DNA of 64,000 bases from Planctomycetota bacterium (GCA_044225365.1 JBGAIQ010000002.1:211319-275318); one strand, 5' to 3'; shown: positions 1 through 64,000, counted from the first letter of the stretch. Numbers and translations are program-made. The notes: generated from the letters alone by a model not told the origin.

Positions 1-1
1 C

Positions 2-340
2 CTCGATGTTGTGCCCGAACGGGATGTGCGTCACGTCGTGCAGCAGCGCCGCGAAGCGAATGATTCGCTCCTCGTCGCGGTTGATGCCGACGTAGTTCGC
101 GGGATCGAACGCTCGATTGCGCTCGATGGCTTCGATCATCCGGCTCGCCATGTGGCACGAGCCGATCATGTGCTCGAAACGCGTGTGGTGCGCGCCGGGG
201 AACACGAGGTACGCCGTGCCGAGTTGCCGCACGCCCCGCGTGCGTTGGAACTCGGGAGTGTCGATCAGCGACAGCTCTTCGCCGGTGAGGCGGATGTCGC
301 CGTGGACGGGATCACGGATGACCGAGGACTTGCGGACCAT
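2..340 (-). CDS. HD-domain phosphohydrolase (SAMHD1/dNTPase-like), N-terminal part, runs off the window
   Basis: Not in the ORF track. Manual translation from ATG at 340 gives MVRKSSVIRDPVHGDI...TPEFQRTRGVRQLGTAYLVFPGAHHTRFEHMIG...AALLHDVTHIPFGHNIE, the canonical motifs of this family. Confidence 0.9.
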   Translation of the reverse strand, partial: MVRKSSVIRDPVHGDIRLTGEELSLIDTPEFQRTRGVRQLGTAYLVFPGAHHTRFEHMIGSCHMASRMIEAIERNRAFDPANYVGINRDEERIIRFAALLHDVTHIPFGHNIE

Positions 341-392
341 GTGGGGAGGATACGAAGGCGATGGGCGAATGGCGATCGGCAGGTCGCGGCGG

Positions 393-1367
393 TCACCAAT
401 TTCGCGCCAGGCTCCGGCGCAGGTCCTCGCGGGGCATGTTGGCGAAATCGGGTTCGATCGCGGCAATTCGGGATTCGACGGCGTGGCGCACTCGCGCGCT
501 CGCGTGATCGAGCAGGTAGAAGAACGTGAGCGACGCGCGGGGACGGCGCGGAGAGAGGAGGATCGCGATCTCGGAGTCGCTCGGCTCTTTCGCGCCGTCG
601 ATCGAGAGGACGATCTTCTTGAACTCCTCGGGATCGTCGGACCAGAACGGGGTACTCGGGCCGCGGCTCGGGGTCGCAATGCACTCCGCGCCAGCCGGAA
701 CGTGGACCTTGCGTCCCGCGGATTCGAACGAGACGGCGCCGATGTCGACCGCGAGGAGCGTCGATCCGTCATCGCGGACGGTGGCTTCGTAGATGCAGCC
801 GAGATCGACGGCGATGCCCGATGGTGTGCCGACCTGGAAGAGTCGGGGCGCCGCAAAGATGGACGCGCGCAGCTTGCCCTTCTCGAGGTGGACGAGGTAG
901 CCCGAAGCGTCGTCCTGCCGATCCGATTCGTCGATGCGCATCTGTGCGCCGCTCTCGAGGACGACGGAGCCGAGGCCCGACACGCGCACGCGGGCCCGTC
1001 CATTGGATTGGCAAAGTACTTTGCTGCCGGGAGGAAGCATCTCGGAATCGAGATCACCGTCGATCGAGCGCCCATCGCGATCGACGACCGCGACCTGGCC
1101 TTCGAGGCGCTCGAGGGAGTAGGGGGACGTCGCGATCCGCTGCGTTCGCGGTGGATCGATTCGCGAATCCGGCGCGAACTCGTAGAGACCGAGGACGCCG
1201 AGGAGGAGCACGGCCGCGGCCGCGAGGAGCGGGAGCACTTTCGGTTGGCGACGGAACTGGCGATCACGGATGCGCCGGCGATGCGGCGAAAGCAGCGTCT
1301 CCAGGCGCTCGATCTCGGGATCCGGTTCGCCGCTCTTGCTCCAGAGATAGTCGTCGTTCATGTCCAT
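393..1367 (-). CDS. FecR-domain anti-sigma factor
   Basis: N-terminal DDYLW..SGEPDPEIERLE, one TM segment, FecR-like beta region (LEKGKLRA..F.V.TP..AVDLGC.Y). Overlaps the upstream ECF sigma gene. Confidence 0.75.
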   Translation of the reverse strand: MDMNDDYLWSKSGEPDPEIERLETLLSPHRRRIRDRQFRRQPKVLPLLAAAAVLLLGVLGLYEFAPDSRIDPPRTQRIATSPYSLERLEGQVAVVDRDGRSIDGDLDSEMLPPGSKVLCQSNGRARVRVSGLGSVVLESGAQMRIDESDRQDDASGYLVHLEKGKLRASIFAAPRLFQVGTPSGIAVDLGCIYEATVRDDGSTLLAVDIGAVSFESAGRKVHVPAGAECIATPSRGPSTPFWSDDPEEFKKIVLSIDGAKEPSDSEIAILLSPRRPRASLTFFYLLDHASARVRHAVESRIAAIEPDFANMPREDLRRSLARNW

Positions 1368-1996
1368 CCTCGCTCACGCAAGGCGTTGCGAAGGAGTTCC
1401 ATTCCGCGCGTGAGGTTGACGCGTACCGAGCCATGCGTGAGGCCGGTCAGCGCCGCGATCTCCGGTCCAGAGAGGCCTTCGACGAGACGGAGCGCGAGCG
1501 TCTCGCGATACGCCTCCGGCAACGACTCGAGGACGCGAAGGACATCGCTCGTCGTCGCCGCGCACGACGCGCCGCAGTCGTGGGCGACGACATCGTGCTC
1601 GAGAACCGCCGTGCGGCTTCGTGTCCTCGCCGCCATCGCGACGCGCGCGGCGCGGTGGCGCGCGATCTGAGCGATCCAGCCGCCGAAGTGTTCGTCGGAC
1701 CGCAGGCTTTTTAGACTCCTGAATGCCGCGAGGAACACCTCTTGCTCCACGTCGTCCGCTTCGCGGGCGGCGCCGTGGGCCACCGCGAGCGCGTGGACGA
1801 GCCGGCAGTACTTGGCATGCAATGCGGTGAAGGCGCGCTCGTCGCCATGGCGCGCCCGCGCGACGAGTGCTTCGTCCTCGAATGCGCGATCGCTCTGCGC
1901 CACGGGAGTGGCGCTAGGTTCGCGGATCTCCAAGCGCGCGATGCCTTCCACGTTCACGATCGGCTCAGGTGAGTTCGTCCGACCGAAAGAGTCCAC
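1358..1996 (-). CDS. ECF RNA polymerase sigma factor
   Basis: Region 2 (EADDVEQEVFLAAF, FGGWIAQIAR) and region 4 (LPEAYRETLALR..EGLSGPEIA..GSVRVNL). Start uncertain. Confidence 0.9.
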   Translation of the reverse strand: MDSFGRTNSPEPIVNVEGIARLEIREPSATPVAQSDRAFEDEALVARARHGDERAFTALHAKYCRLVHALAVAHGAAREADDVEQEVFLAAFRSLKSLRSDEHFGGWIAQIARHRAARVAMAARTRSRTAVLEHDVVAHDCGASCAATTSDVLRVLESLPEAYRETLALRLVEGLSGPEIAALTGLTHGSVRVNLTRGMELLRNALRERGWT

Positions 1997-2086
1997 CGGT
2001 TCTTCCGATGTTAACAGCGCTCCGAAGAACTCGGGCGGGGGTGCTTGGCGCCTCTCCGGCTCACACCGTGACGTCCCACCGGGACC

Positions 2087-2193
2087 TGGCGGCGGCGGAC
2101 GCGGTCCAAAACCGCCAAAATGGTTGTCGGCGGCGGACGCGGTCCAAAACCGCCAAAAGGTTGGCGGCGGCGGACGCGGTCCGAGTCCGCCAA
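2087..2193. repeat. Three tandem 37-38 bp palindromic (REP-like) units
   Basis: TGGCGGCGGCGGACGCGGTCCAAAACCGCCAAAA-type units start at 2087, 2125 and 2162. Inner GGAC/GTCC and outer GGCGG/CCGCC inverted repeats. Confidence 0.9.
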
Positions 2194-2210
2194 GTCTCCC
2201 GATCGAAACC

Positions 2211-2254
2211 CAACCGCGCCGGGAGCCTCCTTGCGAGAGGCGCCGGCGCGGTTG
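2211..2254 (-). terminator. Strong hairpin, possible terminator of the 2339-2695 gene
   Basis: Perfect 12-bp stem CAACCGCGCCGG/CCGGCGCGGTTG plus inner GCCTC/GAGGC. GCAA loop on the minus strand. U-tract weak. Confidence 0.5.
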
Positions 2255-2338
2255 AGTACATCGTTCTCCGTCCTTCTTGGGGACGTTCTTCTAGGAGGCC
2301 TCCGGGTTTCGGCCCCTTGGCCGTGAGGCTCTTCTATT

Positions 2339-2695
2339 TCAGGCCGTGAGTTCCGCGATCTTCTCGGTGACGCGTACGACGCGACCGTTCGCGAAACTCA
2401 GAGTCGTGACGTAGAGACAGGGCGCGTTGTTCACGTCCATGCCCTTGCGTCCGAACTGCCATTCGACGTGATCATCCGGACCGAACAGGATGCACTCGGG
2501 CTGTCCTGCGCAGGCCCGCACTTCGCCCGGCGTCATGCCAAGGCGTGCTGCAGGCGCCGCAAAACGGCCATTCTTCTTCGTTGGAGCAGTCATCGCCGCA
2601 GGCTTGCGGAGCTTGCTGGTCTCGCGACCATCGTCTCCGCCCGCCTGTCTGGCGCGGCCCGCCGCCGTCGTGCGCTTCGCCAAACGAACTACCAT
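2339..2695 (-). CDS. Small hypothetical protein with a SmpA/BamE-like GMT..EV...G.P motif
   Basis: LGMTPGEVRACAGQP...VEWQF...LSFANGRVVRV. Fills the gap before hutU. Confidence 0.55.
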   Translation of the reverse strand: MVVRLAKRTTAAGRARQAGGDDGRETSKLRKPAAMTAPTKKNGRFAAPAARLGMTPGEVRACAGQPECILFGPDDHVEWQFGRKGMDVNNAPCLYVTTLSFANGRVVRVTEKIAELTA

Positions 2696-2857
2696 GGGTC
2701 AACTCCCAACCGAGAACTTGGTCGAATTCGACCGCCACTCTCATCGGACACGTGGACCTTCGAGCTTTAGTCGTTCCCGGACAATCCTCGAATCGGGATA
2801 ATGCTCCCTTCGAATTCGAACCCACTATCGCTCGTCAAGAAGCCCGTGAAGTCCCCT

Positions 2858-4507
2858 ATGACCTCTCGCAAGATCCAAGCACCTCGTGGCCCGAAGCTGT
2901 CGTGCGCGAATTGGCAGATCGAAGCGCCGATGCGCATGCTCATGAACAACCTCGATCCCGAGGTCGCGGAGGATCCCGCCAATCTCGTCGTTTATGGAGG
3001 ATCGGGGAGAGCCGCACGGAACTGGGCCTGCTTCGATGCGATTGTCGCCGCGCTGAAGAAGCTCGCGCCCGACGAGACGCTCCTCGTGCAATCCGGCAAG
3101 CCCGTCGGCGTGCTGCGCACGCACACCGACGCTCCGCGTGTGCTGATCGCGAATTCGAACCTCGTGCCGCACTGGGCGAGCTTCCAGTACTTCAACGAGC
3201 TGGAGAAGAAGGGCCTCATCATGTACGGCCAGATGACGGCCGGGTCCTGGATCTACATCGGGAGCCAGGGGATCGTCCAAGGCACGTACGAGACCTTCGC
3301 CGAGGCGGCGCGGCAGCACTTCGGAGGAAGCCTGGCCGGGCGACTCGTCGTCACGGGCGGACTCGGCGGGATGGGCGGCGCCCAACCGCTCGCCGCGGTG
3401 ATGGCGGGTGCGACGTTCCTTTCGGCGGAGGTCGATCCGAAGCGTAGTCAGAAGCGGATCGACACGCGCTACCTCGATCACCTCGAGAGCGATCTCGACA
3501 AGGCGATCGCGATGGCGCAGGACTTCAAGGCGAAGAAGCTCGCGAAGTCCGTCGGCTGGACCGGCAACATCGTCGACCTGCTCCACGAGCTGATCCGCCG
3601 CAAGATCGTTCCGGATCTGCTCACGGATCAAACGAGCGCGCACGATCCGTTGAACGGTTATCTGCCGAGGGGCATGACGCTCGAGACCGGCGCCGCGCTG
3701 CGCAAGGACGATCCGAAGGCGTACATCGAGCGCGCGAAGGACTCGATGGCCGACCACATCCGCGCGATGCTCGAGCTCAAGAAGATGGGCGCGGTGGTGT
3801 TCGATTACGGCAACAACCTCCGCGGCCAGGCGCTCGAGCGCGGCGTGACGAACGCCTTCGACTTCCCCGGCTTCGTGCCGGCCTACATCCGCCCGTTGTT
3901 CTGCGAGGGCAAGGGGCCGTTCCGCTGGGCCGCGCTCTCCGGCGATCCCGCCGACATCGCCGCGACGGACGAAGCCGTGCTCGAGCTGTTCCCGCACGAC
4001 ACGATGCTCGCCAATTGGCTGCGTCTCGCGAAGGAGCGTATCGCGTTCCAAGGCCTTCCGGCGCGCATCTGCTGGCTCGGACAGGGCGATCGCGCGAGGG
4101 CGGGGCTGAAGTTCAACGAGATGGTGAAGCAGGGCCGATTGAAAGCCCCGATCGTGATCGGCCGCGATCATCTCGACACGGGTTCGGTGGCGTCACCCAA
4201 CCGCGAGACCGAGGCGATGAAGGACGGCTCGGACGCGATCGCGGACTGGCCGATCCTCAACGCGATGGTCAACGTCGCGTCCGGCGCGACGTGGGTGTCG
4301 TTCCATCACGGCGGCGGAGTCGGCATCGGCTACTCGCTGCATGCCGGTCAGGTGATCTGCGTCGACGGCACCGACGCCGCGGCGCGGCGCATCGAGCGCG
4401 TCCTCACCAACGACCCGGCGATGGGCGTGCTGCGTCACGCCGATGCCGGGTACGAGACGGCCGTCGCGGTCGCGAAGGCGAAGGGGATCGAGCGGCCAAT
4501 GGCGTGA
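2858..4507 (+). CDS. hutU: Urocanate hydratase
   Basis: [59 protein letters not shown]. Confidence 0.98.
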
Positions 4508-4531
4508 AGACGTCTGCCACTCGTCGCTTCG

Positions 4532-7063
4532 TCAGCGGTGGAGAAGGACTCCGATCGAATTGTGGGCGTCGATGTTCGGCGCGATCAGGTCGTCCTTCTC
4601 GTCGCCATCGAGGTCGCGAGCGATCACGAAGGATGGATCGAGTCCGAAGTCGAACGAGAAGAGCGGGCCGAGCGTTCCTGCCCCAGTTCCAAGTCGGGCG
4701 AAGATCTGGCCGTTGTGGGCGACGATGCTCCCTCCAAGGAGATCGGATCGCGAGTCGCCGTCGATGTCGCTGACCGCAACGAAGCTGGCGTTGGTGCCGA
4801 ACAGGTAGGCGTGTTTGACGGGGAAGGCGCCGCTGCCGTTGTTGATCAGGACCGTCGCAGTGCCCCCGTTGCTATTCGCGACAGCGAGGTCCGGAATCCC
4901 GTCGCCGTTGAATTCCGCGGGCGTCACGTAGAGAGGCCCGGTGCCGACCAGGGAATTCGTCGGCGCGAGGAATCCGCCCACGCCGTTGCCGAGGCGGACC
5001 GTCACGGTGTTCGCCGCGCGATTCGCAGTGACCGCGTCGAGCTTCCCATCGCTGTCGAGATCCAAGAGCGTGACGCAGTACGGTTGGGTTCCGACCGAAT
5101 ACGTCGACTGCGCGGCGAATCCGCCCGCGCCATTCCCGAGCAGCACGCTGATCGAGTTCGCGCCGGCGTTCGAGGCCGTGAGGTCGAGCTTCCCGTCGTT
5201 GTTCAGGTCGCCGACTGCGACGCTCGTAGCCTGAGGCCCGACCGGGAACGCGACGAGGGGTGAAAAACCGCCGAGGCCGTTCCCGAGCAGGACCGTGACG
5301 TCGCCCGCCCCGAAATTCGCCGTGACGACGTCGAGCTTCTGATCGCCATTGAGATCGGCGGCGGCGATCGAATTCGGCTGTGCGTGGACGGGGGCGGGCG
5401 ATTTGGGACCGAACGCCCCGTGTCCATCGCCGCGCAGGATCGTGATCGTGTTGGAAGTCTGGTTCGCCGTGACGACGTCGACCTTGCCGTCGGCATCGAA
5501 GTCACCGGCCACGGCGGAGAACGGCGTCGCGCCCGTGGAGTAGGTCTTCAATCGAAGACTGCCGAGGCCGTCACCGAGCACGATGAGAGCGCCGTTCCCC
5601 CGCGATGCCACGAGGTCGACCGCTCCATCGGCGTCCATGTCGACGAGCCTCGTCTCGGTGGCGCTACCACCGACAGTGAGCACGCTCTGCGGAGCGAACG
5701 TACCGACGCCGGCCGTCGACGTGTTGATGTAGAGCGAGGTGTCGCCCGAGCCTTGATTCGTCGCCGCGAGATCGAGGCGGCCGTCGCCGTCGAGATCGCC
5801 CATCGCCAGTCGGAAGGGGCCCGTACCGGCGGCGAGGATCTGCGGCGAAGAGAAGTTCCCGAGACCATCGCCGTACTCGACGACGATCGTGTTGCCGCCG
5901 TAGTTCGCGGCCGCGAGATCGAGCTTGCCGTCCCCGTTCAGGTCGCCGGTGCGCACTGCGTACTGACCCGTTCCGCTCGGAAGGGTGTTCAGTCCCGTGA
6001 ATCCTCCGGCGCCGTTGCCAAAGGCGACGACCACTTTGTTGCCCGTGAAGCTCGACGAAGCGATGTCGCGCTGGTTGTCGCCATTGAAGTCGCCGATCGC
6101 GAGAGAATTGGGAGCCGTGCCCAACTGGATCCCGGGCTGTGCGGTGAAACCGCCGACGCCGTTGCCGAGGAAGATGGTCGCGACCCCGTTGATGCCGAGC
6201 ACCACGAGATCGTTCTTGCCGTCGGAATTCATGTCGTCGATGGCGACCGCCGTCGCGACCGATGAGATGGCGTAGTTCGTCGGCGACGAGAAGCCGCCGA
6301 TGCCGTCGCCGATCAGAACGCTTGCGAAGCTCGTGCCCGAGAAGTTCTGGTTCACCGTGACGAGGTCGGGATGGTTGTCGCCATTGAGATCGCCCGCTGC
6401 CATCGCGGAGATGCCGGGCTGCGTATGGACGATCGTCGGCGCGAGCAAGCCGCCGTTGCCATCGCCGAAGAGCAGATACGCGTTGCCCGTCGTGCCGCTG
6501 TCGCCGAGCGCGACGTCGAGGAACGTGTCCCCGTTGAGATCGCCGATCGCGAGGCTGTTCGAGGATCCATCGATCGGAGTTCCCGCCGTCGGGTAGTAAG
6601 GTCCGAGTGTCGGTTCGATCGCGACGCCGGCGGTCGCGGCGAACGTGCCGTTCGGCGCGAGCGCGTCCGATTCGAACGCCTGCATTGTGAACAGCGGAGG
6701 AAGTGGCGACGGCAGCAGTGTGGCGAATTGCAGGTCGCCGTTCGCATCGAGCGGGAACGGCCCGATCGGAATGGGCAGCATCGAGCCGAGGTTCAACGTG
6801 CATCCTGTACCCGGCATGGGGATCGCCGCCTTGGCAAGTCCGGCGAAGAGCAGCACGAACGACGAGGGAGCCGCGCCGTCGAAGTGGAGCGACATCTGCG
6901 TGCCGGGATTGGAGAAACCGAGCAGGGCGAGTGTCGGCGGCGAGCCCCCTCGATCGGGACATCCCGTGCCGTAGGTCGTGTACCCAGCGCGCGCGCCCGA
7001 CGCGAATGTGGCGATCGCCGTGACGGCGAGGGCGGCTCGTCGGAGGAAGAAGACGTAGTCCAT
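4532..7063 (-). CDS. Secreted FG-GAP/VCBS-repeat protein with N-terminal YGTGC module
   Basis: Signal peptide (..ASGARA) and about 13 GD(L/F)NGDG..D repeats. Confidence 0.9.
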   Translation of the reverse strand: MDYVFFLRRAALAVTAIATFASGARAGYTTYGTGCPDRGGSPPTLALLGFSNPGTQMSLHFDGAAPSSFVLLFAGLAKAAIPMPGTGCTLNLGSMLPIPIGPFPLDANGDLQFATLLPSPLPPLFTMQAFESDALAPNGTFAATAGVAIEPTLGPYYPTAGTPIDGSSNSLAIGDLNGDTFLDVALGDSGTTGNAYLLFGDGNGGLLAPTIVHTQPGISAMAAGDLNGDNHPDLVTVNQNFSGTSFASVLIGDGIGGFSSPTNYAISSVATAVAIDDMNSDGKNDLVVLGINGVATIFLGNGVGGFTAQPGIQLGTAPNSLAIGDFNGDNQRDIASSSFTGNKVVVAFGNGAGGFTGLNTLPSGTGQYAVRTGDLNGDGKLDLAAANYGGNTIVVEYGDGLGNFSSPQILAAGTGPFRLAMGDLDGDGRLDLAATNQGSGDTSLYINTSTAGVGTFAPQSVLTVGGSATETRLVDMDADGAVDLVASRGNGALIVLGDGLGSLRLKTYSTGATPFSAVAGDFDADGKVDVVTANQTSNTITILRGDGHGAFGPKSPAPVHAQPNSIAAADLNGDQKLDVVTANFGAGDVTVLLGNGLGGFSPLVAFPVGPQATSVAVGDLNNDGKLDLTASNAGANSISVLLGNGAGGFAAQSTYSVGTQPYCVTLLDLDSDGKLDAVTANRAANTVTVRLGNGVGGFLAPTNSLVGTGPLYVTPAEFNGDGIPDLAVANSNGGTATVLINNGSGAFPVKHAYLFGTNASFVAVSDIDGDSRSDLLGGSIVAHNGQIFARLGTGAGTLGPLFSFDFGLDPSFVIARDLDGDEKDDLIAPNIDAHNSIGVLLHR

Positions 7064-7279
7064 GGCGCTACCGCGACGGCGGAGACTTTGTCCGCGCCGG
7101 CGTGAAGGATCACGAGGAGGAGGTAAGAAGGAGAACGACGAATCCGCGATCTTGCTCGTGTGCGCCATGGCGCCCGACTCCGAAGACCGCTCAGCGAGGG
7201 TCAAGGTACCACGAGAACGAGTGGACGCAAGGAAGGTCTCGCCGTCCTTACGCGCCGTGCACGCTCTTCATCCCAGGGA

Positions 7280-8821
7280 TCACGGTTCGAGCGTGAGCGT
7301 ATTCCAGATCGAGACCGACTTGCGAGGACCGTAGTCGCCGGCCGAGCCGTTCCACACCGCGCAGCAGAATTCGCTCGTGCCGCCCGGCGTGAACGTGATG
7401 TCTTCCTTCGCCTTGCCCTTCAGCGAGCGGCGAACGATCACTTGCCATTCGCCCTCGACGTGGGTCGGGAGAACTTCGATTCCGGAGTCGCCGCGATTCG
7501 CCGAAGCGGTGCCGGGCCCGACGACGCTCGACGACGTCGCTTTGGTCTCGGGCTGCAGCAGACCGGCCGGCGGTTTCGTGTTGGGAGCGCCGCTGACGCT
7601 GCCCGCGAAATCGCGCGGGTAGCCTTCGTCGTGGAGCAGGTCGAAGAAGGTCGCGATCCGGTCGGGGTGGAACGCCTTCCAATGCCATTGATTCAACGGC
7701 TGGTGGAGCGAACCCATGCCGAAGAGAGGCGGATTCGATTCGCTCGAGAACTGGAGGGCGACGCCATCGGGGAGTTTCGACTTGCCGAGCGCGCGATCGT
7801 CCCGCGTCTCGTCGTGCCAGCGCAGGCGGAACGCGATCGATTTGCCGTCGTGGAGGGCCGCGACCTTCAGTTCCATGACTGCGTCGGCGCGACTCGCGAG
7901 GGGGGACAGGACGAGGCGAACTTCGCGCGCGCTCTTCCATGCGGCGTCGTCGTTCGCCGGCAGCTCCTTCACTCGCTTCGCGTCGAGTGTGAGATGCGTC
8001 TGCGTGTAGCGCTGCTCGGCTCCCTCGGGAAGGAGAGTATGGACGAAGACGGCGAGCGCCTCGGTCTCACCCGCGGCCAGTTGGGTGGGGGGCATGCCGC
8101 GACCCGGCATGCCCGCACGGATCCGCCGCGCGAGGTCTTCCACCGAGCTGCCGCCCTTCAAGATGCCTTTCCTGAGATCGCGCGCGGCGAACAGGTCGCC
8201 GTCGCGCCATCCCGGGACGACCGCGCGCCCCTCGCCGAGCACGCCGTGGCAGGCGGCGCAGCGTTCGAGGTAGATGCGCCGTCCCGTGGCGAGCGTCGAT
8301 TCGTTGGCGGTCGGAAAGGCCGCGAACGGCGCGGGAATCTCCGGCGTCATCTCCCATTCCGCGAGCTTCAGCGCTTCCTGGCGATCCAATTGGTCGCCCC
8401 GCGCCTCGATCCCGCCCTGGATCCGTGTCGCGATCGCCTCGATCGAGAGTAGAGCGACGTGACTCGCGAGCAGAGTTCGATCGGCGGGAGCGAGGTTCGG
8501 GAACGCCGGCATCCCCGACCCCGGCAGGCCGTGCTCGATGACTCGTTCGATGTCGCTCGGAAGTGGGACGCCGTTGTCGCCGCTCGAGAGTTGGAAGAGG
8601 CCTTCACCGAAATCGCGAGGCGGGGGCACGAGGAGTCGCGCGATCGCGCCGCGGGCCCGGCCGTCGGCATCGTGGCAGAGCGCGCACTGCTTCGCGAACA
8701 ACTCGACGGCGCGCTCGTTCGCTTTCAGGTCCTGCGCCCTCGCGCTCACCGCGAGGAAGGAACCGAGGAGAGCGAGGGAAACCGAAACGACGGACGACGA
8801 CGCGGATCTTCCGAGGTTCAT
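7280..8821 (-). CDS. Diheme c-type cytochrome fused to an ethylbenzene-dehydrogenase-gamma-like heme-b domain
   Basis: Signal peptide, CALCH and CAACH each with a downstream G..MP axial Met motif, C-terminal PDGVALQF..GMG..WHWKA..AVWNG..RKSVS.W. Confidence 0.85.
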   Translation of the reverse strand: MNLGRSASSSVVSVSLALLGSFLAVSARAQDLKANERAVELFAKQCALCHDADGRARGAIARLLVPPPRDFGEGLFQLSSGDNGVPLPSDIERVIEHGLPGSGMPAFPNLAPADRTLLASHVALLSIEAIATRIQGGIEARGDQLDRQEALKLAEWEMTPEIPAPFAAFPTANESTLATGRRIYLERCAACHGVLGEGRAVVPGWRDGDLFAARDLRKGILKGGSSVEDLARRIRAGMPGRGMPPTQLAAGETEALAVFVHTLLPEGAEQRYTQTHLTLDAKRVKELPANDDAAWKSAREVRLVLSPLASRADAVMELKVAALHDGKSIAFRLRWHDETRDDRALGKSKLPDGVALQFSSESNPPLFGMGSLHQPLNQWHWKAFHPDRIATFFDLLHDEGYPRDFAGSVSGAPNTKPPAGLLQPETKATSSSVVGPGTASANRGDSGIEVLPTHVEGEWQVIVRRSLKGKAKEDITFTPGGTSEFCCAVWNGSAGDYGPRKSVSIWNTLTLEP

Positions 8822-9147
8822 GCCAACTCCAACGAGGCGATGTCGACCCGCGATGCCGGATCGTCCGAGCCACGCGCGGTCGTCGCGAACGTGCAAACGA
8901 GGGTCCGGCGTTTTCTTCGTCCTAAGGTCGCTCGATCGGAACGATAACGTCGAACCGCTCCGGCGATCGGCGCGTGATTTCCACCTTCGCCGGGAACGCC
9001 TTCCCAGCGGCCGGCACGCCGCATCGGCCGCCGAGTTCGAGAGCGGTCGACGAGACCGCGAGGGAAAGGAAAGTCTCTCGATCTTGTCCGGTTCGTCCCG
9101 GATTCGTCGCCGTTGGGGTCACACTCGTCCCGTCCAGGCGAATCGAC

Positions 9148-12062
9148 ATGCCGACGTCATCCCCACGTATCGTTGGAGCCTCCTGCTTCACGGGCATCGC
9201 TCGGGTCGCTGCGATCCTGTTCGGTTCTCTGGCTCCGGTGCTCGCCACGGAACCGGTGGTCGCGACGACTCTCGAATCGAGTCCGAAGGAATCGGCAGGC
9301 ACCACTGCGCCCGCGCTGCGCGCATCGAACCACTGGGCGTTCACGGCTCCCGCGGTCCCCGCACTGCCCGTGGTCGTCCACACGACCTGGCCGCGATCCG
9401 ACCTCGATCGCTTCGTGCTCGCACGCCTCGAGGCCGAGAATTTGATCCCGAGCGACGAAGCGGACCGCGCCACGCTCCTGCGTCGTGTGACGTTCGATCT
9501 CACGGGATTGCCGCCGGCGCCCGAAGCGATCGAAGCGTTCGAACTCGACAGGCGCGACGATGCTTACGAGCGGGCCGTCGACGGGCTCCTCGCGTCGCCG
9601 CACTTCGGCGAGCGCATGGCGTTGCCTTGGCTCGACCTCGCGCGTTACGCGGACTCGAATGGCTACGACTTCGACAACCCGCGCGAGATGTGGGCTTGGC
9701 GCGATTCCGTGATCGCCGCGTTCAATGCGAACCTGTCGTTCGATCGGTTCACGATCGAACAACTCGCGGGAGATCTGCTTCCGAACCCCACGCTCGATCA
9801 GTGCATCGCGAGCGGATTCCTGCGCAATCAGCCCCTCGCCTACGAAATGGCGGGGCAAGTTGGAGAGTACGAGCACCAATACGTCTCCGATCGAGTGAGC
9901 ACGTTCGCGACGACCTGGCTCGGCTTGACGATCGGCTGCGCGCAGTGCCACGATCACAAATTCGATCCGATCTCGCAGCGCGACTACTATCGCCTCTACG
10001 CGATCTTCAACGACTGCGACGACGCCGGGATCCGCACCGATCTCGAGAACCCGGTTCCCTACATTCGCCTGCCTTCCAAGGAACAGGCTACCCAGCTCGC
10101 GACGATGGAGGCGAAGATCGCGTCGATCCGGGACGCGGTGAACGCCGCCACGATCCCGTTCGAGTCGGAGTTCCGGCGATTCCTCGCGAGTGAGCGATCC
10201 CACGCGATCGGGGATGCGCCGCAACCCGACTTGCGATTCCCGCTCGATGAAGAGGTTCCTGGCGACGCCGTCCTCTCTGGAATCGGCAAGGCGACCTGGA
10301 TCCCTGGTGTCGAGATCCGCGGGAAGGCGGTTCTCCTCGATGGCAAGAACGAGTTCGTCGACTGCGGTGATCGCGGCGAATTCCATTCCGACGAGCCGTT
10401 CTCGATCGCGGCGTACGTGCGCGTCGAAGGGCGCGGCAATCGCGGCGATGCGACGATCGTCTGTCGCTCGGACGGCGGACACGACGGGCGTGGCTATCGC
10501 CTGTCGCTCGCGCAGGGGAAGCCCGCGTTCCAGCTCGATGCGACGGCCGGCGACACGGGCATGGTCAAGATCATCGCTCGCGACGCGCTCGACCTCGGCC
10601 GCTGGCATCACCTCGTCGCAACCTACGACGGATCGCGTCTTCGCACGGGCCTGAAGCTCTATGTCGACGGCGCGCCCGTGGAGCTCGCATCGATCCCGAA
10701 GGCATCGCCTGCTCCGAATTCGCGTCTGGTGGGAGAGATCTGCGAGCGTGGCGACCGGGTGCCGCTCCTCATCGGATGTGGGGATGGAACTCCCTACGAG
10801 GGAGCGATCGACGATGTGCGCATGTACCGTCGCGAGCTCGATTCCGCCGCCGTCGAAGCGGTCGTCCATGAACAGGCTCACGCGCTTGCGAGTCTCGACG
10901 AGCGAAACGTCGATCAGGATCTCTGGCTGAGGGAGTGGTTCGCCGTTCGGCGATCCGCGGTGATGAAGCCGCTGCGCGACGAACTCGTCGCGTGGTCCGC
11001 GCGCCGCGACGAGGTGCTCGCGGCGACTCCCGTGACGTCGGTGAGCGAGCGTCTCGCGAGTCCTCCCGCGACGCACCTCCTCGTGCGCGGCGATTACACG
11101 AATCCCGGCGAGGTCGTCGAGGGCGGCACCCCGAGCGTGCTTCCGCAGCTCCCCAAAGGCGTGCGCGCGGACCGACTCGCTCTCGCGCATTGGCTCGTCG
11201 CGAAGGAGAATCCACTCTTCTCGCGCGTCGCGGTGAATCGCTTCTGGAAGTCGTTCTTCGGACGTGGACTCGTTTCGACGAGCGACGACTTCGGACTGCG
11301 CGGGGAGGCGCCCACGAATCGCGAACTCCTCGACTTCCTGGCCTGTGAGTTCGTCGCTTCGGGATACGACGTGAAGGCGCTCGTTCGAACGATCGTCACG
11401 TCTGCGACGTACCGTCAGTCGAGCCACGTCGATCCGCGCGTCCTCGCGCTCGATCCCGAGAATCGATGGTTGTCGCGCGCAACCCGCCTGCGACTCGATG
11501 CCGAGTTCCTGATGGACAACGCGCTCTCGATCGGGGGGCTGCTCGATCCCACGGTCTTCGGGAAATCGGTGCCGGCCTACGACGAAGCCGCGGCGAACGC
11601 GGCGCTGTCGGGCACGCTCCTGCGCCGGGGCCTCTACGTCGAAGTGAAGCGCTCCAAGCCGAACCTCATGTTCGCGGCGTTCGACGCGTCGACTCGCGAA
11701 GTGTGCCGTGCGGACCGCGTGCGCACGACGACTCCGCTCCAAGCACTCGCGCTCCTCAACGAACCGACGAACGTGGCCGCGAGCAAGGGCCTCGCTCGAA
11801 GGTTGCTCGCGATCGCCGGGAACGACCGATCGCGGCTCGAATACGGCATGCGTTGCTGCGTGGGTCGCGCTCCCAGCGATCGCGAGATCGCAGTCCTCGT
11901 CAACCTCCTCGCGAAGATGCGTGCCGACCGAGCACCCCGTTCCGAACCGGCCAACGACTTCCTGGGCCCGCTCGATCGCGATTCGAGGAATGCCGAATAC
12001 TCCGCATGGGCGGACGTGGCGAGTGTGCTTCTCAATCTCGACGAGACGTCGACGCGAGGCTG

Positions 12063-12063
<1 letters not shown>
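9148..12063 (+). CDS. DUF1549 + LamG + DUF1553 (PSD1) planctomycete protein
   Basis: HWAF, LLRRVTFDLTGLPP, WLDLARYADS, CAQCHDHKFDP, LamG WHHLVATYDG, NPLFSRVAVNRFW, TTPLQAL. Confidence 0.93.
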
Positions 12064-13505
<1,442 letters not shown>

Positions 13506-13529
13506 CGCTCCGGACGAATCACGCGCCCA

Positions 13530-16500
13530 TCAGCGCGAGGGCGCGTCGAGCGATCGGGCGAGGACGGCGAACGCCGCTCGCTCCTTCGCCGCGTCGGACT
13601 CGTACTCGGAGTGGATCGCCGCGATCACGTCGTCGATCGCAGGGAGCTGCTCGCGGAGCTTCGACACTTTCGGTTCGACGTCCTGTTCGAGACGTCGCAA
13701 CGCGACGAGCTGCGCGTAGCGCTCGGTTCGGGGAGTCGTGTCGAAGACGTGCAGGGACGAATCGGCGGCCGCGGACACGAGCTGACTGCCATCCGGGCTG
13801 AACACGAGGCTCGAAACGTACTTGAGGCTCCCGGGGAGATCGAGCAACGGTTCCAGCGTGTCGGCGTCGTAGACCCGCACGAGATTGTCGTTGCCGCCCG
13901 AGGCGAGGCGGGTGCCGTCGGGGGAATAGGCGAGGCACAAGACGCCGTCGGCGTGACACTTCGCGTCCGAGAGCTTCGCGTGCGTCTTCAAGTCGAAGAT
14001 CGCGATTCGCCCGTCGTTCAAGCCGCAGGCGACTCGTCGCCCATCGGGGTGGAGAGCAACGGACCATGTATCGCGCTCGAGTGCGGCTTCGATCGCCCCC
14101 GTCCTCGAATCACGTACGATCGCCTGACACGGAAACAACTCCGCGCCGCTCGCCACATGGTGATTCTTCGAATCCTGGGCGACCTTGCTGCCGAGTTGCG
14201 TCGGAGAGTCGTCGCGTTCTTGCCAGGATTGGAGGGGAGCTCCGGTCGTTCCGATGGAGAAGGGCACGGAACCGTAATGACTCGGTCCGAGCGCGCCGAA
14301 ATCCCCGAGCCAGAACACGGTGACCTCGAGAGCATCGGCGAGGCTCGCAAGATCGGCTTCGAGTCGCCGCGACACGGCCCAGGGCGGCGAGAACTCGAGA
14401 TGCGCCGGACGATCGGCCGCGGGAAGTTCGGCGACGAACCGGATCGAATCTCGGGGTTGTCCGGTGAACATCGCTTCGAGCTTCGGTCCACTCGCGCTGC
14501 GCCACACGACGACACGATTCTCCGAGTCGAACTGCAGGTACTCGCGCTCCGCGCGAAAGTGCGCGGCGAGTTCGGCGGATGCGATTGGGGGAAACGCCGC
14601 GGTCTGGCCCGCTCCTCGTGCCGCCAGGTAGCGCTCGATCGCGGCGTTCTCGTCTTGACGCAAGAGGCCGCGAAATACGATCAACTCGACCATCGTCCCG
14701 GAGAAGTCGTTCCCGGCGCCGATCTCCTCGCCGATCCAGAGCCGGGGATGAGGTCCCGCCGCTCCGCCGATCGCCGCTCGGCTCGCGCCGACCAGCACCT
14801 CGCCCGGCTGCACCGCGAGTTCCCTCGAATCGACGAAGGCTCGCGTGGCGTCGCGAGCGAATTCCGTGCGCCAGACGTGGCGGGCGGCCTTGTCCGATTC
14901 GCTCATGAGCGAAGAGCCCGTGGGAACGACGATGCGGCTCCCATTCGTCGCGGTCCATCCCAGCGACAGCGGTGGAGCGGCGCGAATCACTCGAGACTTT
15001 CCATCGACCCAGCGCACGAGCTCCGTGCCGCCCGATACCTCGCTGCCGATCCACTCGCCGAGACGATCGAATCCGTTCGCCGTCGAGACGGTCGACGGGA
15101 GCCGCTTCAAGACGGCGAGATCGAGTGGATTCCAGACGATTCGTTCGCCCCATCGTGAATTCGAGAGCAGAAGCGATCCGTCGCCGGAGAACTGCAGTTC
15201 GGCCGCGAGCGCGCCGCGGTCCTCGACCGTTCGCGATCGTTTCTCGGTGAGCGTCCAGTAGGCGAGCGACTGCGGCTCTCGCGTGACGATCCGATCGTTG
15301 CCACACAGCACGGCGCTCTGCGAATCGGGAGTAGAGAGAAGCGCGATCTCCTTCTTCCCGAACCCGTCCCACAGACGGACCGTCCCGTCCTTCGACGTCG
15401 AAACGATGCGACCGTCCGCCGTGAACTCCACGTCGGTGACCGCGTCCTGATGGCCGTAGAGGACTGCCGTGCGTTCGAGCGATTCGAGATCGAAGACCAT
15501 CACCTCGTGCTTCTCGCAGCCGGTCGCGAACCGTTTGCCGTCCGCGGAGACGGCGAGGACGCGTGGAATCTGCGGAAGCGAGAGGGGAGTCGCCAGTTTG
15601 GGTGCGAGCGTCGAGGAATCATAGATCGCGAGCGAGTCCTCGCCGGTCGGTGTGTACATCACGAGGATCCGTGAGCCGTCCGCGTCGAATTCGATCACGG
15701 GCTCGCGGACCATCATTGGCAGCGGCGTGTCGACGAAATGGCCCTCGGTGCCGGAATGAAGACGGCTGCCAGCCGTGAACGCCACCCGGCTCCCCGATCG
15801 ATCGATCGCGATCGCGGTGATCGGAAGGTCGCTCTTGGTCCAGGTGGCGAACGCACCACTCGCTCGACGATCGGCGACGACGACGCGCGAGTCGGAGAGC
15901 ACGGCGACCACCGCGGACCCGTCGGGAGTCGCGGCCCAGTGCACGATGTCGCGCGGTGCGTCGAACGTCGCTCTCGATTCGCCGATCGTCGGGTCCCAGA
16001 GTGTGATCGAACGAGGCGTGGACTGTGCGGCGACCAGCGAGCCGTTCGCGACCGCCACCAAGCGAGAATCGCCGGCGACCGTCCCGAACCGCAGGAGGAG
16101 CCCGGAGAGCTGCGCCGACAAGTACCTCCACTCCCAGCCGCGCAGCGCTTCCGGAACGGCGTCCAGCGAGCGTCTTGCCGCTCGCGGATCCCGGTCGAAA
16201 TTCGCCGAGGCCGCGGCCAGATTCGCACGGTAGGCCTCTCGCGACTCGCGGAGGGCGGACCGCTGCGCGTCGTCGGCGCTCTGTTTCGCGCGGAGCGCGA
16301 ACATGACCGCGAACACGAGTCCGATCGTGAGCGCGGTGATCGTCGCCACCACGCCCGCGACGAGCGCCCGGTGACGCTGTGTGAATCGTCGAAGTCGGTA
16401 CCACGAACTCGGCGCACGGGCGACGATCGGCTCTCCCGCAAGATGGTGCGCGAGATCGGCCGAGAGATCCCGAACGCTGGCGTAGCGCCGCTCGGGTTCC

Positions 16501-17513
16501 TTCTCGAGGCACTTGCGGAGGATGGCCTCGAGAGCACCGCGAAAGCCCGAGTTCACGACCGAGATGGGAGTGGGATCGGTGTTGCGGATGATCTCGATGG
16601 CATCGGGGAGCGAACGCCCACGGACGTCGTAGGGCATGCGGTGCGTGAGCAATTCGTAGAGGACGACCCCGAGCGAGTAGATGTCGCTCGCTGTAGAGAT
16701 CTGCGAGTTCCGACCCGCGGCCTGCTCCGGACTCATGTACGGCAGCGAGCCCATCACCTGGCCGGTGCCCGTCATGATCGTCCCGTGGAAGTCGTTGTCG
16801 CTAAGTCGAGCGATTCCGAAGTCGAGGACCTTCGGCTCCGGAATGGGCGCATCCTTCGAGCCGGAATCTGCGACCTTCACGACGAGGATGTTGTCCGGCT
16901 TGATGTCGCGGTGGATGATGCCCTGCTCGTGCGCGTATTGAATCGCGTCACAGACCTTGAGGAAGATCTGCAGGCGAGCCGTCGTGCCCAGCGCTTCCTC
17001 GCGTGCGTAGCGCACGAGGGAGACTCCATCGACGAACTCCATCGCGATGTACGGCATCACCGCGGAGTCCTGCTCGAACTCGCCGGACTCGAAGATCTGA
17101 GCGATCCCGGGGTGACGCAGCCGCCGCAGGATCTCCGCTTCCCGACGGAAGCGGCGCACGAGTTCGGGTCGCAGCGTCGCCGCCTGGATCACCTTGAGGG
17201 CGACGCGTCGGTTCGTCGAATCCTCGATGGCGTCGTACACGATGCCCATTCCGCCGACACCGCAGATGCCGGTGATGCGGAAGTTGCCGATCGCTTCGGG
17301 GTGACGCCGCTGGAAGCGCGTCACGGACGGGCTCGCGAGCGCCGTCGAACTCGGCGCATCGCCGTCCGACGCCAGAAGAAGATGCTCGATCTCCACGCGC
17401 AATTCGAGATCCCCGGCGCAAACGCGTGAGAGGAATTCCTCGCGCGAGCCCTTCGTCTTCTCCTGCGCTTGCAGGAAGAGCGCTTTCACCAGCTGGTAGC
17501 GCTCGGGGTCCAT
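13530..17513 (-). CDS. Ser/Thr protein kinase with TM segment and WD40 repeats
   Basis: GVGGMGIVY, VALK, HRDIKPDN, DFG, YMSPEQ, DIYSLG. WD40 units such as GHQDAVTDVEF..SKDGTVRLWD. Confidence 0.95.
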   Translation of the reverse strand: MDPERYQLVKALFLQAQEKTKGSREEFLSRVCAGDLELRVEIEHLLLASDGDAPSSTALASPSVTRFQRRHPEAIGNFRITGICGVGGMGIVYDAIEDSTNRRVALKVIQAATLRPELVRRFRREAEILRRLRHPGIAQIFESGEFEQDSAVMPYIAMEFVDGVSLVRYAREEALGTTARLQIFLKVCDAIQYAHEQGIIHRDIKPDNILVVKVADSGSKDAPIPEPKVLDFGIARLSDNDFHGTIMTGTGQVMGSLPYMSPEQAAGRNSQISTASDIYSLGVVLYELLTHRMPYDVRGRSLPDAIEIIRNTDPTPISVVNSGFRGALEAILRKCLEKEPERRYASVRDLSADLAHHLAGEPIVARAPSSWYRLRRFTQRHRALVAGVVATITALTIGLVFAVMFALRAKQSADDAQRSALRESREAYRANLAAASANFDRDPRAARRSLDAVPEALRGWEWRYLSAQLSGLLLRFGTVAGDSRLVAVANGSLVAAQSTPRSITLWDPTIGESRATFDAPRDIVHWAATPDGSAVVAVLSDSRVVVADRRASGAFATWTKSDLPITAIAIDRSGSRVAFTAGSRLHSGTEGHFVDTPLPMMVREPVIEFDADGSRILVMYTPTGEDSLAIYDSSTLAPKLATPLSLPQIPRVLAVSADGKRFATGCEKHEVMVFDLESLERTAVLYGHQDAVTDVEFTADGRIVSTSKDGTVRLWDGFGKKEIALLSTPDSQSAVLCGNDRIVTREPQSLAYWTLTEKRSRTVEDRGALAAELQFSGDGSLLLSNSRWGERIVWNPLDLAVLKRLPSTVSTANGFDRLGEWIGSEVSGGTELVRWVDGKSRVIRAAPPLSLGWTATNGSRIVVPTGSSLMSESDKAARHVWRTEFARDATRAFVDSRELAVQPGEVLVGASRAAIGGAAGPHPRLWIGEEIGAGNDFSGTMVELIVFRGLLRQDENAAIERYLAARGAGQTAAFPPIASAELAAHFRAEREYLQFDSENRVVVWRSASGPKLEAMFTGQPRDSIRFVAELPAADRPAHLEFSPPWAVSRRLEADLASLADALEVTVFWLGDFGALGPSHYGSVPFSIGTTGAPLQSWQERDDSPTQLGSKVAQDSKNHHVASGAELFPCQAIVRDSRTGAIEAALERDTWSVALHPDGRRVACGLNDGRIAIFDLKTHAKLSDAKCHADGVLCLAYSPDGTRLASGGNDNLVRVYDADTLEPLLDLPGSLKYVSSLVFSPDGSQLVSAAADSSLHVFDTTPRTERYAQLVALRRLEQDVEPKVSKLREQLPAIDDVIAAIHSEYESDAAKERAAFAVLARSLDAPSR

Positions 17514-17653
17514 CGAAGTACGGAGCCTCCAGATCCAAGGCGTTCGCATGGCGCCGCGCCCGCTGCCGGCGTTCTCGCGATGATCCCCTCAGGATAAGCA
17601 ATCGCGGCGCGATGGAGCGGGTTCCCGCCAGCGAGTCGCGGAATTCCCGACCC

Positions 17654-18184
17654 TCATTTCTGGGCGATGAACCGTTGCAGCCACGCTCGAGCGAAGGCCC
17701 ATTCGCGACGCACGGTGCGCTCGTTCACTCCGAGCAAGGCGCCGATCTCCTGTTCGGTGAGGCCGGCATGGATCTTCAACTTCACGACCTTTCCGAGTCG
17801 CGGGTCGATCGCTTCGAGATCCGTGATCGCATCGTCGATCTGCGCGATGCCGTCGATGTCGCCCCGCGTGGCGAGATCGACCACCGAGATGTCTTCGCGA
17901 CGTCCTTCGCCGCCACGCTTCACGCGGCCCTTGCTTCGCGCATGATCGATGAGGATTCGCCGCATGGCGTCGGCGGCCGCGCCGAGGAATCGGGAGTCCT
18001 CCGCGCCGGCGAGTTCGCGCTCGCGCGAGAGTTTCAGGTACGCCTCGTTCACGAGAGCCGTGGGTTGCAACGTGTGGCCCGCTCGCTCGTCCTTCAGTTG
18101 ACGCGCCGCGATGGCGCGCAATTCCGACTGGAGCTGCGCGAAGAGTCGGTCGAGTGCCGGGTCGGAAACGTCATCCTCCGCCAT
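17654..18184 (-). CDS. Planctomycete-type ECF sigma factor (kinase-associated)
   Basis: ELRAIA, GHTLQPTALVNEAYLKL, AMRRILIDHAR, RTVRREWAFARAWL. Confidence 0.93.
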   Translation of the reverse strand: MAEDDVSDPALDRLFAQLQSELRAIAARQLKDERAGHTLQPTALVNEAYLKLSRERELAGAEDSRFLGAAADAMRRILIDHARSKGRVKRGGEGRREDISVVDLATRGDIDGIAQIDDAITDLEAIDPRLGKVVKLKIHAGLTEQEIGALLGVNERTVRREWAFARAWLQRFIAQK

Positions 18185-18226
18185 CGACCATTGCTTCCTA
18201 ATGCGCGGCCACGGAGGGAATCGCGA

Positions 18227-18718
18227 CTACTGCGGTTTCTCGGGATCGAACGGGATGGCGATGCGATCCCCGGAAAGGAACCGCGGCGTGAACACCGAGA
18301 GCGCAATCGTACCGTGCGGATCCTTGTTGATGTAGGCGTGCGGAGTGTTCCGCGGGATGTGGACCATCATCCCTGCCTTCACCGAGCGCCATTCGCGTTC
18401 GATCAAGAGGTCACCGCTACCTTGGAGGATGTACACCGTCTCCTCCGATCGTTCGTGGAGGTGTGGGTCGATCCGTCCCGCGACGCGCACGAGGTTCACG
18501 CTGAGGTCGTCGCGATCCGCGAGCAGGGGCACGAGCCATGGATCGGCCGGCGGCGTTGCGGAGATGAACTCGTTGGCGTCGACGAGGATCGGCAACTTCG
18601 GCGGCGGCTCGGGCTTGATCAGCGAGAATCCGGGGAACAGCGTCTCGCAGCCGGGCAGCGCGAACGCAAGCGCGATCAGCGTCGATGGGATCCGGATCGC
18701 TCGGCGGGGCCGTTTCAT
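18227..18718 (-). CDS. Cupin-domain lipoprotein
   Basis: Lipobox ALPGC, cupin motifs PHLHERSEE and IPRNTPH. Confidence 0.85.
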   Translation of the reverse strand: MKRPRRAIRIPSTLIALAFALPGCETLFPGFSLIKPEPPPKLPILVDANEFISATPPADPWLVPLLADRDDLSVNLVRVAGRIDPHLHERSEETVYILQGSGDLLIEREWRSVKAGMMVHIPRNTPHAYINKDPHGTIALSVFTPRFLSGDRIAIPFDPEKPQ

Positions 18719-20235
18719 TTGTCTTCTCCGCATTCGATTCGCGGGAGTTCGGACGAGGCGTGGCCCACGTACCCGAGTTCGCGCAACGCGGCGTCCTCGG
18801 TCGACGTGCTCACCGCGGTTCGGTGCGCGGGATCGGAGAGGAATCGTTCGAGGACGGCTTTCAACCGCCGCGCCTCGGGGTGTCCTTTCCGGTACTCGTC
18901 GTTCTGCTCCAACGGATCCAAGCCGACGTTGTACAACTCGCGACAGCGGTAGGGGAAGCCGATTCCTGGAGTGGCGTCGAACGGTGGATTGCGTGGCTGA
19001 TATCCGCCGGGATCGTCGATCAGCTTCCAAGAGCCGTCGGACGCGGAGAAGATCAGGTCTTCCCATTCGGCGATCACGAATTCGCGACCCGTCGCTCCGG
19101 ATTCGCCTCGAACGAGGGGCATCAGGTCGAGCGCTTCGACGCCACTCGGCAGGTCGCCCGCTCGCAGTCCGGCGGCGTCGAGGATCGTCGCGAAGACATC
19201 GAAGTTCTGAACCAGAGCCGAGACCCGGCGACCTTTCGCCATCGCGCCGGGACCGGCGATGACGAGAGGGACGTGCAGCGAAGTGTCGTAGATCGAATTG
19301 CCGTGGCCGAAGTAGCGGTGATGCTCGCCGAGATCCTCGCCATGATCCGCCGAGTAGATCCGCAACGCCCCTTCGAGCCGGCCCTTCTTCGCGAGTGCGT
19401 CCGCGATCCGCTGGAGCTTCGAATCGCAACCCTTGACGCTCGCGAGGTAGAGATCGCGAACGTGCGCGATGTCGGCGCTCTTCAGCGCTTGCGTGCCGAG
19501 GGTGTAGGCGCGCAGCTTCGGCGCGTTTCCGGCACCCGGATTCGCGGGATCGGAACGCAGGATGCCGTCGTACTCATCGTCGCGATACTTCGCGGCATCG
19601 CTCGGGTCGGGCGTGTACGGCTCGTGGGCGTCGAAGAGATGCACCCAGAGGAAGAGCGGCGCATCGCCGTCGCGATGGGCCGGCAGGCTCGCGATGAACC
19701 GCTCGCACGCGGCGGTGGCGCGTTCATCCCACTCGCGTTGTCCCTCGGGCCGTCGGGCCTCCGCGAGGAAGTCGTTCCCAGTTCCATCCTCGGCGATGTC
19801 GAAGCCGCGTTGCCAGAAGGGAAAGCGCGCGCGATCGAGCCCTGAGCAGAAGGCGGCGGTGCGATACCCGGCGCGCTTGAGGAGCACCGGCAACGGCGTC
19901 TCTTCGGCGCGCAGCGGCATCCCGTTGCGCCGCAGTCCGTGCGCGGCCGGGTACTTTCCGGTGAGGATCGATGCGAGCGATGGGTGAGTCTGGCCGCGCG
20001 GCGCATAGGCGCGCTCGAAGAGCACGCCCTCGCTCGCCCAGGAATCGGCGAGGGGGGTCGGCGATGTGCGTCCCACCCAACTCGCAGCAGGCGCGCCGAC
20101 GACGTCGGCCCGCAAAGTATCGATCGTGAACAAAATGACGTCGGGCGCCCGCTCATGACGTGAGCAGGCGCCCGTCGCTGGAATCGCAATCAGGATCGCG
20201 CCGACGAGCAGCCGGCGGAATCGATTCGCCGTCAC
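18715..20235 (-). CDS. Sulfatase-family hydrolase, probable lipoprotein
   Basis: IDTLRAD, T.PS.ASILTG.YP, WVHLFDAHEPY, ADHGE, LHVPL, ELYN...DPLEQ, LRELGY. GTG start overlaps the upstream stop. Confidence 0.9.
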   Translation of the reverse strand: MTANRFRRLLVGAILIAIPATGACSRHERAPDVILFTIDTLRADVVGAPAASWVGRTSPTPLADSWASEGVLFERAYAPRGQTHPSLASILTGKYPAAHGLRRNGMPLRAEETPLPVLLKRAGYRTAAFCSGLDRARFPFWQRGFDIAEDGTGNDFLAEARRPEGQREWDERATAACERFIASLPAHRDGDAPLFLWVHLFDAHEPYTPDPSDAAKYRDDEYDGILRSDPANPGAGNAPKLRAYTLGTQALKSADIAHVRDLYLASVKGCDSKLQRIADALAKKGRLEGALRIYSADHGEDLGEHHRYFGHGNSIYDTSLHVPLVIAGPGAMAKGRRVSALVQNFDVFATILDAAGLRAGDLPSGVEALDLMPLVRGESGATGREFVIAEWEDLIFSASDGSWKLIDDPGGYQPRNPPFDATPGIGFPYRCRELYNVGLDPLEQNDEYRKGHPEARRLKAVLERFLSDPAHRTAVSTSTEDAALRELGYVGHASSELPRIECGEDK

Positions 20236-21329
20236 TCGATGTAGCGCGGTGCCTTGGTCTCGAACTTGGTGATCACCCAATGACTGTCCTCGAGCCGCAG
20301 CGTGAGGAAGAGGTCGTACATCGAGCGACGATAGTGATGCAGCAGCGTCAGGTGGTATTCGAATTCCGCCGGTACGCCCCAACGCAGCGTCGCGCCTTCG
20401 CAGCGGATCTGCACGTCGAGGTTGCCGTTGCCGTCGCGGAAATCCTGGGGCCGGAGCTGGTAGCCGTCGATCGTGACGTAACCGCCCGACTTGTTCGCGG
20501 CGGCACCCGTGGGCGCACTTCCGCCCGAGTTGCCCGAAGCTCCCGACGCGCTGATCGAGGTCTTGCGCCAGAGTTCCTTCGAGAGCGTGTTCTTGAGGTC
20601 CTGCTCGTTCAACTCGTCGAGGGCGTTGACGAAGATGTCGACGATGTTGCCCTGCGGTTCGTAGTTCGCGAGCGGATAGTGCCGCAGGCCGAAATCGTCC
20701 TGCGCGGGATCGTCGGCCCAGAGGCCCACGATTGCGTCGTACACCTCGTAGGGTCGCACGAGGGCATCGGCGCCGATCAGGAAGTGAACCGTCGCGCCGA
20801 CATCGAAGAGATTCTTCTCGATCTCCTTCACGGCCGCCTTGCCCTCGACGATCGGGGCTTCGTGCGGCAGGAAGTTCTTGAGCGCGAACTTCGGAATGCG
20901 ACAGGCGGCGGCGTTCTTGCCGTACCACTCGGCGAGGTGCCAGTCGTTGATCCGCCAGCGGTTGTATTGGCCGTCCTCGTACACGCCGAGCGTGCGACCG
21001 TCGAAGCCGAGTCGCCAACTGCGGTAGTTGAGGTAGCTGACCCAGATCGCTTTCGTGACGTAGACCTCGACGCCGATACCCGGGCCCACTCCGATCGAGA
21101 GCTTGCCGACGTCGAGGCAGTCGAGCAATCGATTGGGGATGTACCACAGGATCCGCTGCTGCATCGGGACGTAGTCCGGCATCTTCGCAGCCTTCTCGTT
21201 CGCAGCTTCGAGGCGTGGTCTCACGACCTCGATCGACTGACAATCGGGAGGCTTGGGAGAGAAGACGGAGCAGCCCTGGAACGCAACACCTAGGACGGCA
21301 GCGGCGAGCAGCTGCACGCGGGGACGCAT
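20232..21329 (-). CDS. Hypothetical lipoprotein
   Basis: Lipobox AFQGC, typical codon pattern, conserved-looking WYIPNRLLD..D...GVGPG segment. Confidence 0.75.
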   Translation of the reverse strand: MRPRVQLLAAAVLGVAFQGCSVFSPKPPDCQSIEVVRPRLEAANEKAAKMPDYVPMQQRILWYIPNRLLDCLDVGKLSIGVGPGIGVEVYVTKAIWVSYLNYRSWRLGFDGRTLGVYEDGQYNRWRINDWHLAEWYGKNAAACRIPKFALKNFLPHEAPIVEGKAAVKEIEKNLFDVGATVHFLIGADALVRPYEVYDAIVGLWADDPAQDDFGLRHYPLANYEPQGNIVDIFVNALDELNEQDLKNTLSKELWRKTSISASGASGNSGGSAPTGAAANKSGGYVTIDGYQLRPQDFRDGNGNLDVQIRCEGATLRWGVPAEFEYHLTLLHHYRRSMYDLFLTLRLEDSHWVITKFETKAPRYIE

Positions 21330-21465
21330 GACGATTCTCCGGACTCGGTTCGGCAACCGTGTCATACCGGTGCAGAGATGCGGAATCAATCGCGCGTACC
21401 CTCCGAATCCGAGGGATGCAGACTTCTCTCCAGTTTTCGAAGCGCAGCGAGTAGAACGCGAGGGA

Positions 21466-22212
21466 ATGCGAGTCAAAGTCGTCATACCGGCGCTCGACGA
21501 AGAGGACGCGATCGGTCTCGTGCTCGAGGCACTTCCTCGCGGTCGTCTCGAGGTGGGAGGGCGGAGCGTCGAGATCGCGGAGGTGATCGTCGTCGACAAC
21601 GGGAGTCGAGACGCGACCGCCGCCGTCGCTCGCCGTCATGGTGCGCGGGTCGTCGCGGAGCCGCGGCGCGGCTACGGCTCGGCCTGCCTCGCCGGGATCG
21701 AGGCCGCCGGAGACTGCGACGTGATCGCCTTCCTCGACGCCGATTTCTCGGATCATCCCGAGGAGATCGTTCGACTGCTCGAACCGCTCGTGCGAGGCGA
21801 GGCCGATCTCGTCATCGGTTCGCGAATGCTCGACGCGGCGAGTCGCCGCGCGCTGTTTCCACAGGCGCGGTTCGGCAATTGGCTCGCATCACGCCTGCTT
21901 CGTCTCGTCTACGGTGTCGAAGTCTCCGACCTCGGACCGTTCCGCGCGGTCCGGGTGGAGGCTCTGCGCCGAATCGGAATGCGCGATCGCGACTACGGTT
22001 GGACCGTCGAGATGCAGGCCCGCGCCTTCGCGCTGGGGTTGCGGGTCGTCGAGGTCAAGGTGAGCTACCGCAACCGGATCGGGGCCTCCAAGATCGCGGG
22101 AACCGTGAAGGGCACTTTGCGCGCCGGCACGAAGATCCTCTACACGATCGCGCGCGAATGGCTCACTTTCGCGCGCTCGCGACGCCGTCGTCCGCCTTCG
22201 ACTCCAGCTTGA
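21466..22212 (+). CDS. Glycosyltransferase family 2 (DPM1-like)
   Basis: VVIPALDEE, VVDNGSRD, RGYGSAC, FLDAD, SDLGPFRA, YGWTVEM. Confidence 0.93.
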   Translation: MRVKVVIPALDEEDAIGLVLEALPRGRLEVGGRSVEIAEVIVVDNGSRDATAAVARRHGARVVAEPRRGYGSACLAGIEAAGDCDVIAFLDADFSDHPEEIVRLLEPLVRGEADLVIGSRMLDAASRRALFPQARFGNWLASRLLRLVYGVEVSDLGPFRAVRVEALRRIGMRDRDYGWTVEMQARAFALGLRVVEVKVSYRNRIGASKIAGTVKGTLRAGTKILYTIAREWLTFARSRRRRPPSTPA

Positions 22213-23527
22213 GTTGGTGGCGAGTGCGGGTCACGACGATCTCGTCGGAGGATCCGACGAATACTCGCGGCACGACCAGCACCGGCAGCCCCGGGCAGGT
22301 CACGTGCAGGTCGACGACCGACGGCTCGGGCATGCGCAGCACGAAGGAACCGTTCTCATCGGGAGTCGCTCGGACGGGGGCGAGATAGGGATCGATGCCG
22401 CTGCGCGAATCATGGGTGTCGCGGGTCTTCACGACTTCGACCGCGACGCCGTCGATACCGAAACCGTCTGGATCCGCGATCCGGCCGTGGATCGCGTGGC
22501 CTTCCGCGAGGCTGATTTCGGCGGGTAGGAATTCACCGTCGCGCAGGATCGCGAGGATCGAACTCGTCGCCCGAGCGAAGCCTTCGCTCTCGGCGACGAT
22601 GAGATAGTGCGCGGCATTGAGGCCTTCGAAACGGAAGAGACCCTCTTGCCCGGTGATCAGCCAGCGCGCTTCGACGCCGTAGCCCTGCGCTTCCGTCGCG
22701 CGCGGCAGCACGATCCAGGAATCGTGTTTCGGCTGCGTCTCGAGGAGGAGGAGGGAGACACGAGTGTTCGCGGCGGGTCGCCCGTCCGGGCGCAGCACAC
22801 GGCCCGTGATCGCGGCGCCGCGATGCAGCGTCACCTCGACGAGCGCGGTCCCGCCAGCAGGGGCGAAGATTCCCGACACGGTCGTGTCGTGATACGCGGC
22901 GAGACCGCCGACGCGGAGCGACGTCGCGATCTCCGGGAGCACGGGGCAGAGTCGGAACTTGCCATGTTCGTCGGTGAGCGCGAGTTTCAGAGGGAGCCGC
23001 GGATAGCTCGCACCCTCGGGGAGCTTCATCGCGAGACCGGTGTCGTAGTCGGTCATCACGACTGGCGTGACGGTCTTGCCCTGCAGGCCTCCGTCGCCCA
23101 CGGCGACCCCGACGCCCTGCAGCGGTCTTCCCTGCTCGTCGCAAACGACGCCCTCGACGGCCGACGCTGGCGTGAGCGCGAGCGACGCGCTCTCGACGAC
23201 GAGCCGCGCGGGCGTGATGACGAGTCGGATGGGTGACGCGAGATATCGCTCGTGATCGCGGGCATCGAGCAGCCAGGTGGACGTCGCCACCTTCTCGAAG
23301 CGGAACGAGCCATCCTTCTGGGTGAGTGTCGAACGCATGCTGCTGTACGACAGCGGGCCGAGGTCGCGATCGAGCCGCGTGAGCCGCACGTCGGCGCCGT
23401 CGATCGGAGTGCCCTGGAGATCCGTGACCCGACCCGCGATCACTCCGGGATCGACGTTCTCGGGTTCACCCGCGCCCGCGAAGGACGCCGCCACCGCCGC
23501 AAGGACGAAGCATGCGAAGAAGCGCAT
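22163..23527 (-). CDS. Secreted protein with carboxypeptidase-regulatory-like (Cna-B-type) repeats
   Basis: Signal peptide and four repeats of I.GRV.D..G.P..G..V...T...G.F. Confidence 0.8.
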   Translation of the reverse strand: MRFFACFVLAAVAASFAGAGEPENVDPGVIAGRVTDLQGTPIDGADVRLTRLDRDLGPLSYSSMRSTLTQKDGSFRFEKVATSTWLLDARDHERYLASPIRLVITPARLVVESASLALTPASAVEGVVCDEQGRPLQGVGVAVGDGGLQGKTVTPVVMTDYDTGLAMKLPEGASYPRLPLKLALTDEHGKFRLCPVLPEIATSLRVGGLAAYHDTTVSGIFAPAGGTALVEVTLHRGAAITGRVLRPDGRPAANTRVSLLLLETQPKHDSWIVLPRATEAQGYGVEARWLITGQEGLFRFEGLNAAHYLIVAESEGFARATSSILAILRDGEFLPAEISLAEGHAIHGRIADPDGFGIDGVAVEVVKTRDTHDSRSGIDPYLAPVRATPDENGSFVLRMPEPSVVDLHVTCPGLPVLVVPRVFVGSSDEIVVTRTRHQLKLESKADDGVASARK

Positions 23528-23576
23528 GTCCTGCGTATCGGTTTCGAGGAGGGGCGAATGAAGGGAAAAGAACGGG

Positions 23577-23608
23577 CCTTCGCGCGGACTTCGTTCCGGC
23601 CGCGAAGG
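23577..23608 (-). terminator. Probable intrinsic terminator
   Basis: CCTTCGCG/CGCGAAGG stem with inner CGGA/TCCG, followed on the minus strand by CCCGTTCTTTTCC. Confidence 0.5.
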
Positions 23609-23609
23609 A

Positions 23610-23800
23610 TCAGGTATCGAAGCTTTGCCGAGCCTGCCCTTCGGCAGCGAGGCGGCTCGCGAATGTCGAGAGATCGACGGAGTGAATCGCCGCGACGAGG
23701 AGTCGGTCGAGTGTTTCGATGTGGTCGATCCGCGAAAGACCGTCCTCGACCTCGGGCGGGACTGCGTGGAATCGAGCGCGCAGGAGTTGCTCGATTTCGA
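23610..23800 (-). pseudogene. Rpn/DUF4351-like C-terminal fragment
   Basis: LLRARFHAVPPEVEDGLSRIDHIETLDRLLVAAIHSVDLSTF. No nuclease domain and no canonical start nearby. Confidence 0.5.
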
Positions 23801-23932
23801 GCGAGTCGAATGGTGAGCCCGCGATGAGACGAAGCGCGTTCCTCGTTCGGATTCGCCGCGCGTTCGTCGCGGCGTATGGGTGTGCGTGGCAGCGGGCGTC
23901 ACGCCCAATACGCAGGTCGGGTTGGCCGGGCC

Positions 23933-24631
23933 TCAGTGCTCTTCTTGCATCAGGGCCGCGGGGATCCGCGTCGGTTTGATGTTCAGTCCGCCGGCGTCGT
24001 CGAGCGTCAGTTCGTACAACATCCCCTTCTCCATGCGGGTGTAGACGGCTTCGCCTTGAGCGATGCGGACGCCTTCCTGCTTTGCGAGTTCGGGGTTGTT
24101 CGCGAGCTGCCAGAAGCGTTCCCACAGCGCCCGTTCGGCGTCGGTCACGGTCTCGCGCGACCGATACGCGCGGGGGACCGCGTCGTCCTCGGCCGGATCG
24201 AGGGGCTTGCCTTCGCTCGGTTTCTGATGCTCCCCGTACATGCGGCGGAACAACAGGACGCTGCGGCCCTTCACGGGATCGCCGGCCTCGACCAGTTCGG
24301 GTTCGAACTTCAGGACGAGACCATCGAAGTAGACGACCTCGCCCTCGACGTCGGTCTCCACCGTGTGGACGGGCTTGCCGGCTTCGTCGACTTCGACGAA
24401 GCGGACTTTCGACCACACCTTCTGGGTCTTCTCGTCGGTCCATCTCCGGGCTACGACCGCCTGCGCGACGCGGCGTGTGCGAATGAGTCGGCCGATCGCG
24501 GCGCGCTGCGCTTCGATCTCTCGCGTCTTCTCCGCCAGTTCCTGGTCGTGCGCGTGCACCATGCGCCAGCCGACGAAGCCGAAGGTGGCGAGCAGCGAGA
24601 GGAAGAGGAGCAGGATGAGATTGCGGAGCAT
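23933..24631 (-). CDS. Membrane-anchored hypothetical protein
   Basis: N-terminal TM, coiled coil, GGAGG RBS upstream of ATG. Confidence 0.8.
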   Translation of the reverse strand: MLRNLILLLFLSLLATFGFVGWRMVHAHDQELAEKTREIEAQRAAIGRLIRTRRVAQAVVARRWTDEKTQKVWSKVRFVEVDEAGKPVHTVETDVEGEVVYFDGLVLKFEPELVEAGDPVKGRSVLLFRRMYGEHQKPSEGKPLDPAEDDAVPRAYRSRETVTDAERALWERFWQLANNPELAKQEGVRIAQGEAVYTRMEKGMLYELTLDDAGGLNIKPTRIPAALMQEEH

Positions 24632-24702
24632 GTTCCGCCTCCGAAGGGAATCGTACTCCTACGGCGTGTGAAACGAATCGTTCGAACGAAATGCCGTGGT
24701 CG

Positions 24703-25113
24703 TCAGGATCGCCGATCGACGATCGCCCACGTGCCCTGGGCGCGTGCGACGAGGGTTCCATCGTCGCGAACGCACTCTCCCTCGACGAATGCGACCCGTT
24801 TCCCGCGCTTACTGACCCTTGCGAGCGCCGTGAGGCGCCCTTGGGCCTGGGCGAGGAACTGCACCGAGAGTTGAACGGTCGCCGTGAGCTGACCCGCTTC
24901 GAGCGTGCGAGCGCAACAGCGGCCCATCGCACCGTCGAGCAACATCATCGGCAGTGCTCCATGCACGATGCCGACCTCGTTGAGGTGCGACTCGTCCGTG
25001 TCGATCGAGAGTCGGACGCGTCCATCCGCGAGATCCTCCGTGCGGATGCCGAGCTTCTGATTGAAAGGCGAGTTCGGGACCGGATTCGACACGCGATTCT
25101 CCCTCGTCCGCAC
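24703..25113 (-). CDS. PaaI-family hotdog thioesterase
   Basis: PFNQKLG, HLNEVGIVHGA...LLD.AMG, TVQLSVQFL. Confidence 0.9.
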   Translation of the reverse strand: MRTRENRVSNPVPNSPFNQKLGIRTEDLADGRVRLSIDTDESHLNEVGIVHGALPMMLLDGAMGRCCARTLEAGQLTATVQLSVQFLAQAQGRLTALARVSKRGKRVAFVEGECVRDDGTLVARAQGTWAIVDRRS

Positions 25114-25132
25114 GCGCGGGACGCATGAAGGA

Positions 25133-26176
25133 CTACTGAACGATGACGACGCGACAGTTTCGGCACGCGACGGCGCCGTGCGCCTCCATCGCCGCCAGCG
25201 GGTTCATCTGACCACACGATCCGCACCGCAGACTGCGTCCGCCGCGCTCGCTCTCGAACTTCACGTGCCCACAGCGGATGCACGACGCTTCGTCGAGCGC
25301 GGTGAACTTCCGACAGTTCGGGCAACGCGCGGTTCGTGGTCGGCCCTCGGTGTCCGACGTCGACTGGAGCGCTTCGACGATGCGATCGTACGCGCCCTGG
25401 ATCGACTTGAACTTCTCCGCGGCCACGTCGGCGAACTCCTTGCCGAGGTGCTCGTAGCGATCGGGATGATAGGTCTTCACGTAATCGCGGTATCGCTCCC
25501 GTACGACCTTCTCCGGAGCGCCGGGCGGAAGATCGAGCACGCGGTAGTCGGCCTCGCTCGCGCGGCCACGCACGGTCACGATGAAGTCGGCGCGGATGCC
25601 ATCGTAGTCCGCCTGTGTGAGGTCGAGCCCGGCTGCGGCCTCCGTGAGACCGCGTTCGCGGTCGTACGTCAGCGGTCGAGTGAGAGCGACGCGGAACAAC
25701 GAGAAGAGGATCTGGATGCGATCCTTGCGCGACGACTTCGCCATGGCAACGAGACGAGTCGCGGCTTGCCGCGCGGGCTCGGATCCGCGCTTCGCTTCGG
25801 CGTTCAGCAGCGCGTCGATCGAGGCGATCTCCGCCGCACCGGCGCGTTGATCGACGACGAACCACGAGCGAGCTGCGACCCGAGCGACCTCGTCGAACTC
25901 ACCGCCCTCGCGAGCCACGGCACCGAACAGTCGCACGTGCGCTTCGATGTGACGCATGCGCCACGCCGAGCCAGCGCCGCTCGGCACCGCGCCCCGCGGC
26001 GAAGGACCTCTCGAAGGACGCTGGCCGCTTCGATCGAGGACGCGCCGGCCAACGAGGACCCCGGCGAACGCGCAGATCAATGCCATGGGCATTCGCTTGA
26101 ACAACACGATTCCGACCGCGGCGCCAACGACGGCGGCGAGCACATCGGCATCCCGAATCCACGCCTTCTTCTTCAC
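25133..26176 (-). CDS. DjlA-like co-chaperone (TM, TerB-like, J domain) with C-terminal zinc ribbons
   Basis: YRVLDL..YHPDR J domain, then CPNC/CIRC and CGSC/CRNC. Confidence 0.8.
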   Translation of the reverse strand: MKKKAWIRDADVLAAVVGAAVGIVLFKRMPMALICAFAGVLVGRRVLDRSGQRPSRGPSPRGAVPSGAGSAWRMRHIEAHVRLFGAVAREGGEFDEVARVAARSWFVVDQRAGAAEIASIDALLNAEAKRGSEPARQAATRLVAMAKSSRKDRIQILFSLFRVALTRPLTYDRERGLTEAAAGLDLTQADYDGIRADFIVTVRGRASEADYRVLDLPPGAPEKVVRERYRDYVKTYHPDRYEHLGKEFADVAAEKFKSIQGAYDRIVEALQSTSDTEGRPRTARCPNCRKFTALDEASCIRCGHVKFESERGGRSLRCGSCGQMNPLAAMEAHGAVACRNCRVVIVQ

Positions 26177-27770
26177 TGCGTCGATGCCGGTTCGAGCTCG
26201 TGCGCCGCGCCGTCCACAGGGCAGGTCGGAGGGACGTGGAGGAGCTGGGCGATCGTGGGTGCGAGGTCGACGGACGAGAAGCGCTCGGTGCGCGTCGCGC
26301 GCGCCATGCCGGAGCGCAGGAACAGCATGGGAATGTGCTGGTCGTATTCGTGATGCGTGGAGTGATTCGTCTTCACGTAGCCGACGGTGTCGAGATAGTC
26401 GAGCTGCCAGTTCGGCTTGAACGCCAGGACGACATCGCCGCTGCGATCCGCGTTGAACGAACGGCGGAACGGGTCGGGCGCTACCGGAACCGCGCGCGTC
26501 ATCTGATCGCGAGTCCACGCATCCTCGATGCCCGGCAAGGTGCGCACGACTCGCGCCGCCGCCTCCTCGATCTCGCTCGCGCGGTGTCCGGAGTTCGTGA
26601 TCGCGGCGCGATTCAGGTACACGTCGGGCAGCACTCCGTCCACCCAGTTCGATGCCCCGAACTCGCGATCGAGCGAATCGTCGATCGCGCGCGTCACCTT
26701 GGCGATCTGCAAACGACCGGCATCGAGTCCCTGCTGGACCAGGTGTTCGACGACCGGGCTCACGCCGTGATCGGCGGAGAAGGCGAACAAGACCGCGCCC
26801 TTCTCGCGCCGACTCTCGACCTCACGCAGGAAGCGTCCGAGCGTGCCATCGAGCCGCGCGTAGTAATCGGCGAGCTCTCGCGACTCCGGCCCGTAGGCGT
26901 GACCGATGTAGTCGGACGCGGAGAGCCCGACGCAGAGCAGATCGGGCGCGTCGTCCTTGCCGAGATCCATTGCATCGATCGCGCGCAGCGCGAGTTCGAG
27001 AGTACGCTCGTCGCCGAGCGGGAAGAATGTGAAGTCCGCCGGTGATCTCACCACGTGGGGGAAGGTCGTGTCCTTCGTGGTCGCGAGCCCGTAGCGCCCT
27101 TCGTAGGCCATCGCATCCGCCGTCGCGCCGACCGCATCGAACTGGGCGTCGTCGAGGATCGGAGTCCAGCTCTTGCCGAACTCGGCTTCGGGCGGACGTT
27201 CGTCGTTGAAGCGTGCGACGAACGGCGGCAAGGTCGATGCGTACCAGGTGGAGGTCACGTAGCGGCCCGATTTGTCGTCCAGGAAGCAGCAGATGTCGGG
27301 ATGCTGGCCACCGAGCAATGCCGCCGAACGATTCTTCAAGCCGAGCGCGACGACTCGTGATTCCTTGTTCTTCGCCTTCATCCAATCGCCTAGCGCCGGC
27401 ACCAGGAGATCTCGCGAGGACGAGCCCGTTCCCTCACCGCCGACGAGCTTCGTCTGATCGTCGACGGCGGCGAGCTTGAACTTTCCTGGAGTCGAGGCCG
27501 GGATCTGGTTCGCGATCATCCCATTCCGCGCGGGGTTGCATCCCGTGATGAGCGTCGCGTGCCCTGGCGAAGTCGCAGTCACTGCGTGTTCATGAAAGGC
27601 ACGGGTGAAGCGAATGCTCTCGTCGCGCACTCGGCGCAGACCATCGGTGAGGACGGGTGAGAAGCGATCGAGGTAGTCCGCGCGCATCTGATCGATGACG
27701 ACGAGGACGACGAGGCGCGGCGGCGCCTGTCGTTCGACCGAGCACAACGAAGCGAGCAGGAACAGCGAGT

Positions 27771-27783
<13 letters not shown>
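26173..27783 (-). CDS. Alkaline phosphatase family (PafA-like)
   Basis: VIDQMRADYL, TATSPGHATL.TG, SASDYIGHAYGP, SADHG, H...EYD.HIP. Confidence 0.9.
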
Positions 27784-29996
<2,213 letters not shown>

Positions 29997-30010
29997 CGTT
30001 GGCCTCGTCC

Positions 30011-31075
30011 TCAAACCGTCGACTCGTCGTCGACGACGGCATAGCTCTGCGAACGCCCCCGCGGGCCCCGCGGTTGCGGTGCGTCGACCACCGGACTCCT
30101 GGCGTACACCAGTTCGGGATCGCGCTCGGTGCGGGGCGTCGTCGTCGCTCGGTAGATCGCGACGAGTCCGGCGCAGCGCGCGACGATCAGCGCCATGAGG
30201 AGCCACAGCGCGAGTTGGAAGATCGTGATATGGAGTCCGATCGGGGAGAGGTGGAAGTCGAGCGCCCTTCCTTCGTCACCGAAGATCCCGCTGAGTGGCG
30301 CCCAGTCGCGATCGAGTGGGATGCGACGCATGAATTCGTCGACGCCGAAGAAGACAGCGAGGATGCAGGCGCCGTGGAACGCGGAGAACAAGAGCATCGT
30401 GAACGGGCGACGCAGGCACAGGTGGAGTCCCTGGAAGTAGCCGCGCAGCATCGAGCGATCGTCGTCGACGACCGCTCGGACGCGAGCGATCGAAGTCGGC
30501 ATCAGGACGAGGAGCAGGAAGAGCGCGAGGAAGAGCACGGTCTTTCCGGCGAGCGCGTAACCGAGTAGCGATGCTGAAGCCGAACCGTCTCTCACTTCGT
30601 CGAAGTACCAGGTGAGCAGCGAACTCGCCTGCGCGTTGAGTTCGGCGAGGATCCACGTCGCAATCGCCGCGGGAACGAGTCCGCGCAGGAACGCGAAGAA
30701 GTTGCGGCCACAGGCCGCGAAGAATCCCGTGAGCGTCAGTTTGCGAGTCGGCTCGGCGAGCGCCGCGAGTGCGCCCCCTTCGACGAAGATCCAGATCAGG
30801 AACCATGCGATCGACGCGACGGCGAGCGTCGCCGCGAGCGAGCCGAACGTCGCCGAATGGACTCGCATGAAATCGCCGACGAATGCGCCGTCGTAGTGAT
30901 CGAACAACTCGCGGGTCGAGGGCGAGGACGCGAGCTGAGTCTTGAACGTCTCGTAGATCGGCACGGCCACACAGGCCGAGAGAACGAGATTGGGCAGGTA
31001 AAGGAAGAACACGCTTCGCACGCTGAACAGCGCACGGGCGAGTCCTTTCACGGTCGCTTCGATCGCGAGCAGCAT
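30011..31075 (-). CDS. Multi-pass membrane protein
   Basis: About 6 hydrophobic helices. First gene of the minus-strand run. Confidence 0.8.
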   Translation of the reverse strand: MLLAIEATVKGLARALFSVRSVFFLYLPNLVLSACVAVPIYETFKTQLASSPSTRELFDHYDGAFVGDFMRVHSATFGSLAATLAVASIAWFLIWIFVEGGALAALAEPTRKLTLTGFFAACGRNFFAFLRGLVPAAIATWILAELNAQASSLLTWYFDEVRDGSASASLLGYALAGKTVLFLALFLLLVLMPTSIARVRAVVDDDRSMLRGYFQGLHLCLRRPFTMLLFSAFHGACILAVFFGVDEFMRRIPLDRDWAPLSGIFGDEGRALDFHLSPIGLHITIFQLALWLLMALIVARCAGLVAIYRATTTPRTERDPELVYARSPVVDAPQPRGPRGRSQSYAVVDDESTV

Positions 31076-31416
31076 GGATGGGTTCCTGAGGTCTCACGCG
31101 GCGCATCGCCTGCGCGTCATGGGTCCGACCCCACTCTACCAGCCTGTTGAAGAACTGGGCTGGCGTTCGCCCGGCTGCGGAGCGCGTGAGCTTCGTCGGA
31201 CATCGTCACCATGTCTTTCCATTGGCATCGGCGTCCGCGCACGAAGGACTTCTCGCCGTTCACGCCGATCGGGGACCCTTCGAATTCTGGCGGCGTCTTG
31301 TGGCGAGGGCCCGGATTCGTTACGAATTCCGCCGCGTGAACGTGAGGCGATCGTCAAGGCGTCTCGAGGAATCGTCGAGGTTTCGAGTTATCGAGGTACT
31401 CATGATCTCCATGCGG

Positions 31417-31755
31417 ATGAAGTTCCTGCGCGGCGCCCTGTCCCTGCTCCCTCTGGTCGTCTTCGCTGCGTGCGAAGCGGCGCCCCAGCCGAGCCGCGAC
31501 GCAGCCAAGGCAATCAAAATCGATCGTCACGCCGATCCTCGCACGCTGGTGATGCGCGGATCGGTCAGCGTCACGGTCGAGGTTCCACAGGCCTCCCTCG
31601 ATCACGCCGAGGACTACGCGCTCGAGGCGCTCAAGCTCGAGGCCCTGCGGAAGCACCCGAGCACGACGATCCTGTTCGGGGTTCGGGTCGCGCCGGGCTC
31701 GGATTCCGCGAGTTACGTCGTGTCGGGCATCTGCGCGGAGAGCCGGCCGGACTGA
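31417..31755 (+). CDS. Small hypothetical lipoprotein
   Basis: MKFLRGALSLLPLVVFAAC lipobox. Confidence 0.65.
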   Translation: MKFLRGALSLLPLVVFAACEAAPQPSRDAAKAIKIDRHADPRTLVMRGSVSVTVEVPQASLDHAEDYALEALKLEALRKHPSTTILFGVRVAPGSDSASYVVSGICAESRPD

Positions 31756-31876
31756 GCGGTCGCGGCGACGTCCGGCCGCGAGCAATCTCGAGTTCGGCGC
31801 TTCTTCCCTTGCGGCGACTCGCGGCTCATTTCCGGCTGCGACGAATTGCTCGTCAAGACGCCCCTTCCCGAAACCG

Positions 31877-32764
31877 ATGAAACGGACCCGCGATCGCAAG
31901 CGCCGGCTTGCCGCGGGTCGTTTTCATGGGCTTGGGAATCGATCCGCGATGTCGGCAACCTGGTCAGCAGACCGCTCTACGCCCGCCACCCTTCGAACCC
32001 GCAGCCAGGTCGATCCGTCCGATTCGGGCGGCGCGCGGCCGGCGTCGCGCTCGAACTCGATGTTCGACGCGCTGTCGCACGAGGTGGGGGCACCGGGGCC
32101 GGCGATCCTGCGAACGATCCAGAGCGCGCTCGCGGCGCGGTCGGTCTTCTTTCGTCGCGAGTTGCAGCATTGCCTCCATCGAACCGACCCGCGAGTCACC
32201 CTCGCAGTCCTCGGACTCGGCGGAGACGGCCGCGACCTCTTCCAGTTCGCGATGCGGGAGCGCTGGTCGTCGGCGATCGACGCCCTCCTCGTCAGTCGGA
32301 GCTGCGATCGCGATGTCCTGGTGGAAGCGAGCGGCTGGTCGCGCGACGTGCTCGAGGGAGATGAATCCCTCGCGCGCTTCGAGGTTCGTCAGCAGTGCGT
32401 GCACGACTACTTGATGGAGGCAACCGCTGGAAGTGTCGCGTTTCGCGACCTCGTGCTGTGCCCCGATCTGCTCGACGAACAGGACGACATCCCGGCGAGT
32501 GACGATCTGCGGCGCGCGATCGAGCTCGTGCGTCCCGGCGGAATCGTCCTCTGCGCGAGTTTCGACAGCGAATTGACGGATGCCGAACTCGAATCGGCGG
32601 TAACGCTCGAGATCTCACGCACCCGCCCCCGCGCGCGAAGTGCCGACGATCTCGATCGAATCGTGACCCTCGCCGATCCGTCGCAGCGCCATCGCACCAC
32701 TCAACTCGAACGCGGTCCGAACCGCTACTTGCTCCTGCGTCGCGGTGGAACCCTCCCGGTCTGA
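31877..32764 (+). CDS. Divergent class I SAM-methyltransferase-like protein
   Basis: VLGLGGDG (motif I-like), DLVLCPDLLD, LVRPGGIVL. Start uncertain. Confidence 0.5.
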   Translation: MKRTRDRKRRLAAGRFHGLGNRSAMSATWSADRSTPATLRTRSQVDPSDSGGARPASRSNSMFDALSHEVGAPGPAILRTIQSALAARSVFFRRELQHCLHRTDPRVTLAVLGLGGDGRDLFQFAMRERWSSAIDALLVSRSCDRDVLVEASGWSRDVLEGDESLARFEVRQQCVHDYLMEATAGSVAFRDLVLCPDLLDEQDDIPASDDLRRAIELVRPGGIVLCASFDSELTDAELESAVTLEISRTRPRARSADDLDRIVTLADPSQRHRTTQLERGPNRYLLLRRGGTLPV

Positions 32765-33282
32765 TTCGTTCGCTTCTTTATCGTGAGCCTCGGGCGCGTT
32801 GGCCGCGTCGTCGAAGTCGCATCTTCCATCGCTCGCGCGAGTGCGCGCGTGAGTTCGCTGCGACGGATGTGGGGCGCGGTCCGCTCCATCTCGCTCCTCG
32901 TCGTGAGTTCCGCACTGCGCGCGCGCGCGCGGGCGAAGAGCTCTCTCGCGAGTGCGCAGGGACCGAACTGCACGATCTTCAAGTACCCCGCGGCGAGTTG
33001 AATCAGCGTTTGGAGGAGGGCTCGCTCGTACCCAGTGGCGTCGTGCCATCGTTCCTCCCACACCTCGTGCGCTTCCCAGTAGAACGCCCGATTGAAGAGG
33101 TCGACGCCGTGGAGGAGTGCGGCGGCCGCGCTGCGCTGGCTCGCGCCGGAGTTGCGCAGATGACCAAGAGGGTGTCGCAGCGGATGGGGCATCGCTCCCG
33201 GGACGTAGCGGTACGGAGGGAGTCGTACGTGCCGCGCATAGCGCGGCAGAGCGGCTGAGCTCGCTTCAGGGACTCTTCGCAT
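32725..33282 (-). CDS. DUF309 protein
   Basis: GVDLFNRAFYWEAHEVWEERW, LQTLIQLAA. Confidence 0.88.
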   Translation of the reverse strand: MRRVPEASSAALPRYARHVRLPPYRYVPGAMPHPLRHPLGHLRNSGASQRSAAAALLHGVDLFNRAFYWEAHEVWEERWHDATGYERALLQTLIQLAAGYLKIVQFGPCALARELFARARARSAELTTRSEMERTAPHIRRSELTRALARAMEDATSTTRPTRPRLTIKKRTNQTGRVPPRRRSK

Positions 33283-33349
33283 CGGTGTCGCAGTATCGCA
33301 CGAAGTGGGCGCGATGCGATCGTTCGTCCGCGCGGCGGGTGACCTGGGA

Positions 33350-36300
33350 TCAACTGCCGACGATCGAGACTTCGCCCGACGACGTCACCACGAGGACGCC
33401 TTCGGGGAGGACGAGCGGTTGAGCGAGTGCGGGCGCTCCGAGGGTGTGACGGAACAGGCGCAACTTCGAGTTGACGTCGAAGACATCGAGCGCGCCCGAG
33501 CGATCGACGATGTAGAGCCGGCCACCGGCGATCGTGGGAGTTCCAGAGATCCAGTCCTTCGCTTCGGCGGCGAAACGCTGCGCGCCGCTGGTCGCGTCGA
33601 GGACGATCGCCTTCTTGCCCGAGGCGAAGACGAGCAGGCCATCGGAGACGGTCGGCGGCGCGGCAGCCGCGGCACCGGTATCGAGGTGCCATCCCGCGTC
33701 GCCACTCGCGGAATCGAAGGTGGTGAGGACTCCCGCATCGTCGGCGGCGACGAAGCGCGATCCCGCAGCGGCGAGTCCGGTGATCGGCTGAGCCTTCTTC
33801 GGGGTGCGGAAGACCGATTGACCATCACGCAGATCGATCGCGATCACTTCGCCCGTCGTGCTGCCGACCGCGAGCGAATTGCCGATCACGACCGGGCCCG
33901 ATCGCAACGGCACGTCGATCGCGGCGACCGAACGGACGTCACCGTTCGTCGGATCCACGGCGAAGATCCCGCCCTTCTCGGTCGCGCACAGCATGCGATT
34001 ACCGTCTTGGATCGGGAGTCCGACGATGCGGGAATCGAGCGGCGAGGTCCAGTTCTCATGGAGCGTCTCGGAGTCGATGCTCGATACCGCGCCTTCGCCG
34101 AACGGTACGAGCACGTTCTTCCCGAAGACCATCGGCGGCGCGCAGACGCCCGACAACGACTTCGAGTGGACTTCGCCGGCGCGAGTTCCGTCGTTGCGAT
34201 TGAGGCGGTACAGCACGCCGTCTCGGGCCCCCACGAAGACGTGGCGCGAAGTCGTGACCGCCGCGACCTCGACCTTGGCCTCGAGTGGCACCGTGAAGCG
34301 TGCCTCGCGTGGAAGGTCGATGGAATTGCGCGCCGGGGAGTCCGCCGTGAGCGTGATCTCCATATCGCGGAATCCAGCGCTCCGCAGCGTGAATCGGTTC
34401 TCCTTGGACGACTTGATCCAGACGCAGCAAGGAGTGTGGCCGAGCGATTCGTTCGCGACTCGCACGTCCGCGCCGACCGGAGTCGTTTCGATGCGCTGCG
34501 GCAACCCAATCGTCTCCGCGAGCCCGGCGTCGGGAGTCTCTTTGATGAGCGTCTTCATGCGCCGGAGTGCGTCTTCGGCTTCGCCCTTGTCGCACAGCGC
34601 GCGGATCTGGGTCATTTCCGATGCGATCTTCTCGGCGGCGGCGTGGCGCTTCGTGAAGTACGACGCAAGGTTGCCGTTTCCGTACTCGCGAAGGAGTCGC
34701 GCGTAACCGGCTTCGGCGGTCGTGTAGTCGCCTGCTTTCTCGGCGGCGAGGATCTGCTGATAGTCGTCGGAGAGCAGATTGAGTTCGACGTTGCGCGCGA
34801 GGCGCTCGCGGATCTCGGCGAGGCCGGGATACACGCTCGCGACCGCCGCTGCCCCGCGATCCGCGGCCGTGGCGAGCGGCGCCTTCAGGTCCTTCCATGC
34901 GCCATCGTCGTCGAGGTCATGGATCAAGGTCTTCAGGCTCGCGAAGTCGCTCTCGACCTCGGAGGAGAAATCCGGACTGAACTCGTCGAGCACGCGCTTC
35001 AGATCCGCGTCCTCGTGCGGAATCTCGAATCGGTGCGCCTTGGTCTCGAGATCACTCGCCCGCTGCTCGATGGCATGCAGCAGGACCTTTCGCTTCGTGG
35101 CGAGCAGATTCTCGCGCGGAGAAGCCGCTTCCGCGGCACCGTTCGCGTTGCTCGCGCCCTTCTTTCCCAAGGTCGTGAGCAACGAGAGCGCCTTGGCGTA
35201 GTGCTTCGCCTCGAGCTCGGTCTGGATCGCGCCGAGTTCGGTGCGCGCGTCGTTGACGTTCTGCGAACGCTTCTGTTCGTCGAGTTCTTCGAGCTTGTCG
35301 TGCGTGACCGCCGCGAGCCGGTCGACGGTCGCACGCATGTCGTCTTCGAGCTCCTCGCCGCCCAGGGAGGAGAGCGCGGCTTGCGCGGCCTTGAATTCAC
35401 CGGCGCCGACCATGCGTTCGATCGCCTCCGCCTGTCCGCGCAAGCGTTCATGCTTGAAGCGGTCGTACACGTATCGCGCGAAGAGCCCGACGACAGGAAG
35501 CATGAGGAACGCGATCGAGACGACGATGATGCGGCCCTTGTGCTGCTTCGAATCGAGTTGCGCGAGTTGCTTGCGAACGTCGCTGCGCAGCGGATCGAGT
35601 GTGAGGATGCCGCGATAGAGGAGCGCGACGCGCGCCTTGTTCTCGCGCAGGCTCGCGGCGCGTGAGAGGACTTCGGCACCGAAGGCTGCGCGATTCGAAT
35701 TCTGGCAGTAGATCACGAACGCGTGGTCGAGGAGCGGCGAGTCCGGCGCGAGCTGAGCGACGCGCGACGCGATCTCGACCGCGGCGTCGAAGCGCTTCTC
35801 CTGTGCCGACATCTCGGCGAGGACGGTCAGCAGCTTCACTTCGGCGTCTCGCTCGCCGCGCGATCGGTGGATGTCGGCGAGGAGCTCGATCACCTGCCGG
35901 CGATCTGGCATCAGCTCGCGAGCTCGGCGCGCCTCCGTGTAGGCGGCCTCGGGGTGTCCCTCGGCATGGAGTGCACGCGCACGGCATACAAGGATGTCGA
36001 CCGCCAATTCGCGTGCGTTGACGCGAATCGCGGCTTCCGCGGCCTCGTCGAGTCGGGCGTCGCTCTCATCGAGCATGGAAACGGCGCGCCGCAGCAACTG
36101 CTCGGTCTTGTGCCGTGAGACGTGCGTCTCGGAGGTTGCGAACCGCAGGAGTTCATCCGTCGTCGCGGGTCGCAGCTTGTTGGACTCGAGGAGCTGCCAA
36201 ACGATGCGCGAGACTTCGAAGCGCGAGACCAGCAATCGCTCGGAGATGTCGATCGGCGTGTTGGTGCCGTCGAGGAGCGCGAGGATCTCCTCGGCGCCGG

Positions 36301-36865
36301 GGAACGTGGCGTCGCTCGACACCACGTAGTAGCGATCACCGGAGCCGACGGTCTCGCGGATGCGACTCCATTCGTCGACTCGTCGCGCGGCTTCCATCAC
36401 GACTTCTTCGGGACGGAAGTAGCACTCGCGAGGGATGCCTTCGATCGGCATCGACTCCTCGACGAATTCGAACTCCATCCGATCGAAGCCGAAGACCTCG
36501 AAGAGTTCCTCGCGGACCTCGAGACGTAGGACGGCGACGCCGCGGCTCAATTCGAGATGCGAGTCTTCGTCGAGGACGACAAGGAGCTTGATGGAGGAGA
36601 AGGGATCCTCGCCGTGCTTCTCGATCTCGGCGATCGCGGAATCGACGGTCTTCGCTTCGATGAGACCGCTTGCGATGAAGAGATGCCCGAGGCGGGCGGC
36701 CTGGAACGCCGTGGCGTCGAGCAACGTGACGCCATGGGACGAGAAGAGCACGCGCCGCTCGATCTCGCCGGAACGAAGATGTAGGACCCCGCTCTGCCCG
36801 TTCTGGAAGAGCGTTTGGAAGATGTCCGCGAGCAGCAGATTGCTGGTGTCGCCCTTGAGTGCCAT
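33350..36865 (-). CDS. DUF4388 + TPR + TM + PEGA + PQQ-like (BamB-type) beta-propeller protein
   Basis: MALKGD....LADIFQ.L...QSGVL and MEAARRVDEW, helical repeats, one TM, TTPVGADVRV...LGHTP, propeller blades. Confidence 0.8.
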   Translation of the reverse strand: MALKGDTSNLLLADIFQTLFQNGQSGVLHLRSGEIERRVLFSSHGVTLLDATAFQAARLGHLFIASGLIEAKTVDSAIAEIEKHGEDPFSSIKLLVVLDEDSHLELSRGVAVLRLEVREELFEVFGFDRMEFEFVEESMPIEGIPRECYFRPEEVVMEAARRVDEWSRIRETVGSGDRYYVVSSDATFPGAEEILALLDGTNTPIDISERLLVSRFEVSRIVWQLLESNKLRPATTDELLRFATSETHVSRHKTEQLLRRAVSMLDESDARLDEAAEAAIRVNARELAVDILVCRARALHAEGHPEAAYTEARRARELMPDRRQVIELLADIHRSRGERDAEVKLLTVLAEMSAQEKRFDAAVEIASRVAQLAPDSPLLDHAFVIYCQNSNRAAFGAEVLSRAASLRENKARVALLYRGILTLDPLRSDVRKQLAQLDSKQHKGRIIVVSIAFLMLPVVGLFARYVYDRFKHERLRGQAEAIERMVGAGEFKAAQAALSSLGGEELEDDMRATVDRLAAVTHDKLEELDEQKRSQNVNDARTELGAIQTELEAKHYAKALSLLTTLGKKGASNANGAAEAASPRENLLATKRKVLLHAIEQRASDLETKAHRFEIPHEDADLKRVLDEFSPDFSSEVESDFASLKTLIHDLDDDGAWKDLKAPLATAADRGAAAVASVYPGLAEIRERLARNVELNLLSDDYQQILAAEKAGDYTTAEAGYARLLREYGNGNLASYFTKRHAAAEKIASEMTQIRALCDKGEAEDALRRMKTLIKETPDAGLAETIGLPQRIETTPVGADVRVANESLGHTPCCVWIKSSKENRFTLRSAGFRDMEITLTADSPARNSIDLPREARFTVPLEAKVEVAAVTTSRHVFVGARDGVLYRLNRNDGTRAGEVHSKSLSGVCAPPMVFGKNVLVPFGEGAVSSIDSETLHENWTSPLDSRIVGLPIQDGNRMLCATEKGGIFAVDPTNGDVRSVAAIDVPLRSGPVVIGNSLAVGSTTGEVIAIDLRDGQSVFRTPKKAQPITGLAAAGSRFVAADDAGVLTTFDSASGDAGWHLDTGAAAAAPPTVSDGLLVFASGKKAIVLDATSGAQRFAAEAKDWISGTPTIAGGRLYIVDRSGALDVFDVNSKLRLFRHTLGAPALAQPLVLPEGVLVVTSSGEVSIVGS

Positions 36866-37017
36866 TCCGCGCTGCCGGTTTGCGACCTAGGTGTGTCCGA
36901 TCTCCGAGGCGGATTCTTATCGGCAGGTTCGGGCGAGAACCTGTAGCTCGCATGCAATGCCGCCGGGATCGCGTGCATCTTCATCCGCGCCGATCCAGGG
37001 AAAACGGGTCGAGCGGG

Positions 37018-37983
37018 TCAGAAGAGGTATTCGTCGCCCACGAATGCTCGTTGCGTCGTGCCGGAGTAGGTTGGGGCGGGATCGCTCGGGGGGCGACCGT
37101 CGAGCCCGACGAGTCGTAGCTTCGCGAGGATGTTCGGGCGCTGGGAGATGTCGAAGCCGAACAGACCCGCGTGGTGCGCTCCGTCGATGAACAGGAGATC
37201 CGCGTGCGCGGCGAGCGAGGCAATCTCCGGATTGCGATCCGCGTCGTCGATGAGACTCGGGGCGAACAGGAGCTTCCTCGTCGCGCCCTCGAGGAAGCAG
37301 AGGTAGACCGAGGAACTGTTGGAACCGCTCGTCCCCGGTACGAGCGGCACGATTCGCAGCGAGCACGAGTCCGCGACCCGCCATACTTCACTCGCACCGA
37401 GGCGACGCAGGCTGGCGTGGTGCGCCGCGACCGCATCGCGGACGAGTGGGTCCTGCGCCAGGAGGTCGATCACTTCCGAGGGCCCGACCAGGACGGGTTC
37501 CGAGGTCGCCGCCTGCGATGCGACGAATTCGCGCGCCGCGGCGAGCGCCCGCGGCTGGGCGTCGAGGAAGACGGCGGCATCGACCGCGATGGGGTCGGCC
37601 GAGTGGAACCAGTGGAGCAGTTCGTCGATCTCGGATCGCGGTCCGGGCGCGATCCAAAGGGTGTAGCGCCCTGCCGTCGACGTCCCTTTCGCCGGGTACG
37701 ACGAGCCGCATTCGACGAGCGCCGAGGTCGGATGAATCTCCTGACCGACCGAGTTCCGGTTCGCCGACTGCTGGGTTGCGGGATGCCCCACTCCGATGAG
37801 GGTGAACCGCGACGCACGGGCTGGAATGTTGAGGTGGAAGGACACCTGTCGACCCGGCTCCTCCGACGTGGTGCAACCGAGGGCGAGCCAAGGGAAGAGC
37901 CACGCACCGAGCCATCGCGCACGGGCCCCGATCGCGAAGGCTTTCCTACCGGGTCCGCCGTTTGCGTCTAGCGCGTCACACAT
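37018..37983 (-). CDS. Degenerate PqqB-like metallo-beta-lactamase-fold lipoprotein
   Basis: Lipobox LALGC. Scaffold EG..RKLLFAP..DD, DLLFIDG. Metal-binding HxHxDH motif is absent. Confidence 0.5.
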   Translation of the reverse strand: MCDALDANGGPGRKAFAIGARARWLGAWLFPWLALGCTTSEEPGRQVSFHLNIPARASRFTLIGVGHPATQQSANRNSVGQEIHPTSALVECGSSYPAKGTSTAGRYTLWIAPGPRSEIDELLHWFHSADPIAVDAAVFLDAQPRALAAAREFVASQAATSEPVLVGPSEVIDLLAQDPLVRDAVAAHHASLRRLGASEVWRVADSCSLRIVPLVPGTSGSNSSSVYLCFLEGATRKLLFAPSLIDDADRNPEIASLAAHADLLFIDGAHHAGLFGFDISQRPNILAKLRLVGLDGRPPSDPAPTYSGTTQRAFVGDEYLF

Positions 37984-38128
37984 GCATGATTGTCGCAGTC
38001 GGGATGGATTTCGAGCGATCTGTCGCGACAAGACGATTGAACGGCGTCGATCTGGCGTGGTGGCTAGAATGTCCATCCCGGTGTCGACCGAATCGATCGC
38101 AGTCCATCGCTCGAGCTTTGTGAAGTTC

Positions 38129-39565
38129 ATGGCCACAGAAACCACCGTTCCGACCGCGTCGAGTGCATCTCAGGCCCGCGCGAATCTCCGCGTCGTCATG
38201 ATCGAAGACGATCAGGCGCTTCGGGATTCGCTCGTCGAGTACCTGTCCGATCGCGGCTTCGCCGTCGTCGGGGCCGCCGACGGCGACGAGGGACTGAAAC
38301 TCGTCGACGAAGATACCGCGGTCGTGGTCACCGACCTCAAGCTTCCCGGCATGTCGGGTCTCGAGGTCCTGAAGCGGGCCCGCCAGCAGGCGCCGCAGGT
38401 CCAGGTGATCATCGCGACCGGCTTCGCGACGGTCGACTCGGCGGTCGCGGCGATGCGAGAGGGTGCATTCCACTACGTGACGAAACCGATCAATCCGACG
38501 GTGCTCCACAAGCTCGTCGAGGAGATCGTCGAGCGGCGCAAGCTGCAGTCGGAAGTCGCTGAGCTGCGTCGGCGCGTCAACGAGCGCTACGGTGTCGAGC
38601 AGATCATCGGGCGCTCCCGATCGATGCTCGAAGTCTTCGACGTGATTCGGCACGTCGCCCCGACCCGCGCGACCGTACTCGTCACCGGGGAGAGCGGAAC
38701 GGGCAAGGAACTGGTGGCTCGCGCGATCCATCAGCTCTCGCCTCGCCGCGATCGGCCCTTCATCGCTTTCAACTGCGCGGCGCTGCCGTCGAACCTCATC
38801 GAGAGCGAGTTGTTCGGCCACGAGAAAGGGGCGTTCACGGGCGCGCTCGCGCGCCGTCAGGGTCTCCTCGGTGCGGCTGACGGCGGAACGCTCTTCATCG
38901 ACGAGGTCGCCGAGCTGGAGATCGGGCTGCAAGCCAAGTTGCTGCGTGCGTTCGAGGAGCGGACGTATACGCCGCTCGGCTCCACCCGCGAAGTGAAGGT
39001 CGACGTGCGGTTCATCGCGGCGACGAATCGCGACCTCGCTCAGTTCGTGAAGGAGGGAAAGTTCCGCGAGGACCTCTACTACCGATTGAAGGTCGTACAG
39101 CTGCACCTGCCGCCGCTTCGCGATCGCCGCGACGATATCCCGGTCCTCGCCCGCCACTTCCTGGAGGCTGCGATCGAGGAGCATGGCCTGCGCCCGCTCG
39201 AATTCGATGCGTCCGCGGTCCGCGCTCTGCAGGTCTATGGCTGGCCCGGCAACGTCCGCGAGCTGAAGAACTCCATCGAATCGGCGGCGGTGCTGGCGCG
39301 CGGCAATACGATCTCTGCGGAGAACCTGCCGGGCGCGGTGGCGCCGGTCGTCGCGACGCCCGGAAGTACCGAGACGGCCCTCTTCCACGTGGGGATGAAA
39401 ATGGAGGAACTCGAGAAGGGCGCCATCCTCGGTTCGCTCGAAGCGACGCACGGAAATCGCACCAAGGCGGCGAAGATGCTCGGCATTTCGCTGCGGACGC
39501 TTCAGCGTAAGCTCAAGGATTACAAGCTCCCTGTGACGGAAGAGGGAGGTAGCGGGGAGGTCTGA
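38129..39565 (+). CDS. Sigma-54-dependent response regulator (NtrC/AtoC family)
   Basis: Receiver IEDD/TDLKLP/KP, GESGTGKE, ESELFGHEKGAFTGA, DLYYRL, WPGNVREL, Fis HTH. Confidence 0.96.
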   Translation: MATETTVPTASSASQARANLRVVMIEDDQALRDSLVEYLSDRGFAVVGAADGDEGLKLVDEDTAVVVTDLKLPGMSGLEVLKRARQQAPQVQVIIATGFATVDSAVAAMREGAFHYVTKPINPTVLHKLVEEIVERRKLQSEVAELRRRVNERYGVEQIIGRSRSMLEVFDVIRHVAPTRATVLVTGESGTGKELVARAIHQLSPRRDRPFIAFNCAALPSNLIESELFGHEKGAFTGALARRQGLLGAADGGTLFIDEVAELEIGLQAKLLRAFEERTYTPLGSTREVKVDVRFIAATNRDLAQFVKEGKFREDLYYRLKVVQLHLPPLRDRRDDIPVLARHFLEAAIEEHGLRPLEFDASAVRALQVYGWPGNVRELKNSIESAAVLARGNTISAENLPGAVAPVVATPGSTETALFHVGMKMEELEKGAILGSLEATHGNRTKAAKMLGISLRTLQRKLKDYKLPVTEEGGSGEV

Positions 39566-39801
39566 GCGTGGAGCTTCGCGGCGGGTTCTCGCGACCGAAG
39601 TCCGACATTTGAACGGTCGATCCGACTCTCGACAGGCGTGCACATCCTTACAAAGCGTTGTTAAAAGTCGGTGGACAACATGGGGATTGGAGGTATTACT
39701 TTCGGCAATCCCTGGCAGACCGTGGGGTGTCGAAGCTAATCGGGGCGGTCACGGTTTTCGCCAGTCGGATGCGCTGCTGCGCGGAAAGTTGAGGTCGAGC
39801 C

Positions 39802-40266
39802 TTGTACTCCCGAAACAACCCGAAGCGAAAGCTGTACGGCGAGTTCCTGTTGCGAAGCGAGAATGCGCGGGGCGTTCCCCTCCAGATCCGATGGAACGCG
39901 ACCGAGAGTCTCCACTACGGTGGCAATCTCGAGGTCCTCGATGGCGCGACCGGGATCCGCTCCCGCTTCGAACGGCGGATGAGCGATCTCTCCTGGATGC
40001 GCAACGACCCGAACAAGATCGCAGGCGGTCGTCCCTTCACCGAGAGTTTCTTCACGACCTACGCGGTGCTCGTGGCCTTCGCCGACGCCGAGCGCCTGTC
40101 GCTCGAAACCGTCCACTCGCCGGTCACGATGACCTCCGCTGCGCTGCGTAGCTCGATGGCCGGTCCGATGAGCGACGAAGCCGAGCCCGAGGCCGAACGC
40201 GCGTCGCACTTCGTGAATCCCGATCTAGGTTCGACGTCGCTGTCCGGTTCCATCAACGCCGGCTGA
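39802..40266 (+). CDS. Hypothetical protein
   Basis: 154-aa ORF with plausible composition filling the gap. TTG start doubtful. Confidence 0.5.
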   Translation: MYSRNNPKRKLYGEFLLRSENARGVPLQIRWNATESLHYGGNLEVLDGATGIRSRFERRMSDLSWMRNDPNKIAGGRPFTESFFTTYAVLVAFADAERLSLETVHSPVTMTSAALRSSMAGPMSDEAEPEAERASHFVNPDLGSTSLSGSINAG

Positions 40267-40271
40267 TCGCG

Positions 40272-41954
40272 TCAGCGCGACGCTTCGAACAACACGATTC
40301 CCTTGTCCTGGGGCGGGCCGAGCACCGAGTAATCGGGCACGGCGAACCGTCGTTTCGGCGTGAGGCCGAGGTTCATCGCGAGCAGGGAAAAGGTCTGCGC
40401 GCCCGCATCGGGATCGAGTAGGAAGAACGTCGCCGGGCGTCGCGCCGCGATGTAGCCGCCGACGTCGCCGCCGGCCATTCCGATGCTCACGAGTTCGTGA
40501 TCGTTGAGGCCGATGAGATCGAGCACCGGACGATTCGAGAAATATCGAACTGCGCCGGCGTCCTGCGCGGCGATCCACTTCTCCTTCGAGTCTCCCGATT
40601 CCGCGGCGAGCGCGATGGAGGCCGCGACGTTCGTGCGATCGACGTCGGCGACCTGCTTGCCGAAGCGTGCGATCGAAGCGCGCAGACCCTCCGATACCGC
40701 GCTGAACGGCAACGCGACGAGGACGAAGAGCAGCACCCCGAGGAGAGGCGCGGGCACGGTCATACCCGGCTCTTGAACTCCGGCCTTCTTGCGCGTCACG
40801 TCGATCATCGTCGCGAACGCACCCGCGATTCCGATCGCGAGGACGATGTCGATGAACGGAACCGCGGGAGTCATGTACCGCTGCCAGTAGAACGGCAACG
40901 GCTCGACGACGGGCAGGATGCGGGATGTCGCGACGCTGGCGATGAGCAGGAGAGGGAGGATCATGAGGACGAGGGCGCAGCGCGCGCCGCCGCGCGCGAC
41001 GATCCCCACGATCGCGATCAACAACAGCAGGTACGTCGTCGGGACGCGGAAGAACACCGAATCGTTGAGGAGCACGAAGAACGTCCGCGCCGTGGCGGTG
41101 ATCGCCTCGCCGAGCGCCACGTGCTCCGCCTTCACGTAGTAGGTGTTCGGAAGCGGGCGACCGGACACGCGGTAGCAGAACAACGCCCAAGCGAGTGCGC
41201 AGACGAAGCCAGGCAAGAGGATCTTGACCGCATCGTCGAGCCGCGATTTCGGTCCGCTCGTCCGATCGCGTCGTGGTAGGAGCGCGCCGACGGCGAGCAG
41301 GACGCTGATGACGATCCCCTCGGGTCTCGCGAGGATCGCGATTCCCGCGAGCATCCCCGCGACGAGCGGGGCGCGCCGGAGGTAGGCGACGGCGGCGAAG
41401 GCGACGAGCGCCGCGAACAGGAGCGGCTCCATGCCGGAGAACGCGGCGAAAGCGAGTTCGGGATCGAGGGCGACGAGGATCGCGGCGATGGCGCCCGCGA
41501 CGCGCGGCGCCGGCGTCGGAATCGATCGCGCGAGGAACGCCGCGGCAAGAGCGAGCACGAACCAGACGACGGCGCCGACGGTGCGTGCGCTCGACACCAC
41601 GGCGGCCGTCGACTCGATCGACGGCGGGCCTTCGTTCGCGCCGCGATGGGTCGGAGCGAGGAGCAGCGCCCACAAGGGACTGGTGAGGCCCACCTCGGCG
41701 GCGCCCGGGTTGTATTCGAACCGACCATGGAGCGCTATCGAACGCGCGTAGACCTGATGGATCCAGGCATCGTCGAGCGGGAATCCCGCGGCTTCGTGCC
41801 GCGGGCTCTGCGCGCTCGCCGCCGCAGAGAACTGCGCGCGCGAGACGAAGATCACGACTCCGGCGAGCGCCAGGACGAAGACGAACAGGATCTCGAACCT
41901 GCGGGGTACGGGCTCGGCGGGCGCTGATTCGACGACGGCGTTCGACTCGCTCAA
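40272..41954 (-). CDS. GT-C-like (ArnT/PMT-type) polytopic membrane protein
   Basis: LDDAWI...YARS, TSPLW, SGME, LARPEG, PNTYYVK, RY..P, DAGAVRY, DLIGLND. Confidence 0.8.
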   Translation of the reverse strand: MSESNAVVESAPAEPVPRRFEILFVFVLALAGVVIFVSRAQFSAAASAQSPRHEAAGFPLDDAWIHQVYARSIALHGRFEYNPGAAEVGLTSPLWALLLAPTHRGANEGPPSIESTAAVVSSARTVGAVVWFVLALAAAFLARSIPTPAPRVAGAIAAILVALDPELAFAAFSGMEPLLFAALVAFAAVAYLRRAPLVAGMLAGIAILARPEGIVISVLLAVGALLPRRDRTSGPKSRLDDAVKILLPGFVCALAWALFCYRVSGRPLPNTYYVKAEHVALGEAITATARTFFVLLNDSVFFRVPTTYLLLLIAIVGIVARGGARCALVLMILPLLLIASVATSRILPVVEPLPFYWQRYMTPAVPFIDIVLAIGIAGAFATMIDVTRKKAGVQEPGMTVPAPLLGVLLFVLVALPFSAVSEGLRASIARFGKQVADVDRTNVAASIALAAESGDSKEKWIAAQDAGAVRYFSNRPVLDLIGLNDHELVSIGMAGGDVGGYIAARRPATFFLLDPDAGAQTFSLLAMNLGLTPKRRFAVPDYSVLGPPQDKGIVLFEASR

Positions 41955-42054
41955 CTCGGAGATCTCGTTCGTGGAGGGTGGTGCGTCACGATAGCAGGAA
42001 CCGATGCGACCGCGCGGATTCGAACTCGGCTCGAATGCGGTGCAGTGCGTACCG

Positions 42055-42083
42055 TTGCTTGCAGTCTCGCCGCCCGTTAGAGT
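42055..42083 (+). promoter_or_regulatory. Sigma70-type promoter of tRNA-Thr
   Basis: TTGCTT-N17-TAGAGT ending 24 nt upstream of the tRNA. Confidence 0.55.
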
Positions 42084-42107
42084 TCCCGGCTTACGCGTTC
42101 GTCGCCA

Positions 42108-42182
<75 letters not shown>

Positions 42183-42214
42183 CGCGCTCGACGTTCGCGC
42201 CGGGATCCGCCCCT

Positions 42215-43474
42215 GTGTTCAAATCCGTCGTTGCTGGTCGCTCGTCGTCGTCGTGGGCGATCCTCCCGTTCCTTCGTGCATCGCTGATCGGGCTCTACTG
42301 CGGCGCGCTCGGAGGCTGCAGCCACGGGCCCGAGGGCAAGGTGATCTGCGAGGCCGTCGAGATCTACGTTGGCCCCGACGATGCGGCACTCGTCGTCCGT
42401 ACGCGAAACGGTCTTCTCCAGCGGATCGACGTCGCCGGAAAGATGCTGGGTGGAGCGATCGAGTGTGGGGAGGCTCCCTGCGACGTGGTGGTGACGCCGA
42501 ATGGCGACGCCTTCGTCCTCGGTCGTCGCGCCAGCGCAGAGGGCGGGATCGCCGTCGAACGTTGGAGGAGCGATGCCTCCGATCCACACGGGGGCGTCAC
42601 CGCGCTGCCCGGGATCGTGTCGGCCGCAGGCGGCTCGATCCGCGCGTGCCTCAACGGTACGCAGCGCAGCGGAGCGCTCTCGGCGGAAGTGCTCGCCTTA
42701 CTCGTATTCGATCGCAGCGGCGTCCTCGTCGACGTGTTGCGACTCGACGTCGCGAACGGAACGGCGACGAGTTGGCCGAACATCGCGACCGTTCTCGCCG
42801 AACTCGCGACGGATTCCCACGCCGATCCGATCGTGTCCGTGGCTCCGTCCGCGGACACGCTCGCGTTGTTCAGCGAACACGCGGGACGCAAGGAACTGCG
42901 GCTCTTCGATGCTGCGGGAGCGTTGCAGAAAGTGGTGGAGGGAGTCGATCTCGTGAAGCCCTACTGGCTCGCGAACCTCCGCGCGCTGCTCTTCGTGCGC
43001 ACCGGCGGATCGATTGCGAGCCTTCTGCTGCCGAACGGAGAGCCCGTCTGGTTGGTGAACGGCTCCTTCACTTCGAGGATCGCACGTGCGGACGTCACGG
43101 CGCCGATCGCGGACAATCCGCGAGTGACCGTCGAGAAGTTGAACTTCGAAGGCTTCGTCCAGGTGTGCGAGTTGGCTCCGTTCGAGGCGGGGAAGGAACG
43201 CCAGCTCACCAACGGAAGCATCGATCATTTCGGATCGGCCTGGTCGCACGATCACCGGTTCCTCGCGTACCGCCAACGATCCTTGAAGGACACCGACGCA
43301 CCCTCGGAGCGCGTCGTCGTCGTCGATACGCGGCGGGGTTACTCTGCTGATGTCGTCGCAACTCGCGAGTGTGAAAGCTCATCGGATCGAGTCGGGCCCT
43401 GTTTCAGCGCCCGGCGGAATCGCATGTGGCTGATCCGGGACGGTCAGCTCCTCGCGGTGGATCTCGAGGATTGA
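42215..43474 (+). CDS. Hypothetical lipoprotein with TolB/PD40-like propeller
   Basis: ALGGC lipobox, RQLTNG...SAWSHDHRFLAY. The ORF-track start overlaps the tRNA, so the start was moved downstream. Confidence 0.6.
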   Translation: MFKSVVAGRSSSSWAILPFLRASLIGLYCGALGGCSHGPEGKVICEAVEIYVGPDDAALVVRTRNGLLQRIDVAGKMLGGAIECGEAPCDVVVTPNGDAFVLGRRASAEGGIAVERWRSDASDPHGGVTALPGIVSAAGGSIRACLNGTQRSGALSAEVLALLVFDRSGVLVDVLRLDVANGTATSWPNIATVLAELATDSHADPIVSVAPSADTLALFSEHAGRKELRLFDAAGALQKVVEGVDLVKPYWLANLRALLFVRTGGSIASLLLPNGEPVWLVNGSFTSRIARADVTAPIADNPRVTVEKLNFEGFVQVCELAPFEAGKERQLTNGSIDHFGSAWSHDHRFLAYRQRSLKDTDAPSERVVVVDTRRGYSADVVATRECESSSDRVGPCFSARRNRMWLIRDGQLLAVDLED

Positions 43475-43646
43475 CCGCCCGCGGCAGGGTTCGACGATCC
43501 TCCAACACAGAACAATTCTGATCGTTCTCTAGTCGCGGTGGGCTGAATCGCGATAAATTCTTGTGCCGCAAACGCACGCGCGGGGTGGGAACCGTTCGCC
43601 CCGGCGTCGTCCCTGCCCGCCGCTGATCGAACGCACCCAGGAACTC

Positions 43647-45131
43647 ATGGCGAACATCTCGCTGCGAATCGCAGGTCTCTGGTTCGGTCTCGCCGCCCTC
43701 GGCGCGAGCGCCGTACCCGAACTCGACTATCGCAATCCGATCGCGGGCGAGAAACTCGAGCTCTTCGTCGGTCACGCGACGCCGTACGCCTGGGTGGACA
43801 TCGTCGTCCTCGTGAACGGCAATCCCATCGCTCCCGAAACCAAACTCACGGACGGTTCGGGATTCGCGCGGTTCGAATTGCCGCTCCCCGTGGATGCGGT
43901 CGACAAGCGCTTCACGATCACCGCACTCGAACGACGGACGCAGACGCCGAGCCGTTCGGTCGACATCGATATCGTCGCGCCCTCGCTGCTCATCTCGGGT
44001 CGCGAGAACGGTGAGGCCGTGCTGTATCGAATTCCGGTCGAACCGCGACTGGACGCGCAAGATGGCGCGAGTTCGCCATTGCGGATGGAGCGAATGACGA
44101 GGAAAGTCCTCGGCAGCGGGCAGCCCGGCGGCGCGGTGCGCGATGGACACTCGACGAAGACTTTCGTGATCGCCGATGCCGAGATCGGTCGCGTGCGCGT
44201 CCTCGAGGACGACGTCACGAAGGCCGAGATCACCCCGCTCGATCTCACGCCGGATCTTCGCGGGATCGCGATCTCACCGGATGGTCGCACCGTGCTCGTC
44301 ACCGCCGCGGGCGGGCGCAACGGGAACGGCGAACTGATCCTCATTCCGACGAGTGACCCCTCGGTGCGAACGCGCATCGATCTCGGATATCCCCTCGGAG
44401 TCGATGGCGGGCGCAACATCGTCGTCAGCGAAGACGGCACGCGCGCATTCGTCGCGCTCGACGGTGCGTTCCTTCGCGACGTCAATCTCGTCGCACTCGA
44501 GACCGGCTCCAAGCTATTCGCCGTCGGTACGCCCGGCCGCGATCACGTGCGCGATCTGCGAATCGTGGGGGATCAACTCGTCGCACTCACCGGGCATGCC
44601 GATCCCGCGGTGGCGAACGGCGCGTATTCCGGCGTCGACATCACGAATCCGCAGCGCACGGGTTACTACCGCACGTCTTCACGCGAATCGAAGTTCGACC
44701 TCGGGAGTGCGGCGGATGGCCGGCTTGCGCTCTTCGTCCTCGAGAAGTCGCTGCCGAACGGAGTCGCGGGCGAGATCACGGTGATCGACGTGGCGACGAT
44801 GTCGAACCGTGGATCGTTCGCAGTGCCGAGCGGCGCGGACGCACTGTTGCTCACTCCGAATCCCCGATCGACGCGCGCAGCGCTGCTCTACGGCGCGGGA
44901 ACGGCGGACGCGACGCTCCGACCCCTCGACCTCGCGACGCATTCCGTCGATGTGCCCCATGCGCTCGGCTACCCCGCCCAGGAACTCGCGGTGCAGGGGA
45001 GTTCCACGAGCGTGAGTCTCTTCTTCCTCAAGGACGCGACCGGTCGGATGCGCGCCTTGCGTGCGAGCGATCTGGTGGAGTCGACTCTGCCGATCACGAT
45101 CGACATCGCGGCGATCTCGATCTGTCAGTGA
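43647..45131 (+). CDS. Secreted YncE/YVTN-like beta-propeller protein
   Basis: Signal peptide, GIAISPDGRTVLVT, IVVSEDGTRAFVA. AGGA RBS. Confidence 0.7.
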   Translation: MANISLRIAGLWFGLAALGASAVPELDYRNPIAGEKLELFVGHATPYAWVDIVVLVNGNPIAPETKLTDGSGFARFELPLPVDAVDKRFTITALERRTQTPSRSVDIDIVAPSLLISGRENGEAVLYRIPVEPRLDAQDGASSPLRMERMTRKVLGSGQPGGAVRDGHSTKTFVIADAEIGRVRVLEDDVTKAEITPLDLTPDLRGIAISPDGRTVLVTAAGGRNGNGELILIPTSDPSVRTRIDLGYPLGVDGGRNIVVSEDGTRAFVALDGAFLRDVNLVALETGSKLFAVGTPGRDHVRDLRIVGDQLVALTGHADPAVANGAYSGVDITNPQRTGYYRTSSRESKFDLGSAADGRLALFVLEKSLPNGVAGEITVIDVATMSNRGSFAVPSGADALLLTPNPRSTRAALLYGAGTADATLRPLDLATHSVDVPHALGYPAQELAVQGSSTSVSLFFLKDATGRMRALRASDLVESTLPITIDIAAISICQ

Positions 45132-45238
45132 GGGAGCAGGATGGAGGCGCGAGCGAGGTCCTCGATGCGGCAGGACCTTCCGGCGAAGCCCGTCGCTTCC
45201 CACCCCTTCATTGAACCCGCTCCCGAAGGGGCGATCTG

Positions 45239-46723
45239 ATGGTCGCGCCAGCGTGGGGGCGGAACGAGTATCCGAAGTCGGCGGTGACCCGAACCGTCGA
45301 ACCGGTCGCGAGCCAAGTCGCTCGCGACGACGTCCCATGGCGGCCCTCGTCCCGGACCTGGCTTCGACGGCTCACCCTCGCGCGCTACCTGCTGCTCGTT
45401 CCGCTCTCCGGAGCGTTGATCTACGCGCGCTACCTCGGGTTCATCGCGGATGCATCGCGGGTCTTCGCGGCCATCCTCTTCGCGACGACGGTTCAGACCC
45501 TGCTCCATCGTTTCGGCGCGCGCGATGGATCGAGCGAGCGCGTCGCGACGCCATGCCTCTTCTCGTCGCTGATCGCTGACGGCGCGATGCTCGCGGTGAT
45601 CGCTTCGGCGACATCGGGGCTCGCGAGTCCTTTCGCCTTCGCGCTCGTCCTTCCCGTGGCGATCGGGGGCCTCACGCTCGCTTTCGCGCCGGCATCCGCG
45701 GTCGCAGTCTCCGCGATCGTCGCACTCCTCCTGCTCGCGCAATCGGAACCCGCCTCCCAGAGTTCCCTGCCCGTCGTCGCTCGCGCGTTGGGTGTGGGTG
45801 GAGTCCTTCTCGCCACGTTCGCTGGCGCCCGGTGGTTCCGCGCGCGTCTCCAGTATCTCGAGGCGCGTCTCGTCGAGCGCGAAGCCACGCCGGCGCCTCC
45901 GTCCTCGCTCGAACCGCGGGTCGCGGACGTCGAGTTCGCCGGAATCGATTTCGAGGAACTCCCGCTCGTCGCGACGGAGATGGAGCGCGGCCCGCCTTTG
46001 CTGCCGTCGTCCGCGCGCACTGCGGCTTTTGAGGAAGCCGCCCTCGCGTCGATCGCGAATCAACTCGGCAGCGAACTGCGCGATCCTGCCGGCATCATTC
46101 GCGCGCGTGCGGAGAGCCTGCGCTTCGAACTCAAGGACCGCGAGCGTCGCGACCAGATCCTCGCCGAATTCGAGCGTCTCCTGCGCGCCGCGGATCGAGT
46201 CGACGACGTACGACTCACCCTCGCGACTCTGGCGAAGACCGCCGCACCCGGGCACGCCGAATGCGACGCGCGCGCGTTGGTCCTGGAACTGCGCACCGCG
46301 TTCGTCGATGAATTCGAGCGCGATGGCGTCAAACTGCGACTCGAGGCGCCGCGTGGCGTCTCGCCGGTTGCCTTGTCGCACAACGAACTGCGCCTCATCG
46401 TCGTGCGTCTGATCGATGCGAGTCGACGAGCGGCGCTCGCGGCGAGTCGCAACATCCGTGTGACGGCGCGAGTCTCGAGCCTGGGCTCGGGCGTCTGCCT
46501 CGAAGTCGAGGACAATCTGATGCTCGGCGCCATTCCTCCCGTCGATGCTGCCCCGACGCACGACGTCGAGAAGCGTCCCGGACTCGGCCTCGCCCTTTCG
46601 GTCGCGCGTCACATCCTCGCCCTGCGTGGCGGTATGCTCGAAGTCGTGCCGCGGCGCGGCGGTGGATTCGCGATTCGGGCGCACCTGCCGGTCGCGGCGT
46701 CGAAGTCGAACGCGGCCTTCTGA
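45239..46723 (+). CDS. Membrane sensor histidine-kinase-like protein with degenerate H and N boxes
   Basis: PilS-like TM region (D...TSGLASPF), GSELRDPA in place of AHELRNPL, G2 box GLGLALS..I...GG. Confidence 0.75.
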   Translation: MVAPAWGRNEYPKSAVTRTVEPVASQVARDDVPWRPSSRTWLRRLTLARYLLLVPLSGALIYARYLGFIADASRVFAAILFATTVQTLLHRFGARDGSSERVATPCLFSSLIADGAMLAVIASATSGLASPFAFALVLPVAIGGLTLAFAPASAVAVSAIVALLLLAQSEPASQSSLPVVARALGVGGVLLATFAGARWFRARLQYLEARLVEREATPAPPSSLEPRVADVEFAGIDFEELPLVATEMERGPPLLPSSARTAAFEEAALASIANQLGSELRDPAGIIRARAESLRFELKDRERRDQILAEFERLLRAADRVDDVRLTLATLAKTAAPGHAECDARALVLELRTAFVDEFERDGVKLRLEAPRGVSPVALSHNELRLIVVRLIDASRRAALAASRNIRVTARVSSLGSGVCLEVEDNLMLGAIPPVDAAPTHDVEKRPGLGLALSVARHILALRGGMLEVVPRRGGGFAIRAHLPVAASKSNAAF

Positions 46724-46788
46724 TTCGCGTGCGCCTTCCGTAAGGTGTCCCCGCGCGGCGACGTCGCCGGTGCCACGGAACGCAAGGA

Positions 46789-47832
46789 ATGCGCGCACTC
46801 CTCTACGCCAAGAAGCCCGTCGCCGCGGTGATGATGCGATCGATCGCGGATCGCCTCGCGCGCGAGTATGGCATGGAGATCCATGCTTGCTCGCGACTGT
46901 TCGGGCGCTCGGATGCCGGGGCCATCTTCGAAGCCGCGGGGCTGCCCGGCACCCGGGCGATCGCGAAGTGGCGCGCACGGCTCACGCGATTCGATCTCTA
47001 TCTCTCCGCGGACTTCGGCATCGTCGCACCCCGTGCGCGCGTGAAGGTGCACACCTTCCATGGCGTATCGTTCCGCAACCACGCCGTGAACCAGGCGGCC
47101 TTGCGCTACGACCTACTGCTCGTCCCAGGCCCGTACATGCGACGGCAATTCGAAAGTTTGGGGATCGTGACCGCGCTGAACGAGAAGCGGTTTCCGATCA
47201 CCGGTATGCCGAAGCTCGACGCGCTCGTCGATGGCACCCTGCGGCGGGCGAACATCCTCTCGCGATTGCGACTCGATCCCTCGCAGAAGACCGTTCTCTT
47301 CGCTCCCACCTGGTCGAAGAAGTTCTCGTCGTTGGAAGTCCACGGCGATCGGATGATCGAGGCGTTGCGTGCGTTGCCGTACAACGTGATCGTCAAGCTG
47401 CATGACAATTCGCGCGACCTCCGCAAGGCGACTCGCGATTGGGCGGCCGCGTTTCGCGCGATCGCGAACGATCGACTCACCTACGTCGAGGAACCCGACA
47501 TCGTTCCGTTGATGGTGGCTTCGGACGCGATCGTCTCCGATGCGTCCTCGACCGCGAACGAGTTCACGTTGCTCGATCGCCCGATCGTGTTCGTCGCGAC
47601 GCCGCACCTCGAACAGAAGGTCAAGGCGAAGGCGGATCTCGAGACGTGGGGACAGAAAGCGGGCGCGATCGCGTCGCGTCCCGAGGATCTCCGCGACGTC
47701 CTCGAGCACGAATTCGGCGATCCTCAGCGTCTCGCTCCCGTGCGTCAGGCGCTCGCCCGCGACTTGTTCCACGATCCGGGGAACGCGACGAAGAACGCCG
47801 TGAACGCGATACGCGCTCTGCTGCAGAGCTGA
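46789..47832 (+). CDS. CDP-glycerol glycerophosphotransferase (TagF/TagB-like) family
   Basis: FHGVSF, TGMPKLD, VLFAPTW, VKLH, SDASS, DRPI. Confidence 0.88.
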   Translation: MRALLYAKKPVAAVMMRSIADRLAREYGMEIHACSRLFGRSDAGAIFEAAGLPGTRAIAKWRARLTRFDLYLSADFGIVAPRARVKVHTFHGVSFRNHAVNQAALRYDLLLVPGPYMRRQFESLGIVTALNEKRFPITGMPKLDALVDGTLRRANILSRLRLDPSQKTVLFAPTWSKKFSSLEVHGDRMIEALRALPYNVIVKLHDNSRDLRKATRDWAAAFRAIANDRLTYVEEPDIVPLMVASDAIVSDASSTANEFTLLDRPIVFVATPHLEQKVKAKADLETWGQKAGAIASRPEDLRDVLEHEFGDPQRLAPVRQALARDLFHDPGNATKNAVNAIRALLQS

Positions 47833-47848
47833 TGGGTCGCGAGTCGAT

Positions 47849-48931
47849 TCAGGCGAGGTTCTTCAAGAGGGTCGAGAGTTCGTCGATCGTGCGCTGCCAC
47901 GGCATGGCTGCCTGCCGTCTGCGTTGCCCCTCGGCGAGTCGCTCGCGAAGCGTCGCATCCGACAGTTCCTCGAGGATGCGAGTGAGGTGCGGCACGTCGG
48001 GGTCGTACGACGGAACGCCCGTCTTCGTCGCACCCACGACGTGCGACGCCACGAGTCGGCCGGAGATCCCATCGTCGACGAGTTCGTTCATGGGCGGGAC
48101 GTCGTTCACGACGAGCGGCATCCCGAACGCGATCGCTTCGAAGAAGTGCAGGCCCGTGCCTTCCCATCGCGAGACGCCGACGCAGACGTCACACGACGCG
48201 AAGAGTCGATAGTAGTCGGCGCAATCGATGTCCTCGATGAGCTCGAGGATCCGCGGATCCCCCTTCGTATCGTACGGCTCGGCCAATGGCGATTCGATCT
48301 GCGCCTTCAGTACGAGTCGGAGGTGATCGCCTTTCGCATTGCGGAAGGCCTCGACGATCGAGCGGATCGGTTTGCGTGGCCCGAGGAGTCCGCCGGGGAA
48401 GAAGAAGGAAACGGTGTCAGAGTGCTCACGGGGGCGCGAACGCGGAACCGCGAGGAGTTCGGGATGAAGGCCCCAGAACAGCAGCGGACTTCGCATCCCG
48501 AGGCGCGCGTAACGCGACTGCGTGGCACGATTCAGCGAGTAGACGACATCGTAGGCGGCCTTGGCCTTGGCGACGTGTTCGCGCTCGAACGACTCCCACA
48601 CGAAGTACCCGACGTTCTTCACGCCGATCTCGCGCAACTTGCGCAGTTCCTTCCACTGGTAGTTCTGATTGAAGAAACACACTTCGATCGCGTGGCGTTT
48701 CGCGAAGCCGACGTACTCGTCGAGAGGGATCTCGAAGTGCGATGCGTCCTCGACGTTCTTCTGCGCCCACACGTCTTCGTGGTCGATCTTGCCGGGGAGC
48801 ACGTGTTCGTCGCGAGTCGGGCGAGCGAGCACGAACGTCTCGTGGCCGAGCGAGTCCAGGGCGTCGCGAAGGTGACGCGAGAGCGTCGCCTGGCCCTGAT
48901 TGCGCCACTGGCTGACGATCCCGATCCTCAT
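47849..48931 (-). CDS. Glycosyltransferase family 4
   Basis: RKP..., SRWEGTGLHFFEA..FGMP, PMNELV. Confidence 0.88.
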   Translation of the reverse strand: MRIGIVSQWRNQGQATLSRHLRDALDSLGHETFVLARPTRDEHVLPGKIDHEDVWAQKNVEDASHFEIPLDEYVGFAKRHAIEVCFFNQNYQWKELRKLREIGVKNVGYFVWESFEREHVAKAKAAYDVVYSLNRATQSRYARLGMRSPLLFWGLHPELLAVPRSRPREHSDTVSFFFPGGLLGPRKPIRSIVEAFRNAKGDHLRLVLKAQIESPLAEPYDTKGDPRILELIEDIDCADYYRLFASCDVCVGVSRWEGTGLHFFEAIAFGMPLVVNDVPPMNELVDDGISGRLVASHVVGATKTGVPSYDPDVPHLTRILEELSDATLRERLAEGQRRRQAAMPWQRTIDELSTLLKNLA

Positions 48932-49875
48932 GAGTCCTCGCTCCCCTTCGATGCGAGGCGCTTCGCGTTCCGCGCACGGCGGCGCTCGAGTGCCTGCTTC
49001 ACCGCGAGGGGCAACAGACGATGGAGGGGCGTCGCGGGCCGGTAGTCCTTCTGTCGCATCTCGAACCACACCACGCTCTCGATGCGGGTGATCTCGCTCG
49101 CCGTGAGGCGCTCGCGCCACGATTCGCGCTCGCCGGCGGTTCGCTTCAAGGGCTTCAGCGCCTCCGCCTTCCACGGCTCGCGCTCGATGTCGATTCCGAC
49201 CGGCGCGACTTCGTGATACGCGAGCATCGCCCAATCGAAATCGAGATGGATCGCGGTGCACATCCGACGCAATTCCGCCTCGGGGTTCGCGAGGAGATTC
49301 TCGTAGCGCACTTCCACGTAGGGCGCGTGGAGGGGACGCGCCTTGCGCGACGTCTCGAGGTAGCGCCGCCACACTTCGGCGTCCGTCTCGAGCGAACCGT
49401 TGGTGAACGGGACATTGCGCCACGATTCCGTCACGGCGCGGGGGTCGCGGACGATGTGGACGAAGCGGGCGTTCGGGAACCACCCTTCGAGTCGTTGCAT
49501 GGCGAGCAGGTGATTCGGTGTCTTCTCGCCGACTTGCGGTTTGTTCCGTTTGCGCCGGTAGGCGTCGAGGAGTTCGGCGAAGACGTCTTCGTATTCGAGG
49601 TCGCGATCGACGAGCCGCGCCGTGAAGTCCGCCGCATCGAGTCCCATCTCTGCGAATTCGGGAAGCGCCGTCAGATCTCGAAGCAGCTTCGTTCGATGCC
49701 GTGCATCGTCGAGTCTCCCGTAGTGCTTCCGCCGCTCCCCGAACTTCCGCACGAAGAACGTCTCCGGCGCGATCGCGACCTGCGGATGCGCGTCGAGCAT
49801 GCGCTGCAGCAACGTCGTGCCCGAGCGGGGAACGCCGACGAGGAAGATGGGACCGGGCTCGAGGAGCCGTGTCAT
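48928..49875 (-). CDS. PAPS-dependent sulfotransferase
   Basis: GVPRSGTTLL, EKTPNH, RDPRAVTES, RYENL. Confidence 0.93.
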   Translation of the reverse strand: MTRLLEPGPIFLVGVPRSGTTLLQRMLDAHPQVAIAPETFFVRKFGERRKHYGRLDDARHRTKLLRDLTALPEFAEMGLDAADFTARLVDRDLEYEDVFAELLDAYRRKRNKPQVGEKTPNHLLAMQRLEGWFPNARFVHIVRDPRAVTESWRNVPFTNGSLETDAEVWRRYLETSRKARPLHAPYVEVRYENLLANPEAELRRMCTAIHLDFDWAMLAYHEVAPVGIDIEREPWKAEALKPLKRTAGERESWRERLTASEITRIESVVWFEMRQKDYRPATPLHRLLPLAVKQALERRRARNAKRLASKGSEDS

Positions 49876-50822
49876 CGCGGTTCTCCGCGTTCCACGGAAG
49901 TCGCCGGCAGGTAGCCGAGCCGTCGCAGGAGGTCGCCGGCCTCGCGTTCGATCACGACCCTTCCCGTCACGTCGAGTTCGCGCTCGTGGCGAGCGACGGA
50001 ATCGCGGCGCACTCGCGTGAGCGCCGCTTCGAGCGCGCGGCGCGACGCATCGCTCGTGATCCCGAGGAAGTCGAGAGTCCTCGTCGCGACTCCCAACGGG
50101 CCGCTCGCGAGTTCCTCGTAGCGGATCTCGAGGTAACGCGAGCTTCCGAGTCTTGCGGTCTGCTCGAGAACGCTTTCCACGTGCCGTCGCCACGCCCAGA
50201 TGCAACGGTGGAGATCGCTGGTGCTCTCGAATTCGGCGCGTCGTTCGGGCTCGACCCAGAAGCGAGCGAAAGGACCGAACGGATAGCCGCCGCTCTCGAT
50301 CTGTCCGAGCTTCTTCCCGCGCTCGGTGAGCCACGGTTTCTCGACGTACGACAGTGCCGCATCGCGACCGTCGCGCACGATGTGCAGGAATTGCGCATCA
50401 GGAAACGTCCGCGCGAGGAACTCGATCACGAAGCAGTTCTGCGGCGTCTTGTCGGCGTAGCGTCGCGACAGTTCGCCGACCCTTCGCATGAGCCAGCGAT
50501 AGACGTTCTTGTAGAAGAACCGCGAGAACGACTCGCCCCAACGCTGTTCGTAGACGTAGCGCGCCGCGGCCTTCGTGATCGGCGGCTCGTAGTGATACGA
50601 GAACTCGGGGAGCGCTCCGATCAGGTCGCCGAGCAACGACGTCCCGGAGCGCGGCGCGCCGACGACGAACAATGGGTGCGCGAGGTTCGCCGATGCATAT
50701 CGCTTGGAAGGTGGTCCACTCGCGATCCCGGCTTCGCGACGCATCGCTTCGTCGACCTCCGCGGTCTTCCGCAACCAGGTGCGGAGGTTGAAGATCGTGA
50801 GAGGGGTAGGGTCGCGCTGCAT
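49872..50822 (-). CDS. PAPS-dependent sulfotransferase
   Basis: GAPRSGTSLL, DKTP, RDGRDAALS, RYEEL. Confidence 0.93.
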   Translation of the reverse strand: MQRDPTPLTIFNLRTWLRKTAEVDEAMRREAGIASGPPSKRYASANLAHPLFVVGAPRSGTSLLGDLIGALPEFSYHYEPPITKAAARYVYEQRWGESFSRFFYKNVYRWLMRRVGELSRRYADKTPQNCFVIEFLARTFPDAQFLHIVRDGRDAALSYVEKPWLTERGKKLGQIESGGYPFGPFARFWVEPERRAEFESTSDLHRCIWAWRRHVESVLEQTARLGSSRYLEIRYEELASGPLGVATRTLDFLGITSDASRRALEAALTRVRRDSVARHERELDVTGRVVIEREAGDLLRRLGYLPATSVERGEPR

Positions 50823-50828
50823 CGTGGA

Positions 50829-51857
50829 TCATTCCACAGCAGCGGCGGGATCGACTTCCAGACCGTGCACGCAGGAATCGACATCTCTCGTGTCGGTGAA
50901 GAGGTCCACGAGCTCCGCGGTCGCCTCGTCGATCACCAGGATCGTCGCGGGAGAGATGCCGACGTAGAGCTTCCCGGCGTGCCGCGCGAGTCCGCGTGCG
51001 AAGAGGGGCATCGACGCGCGTGCCGGCAGGAGATTCATCTTCTCCAGCTTCTTGCGCAATTGAAACCACGGCATCGCGAAGCGCACGAGCGATTTCACTC
51101 GGGGATCGTTTCCGTATCCGACGTGTCTCACGCGCTTTCGAGAGCCGAGATCGAAGACCAGGACGCCGCGGCCCACCGTGTGGTTCACGTAGGCACGATC
51201 GTCGACGACGAGCAGGTTGTGCGATCCATTGAGTGCGTTGTCGCGAATGAGGATCACGTCGCGAGTGAGATTGGCGATGCAGCCCTGCTTGGAGAACAGT
51301 GCGAGGATCTCGCCGCGATGGACCGCGACCGCGTTGAGATGCAGATGGTGGGGATGAGTGAAGTGCTCGCTGCCGAGGAAGCGCGTGCGGTTGTCGGCGT
51401 CCTTGTCGATCGAAAGAGGCGAGAGGCTGAGCGACTTCTGGATGTCAGGCATCTCGCGCGGGTGGTATGCCGCGAGAAGTCGGCCGTCGAGGAGATCGAT
51501 CTCCAGGGCGGCGTCCACCGCCGTCGAACTCGCGAGCAGCGACCGTTCGCCGGTGCGCACGATCTCATGGAGCGACGCCATCATGGGATGGGAGATGCGG
51601 CGAAGGGGGCGCAGCGATCGATCGAAGAACAGGAGCGTGTGGTACGAGGCGACGCAGATCTCTGCGCGATCCGGCAAAACGAGGATGCCGCGACCGCCGC
51701 GAGTGTTTCCGCGCGGATTCGGATCGTCGATCGAAGGATCGCTCGGCACGATCGGCGTGCGTGCTTCCACCTTCTTCTTCGCGAGATCGAGTACGGCGAG
51801 TTCTCCGCCGCGCGCGAGCGGCGCATTGCGATTCACCGTCGAGAAGTAGATCCGCAT
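50829..51857 (-). CDS. Hypothetical beta-propeller protein (aryl-sulfotransferase-like motifs)
   Basis: RGI/RGL blades, LHEI, HLHLNAV, SHNL. No signal peptide. Confidence 0.65.
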   Translation of the reverse strand: MRIYFSTVNRNAPLARGGELAVLDLAKKKVEARTPIVPSDPSIDDPNPRGNTRGGRGILVLPDRAEICVASYHTLLFFDRSLRPLRRISHPMMASLHEIVRTGERSLLASSTAVDAALEIDLLDGRLLAAYHPREMPDIQKSLSLSPLSIDKDADNRTRFLGSEHFTHPHHLHLNAVAVHRGEILALFSKQGCIANLTRDVILIRDNALNGSHNLLVVDDRAYVNHTVGRGVLVFDLGSRKRVRHVGYGNDPRVKSLVRFAMPWFQLRKKLEKMNLLPARASMPLFARGLARHAGKLYVGISPATILVIDEATAELVDLFTDTRDVDSCVHGLEVDPAAAVE

Positions 51858-51862
51858 CGAGG

Positions 51863-53203
51863 TCACCGCATCTCGTCGGCGGGGCGGAGATATCCGAGGA
51901 CGAGGAGGCGCTCGACGATCTTCTCCGCGGACTGCTGCGGAGTCTCTCGATCGGTACGGCACTCGACGAACGTGGAGGGATCGCCCGCCGGCGGCTCGTA
52001 GGGATCGTCGACGCCCGTGAAGCCCTTGATCTCACCGCGCCGAGCTCGCGCGTACTGACCCTTCTGATCGCGCTTCTCGCAGACGTCGACCGGGGCATTG
52101 ACGAACACTTCGATGTAGTCGCCGATGCGGCGTTGATTCTCCGCCCGCACGCTCTTGTAGGGGGCGATCGCCGCAACGACGACGGTGCCACCGTGACGCG
52201 TGATCTCGCCGGCGACGAAACCGATGCGCCGGATGTTGAGGTCCCGATCCTCTCGCGAGAACGTGAGACCTTTCGACAGGTGCGTGCGAACGATGTCGCC
52301 GTCGAGGAGGGTCGAGCCGCGTCCGAAGTCGAGCAGACGCCGGGTGAGGATCGCCGCGATCGTCGATTTGCCCGACTGCGAGAGTCCGGTGAGCCAGATC
52401 GTCACTCCCCGGCGATGCGCGGGAGGGAGGATTCGCTCACGCAATTCGTCGAGGGCCGCGGATTCGGGAGCCGCGGGGCTCGCCGCCGGCTGCGCCAACA
52501 TTTCGGCAGCGCCGAACGCTCGCGCCACGATCGGGCGCAGTTCGCGCCGCACCTCCGGGACGACGATGCAGGTGATCTTGCGCGGCGGCGTGATCGCGCG
52601 CATCCTCGCGACGATCGTCTTCACGCGCAGGAAGTGTCGCAGATCGCCCGCGGGGACGTCGCGCGATGGGATGAGGACGAGCGTCGAATCGCCCGCACTC
52701 GCGATCGCCGCCAACTCCGCCGCCGAGGGCAGGTCGTCGCAGTAGTACGCGCGATCGCTCGCTGCCACGGCTCCGGGCACCGCGCGGAGCTCGGGGAAAT
52801 CGGCGTGATGGGGGAGGCGAACGAGTTTCAGCGTTCCCGCGGCGCAGGGGGAGTCGCTCGGATCGGTCGACGGCGCAGGGAACGTCGATGTCACTTCGAG
52901 GAGTGCGAGGATCACGCCTTCGGTGTTGCGAAGCGCGAGGAGATCTCCGCTCCGCGTTTCGCGATCGACCCGCAGCAGCACGGGCGCGGGAAAGGGCGTG
53001 CCGTCCTCGAGCGTGCCGCGCGTTTCGATCGAACGGGTCGTCGCAGCGTCGCAATAGCTCGCGAGTGGGGCGTAGGCGCCCATGAGCAGGAGTTCGAGAT
53101 CGGCGAGTTCGGAGCGCTCGAGCGTGCGCGGACGCGCGTTCGCGAGGCGAGGCGAATCCTCGGGTTCCTTCTCGATCTCGATGGCTCGGCTCGTGCCCGT
53201 CAT
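51863..53203 (-). CDS. cysC: Adenylyl-sulfate kinase fused to a decayed ATP-sulfurylase domain
   Basis: C-terminal WLTGLSQSGKST, LLDGD.VR, RD.KG.Y, FTGVDDPYEPP. N-terminal DLELL..GAYAPL without QTRNP/HxxH. Confidence 0.9.
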   Translation of the reverse strand: MTGTSRAIEIEKEPEDSPRLANARPRTLERSELADLELLLMGAYAPLASYCDAATTRSIETRGTLEDGTPFPAPVLLRVDRETRSGDLLALRNTEGVILALLEVTSTFPAPSTDPSDSPCAAGTLKLVRLPHHADFPELRAVPGAVAASDRAYYCDDLPSAAELAAIASAGDSTLVLIPSRDVPAGDLRHFLRVKTIVARMRAITPPRKITCIVVPEVRRELRPIVARAFGAAEMLAQPAASPAAPESAALDELRERILPPAHRRGVTIWLTGLSQSGKSTIAAILTRRLLDFGRGSTLLDGDIVRTHLSKGLTFSREDRDLNIRRIGFVAGEITRHGGTVVVAAIAPYKSVRAENQRRIGDYIEVFVNAPVDVCEKRDQKGQYARARRGEIKGFTGVDDPYEPPAGDPSTFVECRTDRETPQQSAEKIVERLLVLGYLRPADEMR

Positions 53204-53216
53204 GCGCGCGATCGGA

Positions 53217-55388
53217 TCACTCGTCGTCCCGACGGAAGAACTTGTCGATCGTGGCCTGCGACTCGCCCCGCAGCATCGCTTCCATCTGCAGGCTGAAGGC
53301 GCGGGCGTAGAGGCCGTTCTTCGCCATCAGTTCGTCGTGCGTGCCCTCTTCCTCGACGACGCCGCGCTGGATCACGACGATGTGATTCGCCCGCCGGATC
53401 GTCGACAGACGGTGCGCGATCACGATCGTCGTGCGGCCCACCATCAGGTTGTCGAGCGCCTTCTGGACGTGCGCTTCCGACTCGGCGTCGAGCGCCGACG
53501 TCGCTTCGTCGAGGATCAGGATCGGAGGGTTCTTCAGGATCGCACGGGCGATCGCGATGCGCTGCCGCTCGCCACCGGACAGCGAGAGTCCGCGTTCTCC
53601 GAGTTCGGTGTCGTAGCCTTGATCCTTCGCCATGATGAAATCATGCGCGCAGGCGGCCTTCGCGGCCTCGATGATGCGTTCGCGCGAGATGTCCTTCAGC
53701 CCGTAGGCGATGTTCTCGGCGAGCGTGTCGGAGAACAGGATCGTTTCCTGTGAGACGATGCCGATCATCTGACGCAGGCTCTTCAGGGTGTACTCGCGGA
53801 TGTCCTTGCCGTCGATCGTGACGCTGCCCTTGTTGGGGTCGTAGAAGCGCGGCAGCATGTCGACGAGGGATGTCTTGCCGGCGCCGGACGGACCGACGAT
53901 CGCGACCGTCTCGCCCTTGCGGATCGTGAGCGACAGGCCGCGCAATGCGCGACTGCCGCGGTGATAGCTGAACTTGACGTCGTGGTACTCGATCTTGTCG
54001 TCGAAGCGCTCGAGCGGGATCGCGTTCGGAGCGTCGGGGATCTCGGGAGTCTGGTCGAGCAGGCCCACGATCTTCTCGCCGGCCGAGATGCCGCGGACGA
54101 AGTCGTTCTGATACTTCGCGAGGTGGCTCACCGAACGGTTCAGCTTCTGCATCGCGAAGAGGACGGTCGTCAACACCGGAATGGTCATACCGTCGCGACC
54201 ATCGATCACGAACTTGCCGAGGACGAGGATCCCGACGCCGATCGTCATGTCGCCGATCAGTTCGACGATGGGCTCGCTCACGGCGCGCAGGCGATAGGTC
54301 TCCATCTGGCGCTTGTAGGTGGAGCGAGCGGCCACTCGAAAGCGCTTGATCTCGTGCTTCTCCGCGGTGAACGCCTTCACCATCTTCTGGCCGATGATGG
54401 CTTCGGACACGATCGCGAAGAGGTCGGCTTCGCCCGCTTCGGACTGCTTGTCGCGGAAGCGCAGCCGATCGCCGATGATGCGGATCGGAACGAGCGCGAG
54501 GAGCACCATCGCGATTCCCATCACTGCGATCCAACCGAGATGGGAGATCGTGTACCACAGCGCGGCGGCGAAGACGCAGACCTCGGTCACCATGCCGAGC
54601 GAGATGCTGATGAACATCTGCCGCAGGCGCGTGATGTCCTTCGTGAGGCGCGACAGGATGCGGCTGCTGTGCTGGGTCTGATGGAACTGCAGCGGGAGGC
54701 GGACGAGCGTCTTGAAGCAGTCGTCGCGCATGTCGCGGATCATCTTCCGGCTCACGGTCGCCATCATGATCTCGCGGATGTAGTCGAGCAGGGCGGTGAG
54801 CAGGGCGAGCGCGACGAAGCCGAAGACGACCGCGCGCAAGTTGACCTTGCGCTGGTCCTTGGTGAGCGCCGGCGCAGGTTCGGGCTGCGCGTTGGGGTTG
54901 TTCGGATCGAGGATGGGGTCGACCGGAGCGTCGTGCCCTCCGAACCAGCGCGTGACGGTCCTCACGACCTTGTCGAGCGTGCCGAACTTCAGTTCCTTGT
55001 GCTTCGACGCCGGGTCCTGCGGGCTGATCGTCGAGATTCCGGCCTGCATCCACGAGAGCTGGAACGCGGCGAGCGATCCGCCGATGATCGAGAGCATGAC
55101 CGACAGGATCACCTTTGCGAGGTGCGGCCGCATGTAGCTGCCGATGACCGCGAAGACGCGCCGATCCTCCGCGGAGACGGGATGGAGCAGTCGCTTCACG
55201 TACTGCCAGCCCGTGACCTTCAGCTTCTCCTCGACCTCGCGCTTCTCCGCTTCGTCGAGATCCGCGCTCATTCCGCTCTGGAACACGCCGGAATCAGCGG
55301 AGTCTGGTCCGACGATCTTCCGCTTCTGCGGAGAGTCGTCGTCGGGCGCTCCGGACAACGGAGAGCCGGGGGCGTCGCGATCGATCAT
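53217..55388 (-). CDS. MsbA-like ABC exporter (TMD + NBD)
   Basis: Six-TM domain, GPSGAGKT, LSGGERQR, ILDEATSALD, AHRLST. Confidence 0.93.
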   Translation of the reverse strand: MIDRDAPGSPLSGAPDDDSPQKRKIVGPDSADSGVFQSGMSADLDEAEKREVEEKLKVTGWQYVKRLLHPVSAEDRRVFAVIGSYMRPHLAKVILSVMLSIIGGSLAAFQLSWMQAGISTISPQDPASKHKELKFGTLDKVVRTVTRWFGGHDAPVDPILDPNNPNAQPEPAPALTKDQRKVNLRAVVFGFVALALLTALLDYIREIMMATVSRKMIRDMRDDCFKTLVRLPLQFHQTQHSSRILSRLTKDITRLRQMFISISLGMVTEVCVFAAALWYTISHLGWIAVMGIAMVLLALVPIRIIGDRLRFRDKQSEAGEADLFAIVSEAIIGQKMVKAFTAEKHEIKRFRVAARSTYKRQMETYRLRAVSEPIVELIGDMTIGVGILVLGKFVIDGRDGMTIPVLTTVLFAMQKLNRSVSHLAKYQNDFVRGISAGEKIVGLLDQTPEIPDAPNAIPLERFDDKIEYHDVKFSYHRGSRALRGLSLTIRKGETVAIVGPSGAGKTSLVDMLPRFYDPNKGSVTIDGKDIREYTLKSLRQMIGIVSQETILFSDTLAENIAYGLKDISRERIIEAAKAACAHDFIMAKDQGYDTELGERGLSLSGGERQRIAIARAILKNPPILILDEATSALDAESEAHVQKALDNLMVGRTTIVIAHRLSTIRRANHIVVIQRGVVEEEGTHDELMAKNGLYARAFSLQMEAMLRGESQATIDKFFRRDDE

Positions 55389-55416
55389 GTTCCGGTCGAG
55401 CTCTCGCTCGCCTCCA

Positions 55417-56556
55417 TCAACCCGCTCTTGCGGCTGCGATCTCTCGCAGTTCGCTCGGCGCTTCCAGTTCGAGGAGATCGTAGATCGTTCGGGCTGCGCG
55501 CTGCGCGGCCTTGCCAGGTTCGAAGAACAGGTCCTGCGCGATCGCTTGGCGAATCGGACTCTTCTCGTGCGCGGTCTCGAGGAGCCGAGGTACGACCTCG
55601 CGGAGGTCCTTGCCGTGCTCGACCACTTCGCCGCCCTTGCGGCCCCAGGTGTCGAGATCCATCGCACCTTCCGAGCGCCGACCGTTCAGGATCTCGGGCA
55701 CGTCCATGAAGATGATCGGGCGGTCGCGCAGCGTGTACTCGAACGCCACCGAGGAGGCGTCGGAGATCAAGAGATCCGCGGCGGCGAGCAGGGGCACGAC
55801 GTCGGAACCGAAGTCGACGCGCATCCGTGGATGCGTCCAGACCTTCAGTTTCTCGCGCCAATCGAAGCCGACACTCGGATCGGGCTGGGCGTGGTCGTGC
55901 AGCTTGACGATCACGTTCACCGGCAGGTCGTGGAGGGCCTTCAGGATTTCTTCGCCTTGGCGATACAGCGAATTGCCGCGGTCGCCGGTCGGGGCGTAGA
56001 GCACCGTGGGAAGGGCGGGATCGAGCTGCATTCCGAGCAGGATCTCATTGCGCTTCAGCGAGCCGTCGACGAGTCGGTCGAGCTTCGGCATGCCGACCAT
56101 CTGCAGTTTCGGATCGCCCTCGCGGTAGAGCCCGCGCTCCAGGAAGCGCCTGCGGTGATAGGGACCGGGGAGGAACAGCCGGTCGTAGGAGTACGTCTTC
56201 TCGGTGACGGCGCAATTCTTGAACGACACCCCGTGGAAGACCTGGACGCGCACCTTCGCCCTCAGGGGCTGGGCGCGCTCGACGAAGTTGGCGCTGAGGT
56301 ACAGATCGCACGGGAAGAACTTCGCGAACTTGTGGCTCCACACGCCGCGCGTGATCCCGAAGTTCCCGAAGAACCGATGCACGTCCCCGTCGAAGTCGCG
56401 CACGCTTTCCCGCGTGTGCGTCAACTTCGCGGTGTGCATGACCTTGAGTCGCGGATCGCCCTGCAGCCGATCGACGATCGGCTTGTACATCACGACGTTC
56501 ACGCCGTTGGCGGCGGAGCAGAGGATCCAACGGCGACGCCGGAGGGGGAAGGACAT
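55417..56556 (-). CDS. CDP-glycerol glycerophosphotransferase (TagF/TagB-like) family, paralogue of 46789-47832
   Basis: FHGVSFKN, GMPKLD, VLYAPT, VKLHD, SDASS, DRPI. Confidence 0.88.
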   Translation of the reverse strand: MSFPLRRRRWILCSAANGVNVVMYKPIVDRLQGDPRLKVMHTAKLTHTRESVRDFDGDVHRFFGNFGITRGVWSHKFAKFFPCDLYLSANFVERAQPLRAKVRVQVFHGVSFKNCAVTEKTYSYDRLFLPGPYHRRRFLERGLYREGDPKLQMVGMPKLDRLVDGSLKRNEILLGMQLDPALPTVLYAPTGDRGNSLYRQGEEILKALHDLPVNVIVKLHDHAQPDPSVGFDWREKLKVWTHPRMRVDFGSDVVPLLAAADLLISDASSVAFEYTLRDRPIIFMDVPEILNGRRSEGAMDLDTWGRKGGEVVEHGKDLREVVPRLLETAHEKSPIRQAIAQDLFFEPGKAAQRAARTIYDLLELEAPSELREIAAARAG

Positions 56557-56607
56557 CTTCGACACGGTCTCCTGGCTCGAAATACAATCCGGGCATCTTA
56601 CGATCCC

Positions 56608-57414
56608 TTGGCATTCGATCCAAGTTCCTTCGAGCTTCCCTCTCCGTTGCGATATCCATCGAAATCCCTGGTGATTGCGCGCTCGCCCTACTCCGAGACG
56701 AGTCAGGTCGTGCAGTTCCTCACCGAGCGTTCGGGGTTCGTCACGGCGCTCGCGCGCGGAACCTATCGTGAGAAGAGTTCGTTCGGCGGACCCCTCGATC
56801 TCGTCACCGCGGGGCAGGCGGACTTCTCCTCGCGTCGCAGCAGCGAACTCGAACTCCTGCATTCGTTCACGCTCGATCGGCCCTATCGCCGGCTGCGCGG
56901 CGACCTGCGACGCTGGCTCGCGGCGGCCCACGTCATCGAGTTGCTCCGACCCTTCGCCTGGCCCAAGGACCGGGCGCACGAGATCTACACCCTCGCGATC
57001 GCGACGCTCGACGTCCTGGAGACCGCGGTGGACGACGCGACGGTCGATGCCGCGCTCGCCTACTTCGGGGCGCGATTGCTGCTCGTCGCCGGATTCCAAC
57101 CTCAGCTCGACGCTTGTTGTTCGTGTTCGCGTCCGCGCGAGAGCGCGGGCAAGGTCGCGTTCTCCTCGCGCTTCGGCGGAATCCTCTGCGCGGCGTGCAG
57201 CGCGCGGGACGCTGCAACGGTACGCTGTTCGCCCGCTGCCGTGGATCTGCTGAAGCGACTGCTCGGAGCGAGCGACTCGCGAGCGCCGGCGGATGGCAAT
57301 GCGCTGTCCGAAGTCCGCGCGATCCTCGATCGGTTCGTGGAAGCCCGGGTGGAGCGGAAGCTGCACGCCGGAAAGTGGATCCAGGACGGGATTCCGCCGC
57401 TGAAGAAACGCTGA
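56608..57414 (+). CDS. recO: DNA repair protein RecO
   Basis: YSETSQVVQFLT..G...ARG, GFQPQL..C..C...GGILC..C. Start uncertain. Confidence 0.9.
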   Translation: MAFDPSSFELPSPLRYPSKSLVIARSPYSETSQVVQFLTERSGFVTALARGTYREKSSFGGPLDLVTAGQADFSSRRSSELELLHSFTLDRPYRRLRGDLRRWLAAAHVIELLRPFAWPKDRAHEIYTLAIATLDVLETAVDDATVDAALAYFGARLLLVAGFQPQLDACCSCSRPRESAGKVAFSSRFGGILCAACSARDAATVRCSPAAVDLLKRLLGASDSRAPADGNALSEVRAILDRFVEARVERKLHAGKWIQDGIPPLKKR

Positions 57415-57424
57415 GGCTCCGTCG

Positions 57425-58483
57425 ATGATCGATGTTCGTTGCTCTTCGTTCGCGCCCCGCGGGCTTCCCCGTGCAATCGGAGCGATCGTCGCGCTCTGTC
57501 TCCTCGTCGCCCTCTCCGCGTGTTCGACGATCCCAAGGATCGATGGCAAGGAAGCGACCGAGTTCACCGTGGGGCAAGTCCTGGATGCGGGCGAGGCGGC
57601 ATTGCGGGACGGGGATCCCATACAGGCGGCGGCGCTCGGCGAGTTCGTGCTCCGCAATCACTTCGACGATGCGCGCCGCGAGGATGCGCGATGGCTCGCC
57701 GCGGAGGGTCGGTTCCAGCACGGGGACTACTCCGACGCGCTGATCCACTACCGCCGACTGGTCGAGGACGACCCGACGTCGCCGAAGACGCCGCAGGTGC
57801 CCGACCGGTTGTGGACGATGGGGAAGACATTGATTCGTGAGCAGTCGGCGCGCTTCGCCGACCTCAGCAACCGGCACGACATCGGCGTCGAGGCCTTGAA
57901 CCTCCTCGTCACGCAATACCCGCAGCACGAGTACGCCGACGATGCCTGGCGCGAACTTGCGATCGCGTTCCAGAACGACGGTCTGCACCAGGCGGCGGCG
58001 GACTGTTTCGAGAAACTCGCGCGTGAGTTCCCCGACGGCGAGTGGGCCGACTACGCGCTGTATCACGTGGCGGCCGAGTACCGCGAGATGTCGCGCGGGC
58101 ACGAGTACGACGTCGAACCCCTCTTCGTCGCCTACGGCGCCCTCGGTCGTTATCTCGAGGCGTTCCCCCAGGGCAACTTCGCCGCGGCGGCAGCGACCGA
58201 GCGGCGCGAGATCGAGTCCGAGGTCACCCGCCGAGAATTGAAGATTGCAGAGTACTACCGGTTCCGGGGCAGCCTCGAAGGGGAGCGCCTGCACCTGGCG
58301 AATGCCGCGCGGCGCTTCCCCGAGGCACCGGAGGCGAAGGATGCGGCAGCCCGTCTCGAGGCCGCTGGGGTGAAGGTCCAGGACAGCCTGGATCTGCTCT
58401 CACCGCGCGTCGATCGCCCGCGATGGGAGGCGGGGAGTCAAAAAGACGTGATCGAGACCCGACCGCATCCCGGCGATCACTGA
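57425..58483 (+). CDS. bamD: Outer-membrane assembly lipoprotein BamD-like (TPR)
   Basis: LSAC lipobox, TPR units with YP/FP, ELKIAEYY. Lies between recO and lptE. Confidence 0.75.
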   Translation: MIDVRCSSFAPRGLPRAIGAIVALCLLVALSACSTIPRIDGKEATEFTVGQVLDAGEAALRDGDPIQAAALGEFVLRNHFDDARREDARWLAAEGRFQHGDYSDALIHYRRLVEDDPTSPKTPQVPDRLWTMGKTLIREQSARFADLSNRHDIGVEALNLLVTQYPQHEYADDAWRELAIAFQNDGLHQAAADCFEKLAREFPDGEWADYALYHVAAEYREMSRGHEYDVEPLFVAYGALGRYLEAFPQGNFAAAAATERREIESEVTRRELKIAEYYRFRGSLEGERLHLANAARRFPEAPEAKDAAARLEAAGVKVQDSLDLLSPRVDRPRWEAGSQKDVIETRPHPGDH

Positions 58484-58679
58484 CGGGGCCGTCGCGGGTC
58501 GCACTCCTCACAACTCACCTGGCAACGGCTGCATCTGGCGGATGCCTTCGCAACGGAGCGGATTAGAAGAGAATCCGAATGCGTGGCTTTGAGTAGGATG
58601 GTCGCCTCGCGAATTCAGATTCCAAAGCTGCGGACTCGTCACTCGAAGTGGCCCGCGCTTTGCCGGTAGAGTTCCGCCT

Positions 58680-59201
58680 ATGGCAAGCATGTCACCCCTG
58701 AATCGTTCGAGGCGCCGCGTCGCATGCGGGCTCCTTCTTGCGGCGTTCAGCAGCTTCTTCAGTTGCTCGGGCTATCGAAACGATCCCGTGTTCCCCGAAG
58801 GCATGCGCCACATCGCGGTGCCCGTGTTCGACAACGACACCTACTATCGCCAGATCGAACTCGCCCTCACGCGAAACGTGTGCGATGAGATTCGTTCGCG
58901 TCCGGGTCTGAACATCACGGACGAAACCCATGCGGATGTGATCCTGAAGGGCAAGATCAGGAAAGTTTCTCAGAGCGTGTTGTCGATCACGCATCAGGAG
59001 AAACCCAACGAGGAGTCCGCGACGACCTCGGTCCAGTGCGAGTTGGTCGATGCTCGCACCGGGCGGTCTCTCAAGAAATTCTCGGTCTCCGAGCGCGTCG
59101 ACTACGTGCTCCTGACAGGCGAAGGGCTCCAGACGGCGCAGCGCGAGGCGTACTACAACCTCGCGCGGAAGATCGTCTTCGAGCTCGAAAGCGACTGGTG
59201 A
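58680..59201 (+). CDS. lptE: LPS assembly lipoprotein LptE family
   Basis: SCSGY, IAVPVFDNDT, ADVILKGKI, LARKIV..LE..W. Confidence 0.8.
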   Translation: MASMSPLNRSRRRVACGLLLAAFSSFFSCSGYRNDPVFPEGMRHIAVPVFDNDTYYRQIELALTRNVCDEIRSRPGLNITDETHADVILKGKIRKVSQSVLSITHQEKPNEESATTSVQCELVDARTGRSLKKFSVSERVDYVLLTGEGLQTAQREAYYNLARKIVFELESDW

Positions 59202-59204
59202 TAC

Positions 59205-61538
<2,334 letters not shown>

Positions 61539-61556
61539 TCCGGGCCGGTCGCGCGT

Positions 61557-62717
61557 TCAGCGATCGGGTCCACCGGGAGGAAGAGTGCGATTCGGAGGTG
61601 ATACTCCGATCCCACTCGGTGCGCGCAGGAACACGTTCTTGCTGCGCAGCTTCAGGTAGATCTCAGCCGTCTGCTTCGCGATCTCGTCCCAGCTGAGTTC
61701 TCGCGCCCGCGCGAGATTGGCGGCGCCCATTTCCGGAAGTCGATTGCGCTTCTCACGAGCCTCGAGCAACGCTCGTCCGAGGCTCTCCTTGTCGGTCGGC
61801 GAATAGAAGATCGCGCCCGCCGCTGGGATCGTCTCCCGGATCTCCTCGAAATTCGGCGCGACGATCGCTTTGCCGAACGTCATCGCGAGCATCGATGCGC
61901 TCGACGAGAGAATGCGTCGATAGGGCGTCACGACGACGTCGGCGGCGTTCATGTACACCTGGATTCGCTCGTCCGCGATGTGGTCGAGATGTGCGATCAC
62001 GTTGCGGAGCTTGCCCGCTTCCTGGCGAATCGAGTCACCGTAGGCGTCGTTCGAAGGCAGACCCGCGAGCAGCAGTTGCGTGTCGTCCAAGGCTCGCGTC
62101 GTGGCATAGGTCCGCAGCAGTTCGTCGACAGCCTTGTATTCTTGGATGCGGCCGAAGAACAGCGCGACGAATCGATCGGCGTCGATCTTCAGCTCCGCGC
62201 GCGCTTGTTCCCGCGTCATCGTGTTGGGATAGGTCGCCGTGCTGTTGCCGATCGGGATCACACGGAAGATCCGATTCTCGGCGATCCCGAACTTCTTCCG
62301 CACCCGGTCCTTGGCCGCCGCGGAATGCGCGATGAACGCCGACGAGTTCTTCACGAGCCAATGCTGGAGGAGCCGCTCGAGCAGCAGGTTGCGCTGCTCG
62401 TGATTCATGAGGTTGTGGATCGTCCAGACGATCTTGGTTCCGTTCTTCCGCACGTAGGCGAGGTCGCGGAGGAACTTCAGAGTCTTCTTCAGCGCGACGA
62501 TCGGACTCGGGTCGACGCAGTACTTGTCCGGCCAGTGAAGATGCAGGATGTGCGCGCGAGTGTGTCGATAGCGCCGCCGGAAATTCAGCATGTCGGACGC
62601 CATCGTCGCGTTCGAGACGGCGACTCCTTCGAGCCGCAGCGCCTCCTGGAGCTCCCGTTGATACGGGTTCTCAGGGAAGTACGGAGCGACGAGGACTCGT
62701 AGTTTACGCGGCGGCAT
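61557..62717 (-). CDS. Glycosyltransferase family 4
   Basis: NPYQ, HLHWP, WTIHN, FFGRIQEYK, PYR.I.SS...LAMTFGK. Confidence 0.9.
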   Translation of the reverse strand: MPPRKLRVLVAPYFPENPYQRELQEALRLEGVAVSNATMASDMLNFRRRYRHTRAHILHLHWPDKYCVDPSPIVALKKTLKFLRDLAYVRKNGTKIVWTIHNLMNHEQRNLLLERLLQHWLVKNSSAFIAHSAAAKDRVRKKFGIAENRIFRVIPIGNSTATYPNTMTREQARAELKIDADRFVALFFGRIQEYKAVDELLRTYATTRALDDTQLLLAGLPSNDAYGDSIRQEAGKLRNVIAHLDHIADERIQVYMNAADVVVTPYRRILSSSASMLAMTFGKAIVAPNFEEIRETIPAAGAIFYSPTDKESLGRALLEAREKRNRLPEMGAANLARARELSWDEIAKQTAEIYLKLRSKNVFLRAPSGIGVSPPNRTLPPGGPDR

Positions 62718-62775
62718 TCATCCTGCGGTCAGCGCGCAGTCGGACACTGGGACCATGGGCAACGGCGTATCGAGT

Positions 62776-63999
62776 TCAACGCGGCTCGAGCACGGGCGAC
62801 CCAGCCTCCACCGCAACGAGCTGTGGCAACGGAACGAGATGCGTCGCGCGGATCGACGAATTCTCGAGAGTCTGATCGCGATTGAGGATCCGCCGCCAGT
62901 CCTCTGCCCAGATCTCATGGAGCTGCATTCGAGCGGTCGAGTTCATTCCTGTCTCGGGCGAGTGGATCAGCGAGTCGGCCCGCATCCGCCGCACGTACAA
63001 GAACTCGTCGATGTTGCGCAGCTTCTGGGAGAGGAAGAACGACCGCAAGTTAAATTCACGATCGCTCGCGAATCGTCGCACCGTCGAGAAACCGCCCGCC
63101 GCCCGCAACGCTGCGGTTCGCACGATCGTGGTCGGGTGGAACACGGTGTTCTGCGGCTTCGTCTCGAGCGGCGTGACGGCGTCGACCGGGTATCGCATCG
63201 CCTTGGGCCTAATGCGATCCTCATGCATGTCGAGAACGTGGGAGCCGAGTACGTCGATCTGCTCCTTCGAGGCGAGCGCGAGCAGGCGTGCGAAGCGATC
63301 GAAGGTCGGTACGTCATCGGAGTCCTGCAGCGCGACGTACGTCTCGTCGGCCGCTGTCCCAAGGATGTGGCGGGGCACGTAGGGTCCGCCGCCGCAGGGT
63401 TCGAGGCGCCAGAATCGGACGTTCGGGAACTCGCGCGCGATCTCGCGGTGTTCGTCCCGAGATCCCTCGTCGAACGCGACGTGGACGACGGCATCGAGGC
63501 CGCGAATGGCGAGTTGCGTGCGGCGCAGACAATTCCGAATGTGATACATGTCTCCGCGATGCGGTATCACGATCCGCAGCGAGACGCCCTTCGGCACAGT
63601 CGGGGGCGGCTCGAACTCGAAGGGCACTTGACGCGAGAGCAGGGCGAACTCGGAGTCCGCGCTCTCGATCCCGTACATTCCCGCGTGGTAGCCGAGCGTC
63701 TTCGGCTTCTCGATCGCGGAAGCGGGCAGCGCGCAGAAGGTCTTCGCATCGCAGGCCACGTTGAAGACGTCGCGACCCGGCTTGCGCTTGAACGGCGGGG
63801 GACGGCGGCGCGGGAGCAGCATGACGAAGCGCTCGTGGCGCGCGGCTTCCGCAGCGATTCCGGCGAGGGAAAGAAGCACTTCCTTGTCCATGTTCTCACG
63901 GAACACGATCACGTACTTCCCGCTGCCGTTCTCCAACTTCTTCTTCAGTTGGGGTCCCGTGATCGAGCCGTAGGGGACGATGCACAGCGCGGACGGATC
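62776..63999 (-). CDS. Glycosyltransferase family 2 domain protein, 5' end outside the window
   Basis: VIPH, GGPY..R, LQDSDD, FHPT, D.EF.LR. The frame stays open to the window edge. Confidence 0.8.
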   Translation of the reverse strand, partial: DPSALCIVPYGSITGPQLKKKLENGSGKYVIVFRENMDKEVLLSLAGIAAEAARHERFVMLLPRRRPPPFKRKPGRDVFNVACDAKTFCALPASAIEKPKTLGYHAGMYGIESADSEFALLSRQVPFEFEPPPTVPKGVSLRIVIPHRGDMYHIRNCLRRTQLAIRGLDAVVHVAFDEGSRDEHREIAREFPNVRFWRLEPCGGGPYVPRHILGTAADETYVALQDSDDVPTFDRFARLLALASKEQIDVLGSHVLDMHEDRIRPKAMRYPVDAVTPLETKPQNTVFHPTTIVRTAALRAAGGFSTVRRFASDREFNLRSFFLSQKLRNIDEFLYVRRMRADSLIHSPETGMNSTARMQLHEIWAEDWRRILNRDQTLENSSIRATHLVPLPQLVAVEAGSPVLEPR

Positions 64000-64000
64000 G

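Follow-up and report, generated by a model that had tools for sequence, protein, structure and literature searches.

The genome analysed here is that of a planctomycete of the Phycisphaera group, and it carries a compact gene cluster at positions 46789-56556 of the window (the whole stretch of DNA that was analysed, 64,000 nt). Gene models were derived from GC3 frame plots and lists of start codons together with Pfam and NCBIfam searches. Seven minus-strand genes follow each other in the same direction (TagFB > ABC > sat*-cysC > PROP > ST2 > ST1 > GT4) and converge on a second TagF-like gene, TagFA, located on the plus strand. Such a convergent run had been described in the first-pass annotation of this DNA and was confirmed by the gene models and the domain matches; the span given there goes exactly from the start of TagFA to the start of TagFB. 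The features are the following:

45239..46723, plus strand: histidine-kinase-like membrane gene (HK), HATPase_c 28.3 bits, four hydrophobic segments, directly upstream of TagFA
46789..47832, plus strand: TagFA, 347 aa, TagF-like phosphotransferase, PF04464 66.3 bits, E 3.1e-18
47849..48931, minus strand: GT4, 360 aa, Glyco_trans_1_4 and Glycos_transf_1, last gene of the run
48928..49875, minus strand: ST1, 315 aa, PAPS-type sulfotransferase, Sulfotransfer_3 (PF13469) 143 bits, E 2e-41
49872..50822, minus strand: ST2, 316 aa, PAPS-type sulfotransferase, PF13469 99 bits, E 6e-28, PF00685 E 7e-12
50829..51857, minus strand: PROP, 342 aa, predicted six-bladed beta-propeller, alternative GTG start at 51866
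51863..53203, minus strand: sat*-cysC, 446 aa, PUA_2 47 bits and APS_kinase (PF01583) 181.8 bits
53217..55388, minus strand: ABC, 723 aa, MsbA/ABCB-type half-transporter, ABC_membrane and ABC_tran
55417..56556, minus strand: TagFB, 379 aa, TagF-like phosphotransferase, PF04464 53.4 bits, E 2.6e-14, first gene of the run

From TagFB to GT4 the intergenic distances are 28, 13, 5 and 6 nt, followed by two overlaps of 4 nt, and the convergent stops of GT4 and TagFA are 16 nt apart. TagFB is divergent from recO-bamD-lptE. No signal peptide or transmembrane window was predicted in TagFA, TagFB, GT4, ST1, ST2, PROP or CysC, and the likeliest reading is thus assembly and sulfation at the cytoplasmic side followed by export through ABC. 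The locus has no initiating phosphoglycosyl transferase, Wzx/Wzy, ABC-2 exporter or cytidylyltransferase. The LPS genes found in the genome include waaA, lpxK, hldE, lptE and four GT9 genes.

TagF-like proteins and exporter

Both TagFA and TagFB pass the Pfam gathering cut-off of PF04464 (22.1 bits). They are 39% identical to each other (alignment A2) and all 12 invariant columns are kept in TagFA. In TagFB, His108, Lys218, His220 and the D-x-S-S motif were invariant in 36 of 36 aligned sequences. The AF2 model of TagFB (pLDDT 91.0) retrieved TagF chains at ranks 1-12 of the Foldseek search (3l7m, E 2e-14, TMq about 0.63), with further matches to Bcs3 (TMq 0.65), TarL and Cps3D. The profile of the family matched only TagF, Cps3D and TarL in the PDB, so the Kdo or sialyl transferases that the first-pass annotation had considered as alternative identities were not seen among the solved matches. 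We took as active-site reference TagF His444 and the second histidine mutated in entry 3L7M; in the HMM alignments used for this comparison His220 of TagFB lands about 12 residues off the TagF histidine. None of the NCBIfam equivalogs TarF, TarB and TarL was reached, the best score being 31 bits (TarF) against a cut-off of 550.

PF04464 is also the domain of the teichoic-acid enzymes TagF, TarF and TarL and of the capsule polymerases Cps3D and Bcs3, with which TagFB shares the GT-B fold; His108 and His220 of TagFB are candidates for the two catalytic histidines of TagF, and the host is a diderm, as are the Gram-negative pathogens that have Cps3D and Bcs3. Unlike the known TagF-type enzymes, both proteins are single-domain (347 and 379 aa), their partner is an ABCB/MsbA-type exporter and not TagGH or KpsMT, they are joined to sulfation genes, and the locus is devoid of KpsC/KpsS and tagD. 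Among 20 fused homologues of the TagF subfamily that were scanned, three carried ABC_membrane and two an NTP_transf_3/IspD-type nucleotidyltransferase, and fusions to GT2 or GT4 were also found. The natural fusions to ABC_membrane and to the nucleotidyltransferase support a coupling to an exporter and to CDP-alcohol donors. PF01467 had no match within the 64-kb window, which bears out the earlier remark that no TagD-like cytidylyltransferase lies there. The search of the genome for tagD/tarI that had been proposed did return a TagD-like candidate, although with a score under the family cut-off: a stand-alone cytidylyltransferase (G000:C89:78756-79148; TIGR01518 76 bits, cut-off 165), the only such candidate in the genome. 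Orthologues of it were found in 6 of 11 genomes of the family and in none of the 29 genomes from other families.

The exporter, which has an N-terminal extension of about 90 aa, is of the ABCB type (ABC_membrane plus ABC_tran). The description of it as MsbA-like was upheld, since it scores highest among the six full-length matches of the genome to TIGR02203, the MsbA equivalog, although its 476.6 bits are below the cut-off of 602; three other full-length exporters gave 428-450 bits. No Peptidase_C39 domain was detected by Pfam or NCBIfam in either the 816-aa or the 723-aa form.

Sulfation genes and the propeller family

The kinase domain of sat*-cysC scored 187.4 bits against TIGR00455 (cut-off 138.7) and its P-loop GLSQSGKST aligns with the P-loops of solved APS kinases. 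The N-terminus is a PUA-like remnant of ATP sulfurylase, and the catalytic domain of Sat (PF01747) had no match in this protein or anywhere in the genome. One relative keeps an intact Sat-CysC of 565 aa (PF01747 258 bits), the kinase part of which is 73% identical to sat*-cysC, while its residues 178-387 have no counterpart here (113 residues replace 210). The known two-domain APS kinases and Sat-CysC fusions (PDB 2gks, 3cr8, 23vk, 23vl) are similar in having a PUA-like or sulfurylase-like N-terminus and an active-looking APS kinase. They differ in that sat*-cysC lacks the whole PF01747 catalytic domain. Of these proteins, 3cr8 is presumably catalytically inactive as a sulfurylase. With the Sat domain lost, APS must come from the candidate cysD-cysNC genes recognised by reading on contig C84. 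The dedicated PAPS supply proposed in the first-pass annotation is therefore retained in part: the locus does have its own APS kinase, but this is a second one, with a decayed Sat domain and dependent on APS made elsewhere.

ST1 and ST2 both pass the cut-off of Sulfotransfer_3 (27 bits). ST1 has PRSGTT at its N-terminus and ST2 has PRSGTS, which we take to be the 5'-phosphosulfate-binding loop. The closest solved sequences were TPST1/2 (E 8e-14) and the CurM sulfotransferase for ST1, and TPST2 (E 6e-11) and Stf-like proteins for ST2; the best NCBIfam match of ST1 was NoeE, with 48 bits, far under the cut-off. According to the passages devoted to it, LpsS of the diderm Sinorhizobium meliloti also uses PAPS to sulfate an envelope glycan that is anchored to a lipid (PMC12445080). 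The same passages present LpsS as a lone gene of the Stf0 family, whereas ST1 and ST2 are Sulfotransfer_3 proteins within a cassette (PMC12445080). The remaining transferase of the run, GT4, had Gtf1 (4pqg, E 2e-6) as closest solved sequence.

PROP matched no family in Pfam or NCBIfam. Its AF2 model (pLDDT 94.9) is a six-bladed propeller, the nearest structures of which by score were YWTD and NHL propellers (Z 22-25; non-enzymatic propellers, Z 25), and the longest alignments were to ASST entries (281-283 of 342 residues, Z 21.2-21.4). At the level of the modelled fold it would resemble ASST 3elq and Cpz4 9kf6, both six-bladed. It is unlike ASST in that the sequences showed no relationship (PF05935 and PF14269 matched 0 of 32 members of the PROP family at E <= 1), in its predicted cytoplasmic location and in its size of about 340 aa. 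Cpz4 forms a pair with Cpz8, which reportedly carries out a two-step sulfation, and PROP is likewise tied to PAPS-dependent sulfotransferases, whose genes it adjoins. A literature search on DUF4915, the nearest Pfam family, found no paper. We collected 184 homologues; among 120 listed none had a precomputed Pfam domain and all were named 'hypothetical protein'. Across phyla, their neighbours were sulfotransferase, GT2, GT4 and Wzt-type ABC genes, with ORFs of the sulfotransferase cluster near them in 36 of 51 loci (33 of 46 outside the family Phycisphaeraceae). The 31 invariant columns of the family are rich in His, Arg and Asp. Invariant His, Arg and Asn residues would form a ring at the mouth of the central tunnel, where, in a possible but doubtful reading, they could relay sulfate in the way of ASST or Cpz4, or process a sulfated intermediate or PAP. 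PROP represents an uncharacterised, enzyme-like family, predicted to be cytoplasmic, and is the most novel component of the locus. Of the two or three sulfuryl transferases first suggested, ST1 and ST2 are of the PAPS type by Pfam, but the propeller as a third one is a structural lead. PROP is not obligatory for ST1 and ST2: it is missing from two family genomes that carry ST2 and ST1, and in three loci it occurs with no adjoining sulfotransferase.

Conservation of the locus in relatives and in other phyla

The locus consists of two conserved ends, TagFB with the MsbA-type ABC and TagFA with the sensor kinase, that flank a variable cassette. The genome analysed here has a sulfation set as its cassette, made up of the APS kinase, PROP, the PAPS-dependent ST1 and ST2 and a single GT4. 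TagFB orthologues (59-63% identity) were present in 11 of 11 family genomes, next to ABC in all of the 11 family loci examined, and the recO-bamD-lptE-ftsH neighbourhood was kept in 10 of the 11. Orthologues of TagFA in the relatives were 55-59% identical, and the HK-TagFA pair was kept in several genera (L087, L089, L114, L115, L117, L120, L125 and L128). Orthologues of PROP, ST1, ST2 (55-62% identity), GT4 (57-60% at L016, L017 and L125) and CysC share the locus in several genera. This arrangement exceeds chance.

The cassette between the conserved flanks differs by genus, and sulfation genes were found in five of six other genera. Two genera have GT4 followed by PROP; one has GT4, PROP, ST2, ST1 and two glycosyltransferases; another has the intact Sat-CysC at the same position, with PROP, ST1 and glycosyltransferases; a further one has ST2, ST1 and one glycosyltransferase without PROP; and the one lacking sulfation genes has GT4, a hydrolase, a GT28-like gene and GT4. 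By analogy, such variation from genus to genus appears reminiscent of O-antigen or capsule loci. The synteny that the first-pass annotation had expected in relatives holds for the TagFB-ABC pair, with a cassette that varies. Outside the family, 14 of 46 loci of the TagF subfamily had a full-length ABC exporter after the TagF-like gene, and none of the 46 had matches to ST, PROP or CysC. The link between polyol-phosphate and sulfate therefore rests on a single bacterial family, the members of which are not independent. The TagF-ABC and sulfation modules are separable and meet only in Phycisphaeraceae, so they may make a single product or separate ones.

Proposed pathway and alternative readings

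Taken together, the locus is probably a surface-glycan biosynthesis locus of a Phycisphaeraceae type, in which a sulfated, phosphate-linked glycan would be made in the cytoplasm and then exported. Starting from what was observed (gene content, fold and family assignments, cytoplasmic predictions and synteny), we infer an acceptor, a donor, the sequence of reactions and one product common to all the enzymes. GT4 would add sugars to a lipid-anchored acceptor at the cytoplasmic face of the inner membrane, and TagFA and TagFB would attach polyol-phosphate to the same acceptor from a CDP-activated alcohol. APS from the candidate cysD-cysNC would be converted into PAPS by the CysC of the locus, its Sat domain being vestigial, and ST1 and ST2 would move sulfate from PAPS, with PROP presumably participating in the sulfation chemistry. 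Finally, once the anionic glycolipid or polymer is complete, ABC may flip it to the periplasmic side. The sulfated lipid-linked glycan decorated before export that had been proposed for this DNA agrees with the conserved glycan-type locus, the enzymes predicted as cytoplasmic and the MsbA-like exporter, but less well with the separability of the two modules.

PAPS genes and sulfotransferase genes within a glycan cluster are regarded, in the passages on sulfation of one report, as a hallmark of sulfated polysaccharide synthesis (PMC11641403). From what those passages and an abstract describe, the sulfated capsule cluster of Vibrio sp. KMM 8419 (PMC11641403) and the synechan xss cluster of Synechocystis (PMC8205485) resemble the present locus in combining their own copies of PAPS-pathway genes with sulfotransferases, glycosyltransferases and an ABC exporter. 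The same passages give cysNDC and a KpsMT-type exporter for Vibrio, whereas here CysC stands alone, its Sat domain dead, and the exporter is of the MsbA type (PMC11641403). The locus also contains TagF-like genes, and none is noted for either cluster in the sulfation passages and the abstract (PMC11641403, PMC8205485).

A specific form of the reading as a sulfated surface glycan, rather than its opposite, is that ABC is the genuine MsbA of the organism and that the locus corresponds to a variable, waa-like region for the LPS core, where lipid A-core is given sugars, glycerol phosphate and sulfate before flipping. ABC is indeed the top MsbA_lipidA match of the genome, the conserved recO-bamD-lptE-ftsH genes abut the locus, no Und-P priming enzyme is found in it, the genome has waaA, lpxK, hldE and the four GT9 genes, and sulfated LPS is known from S. 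meliloti through LpsS, according to the passages on that enzyme (PMC12445080). We nevertheless consider it rather unlikely: the score is under the equivalog cut-off, three other full-length exporters come to 428-450 bits, lpxK is on a different contig and 14 kb from another ABC pair, and TagF-then-ABC pairs and TagF-ABC fusions occur in many phyla, which fits a dedicated exporter better than a housekeeping MsbA. The tight packing of the run, with seven genes overlapping or at most 28 nt apart and no excess of terminator-like sites (9 versus 8.3 expected), speaks against two unrelated pathways lying side by side, TagFB-ABC and TagFA for a polyol-phosphate polymer or glycolipid, and CysC, PROP, ST1, ST2 and GT4 for another polysaccharide, glycolipid or metabolite. 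Furthermore, ST2-ST1 adjoin TagFA or directly follow ABC in several genera, and the cassette lies between the same two flanks in every genus seen. Such an accidental neighbourhood is in our view distinctly improbable, although it would account for the separable modules, with sulfation genes in 0 of 46 TagF-subfamily loci outside the family, for the presence of TagFB and ABC, among the loci of PROP homologues, only in the four Phycisphaeraceae loci extending that far, for the genus without sulfation genes between the same flanks, and for one relative in which about 25 kb separate TagFB-ABC-GT4-PROP from ST2-ST1-GT4 and TagFA.

ST1 and ST2 could also be tyrosine sulfotransferases of the RaxST/TPST kind, acting on a peptide or protein exported by ABC. 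Their closest solved sequences are TPST1 and TPST2 (E 8e-14 and 6e-11) and not carbohydrate sulfotransferases, and the combination of sulfotransferase, ABCB-type exporter and PAPS genes is one that we liken to the raxST-raxA-raxB system. Yet ABC has no C39 peptidase domain, no gene for a membrane-fusion protein or a precursor peptide was seen among the called genes of the run, the neighbours are GT4 and TagF-like genes, the PROP-ST loci of other phyla hold GT2, GT4 and Wzt-type ABC, and the best NCBIfam match is NoeE, a sulfotransferase of Nod-factor sugars; we consider a peptide or protein substrate extremely improbable.

Planctomycetes are chiefly known for consuming the sulfated polysaccharides of algae. 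If the reading as a sulfated surface glycan is true, they would also be producers of a sulfated, phosphate-bearing envelope glycan, and the locus would give access to the surface chemistry of Phycisphaerae, of which little is known. A broader proposal, possible but doubtful, is that PROP defines a new family of catalysts acting in glycan sulfation, that the TagF-like protein and the ABCB-type exporter form a module, not described before, by which diderms synthesise and export polyol-phosphate glycolipids, and that both modules were joined in Phycisphaeraceae for a polymer with sulfate and phosphodiester charge; PROP would then be a marker of sulfated-glycan loci in roughly ten phyla. Three units lend themselves to testing: the pair of TagF-like gene and ABCB-type exporter, widespread and also naturally fused; the uncharacterised propeller family linked to sulfotransferases across phyla; and the natural gradation, among members of a single bacterial family, between a Sat-CysC that is still intact and a CysC whose Sat domain has decayed. 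Sulfotransferases acting on sugar polymers are, in addition, wanted as biocatalysts. The 64-kb window also contains PSCyt2/PSD1 genes, which fits the assignment of the genome to the planctomycetes.

Gene content and conservation of the locus

Gene calls rested on frame plots of third-position GC and on lists of start codons, with a later check against Pfam and NCBIfam, and every item of the gene run described in the first-pass annotation was right. Both boundaries of the interval it had singled out are exactly the starts of two TagF-like (PF04464) genes, TagFA (46789) and TagFB (56556). Along the seven-gene minus-strand run from TagFB to the glycosyltransferase gene GT4 the intergenic distances are 28, 13, 5 and 6 nt, the last two junctions being 4-nt overlaps, and the stop codons of GT4 and TagFA are 16 nt apart.

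Genes of the locus and its flanks (window positions)
45239-46723, plus strand, HK, membrane histidine-kinase-like, precedes TagFA
46789-47832, plus strand, TagFA, TagF-like (frame plot and Pfam)
47849-48931, minus strand, GT4 glycosyltransferase, seventh and last in the run
48928-49875, minus strand, ST1, sulfotransferase (Sulfotransfer_3), sixth
49872-50822, minus strand, ST2, sulfotransferase (Sulfotransfer_3), fifth
50829-51857, minus strand, PROP, 342 aa, no Pfam or NCBIfam family, fourth
51863-53203, minus strand, CysC, APS kinase with N-terminal PUA-like domain, 446 aa, third
53217-55388, minus strand, ABC exporter, ABCB/MsbA-type half-transporter, 723 aa, second
55417-56556, minus strand, TagFB, TagF-like, 379 aa, first
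57425-58483, bamD, upstream flank of the run
58680-59201, lptE, upstream flank of the run

The flank upstream of TagFB holds recO, bamD, lptE and ftsH. A promoter and terminator scan of 45000-59500 gave counts at the level of shuffled sequence. The far edge of the window, whose G+C content is 62-67%, is the end of the contig; beyond ftsH a GT4 gene (61557-62717, minus strand) and a GT2-like gene (62776-63936, minus strand) are found there, so the glycan region may run on past the assembled sequence. Elsewhere in the window a gene for a Ser/Thr protein kinase of 1339 aa that carries WD40 propellers (13530-17549, minus strand) adjoins an ECF sigma factor gene (17654-18184, minus strand), and PSCyt2/PSD1 genes, typical of planctomycetes, are present.

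PROP was present in 7 of 41 related genomes, 6 of the 11 from the same family (Phycisphaeraceae) and none of the 29 that represent the order's four other families. TagFB orthologues (59-63% identity) occur in all 11 family genomes, each of which has 3 to 8 TagF-like matches; one sister family has one weaker homologue in 8 of 15 genomes, and the three remaining families gave no match. In the family loci examined TagFB is always followed by the ABC exporter (11/11) and preceded by bamD in ten, the eleventh contig beginning at TagFB. What follows the exporter varies by genus: GT4 and PROP in two genera (one such contig stops there); GT4, PROP, ST2, ST1, two glycosyltransferases and a beta-helix protein in another; a 369-aa unknown protein, an intact Sat-CysC, PROP, ST1, a glycosyltransferase and GT4 in another; ST2, ST1 and a glycosyltransferase in a genus whose genome lacks PROP; and, in one without sulfation genes, a GT4 gene, then an alpha/beta hydrolase and a GT28-like gene, then another GT4 gene. 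The 369-aa hypothetical gene has no homologue in the source genome or in the other PROP loci. The HK-TagFA pair is present in the loci of several related genera. Conserved flanks around a variable middle are the pattern of surface-polysaccharide loci such as those of O-antigen and capsule, and by this comparison the locus, with its fixed flanks and variable centre, would appear to show it.

TagF-like enzymes and the CDP-alcohol donor

In the whole set of PDB sequences, a profile built from TagFB and 35 relatives, including the four other paralogues of the source genome, matched no proteins but TagF (E 3e-20), Cps3D, a capsule polymerase (2e-19), and TarL (4e-14). For the AF2 model of TagFB (pLDDT 91.0) Foldseek ranked TagF best, then Bcs3, TarL and Cps3D, and UDP-GlcNAc 2-epimerases next. 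His108, Lys218, His220, Asp261, Asp266, Ser268 and Arg336 are invariant in all 36 aligned sequences; His108 and His220 would be the putative two active-site histidines of the TagF type, His220 not being aligned with the TagF histidine in HMM alignments.

Twenty longer homologues of the TagFB subfamily with extra domains were surveyed. The fusion partners include ABC_membrane in three and an NTP_transf_3/IspD-type nucleotidyltransferase in two, besides GT2, GT4, methyltransferase, Fe-ADH and phytase-type propeller domains, the last in the two fused proteins nearest to TagFB (57% and 53% identity). These natural fusions lend support to a probable CDP-alcohol donor for the TagF-like enzymes and to their direct coupling to an exporter. 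In the two closest proteins (P0122 and P0123) the C-terminal domain is a beta-propeller phytase (PF02333, E 5e-56 and 3e-61). Long ORFs matching them are found in relatives (G009:C177, G004:C632, G001:C114 and G006:C390), and this fusion paralogue seems to be absent from the source genome.

The first-pass annotation had noted that no TagD-like cytidylyltransferase lies in the window, and indeed PF01467 has no match there. The genome-wide search for tagD/tarI that it proposed did yield a candidate, at C89:78756-79148, but its best match, to glycerol-3-phosphate cytidylyltransferase, reaches 76 bits, under the cut-off of 165. It is one of four PF01467 matches in the genome; the other three were rejected as donor source, being identified as NadD, HldE and RibF. 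Orthologues of the candidate (67-76% identity) are present in 6 of the 11 family genomes and in none of the 29 from other families; the five family genomes in which it was not matched have a completeness of 70-93% and consist of 500-1050 contigs. Such a distribution would fit a family-specific CDP-alcohol supply better than a housekeeping enzyme. No glycan or CDP-alcohol genes were found around this gene, nor around the TagF paralogue at C30:190427.

The split M32 carboxypeptidase that adjoins a TagF-like paralogue on the same contig, outside the window (L085:11578-13391, G000:C30, ~191.6-193.4 kb), covers profile positions 2-252 and 214-489 in two overlapping ORFs, and the break reflects a frameshift, a pseudogene or faulty assembly. 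On another contig (G000:C43:4864-7268) the gene immediately upstream of another MsbA-like full-length ABC exporter, which scores 441 bits to TIGR02203, encodes an NTP_transf_3 nucleotidyltransferase (E 2e-30).

APS kinase and the PROP propeller

The "dedicated PAPS supply" claimed for the locus holds in part: an APS kinase is there, but a Sat catalytic domain is missing. The kinase domain of CysC is intact and 73% identical to that of a relative whose 565-aa Sat-CysC comprises PUA_2, ATP-sulfurylase (258 bits) and APS_kinase, while the ATP-sulfurylase catalytic domain is missing and residues 178-387 of the relative's protein have no match in CysC. The ATP-sulfurylase family PF01747 had no match in the whole genome either. 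On contig C84 are a PAPS_reduct-family gene (98859-99539) and the other APS-kinase domain of the genome (96768-97217), the terminal part of an ORF of 675 aa; together they are read as a putative cysD-cysNC. Therefore the locus provides a second APS kinase and not a complete PAPS pathway. Intact 565-aa Sat-CysC proteins occupy the same position in two loci of one genus (L016:8258-9955 and L017:5889-7586; ATP-sulfurylase 258-261 bits). This forms, inside one bacterial family, a natural series that begins with a bifunctional PAPS synthase and ends with a kinase whose Sat domain has decayed.

PROP is a six-bladed propeller in its AF2 model (pLDDT 94.9). Among 48,161 PDB representatives the top structural matches were YWTD and NHL propellers (Z 22-25, ~240 aligned residues), and the longest alignments were to arylsulfate sulfotransferase 3elq and Cpz4 9kf6 (281 and 271 residues, Z 21.4); the top 1000 Foldseek chains gave the same picture. 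At the level of the model, structure comparison does not tell the propeller types apart. The PROP profile had no significant match among PDB sequences (best E 0.044, an NHL repeat), and 32 members searched against Pfam at E <= 1 gave weak DUF4915 in 9 (best E 0.008), PQQ_2 in 6 and nothing else. The protein atlas places PROP near 'hypothetical' clusters only, the nearest named being DUF4915 at 0.93, a term for which no paper was found in the literature. Kinship with the phytase-type propeller of the TagF fusions was ruled out (hhalign probability 0.2). Longer or fused forms were absent at E <= 1e-10 from 8000 scored candidates, which is weak evidence. The family has 184 detected members, and the 120 listed all lack a precomputed Pfam domain and are named 'hypothetical protein' at source.

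In the 32-member alignment 31 columns are invariant, rich in His, Arg and Asp. In the secondary-structure map Arg56/Gly57, His97, His173/Asn175, Arg288 and His331, and likewise the nearly invariant His213/Asn214, begin a strand after a long inter-blade loop and so would sit around the opening of the central tunnel, the usual active-site position in propellers.

Two modules and their probable product

A single-sequence PROP scan of genome contigs gave 223 pattern matches, none confirmed. Scanning with the PROP alignment, one genome per species, gave 51 loci, spanning Chloroflexota, Aminicenantes/Acidobacteriota, Clostridia, Myxococcota, Kuenenia, Pirellulales, KSB3, Cytophagia and others. The ORFs of 120 aa or more in all six frames of these loci were clustered, and the representatives of three clusters are Sulfotransfer_3 by Pfam. 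ORFs of these clusters occur in 36 of the 51 loci (33/46 without the five own-family loci; 26/33 in loci of 15 kb or longer), no more than 500 bp from PROP in 20, and number up to 12 in a single locus, a per-locus count that shadow ORFs may inflate. With five Sulfotransfer_3 genes in the 6.5-Mb genome, the chance of one in a random 20-kb stretch is ~1.5%. Also repeatedly found near PROP are a cluster of ABC ATPases, represented by a protein with Wzt_C (17 loci), GT4 (12) and GT2 (11); CysC is near PROP in the own family only. The converse scan, with a closer TagFB alignment, kept 76 loci, 46 of them outside the family. In 14 of these 46 (13/42 with at least 2 kb of downstream sequence) the TagF-like gene has a full-length ABC exporter on its own strand no more than 700 bp away, and none of the 46 has a sulfotransferase, PROP or CysC match. 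Therefore TagF plus exporter and PROP plus sulfotransferases form two independent, widespread modules, joined in the own family.

The likeliest reading, which we consider reasonably probable, is that a lipid-linked glycan would be assembled at the cytoplasmic face, sulfated there before export and then flipped in sulfated form by the ABC exporter. No signal peptide or hydrophobic segment is found in any of the enzymes. That the two modules serve separate products is improbable; in its favour, they occur apart outside the family, and against it, they adjoin in one run here. As a sub-case of the main reading, the lipid carrier could be lipid A-core, which we regard as possible but doubtful. For MsbA_lipidA the locus exporter scores highest in the genome, with 476 bits where the cut-off is 602, and five other full-length exporters come next. 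Since the genome has waaA, lpxK, hldE, lptE and four GT9 genes, "diderm with LPS" is a fair description of the organism. A sulfated peptide as product is very improbable. ST1 and ST2, both above the Pfam cut-offs, have tyrosylprotein sulfotransferases and the CurM sulfotransferase as closest solved sequences; their best NCBIfam match, well under its cut-off, is the Nod-factor sulfotransferase NoeE, and no C39 domain was found in the exporter.

TagF-like polymerases have already been published from Gram-negative capsules. Clusters for glycans that include PAPS genes of their own are described in PMC11641403, and sulfation of LPS in PMC12445080. In the literature searched no description was found of TagF-like enzymes combined with sulfation genes, of an ABCB-type exporter as their partner, of the PROP family, or of a sulfotransferase and a glycerophosphotransferase joined in a polysaccharide gene cluster.

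Three Sulfotransfer_3 genes lie outside the locus (G000:C37:7459-9125, C37:10672-17452 and G000:C63:55765-56328); the two on C37 adjoin, near two ABC ATPase matches, and this region may be a second sulfated-glycan locus. Elsewhere, five loci of Clostridia and Aminicenantes MAGs (L048, L049, L050, L052 and L075) have 9 to 12 sulfotransferase-cluster ORFs in ~21 kb around a PROP homologue, together with several repeated ORF clusters without a Pfam family, and an Anaerolineaceae MAG (L070:10001-12102) carries two tandem PROP paralogues (39% and 36% identity to the PROP of the window) followed by three sulfotransferase-like genes.
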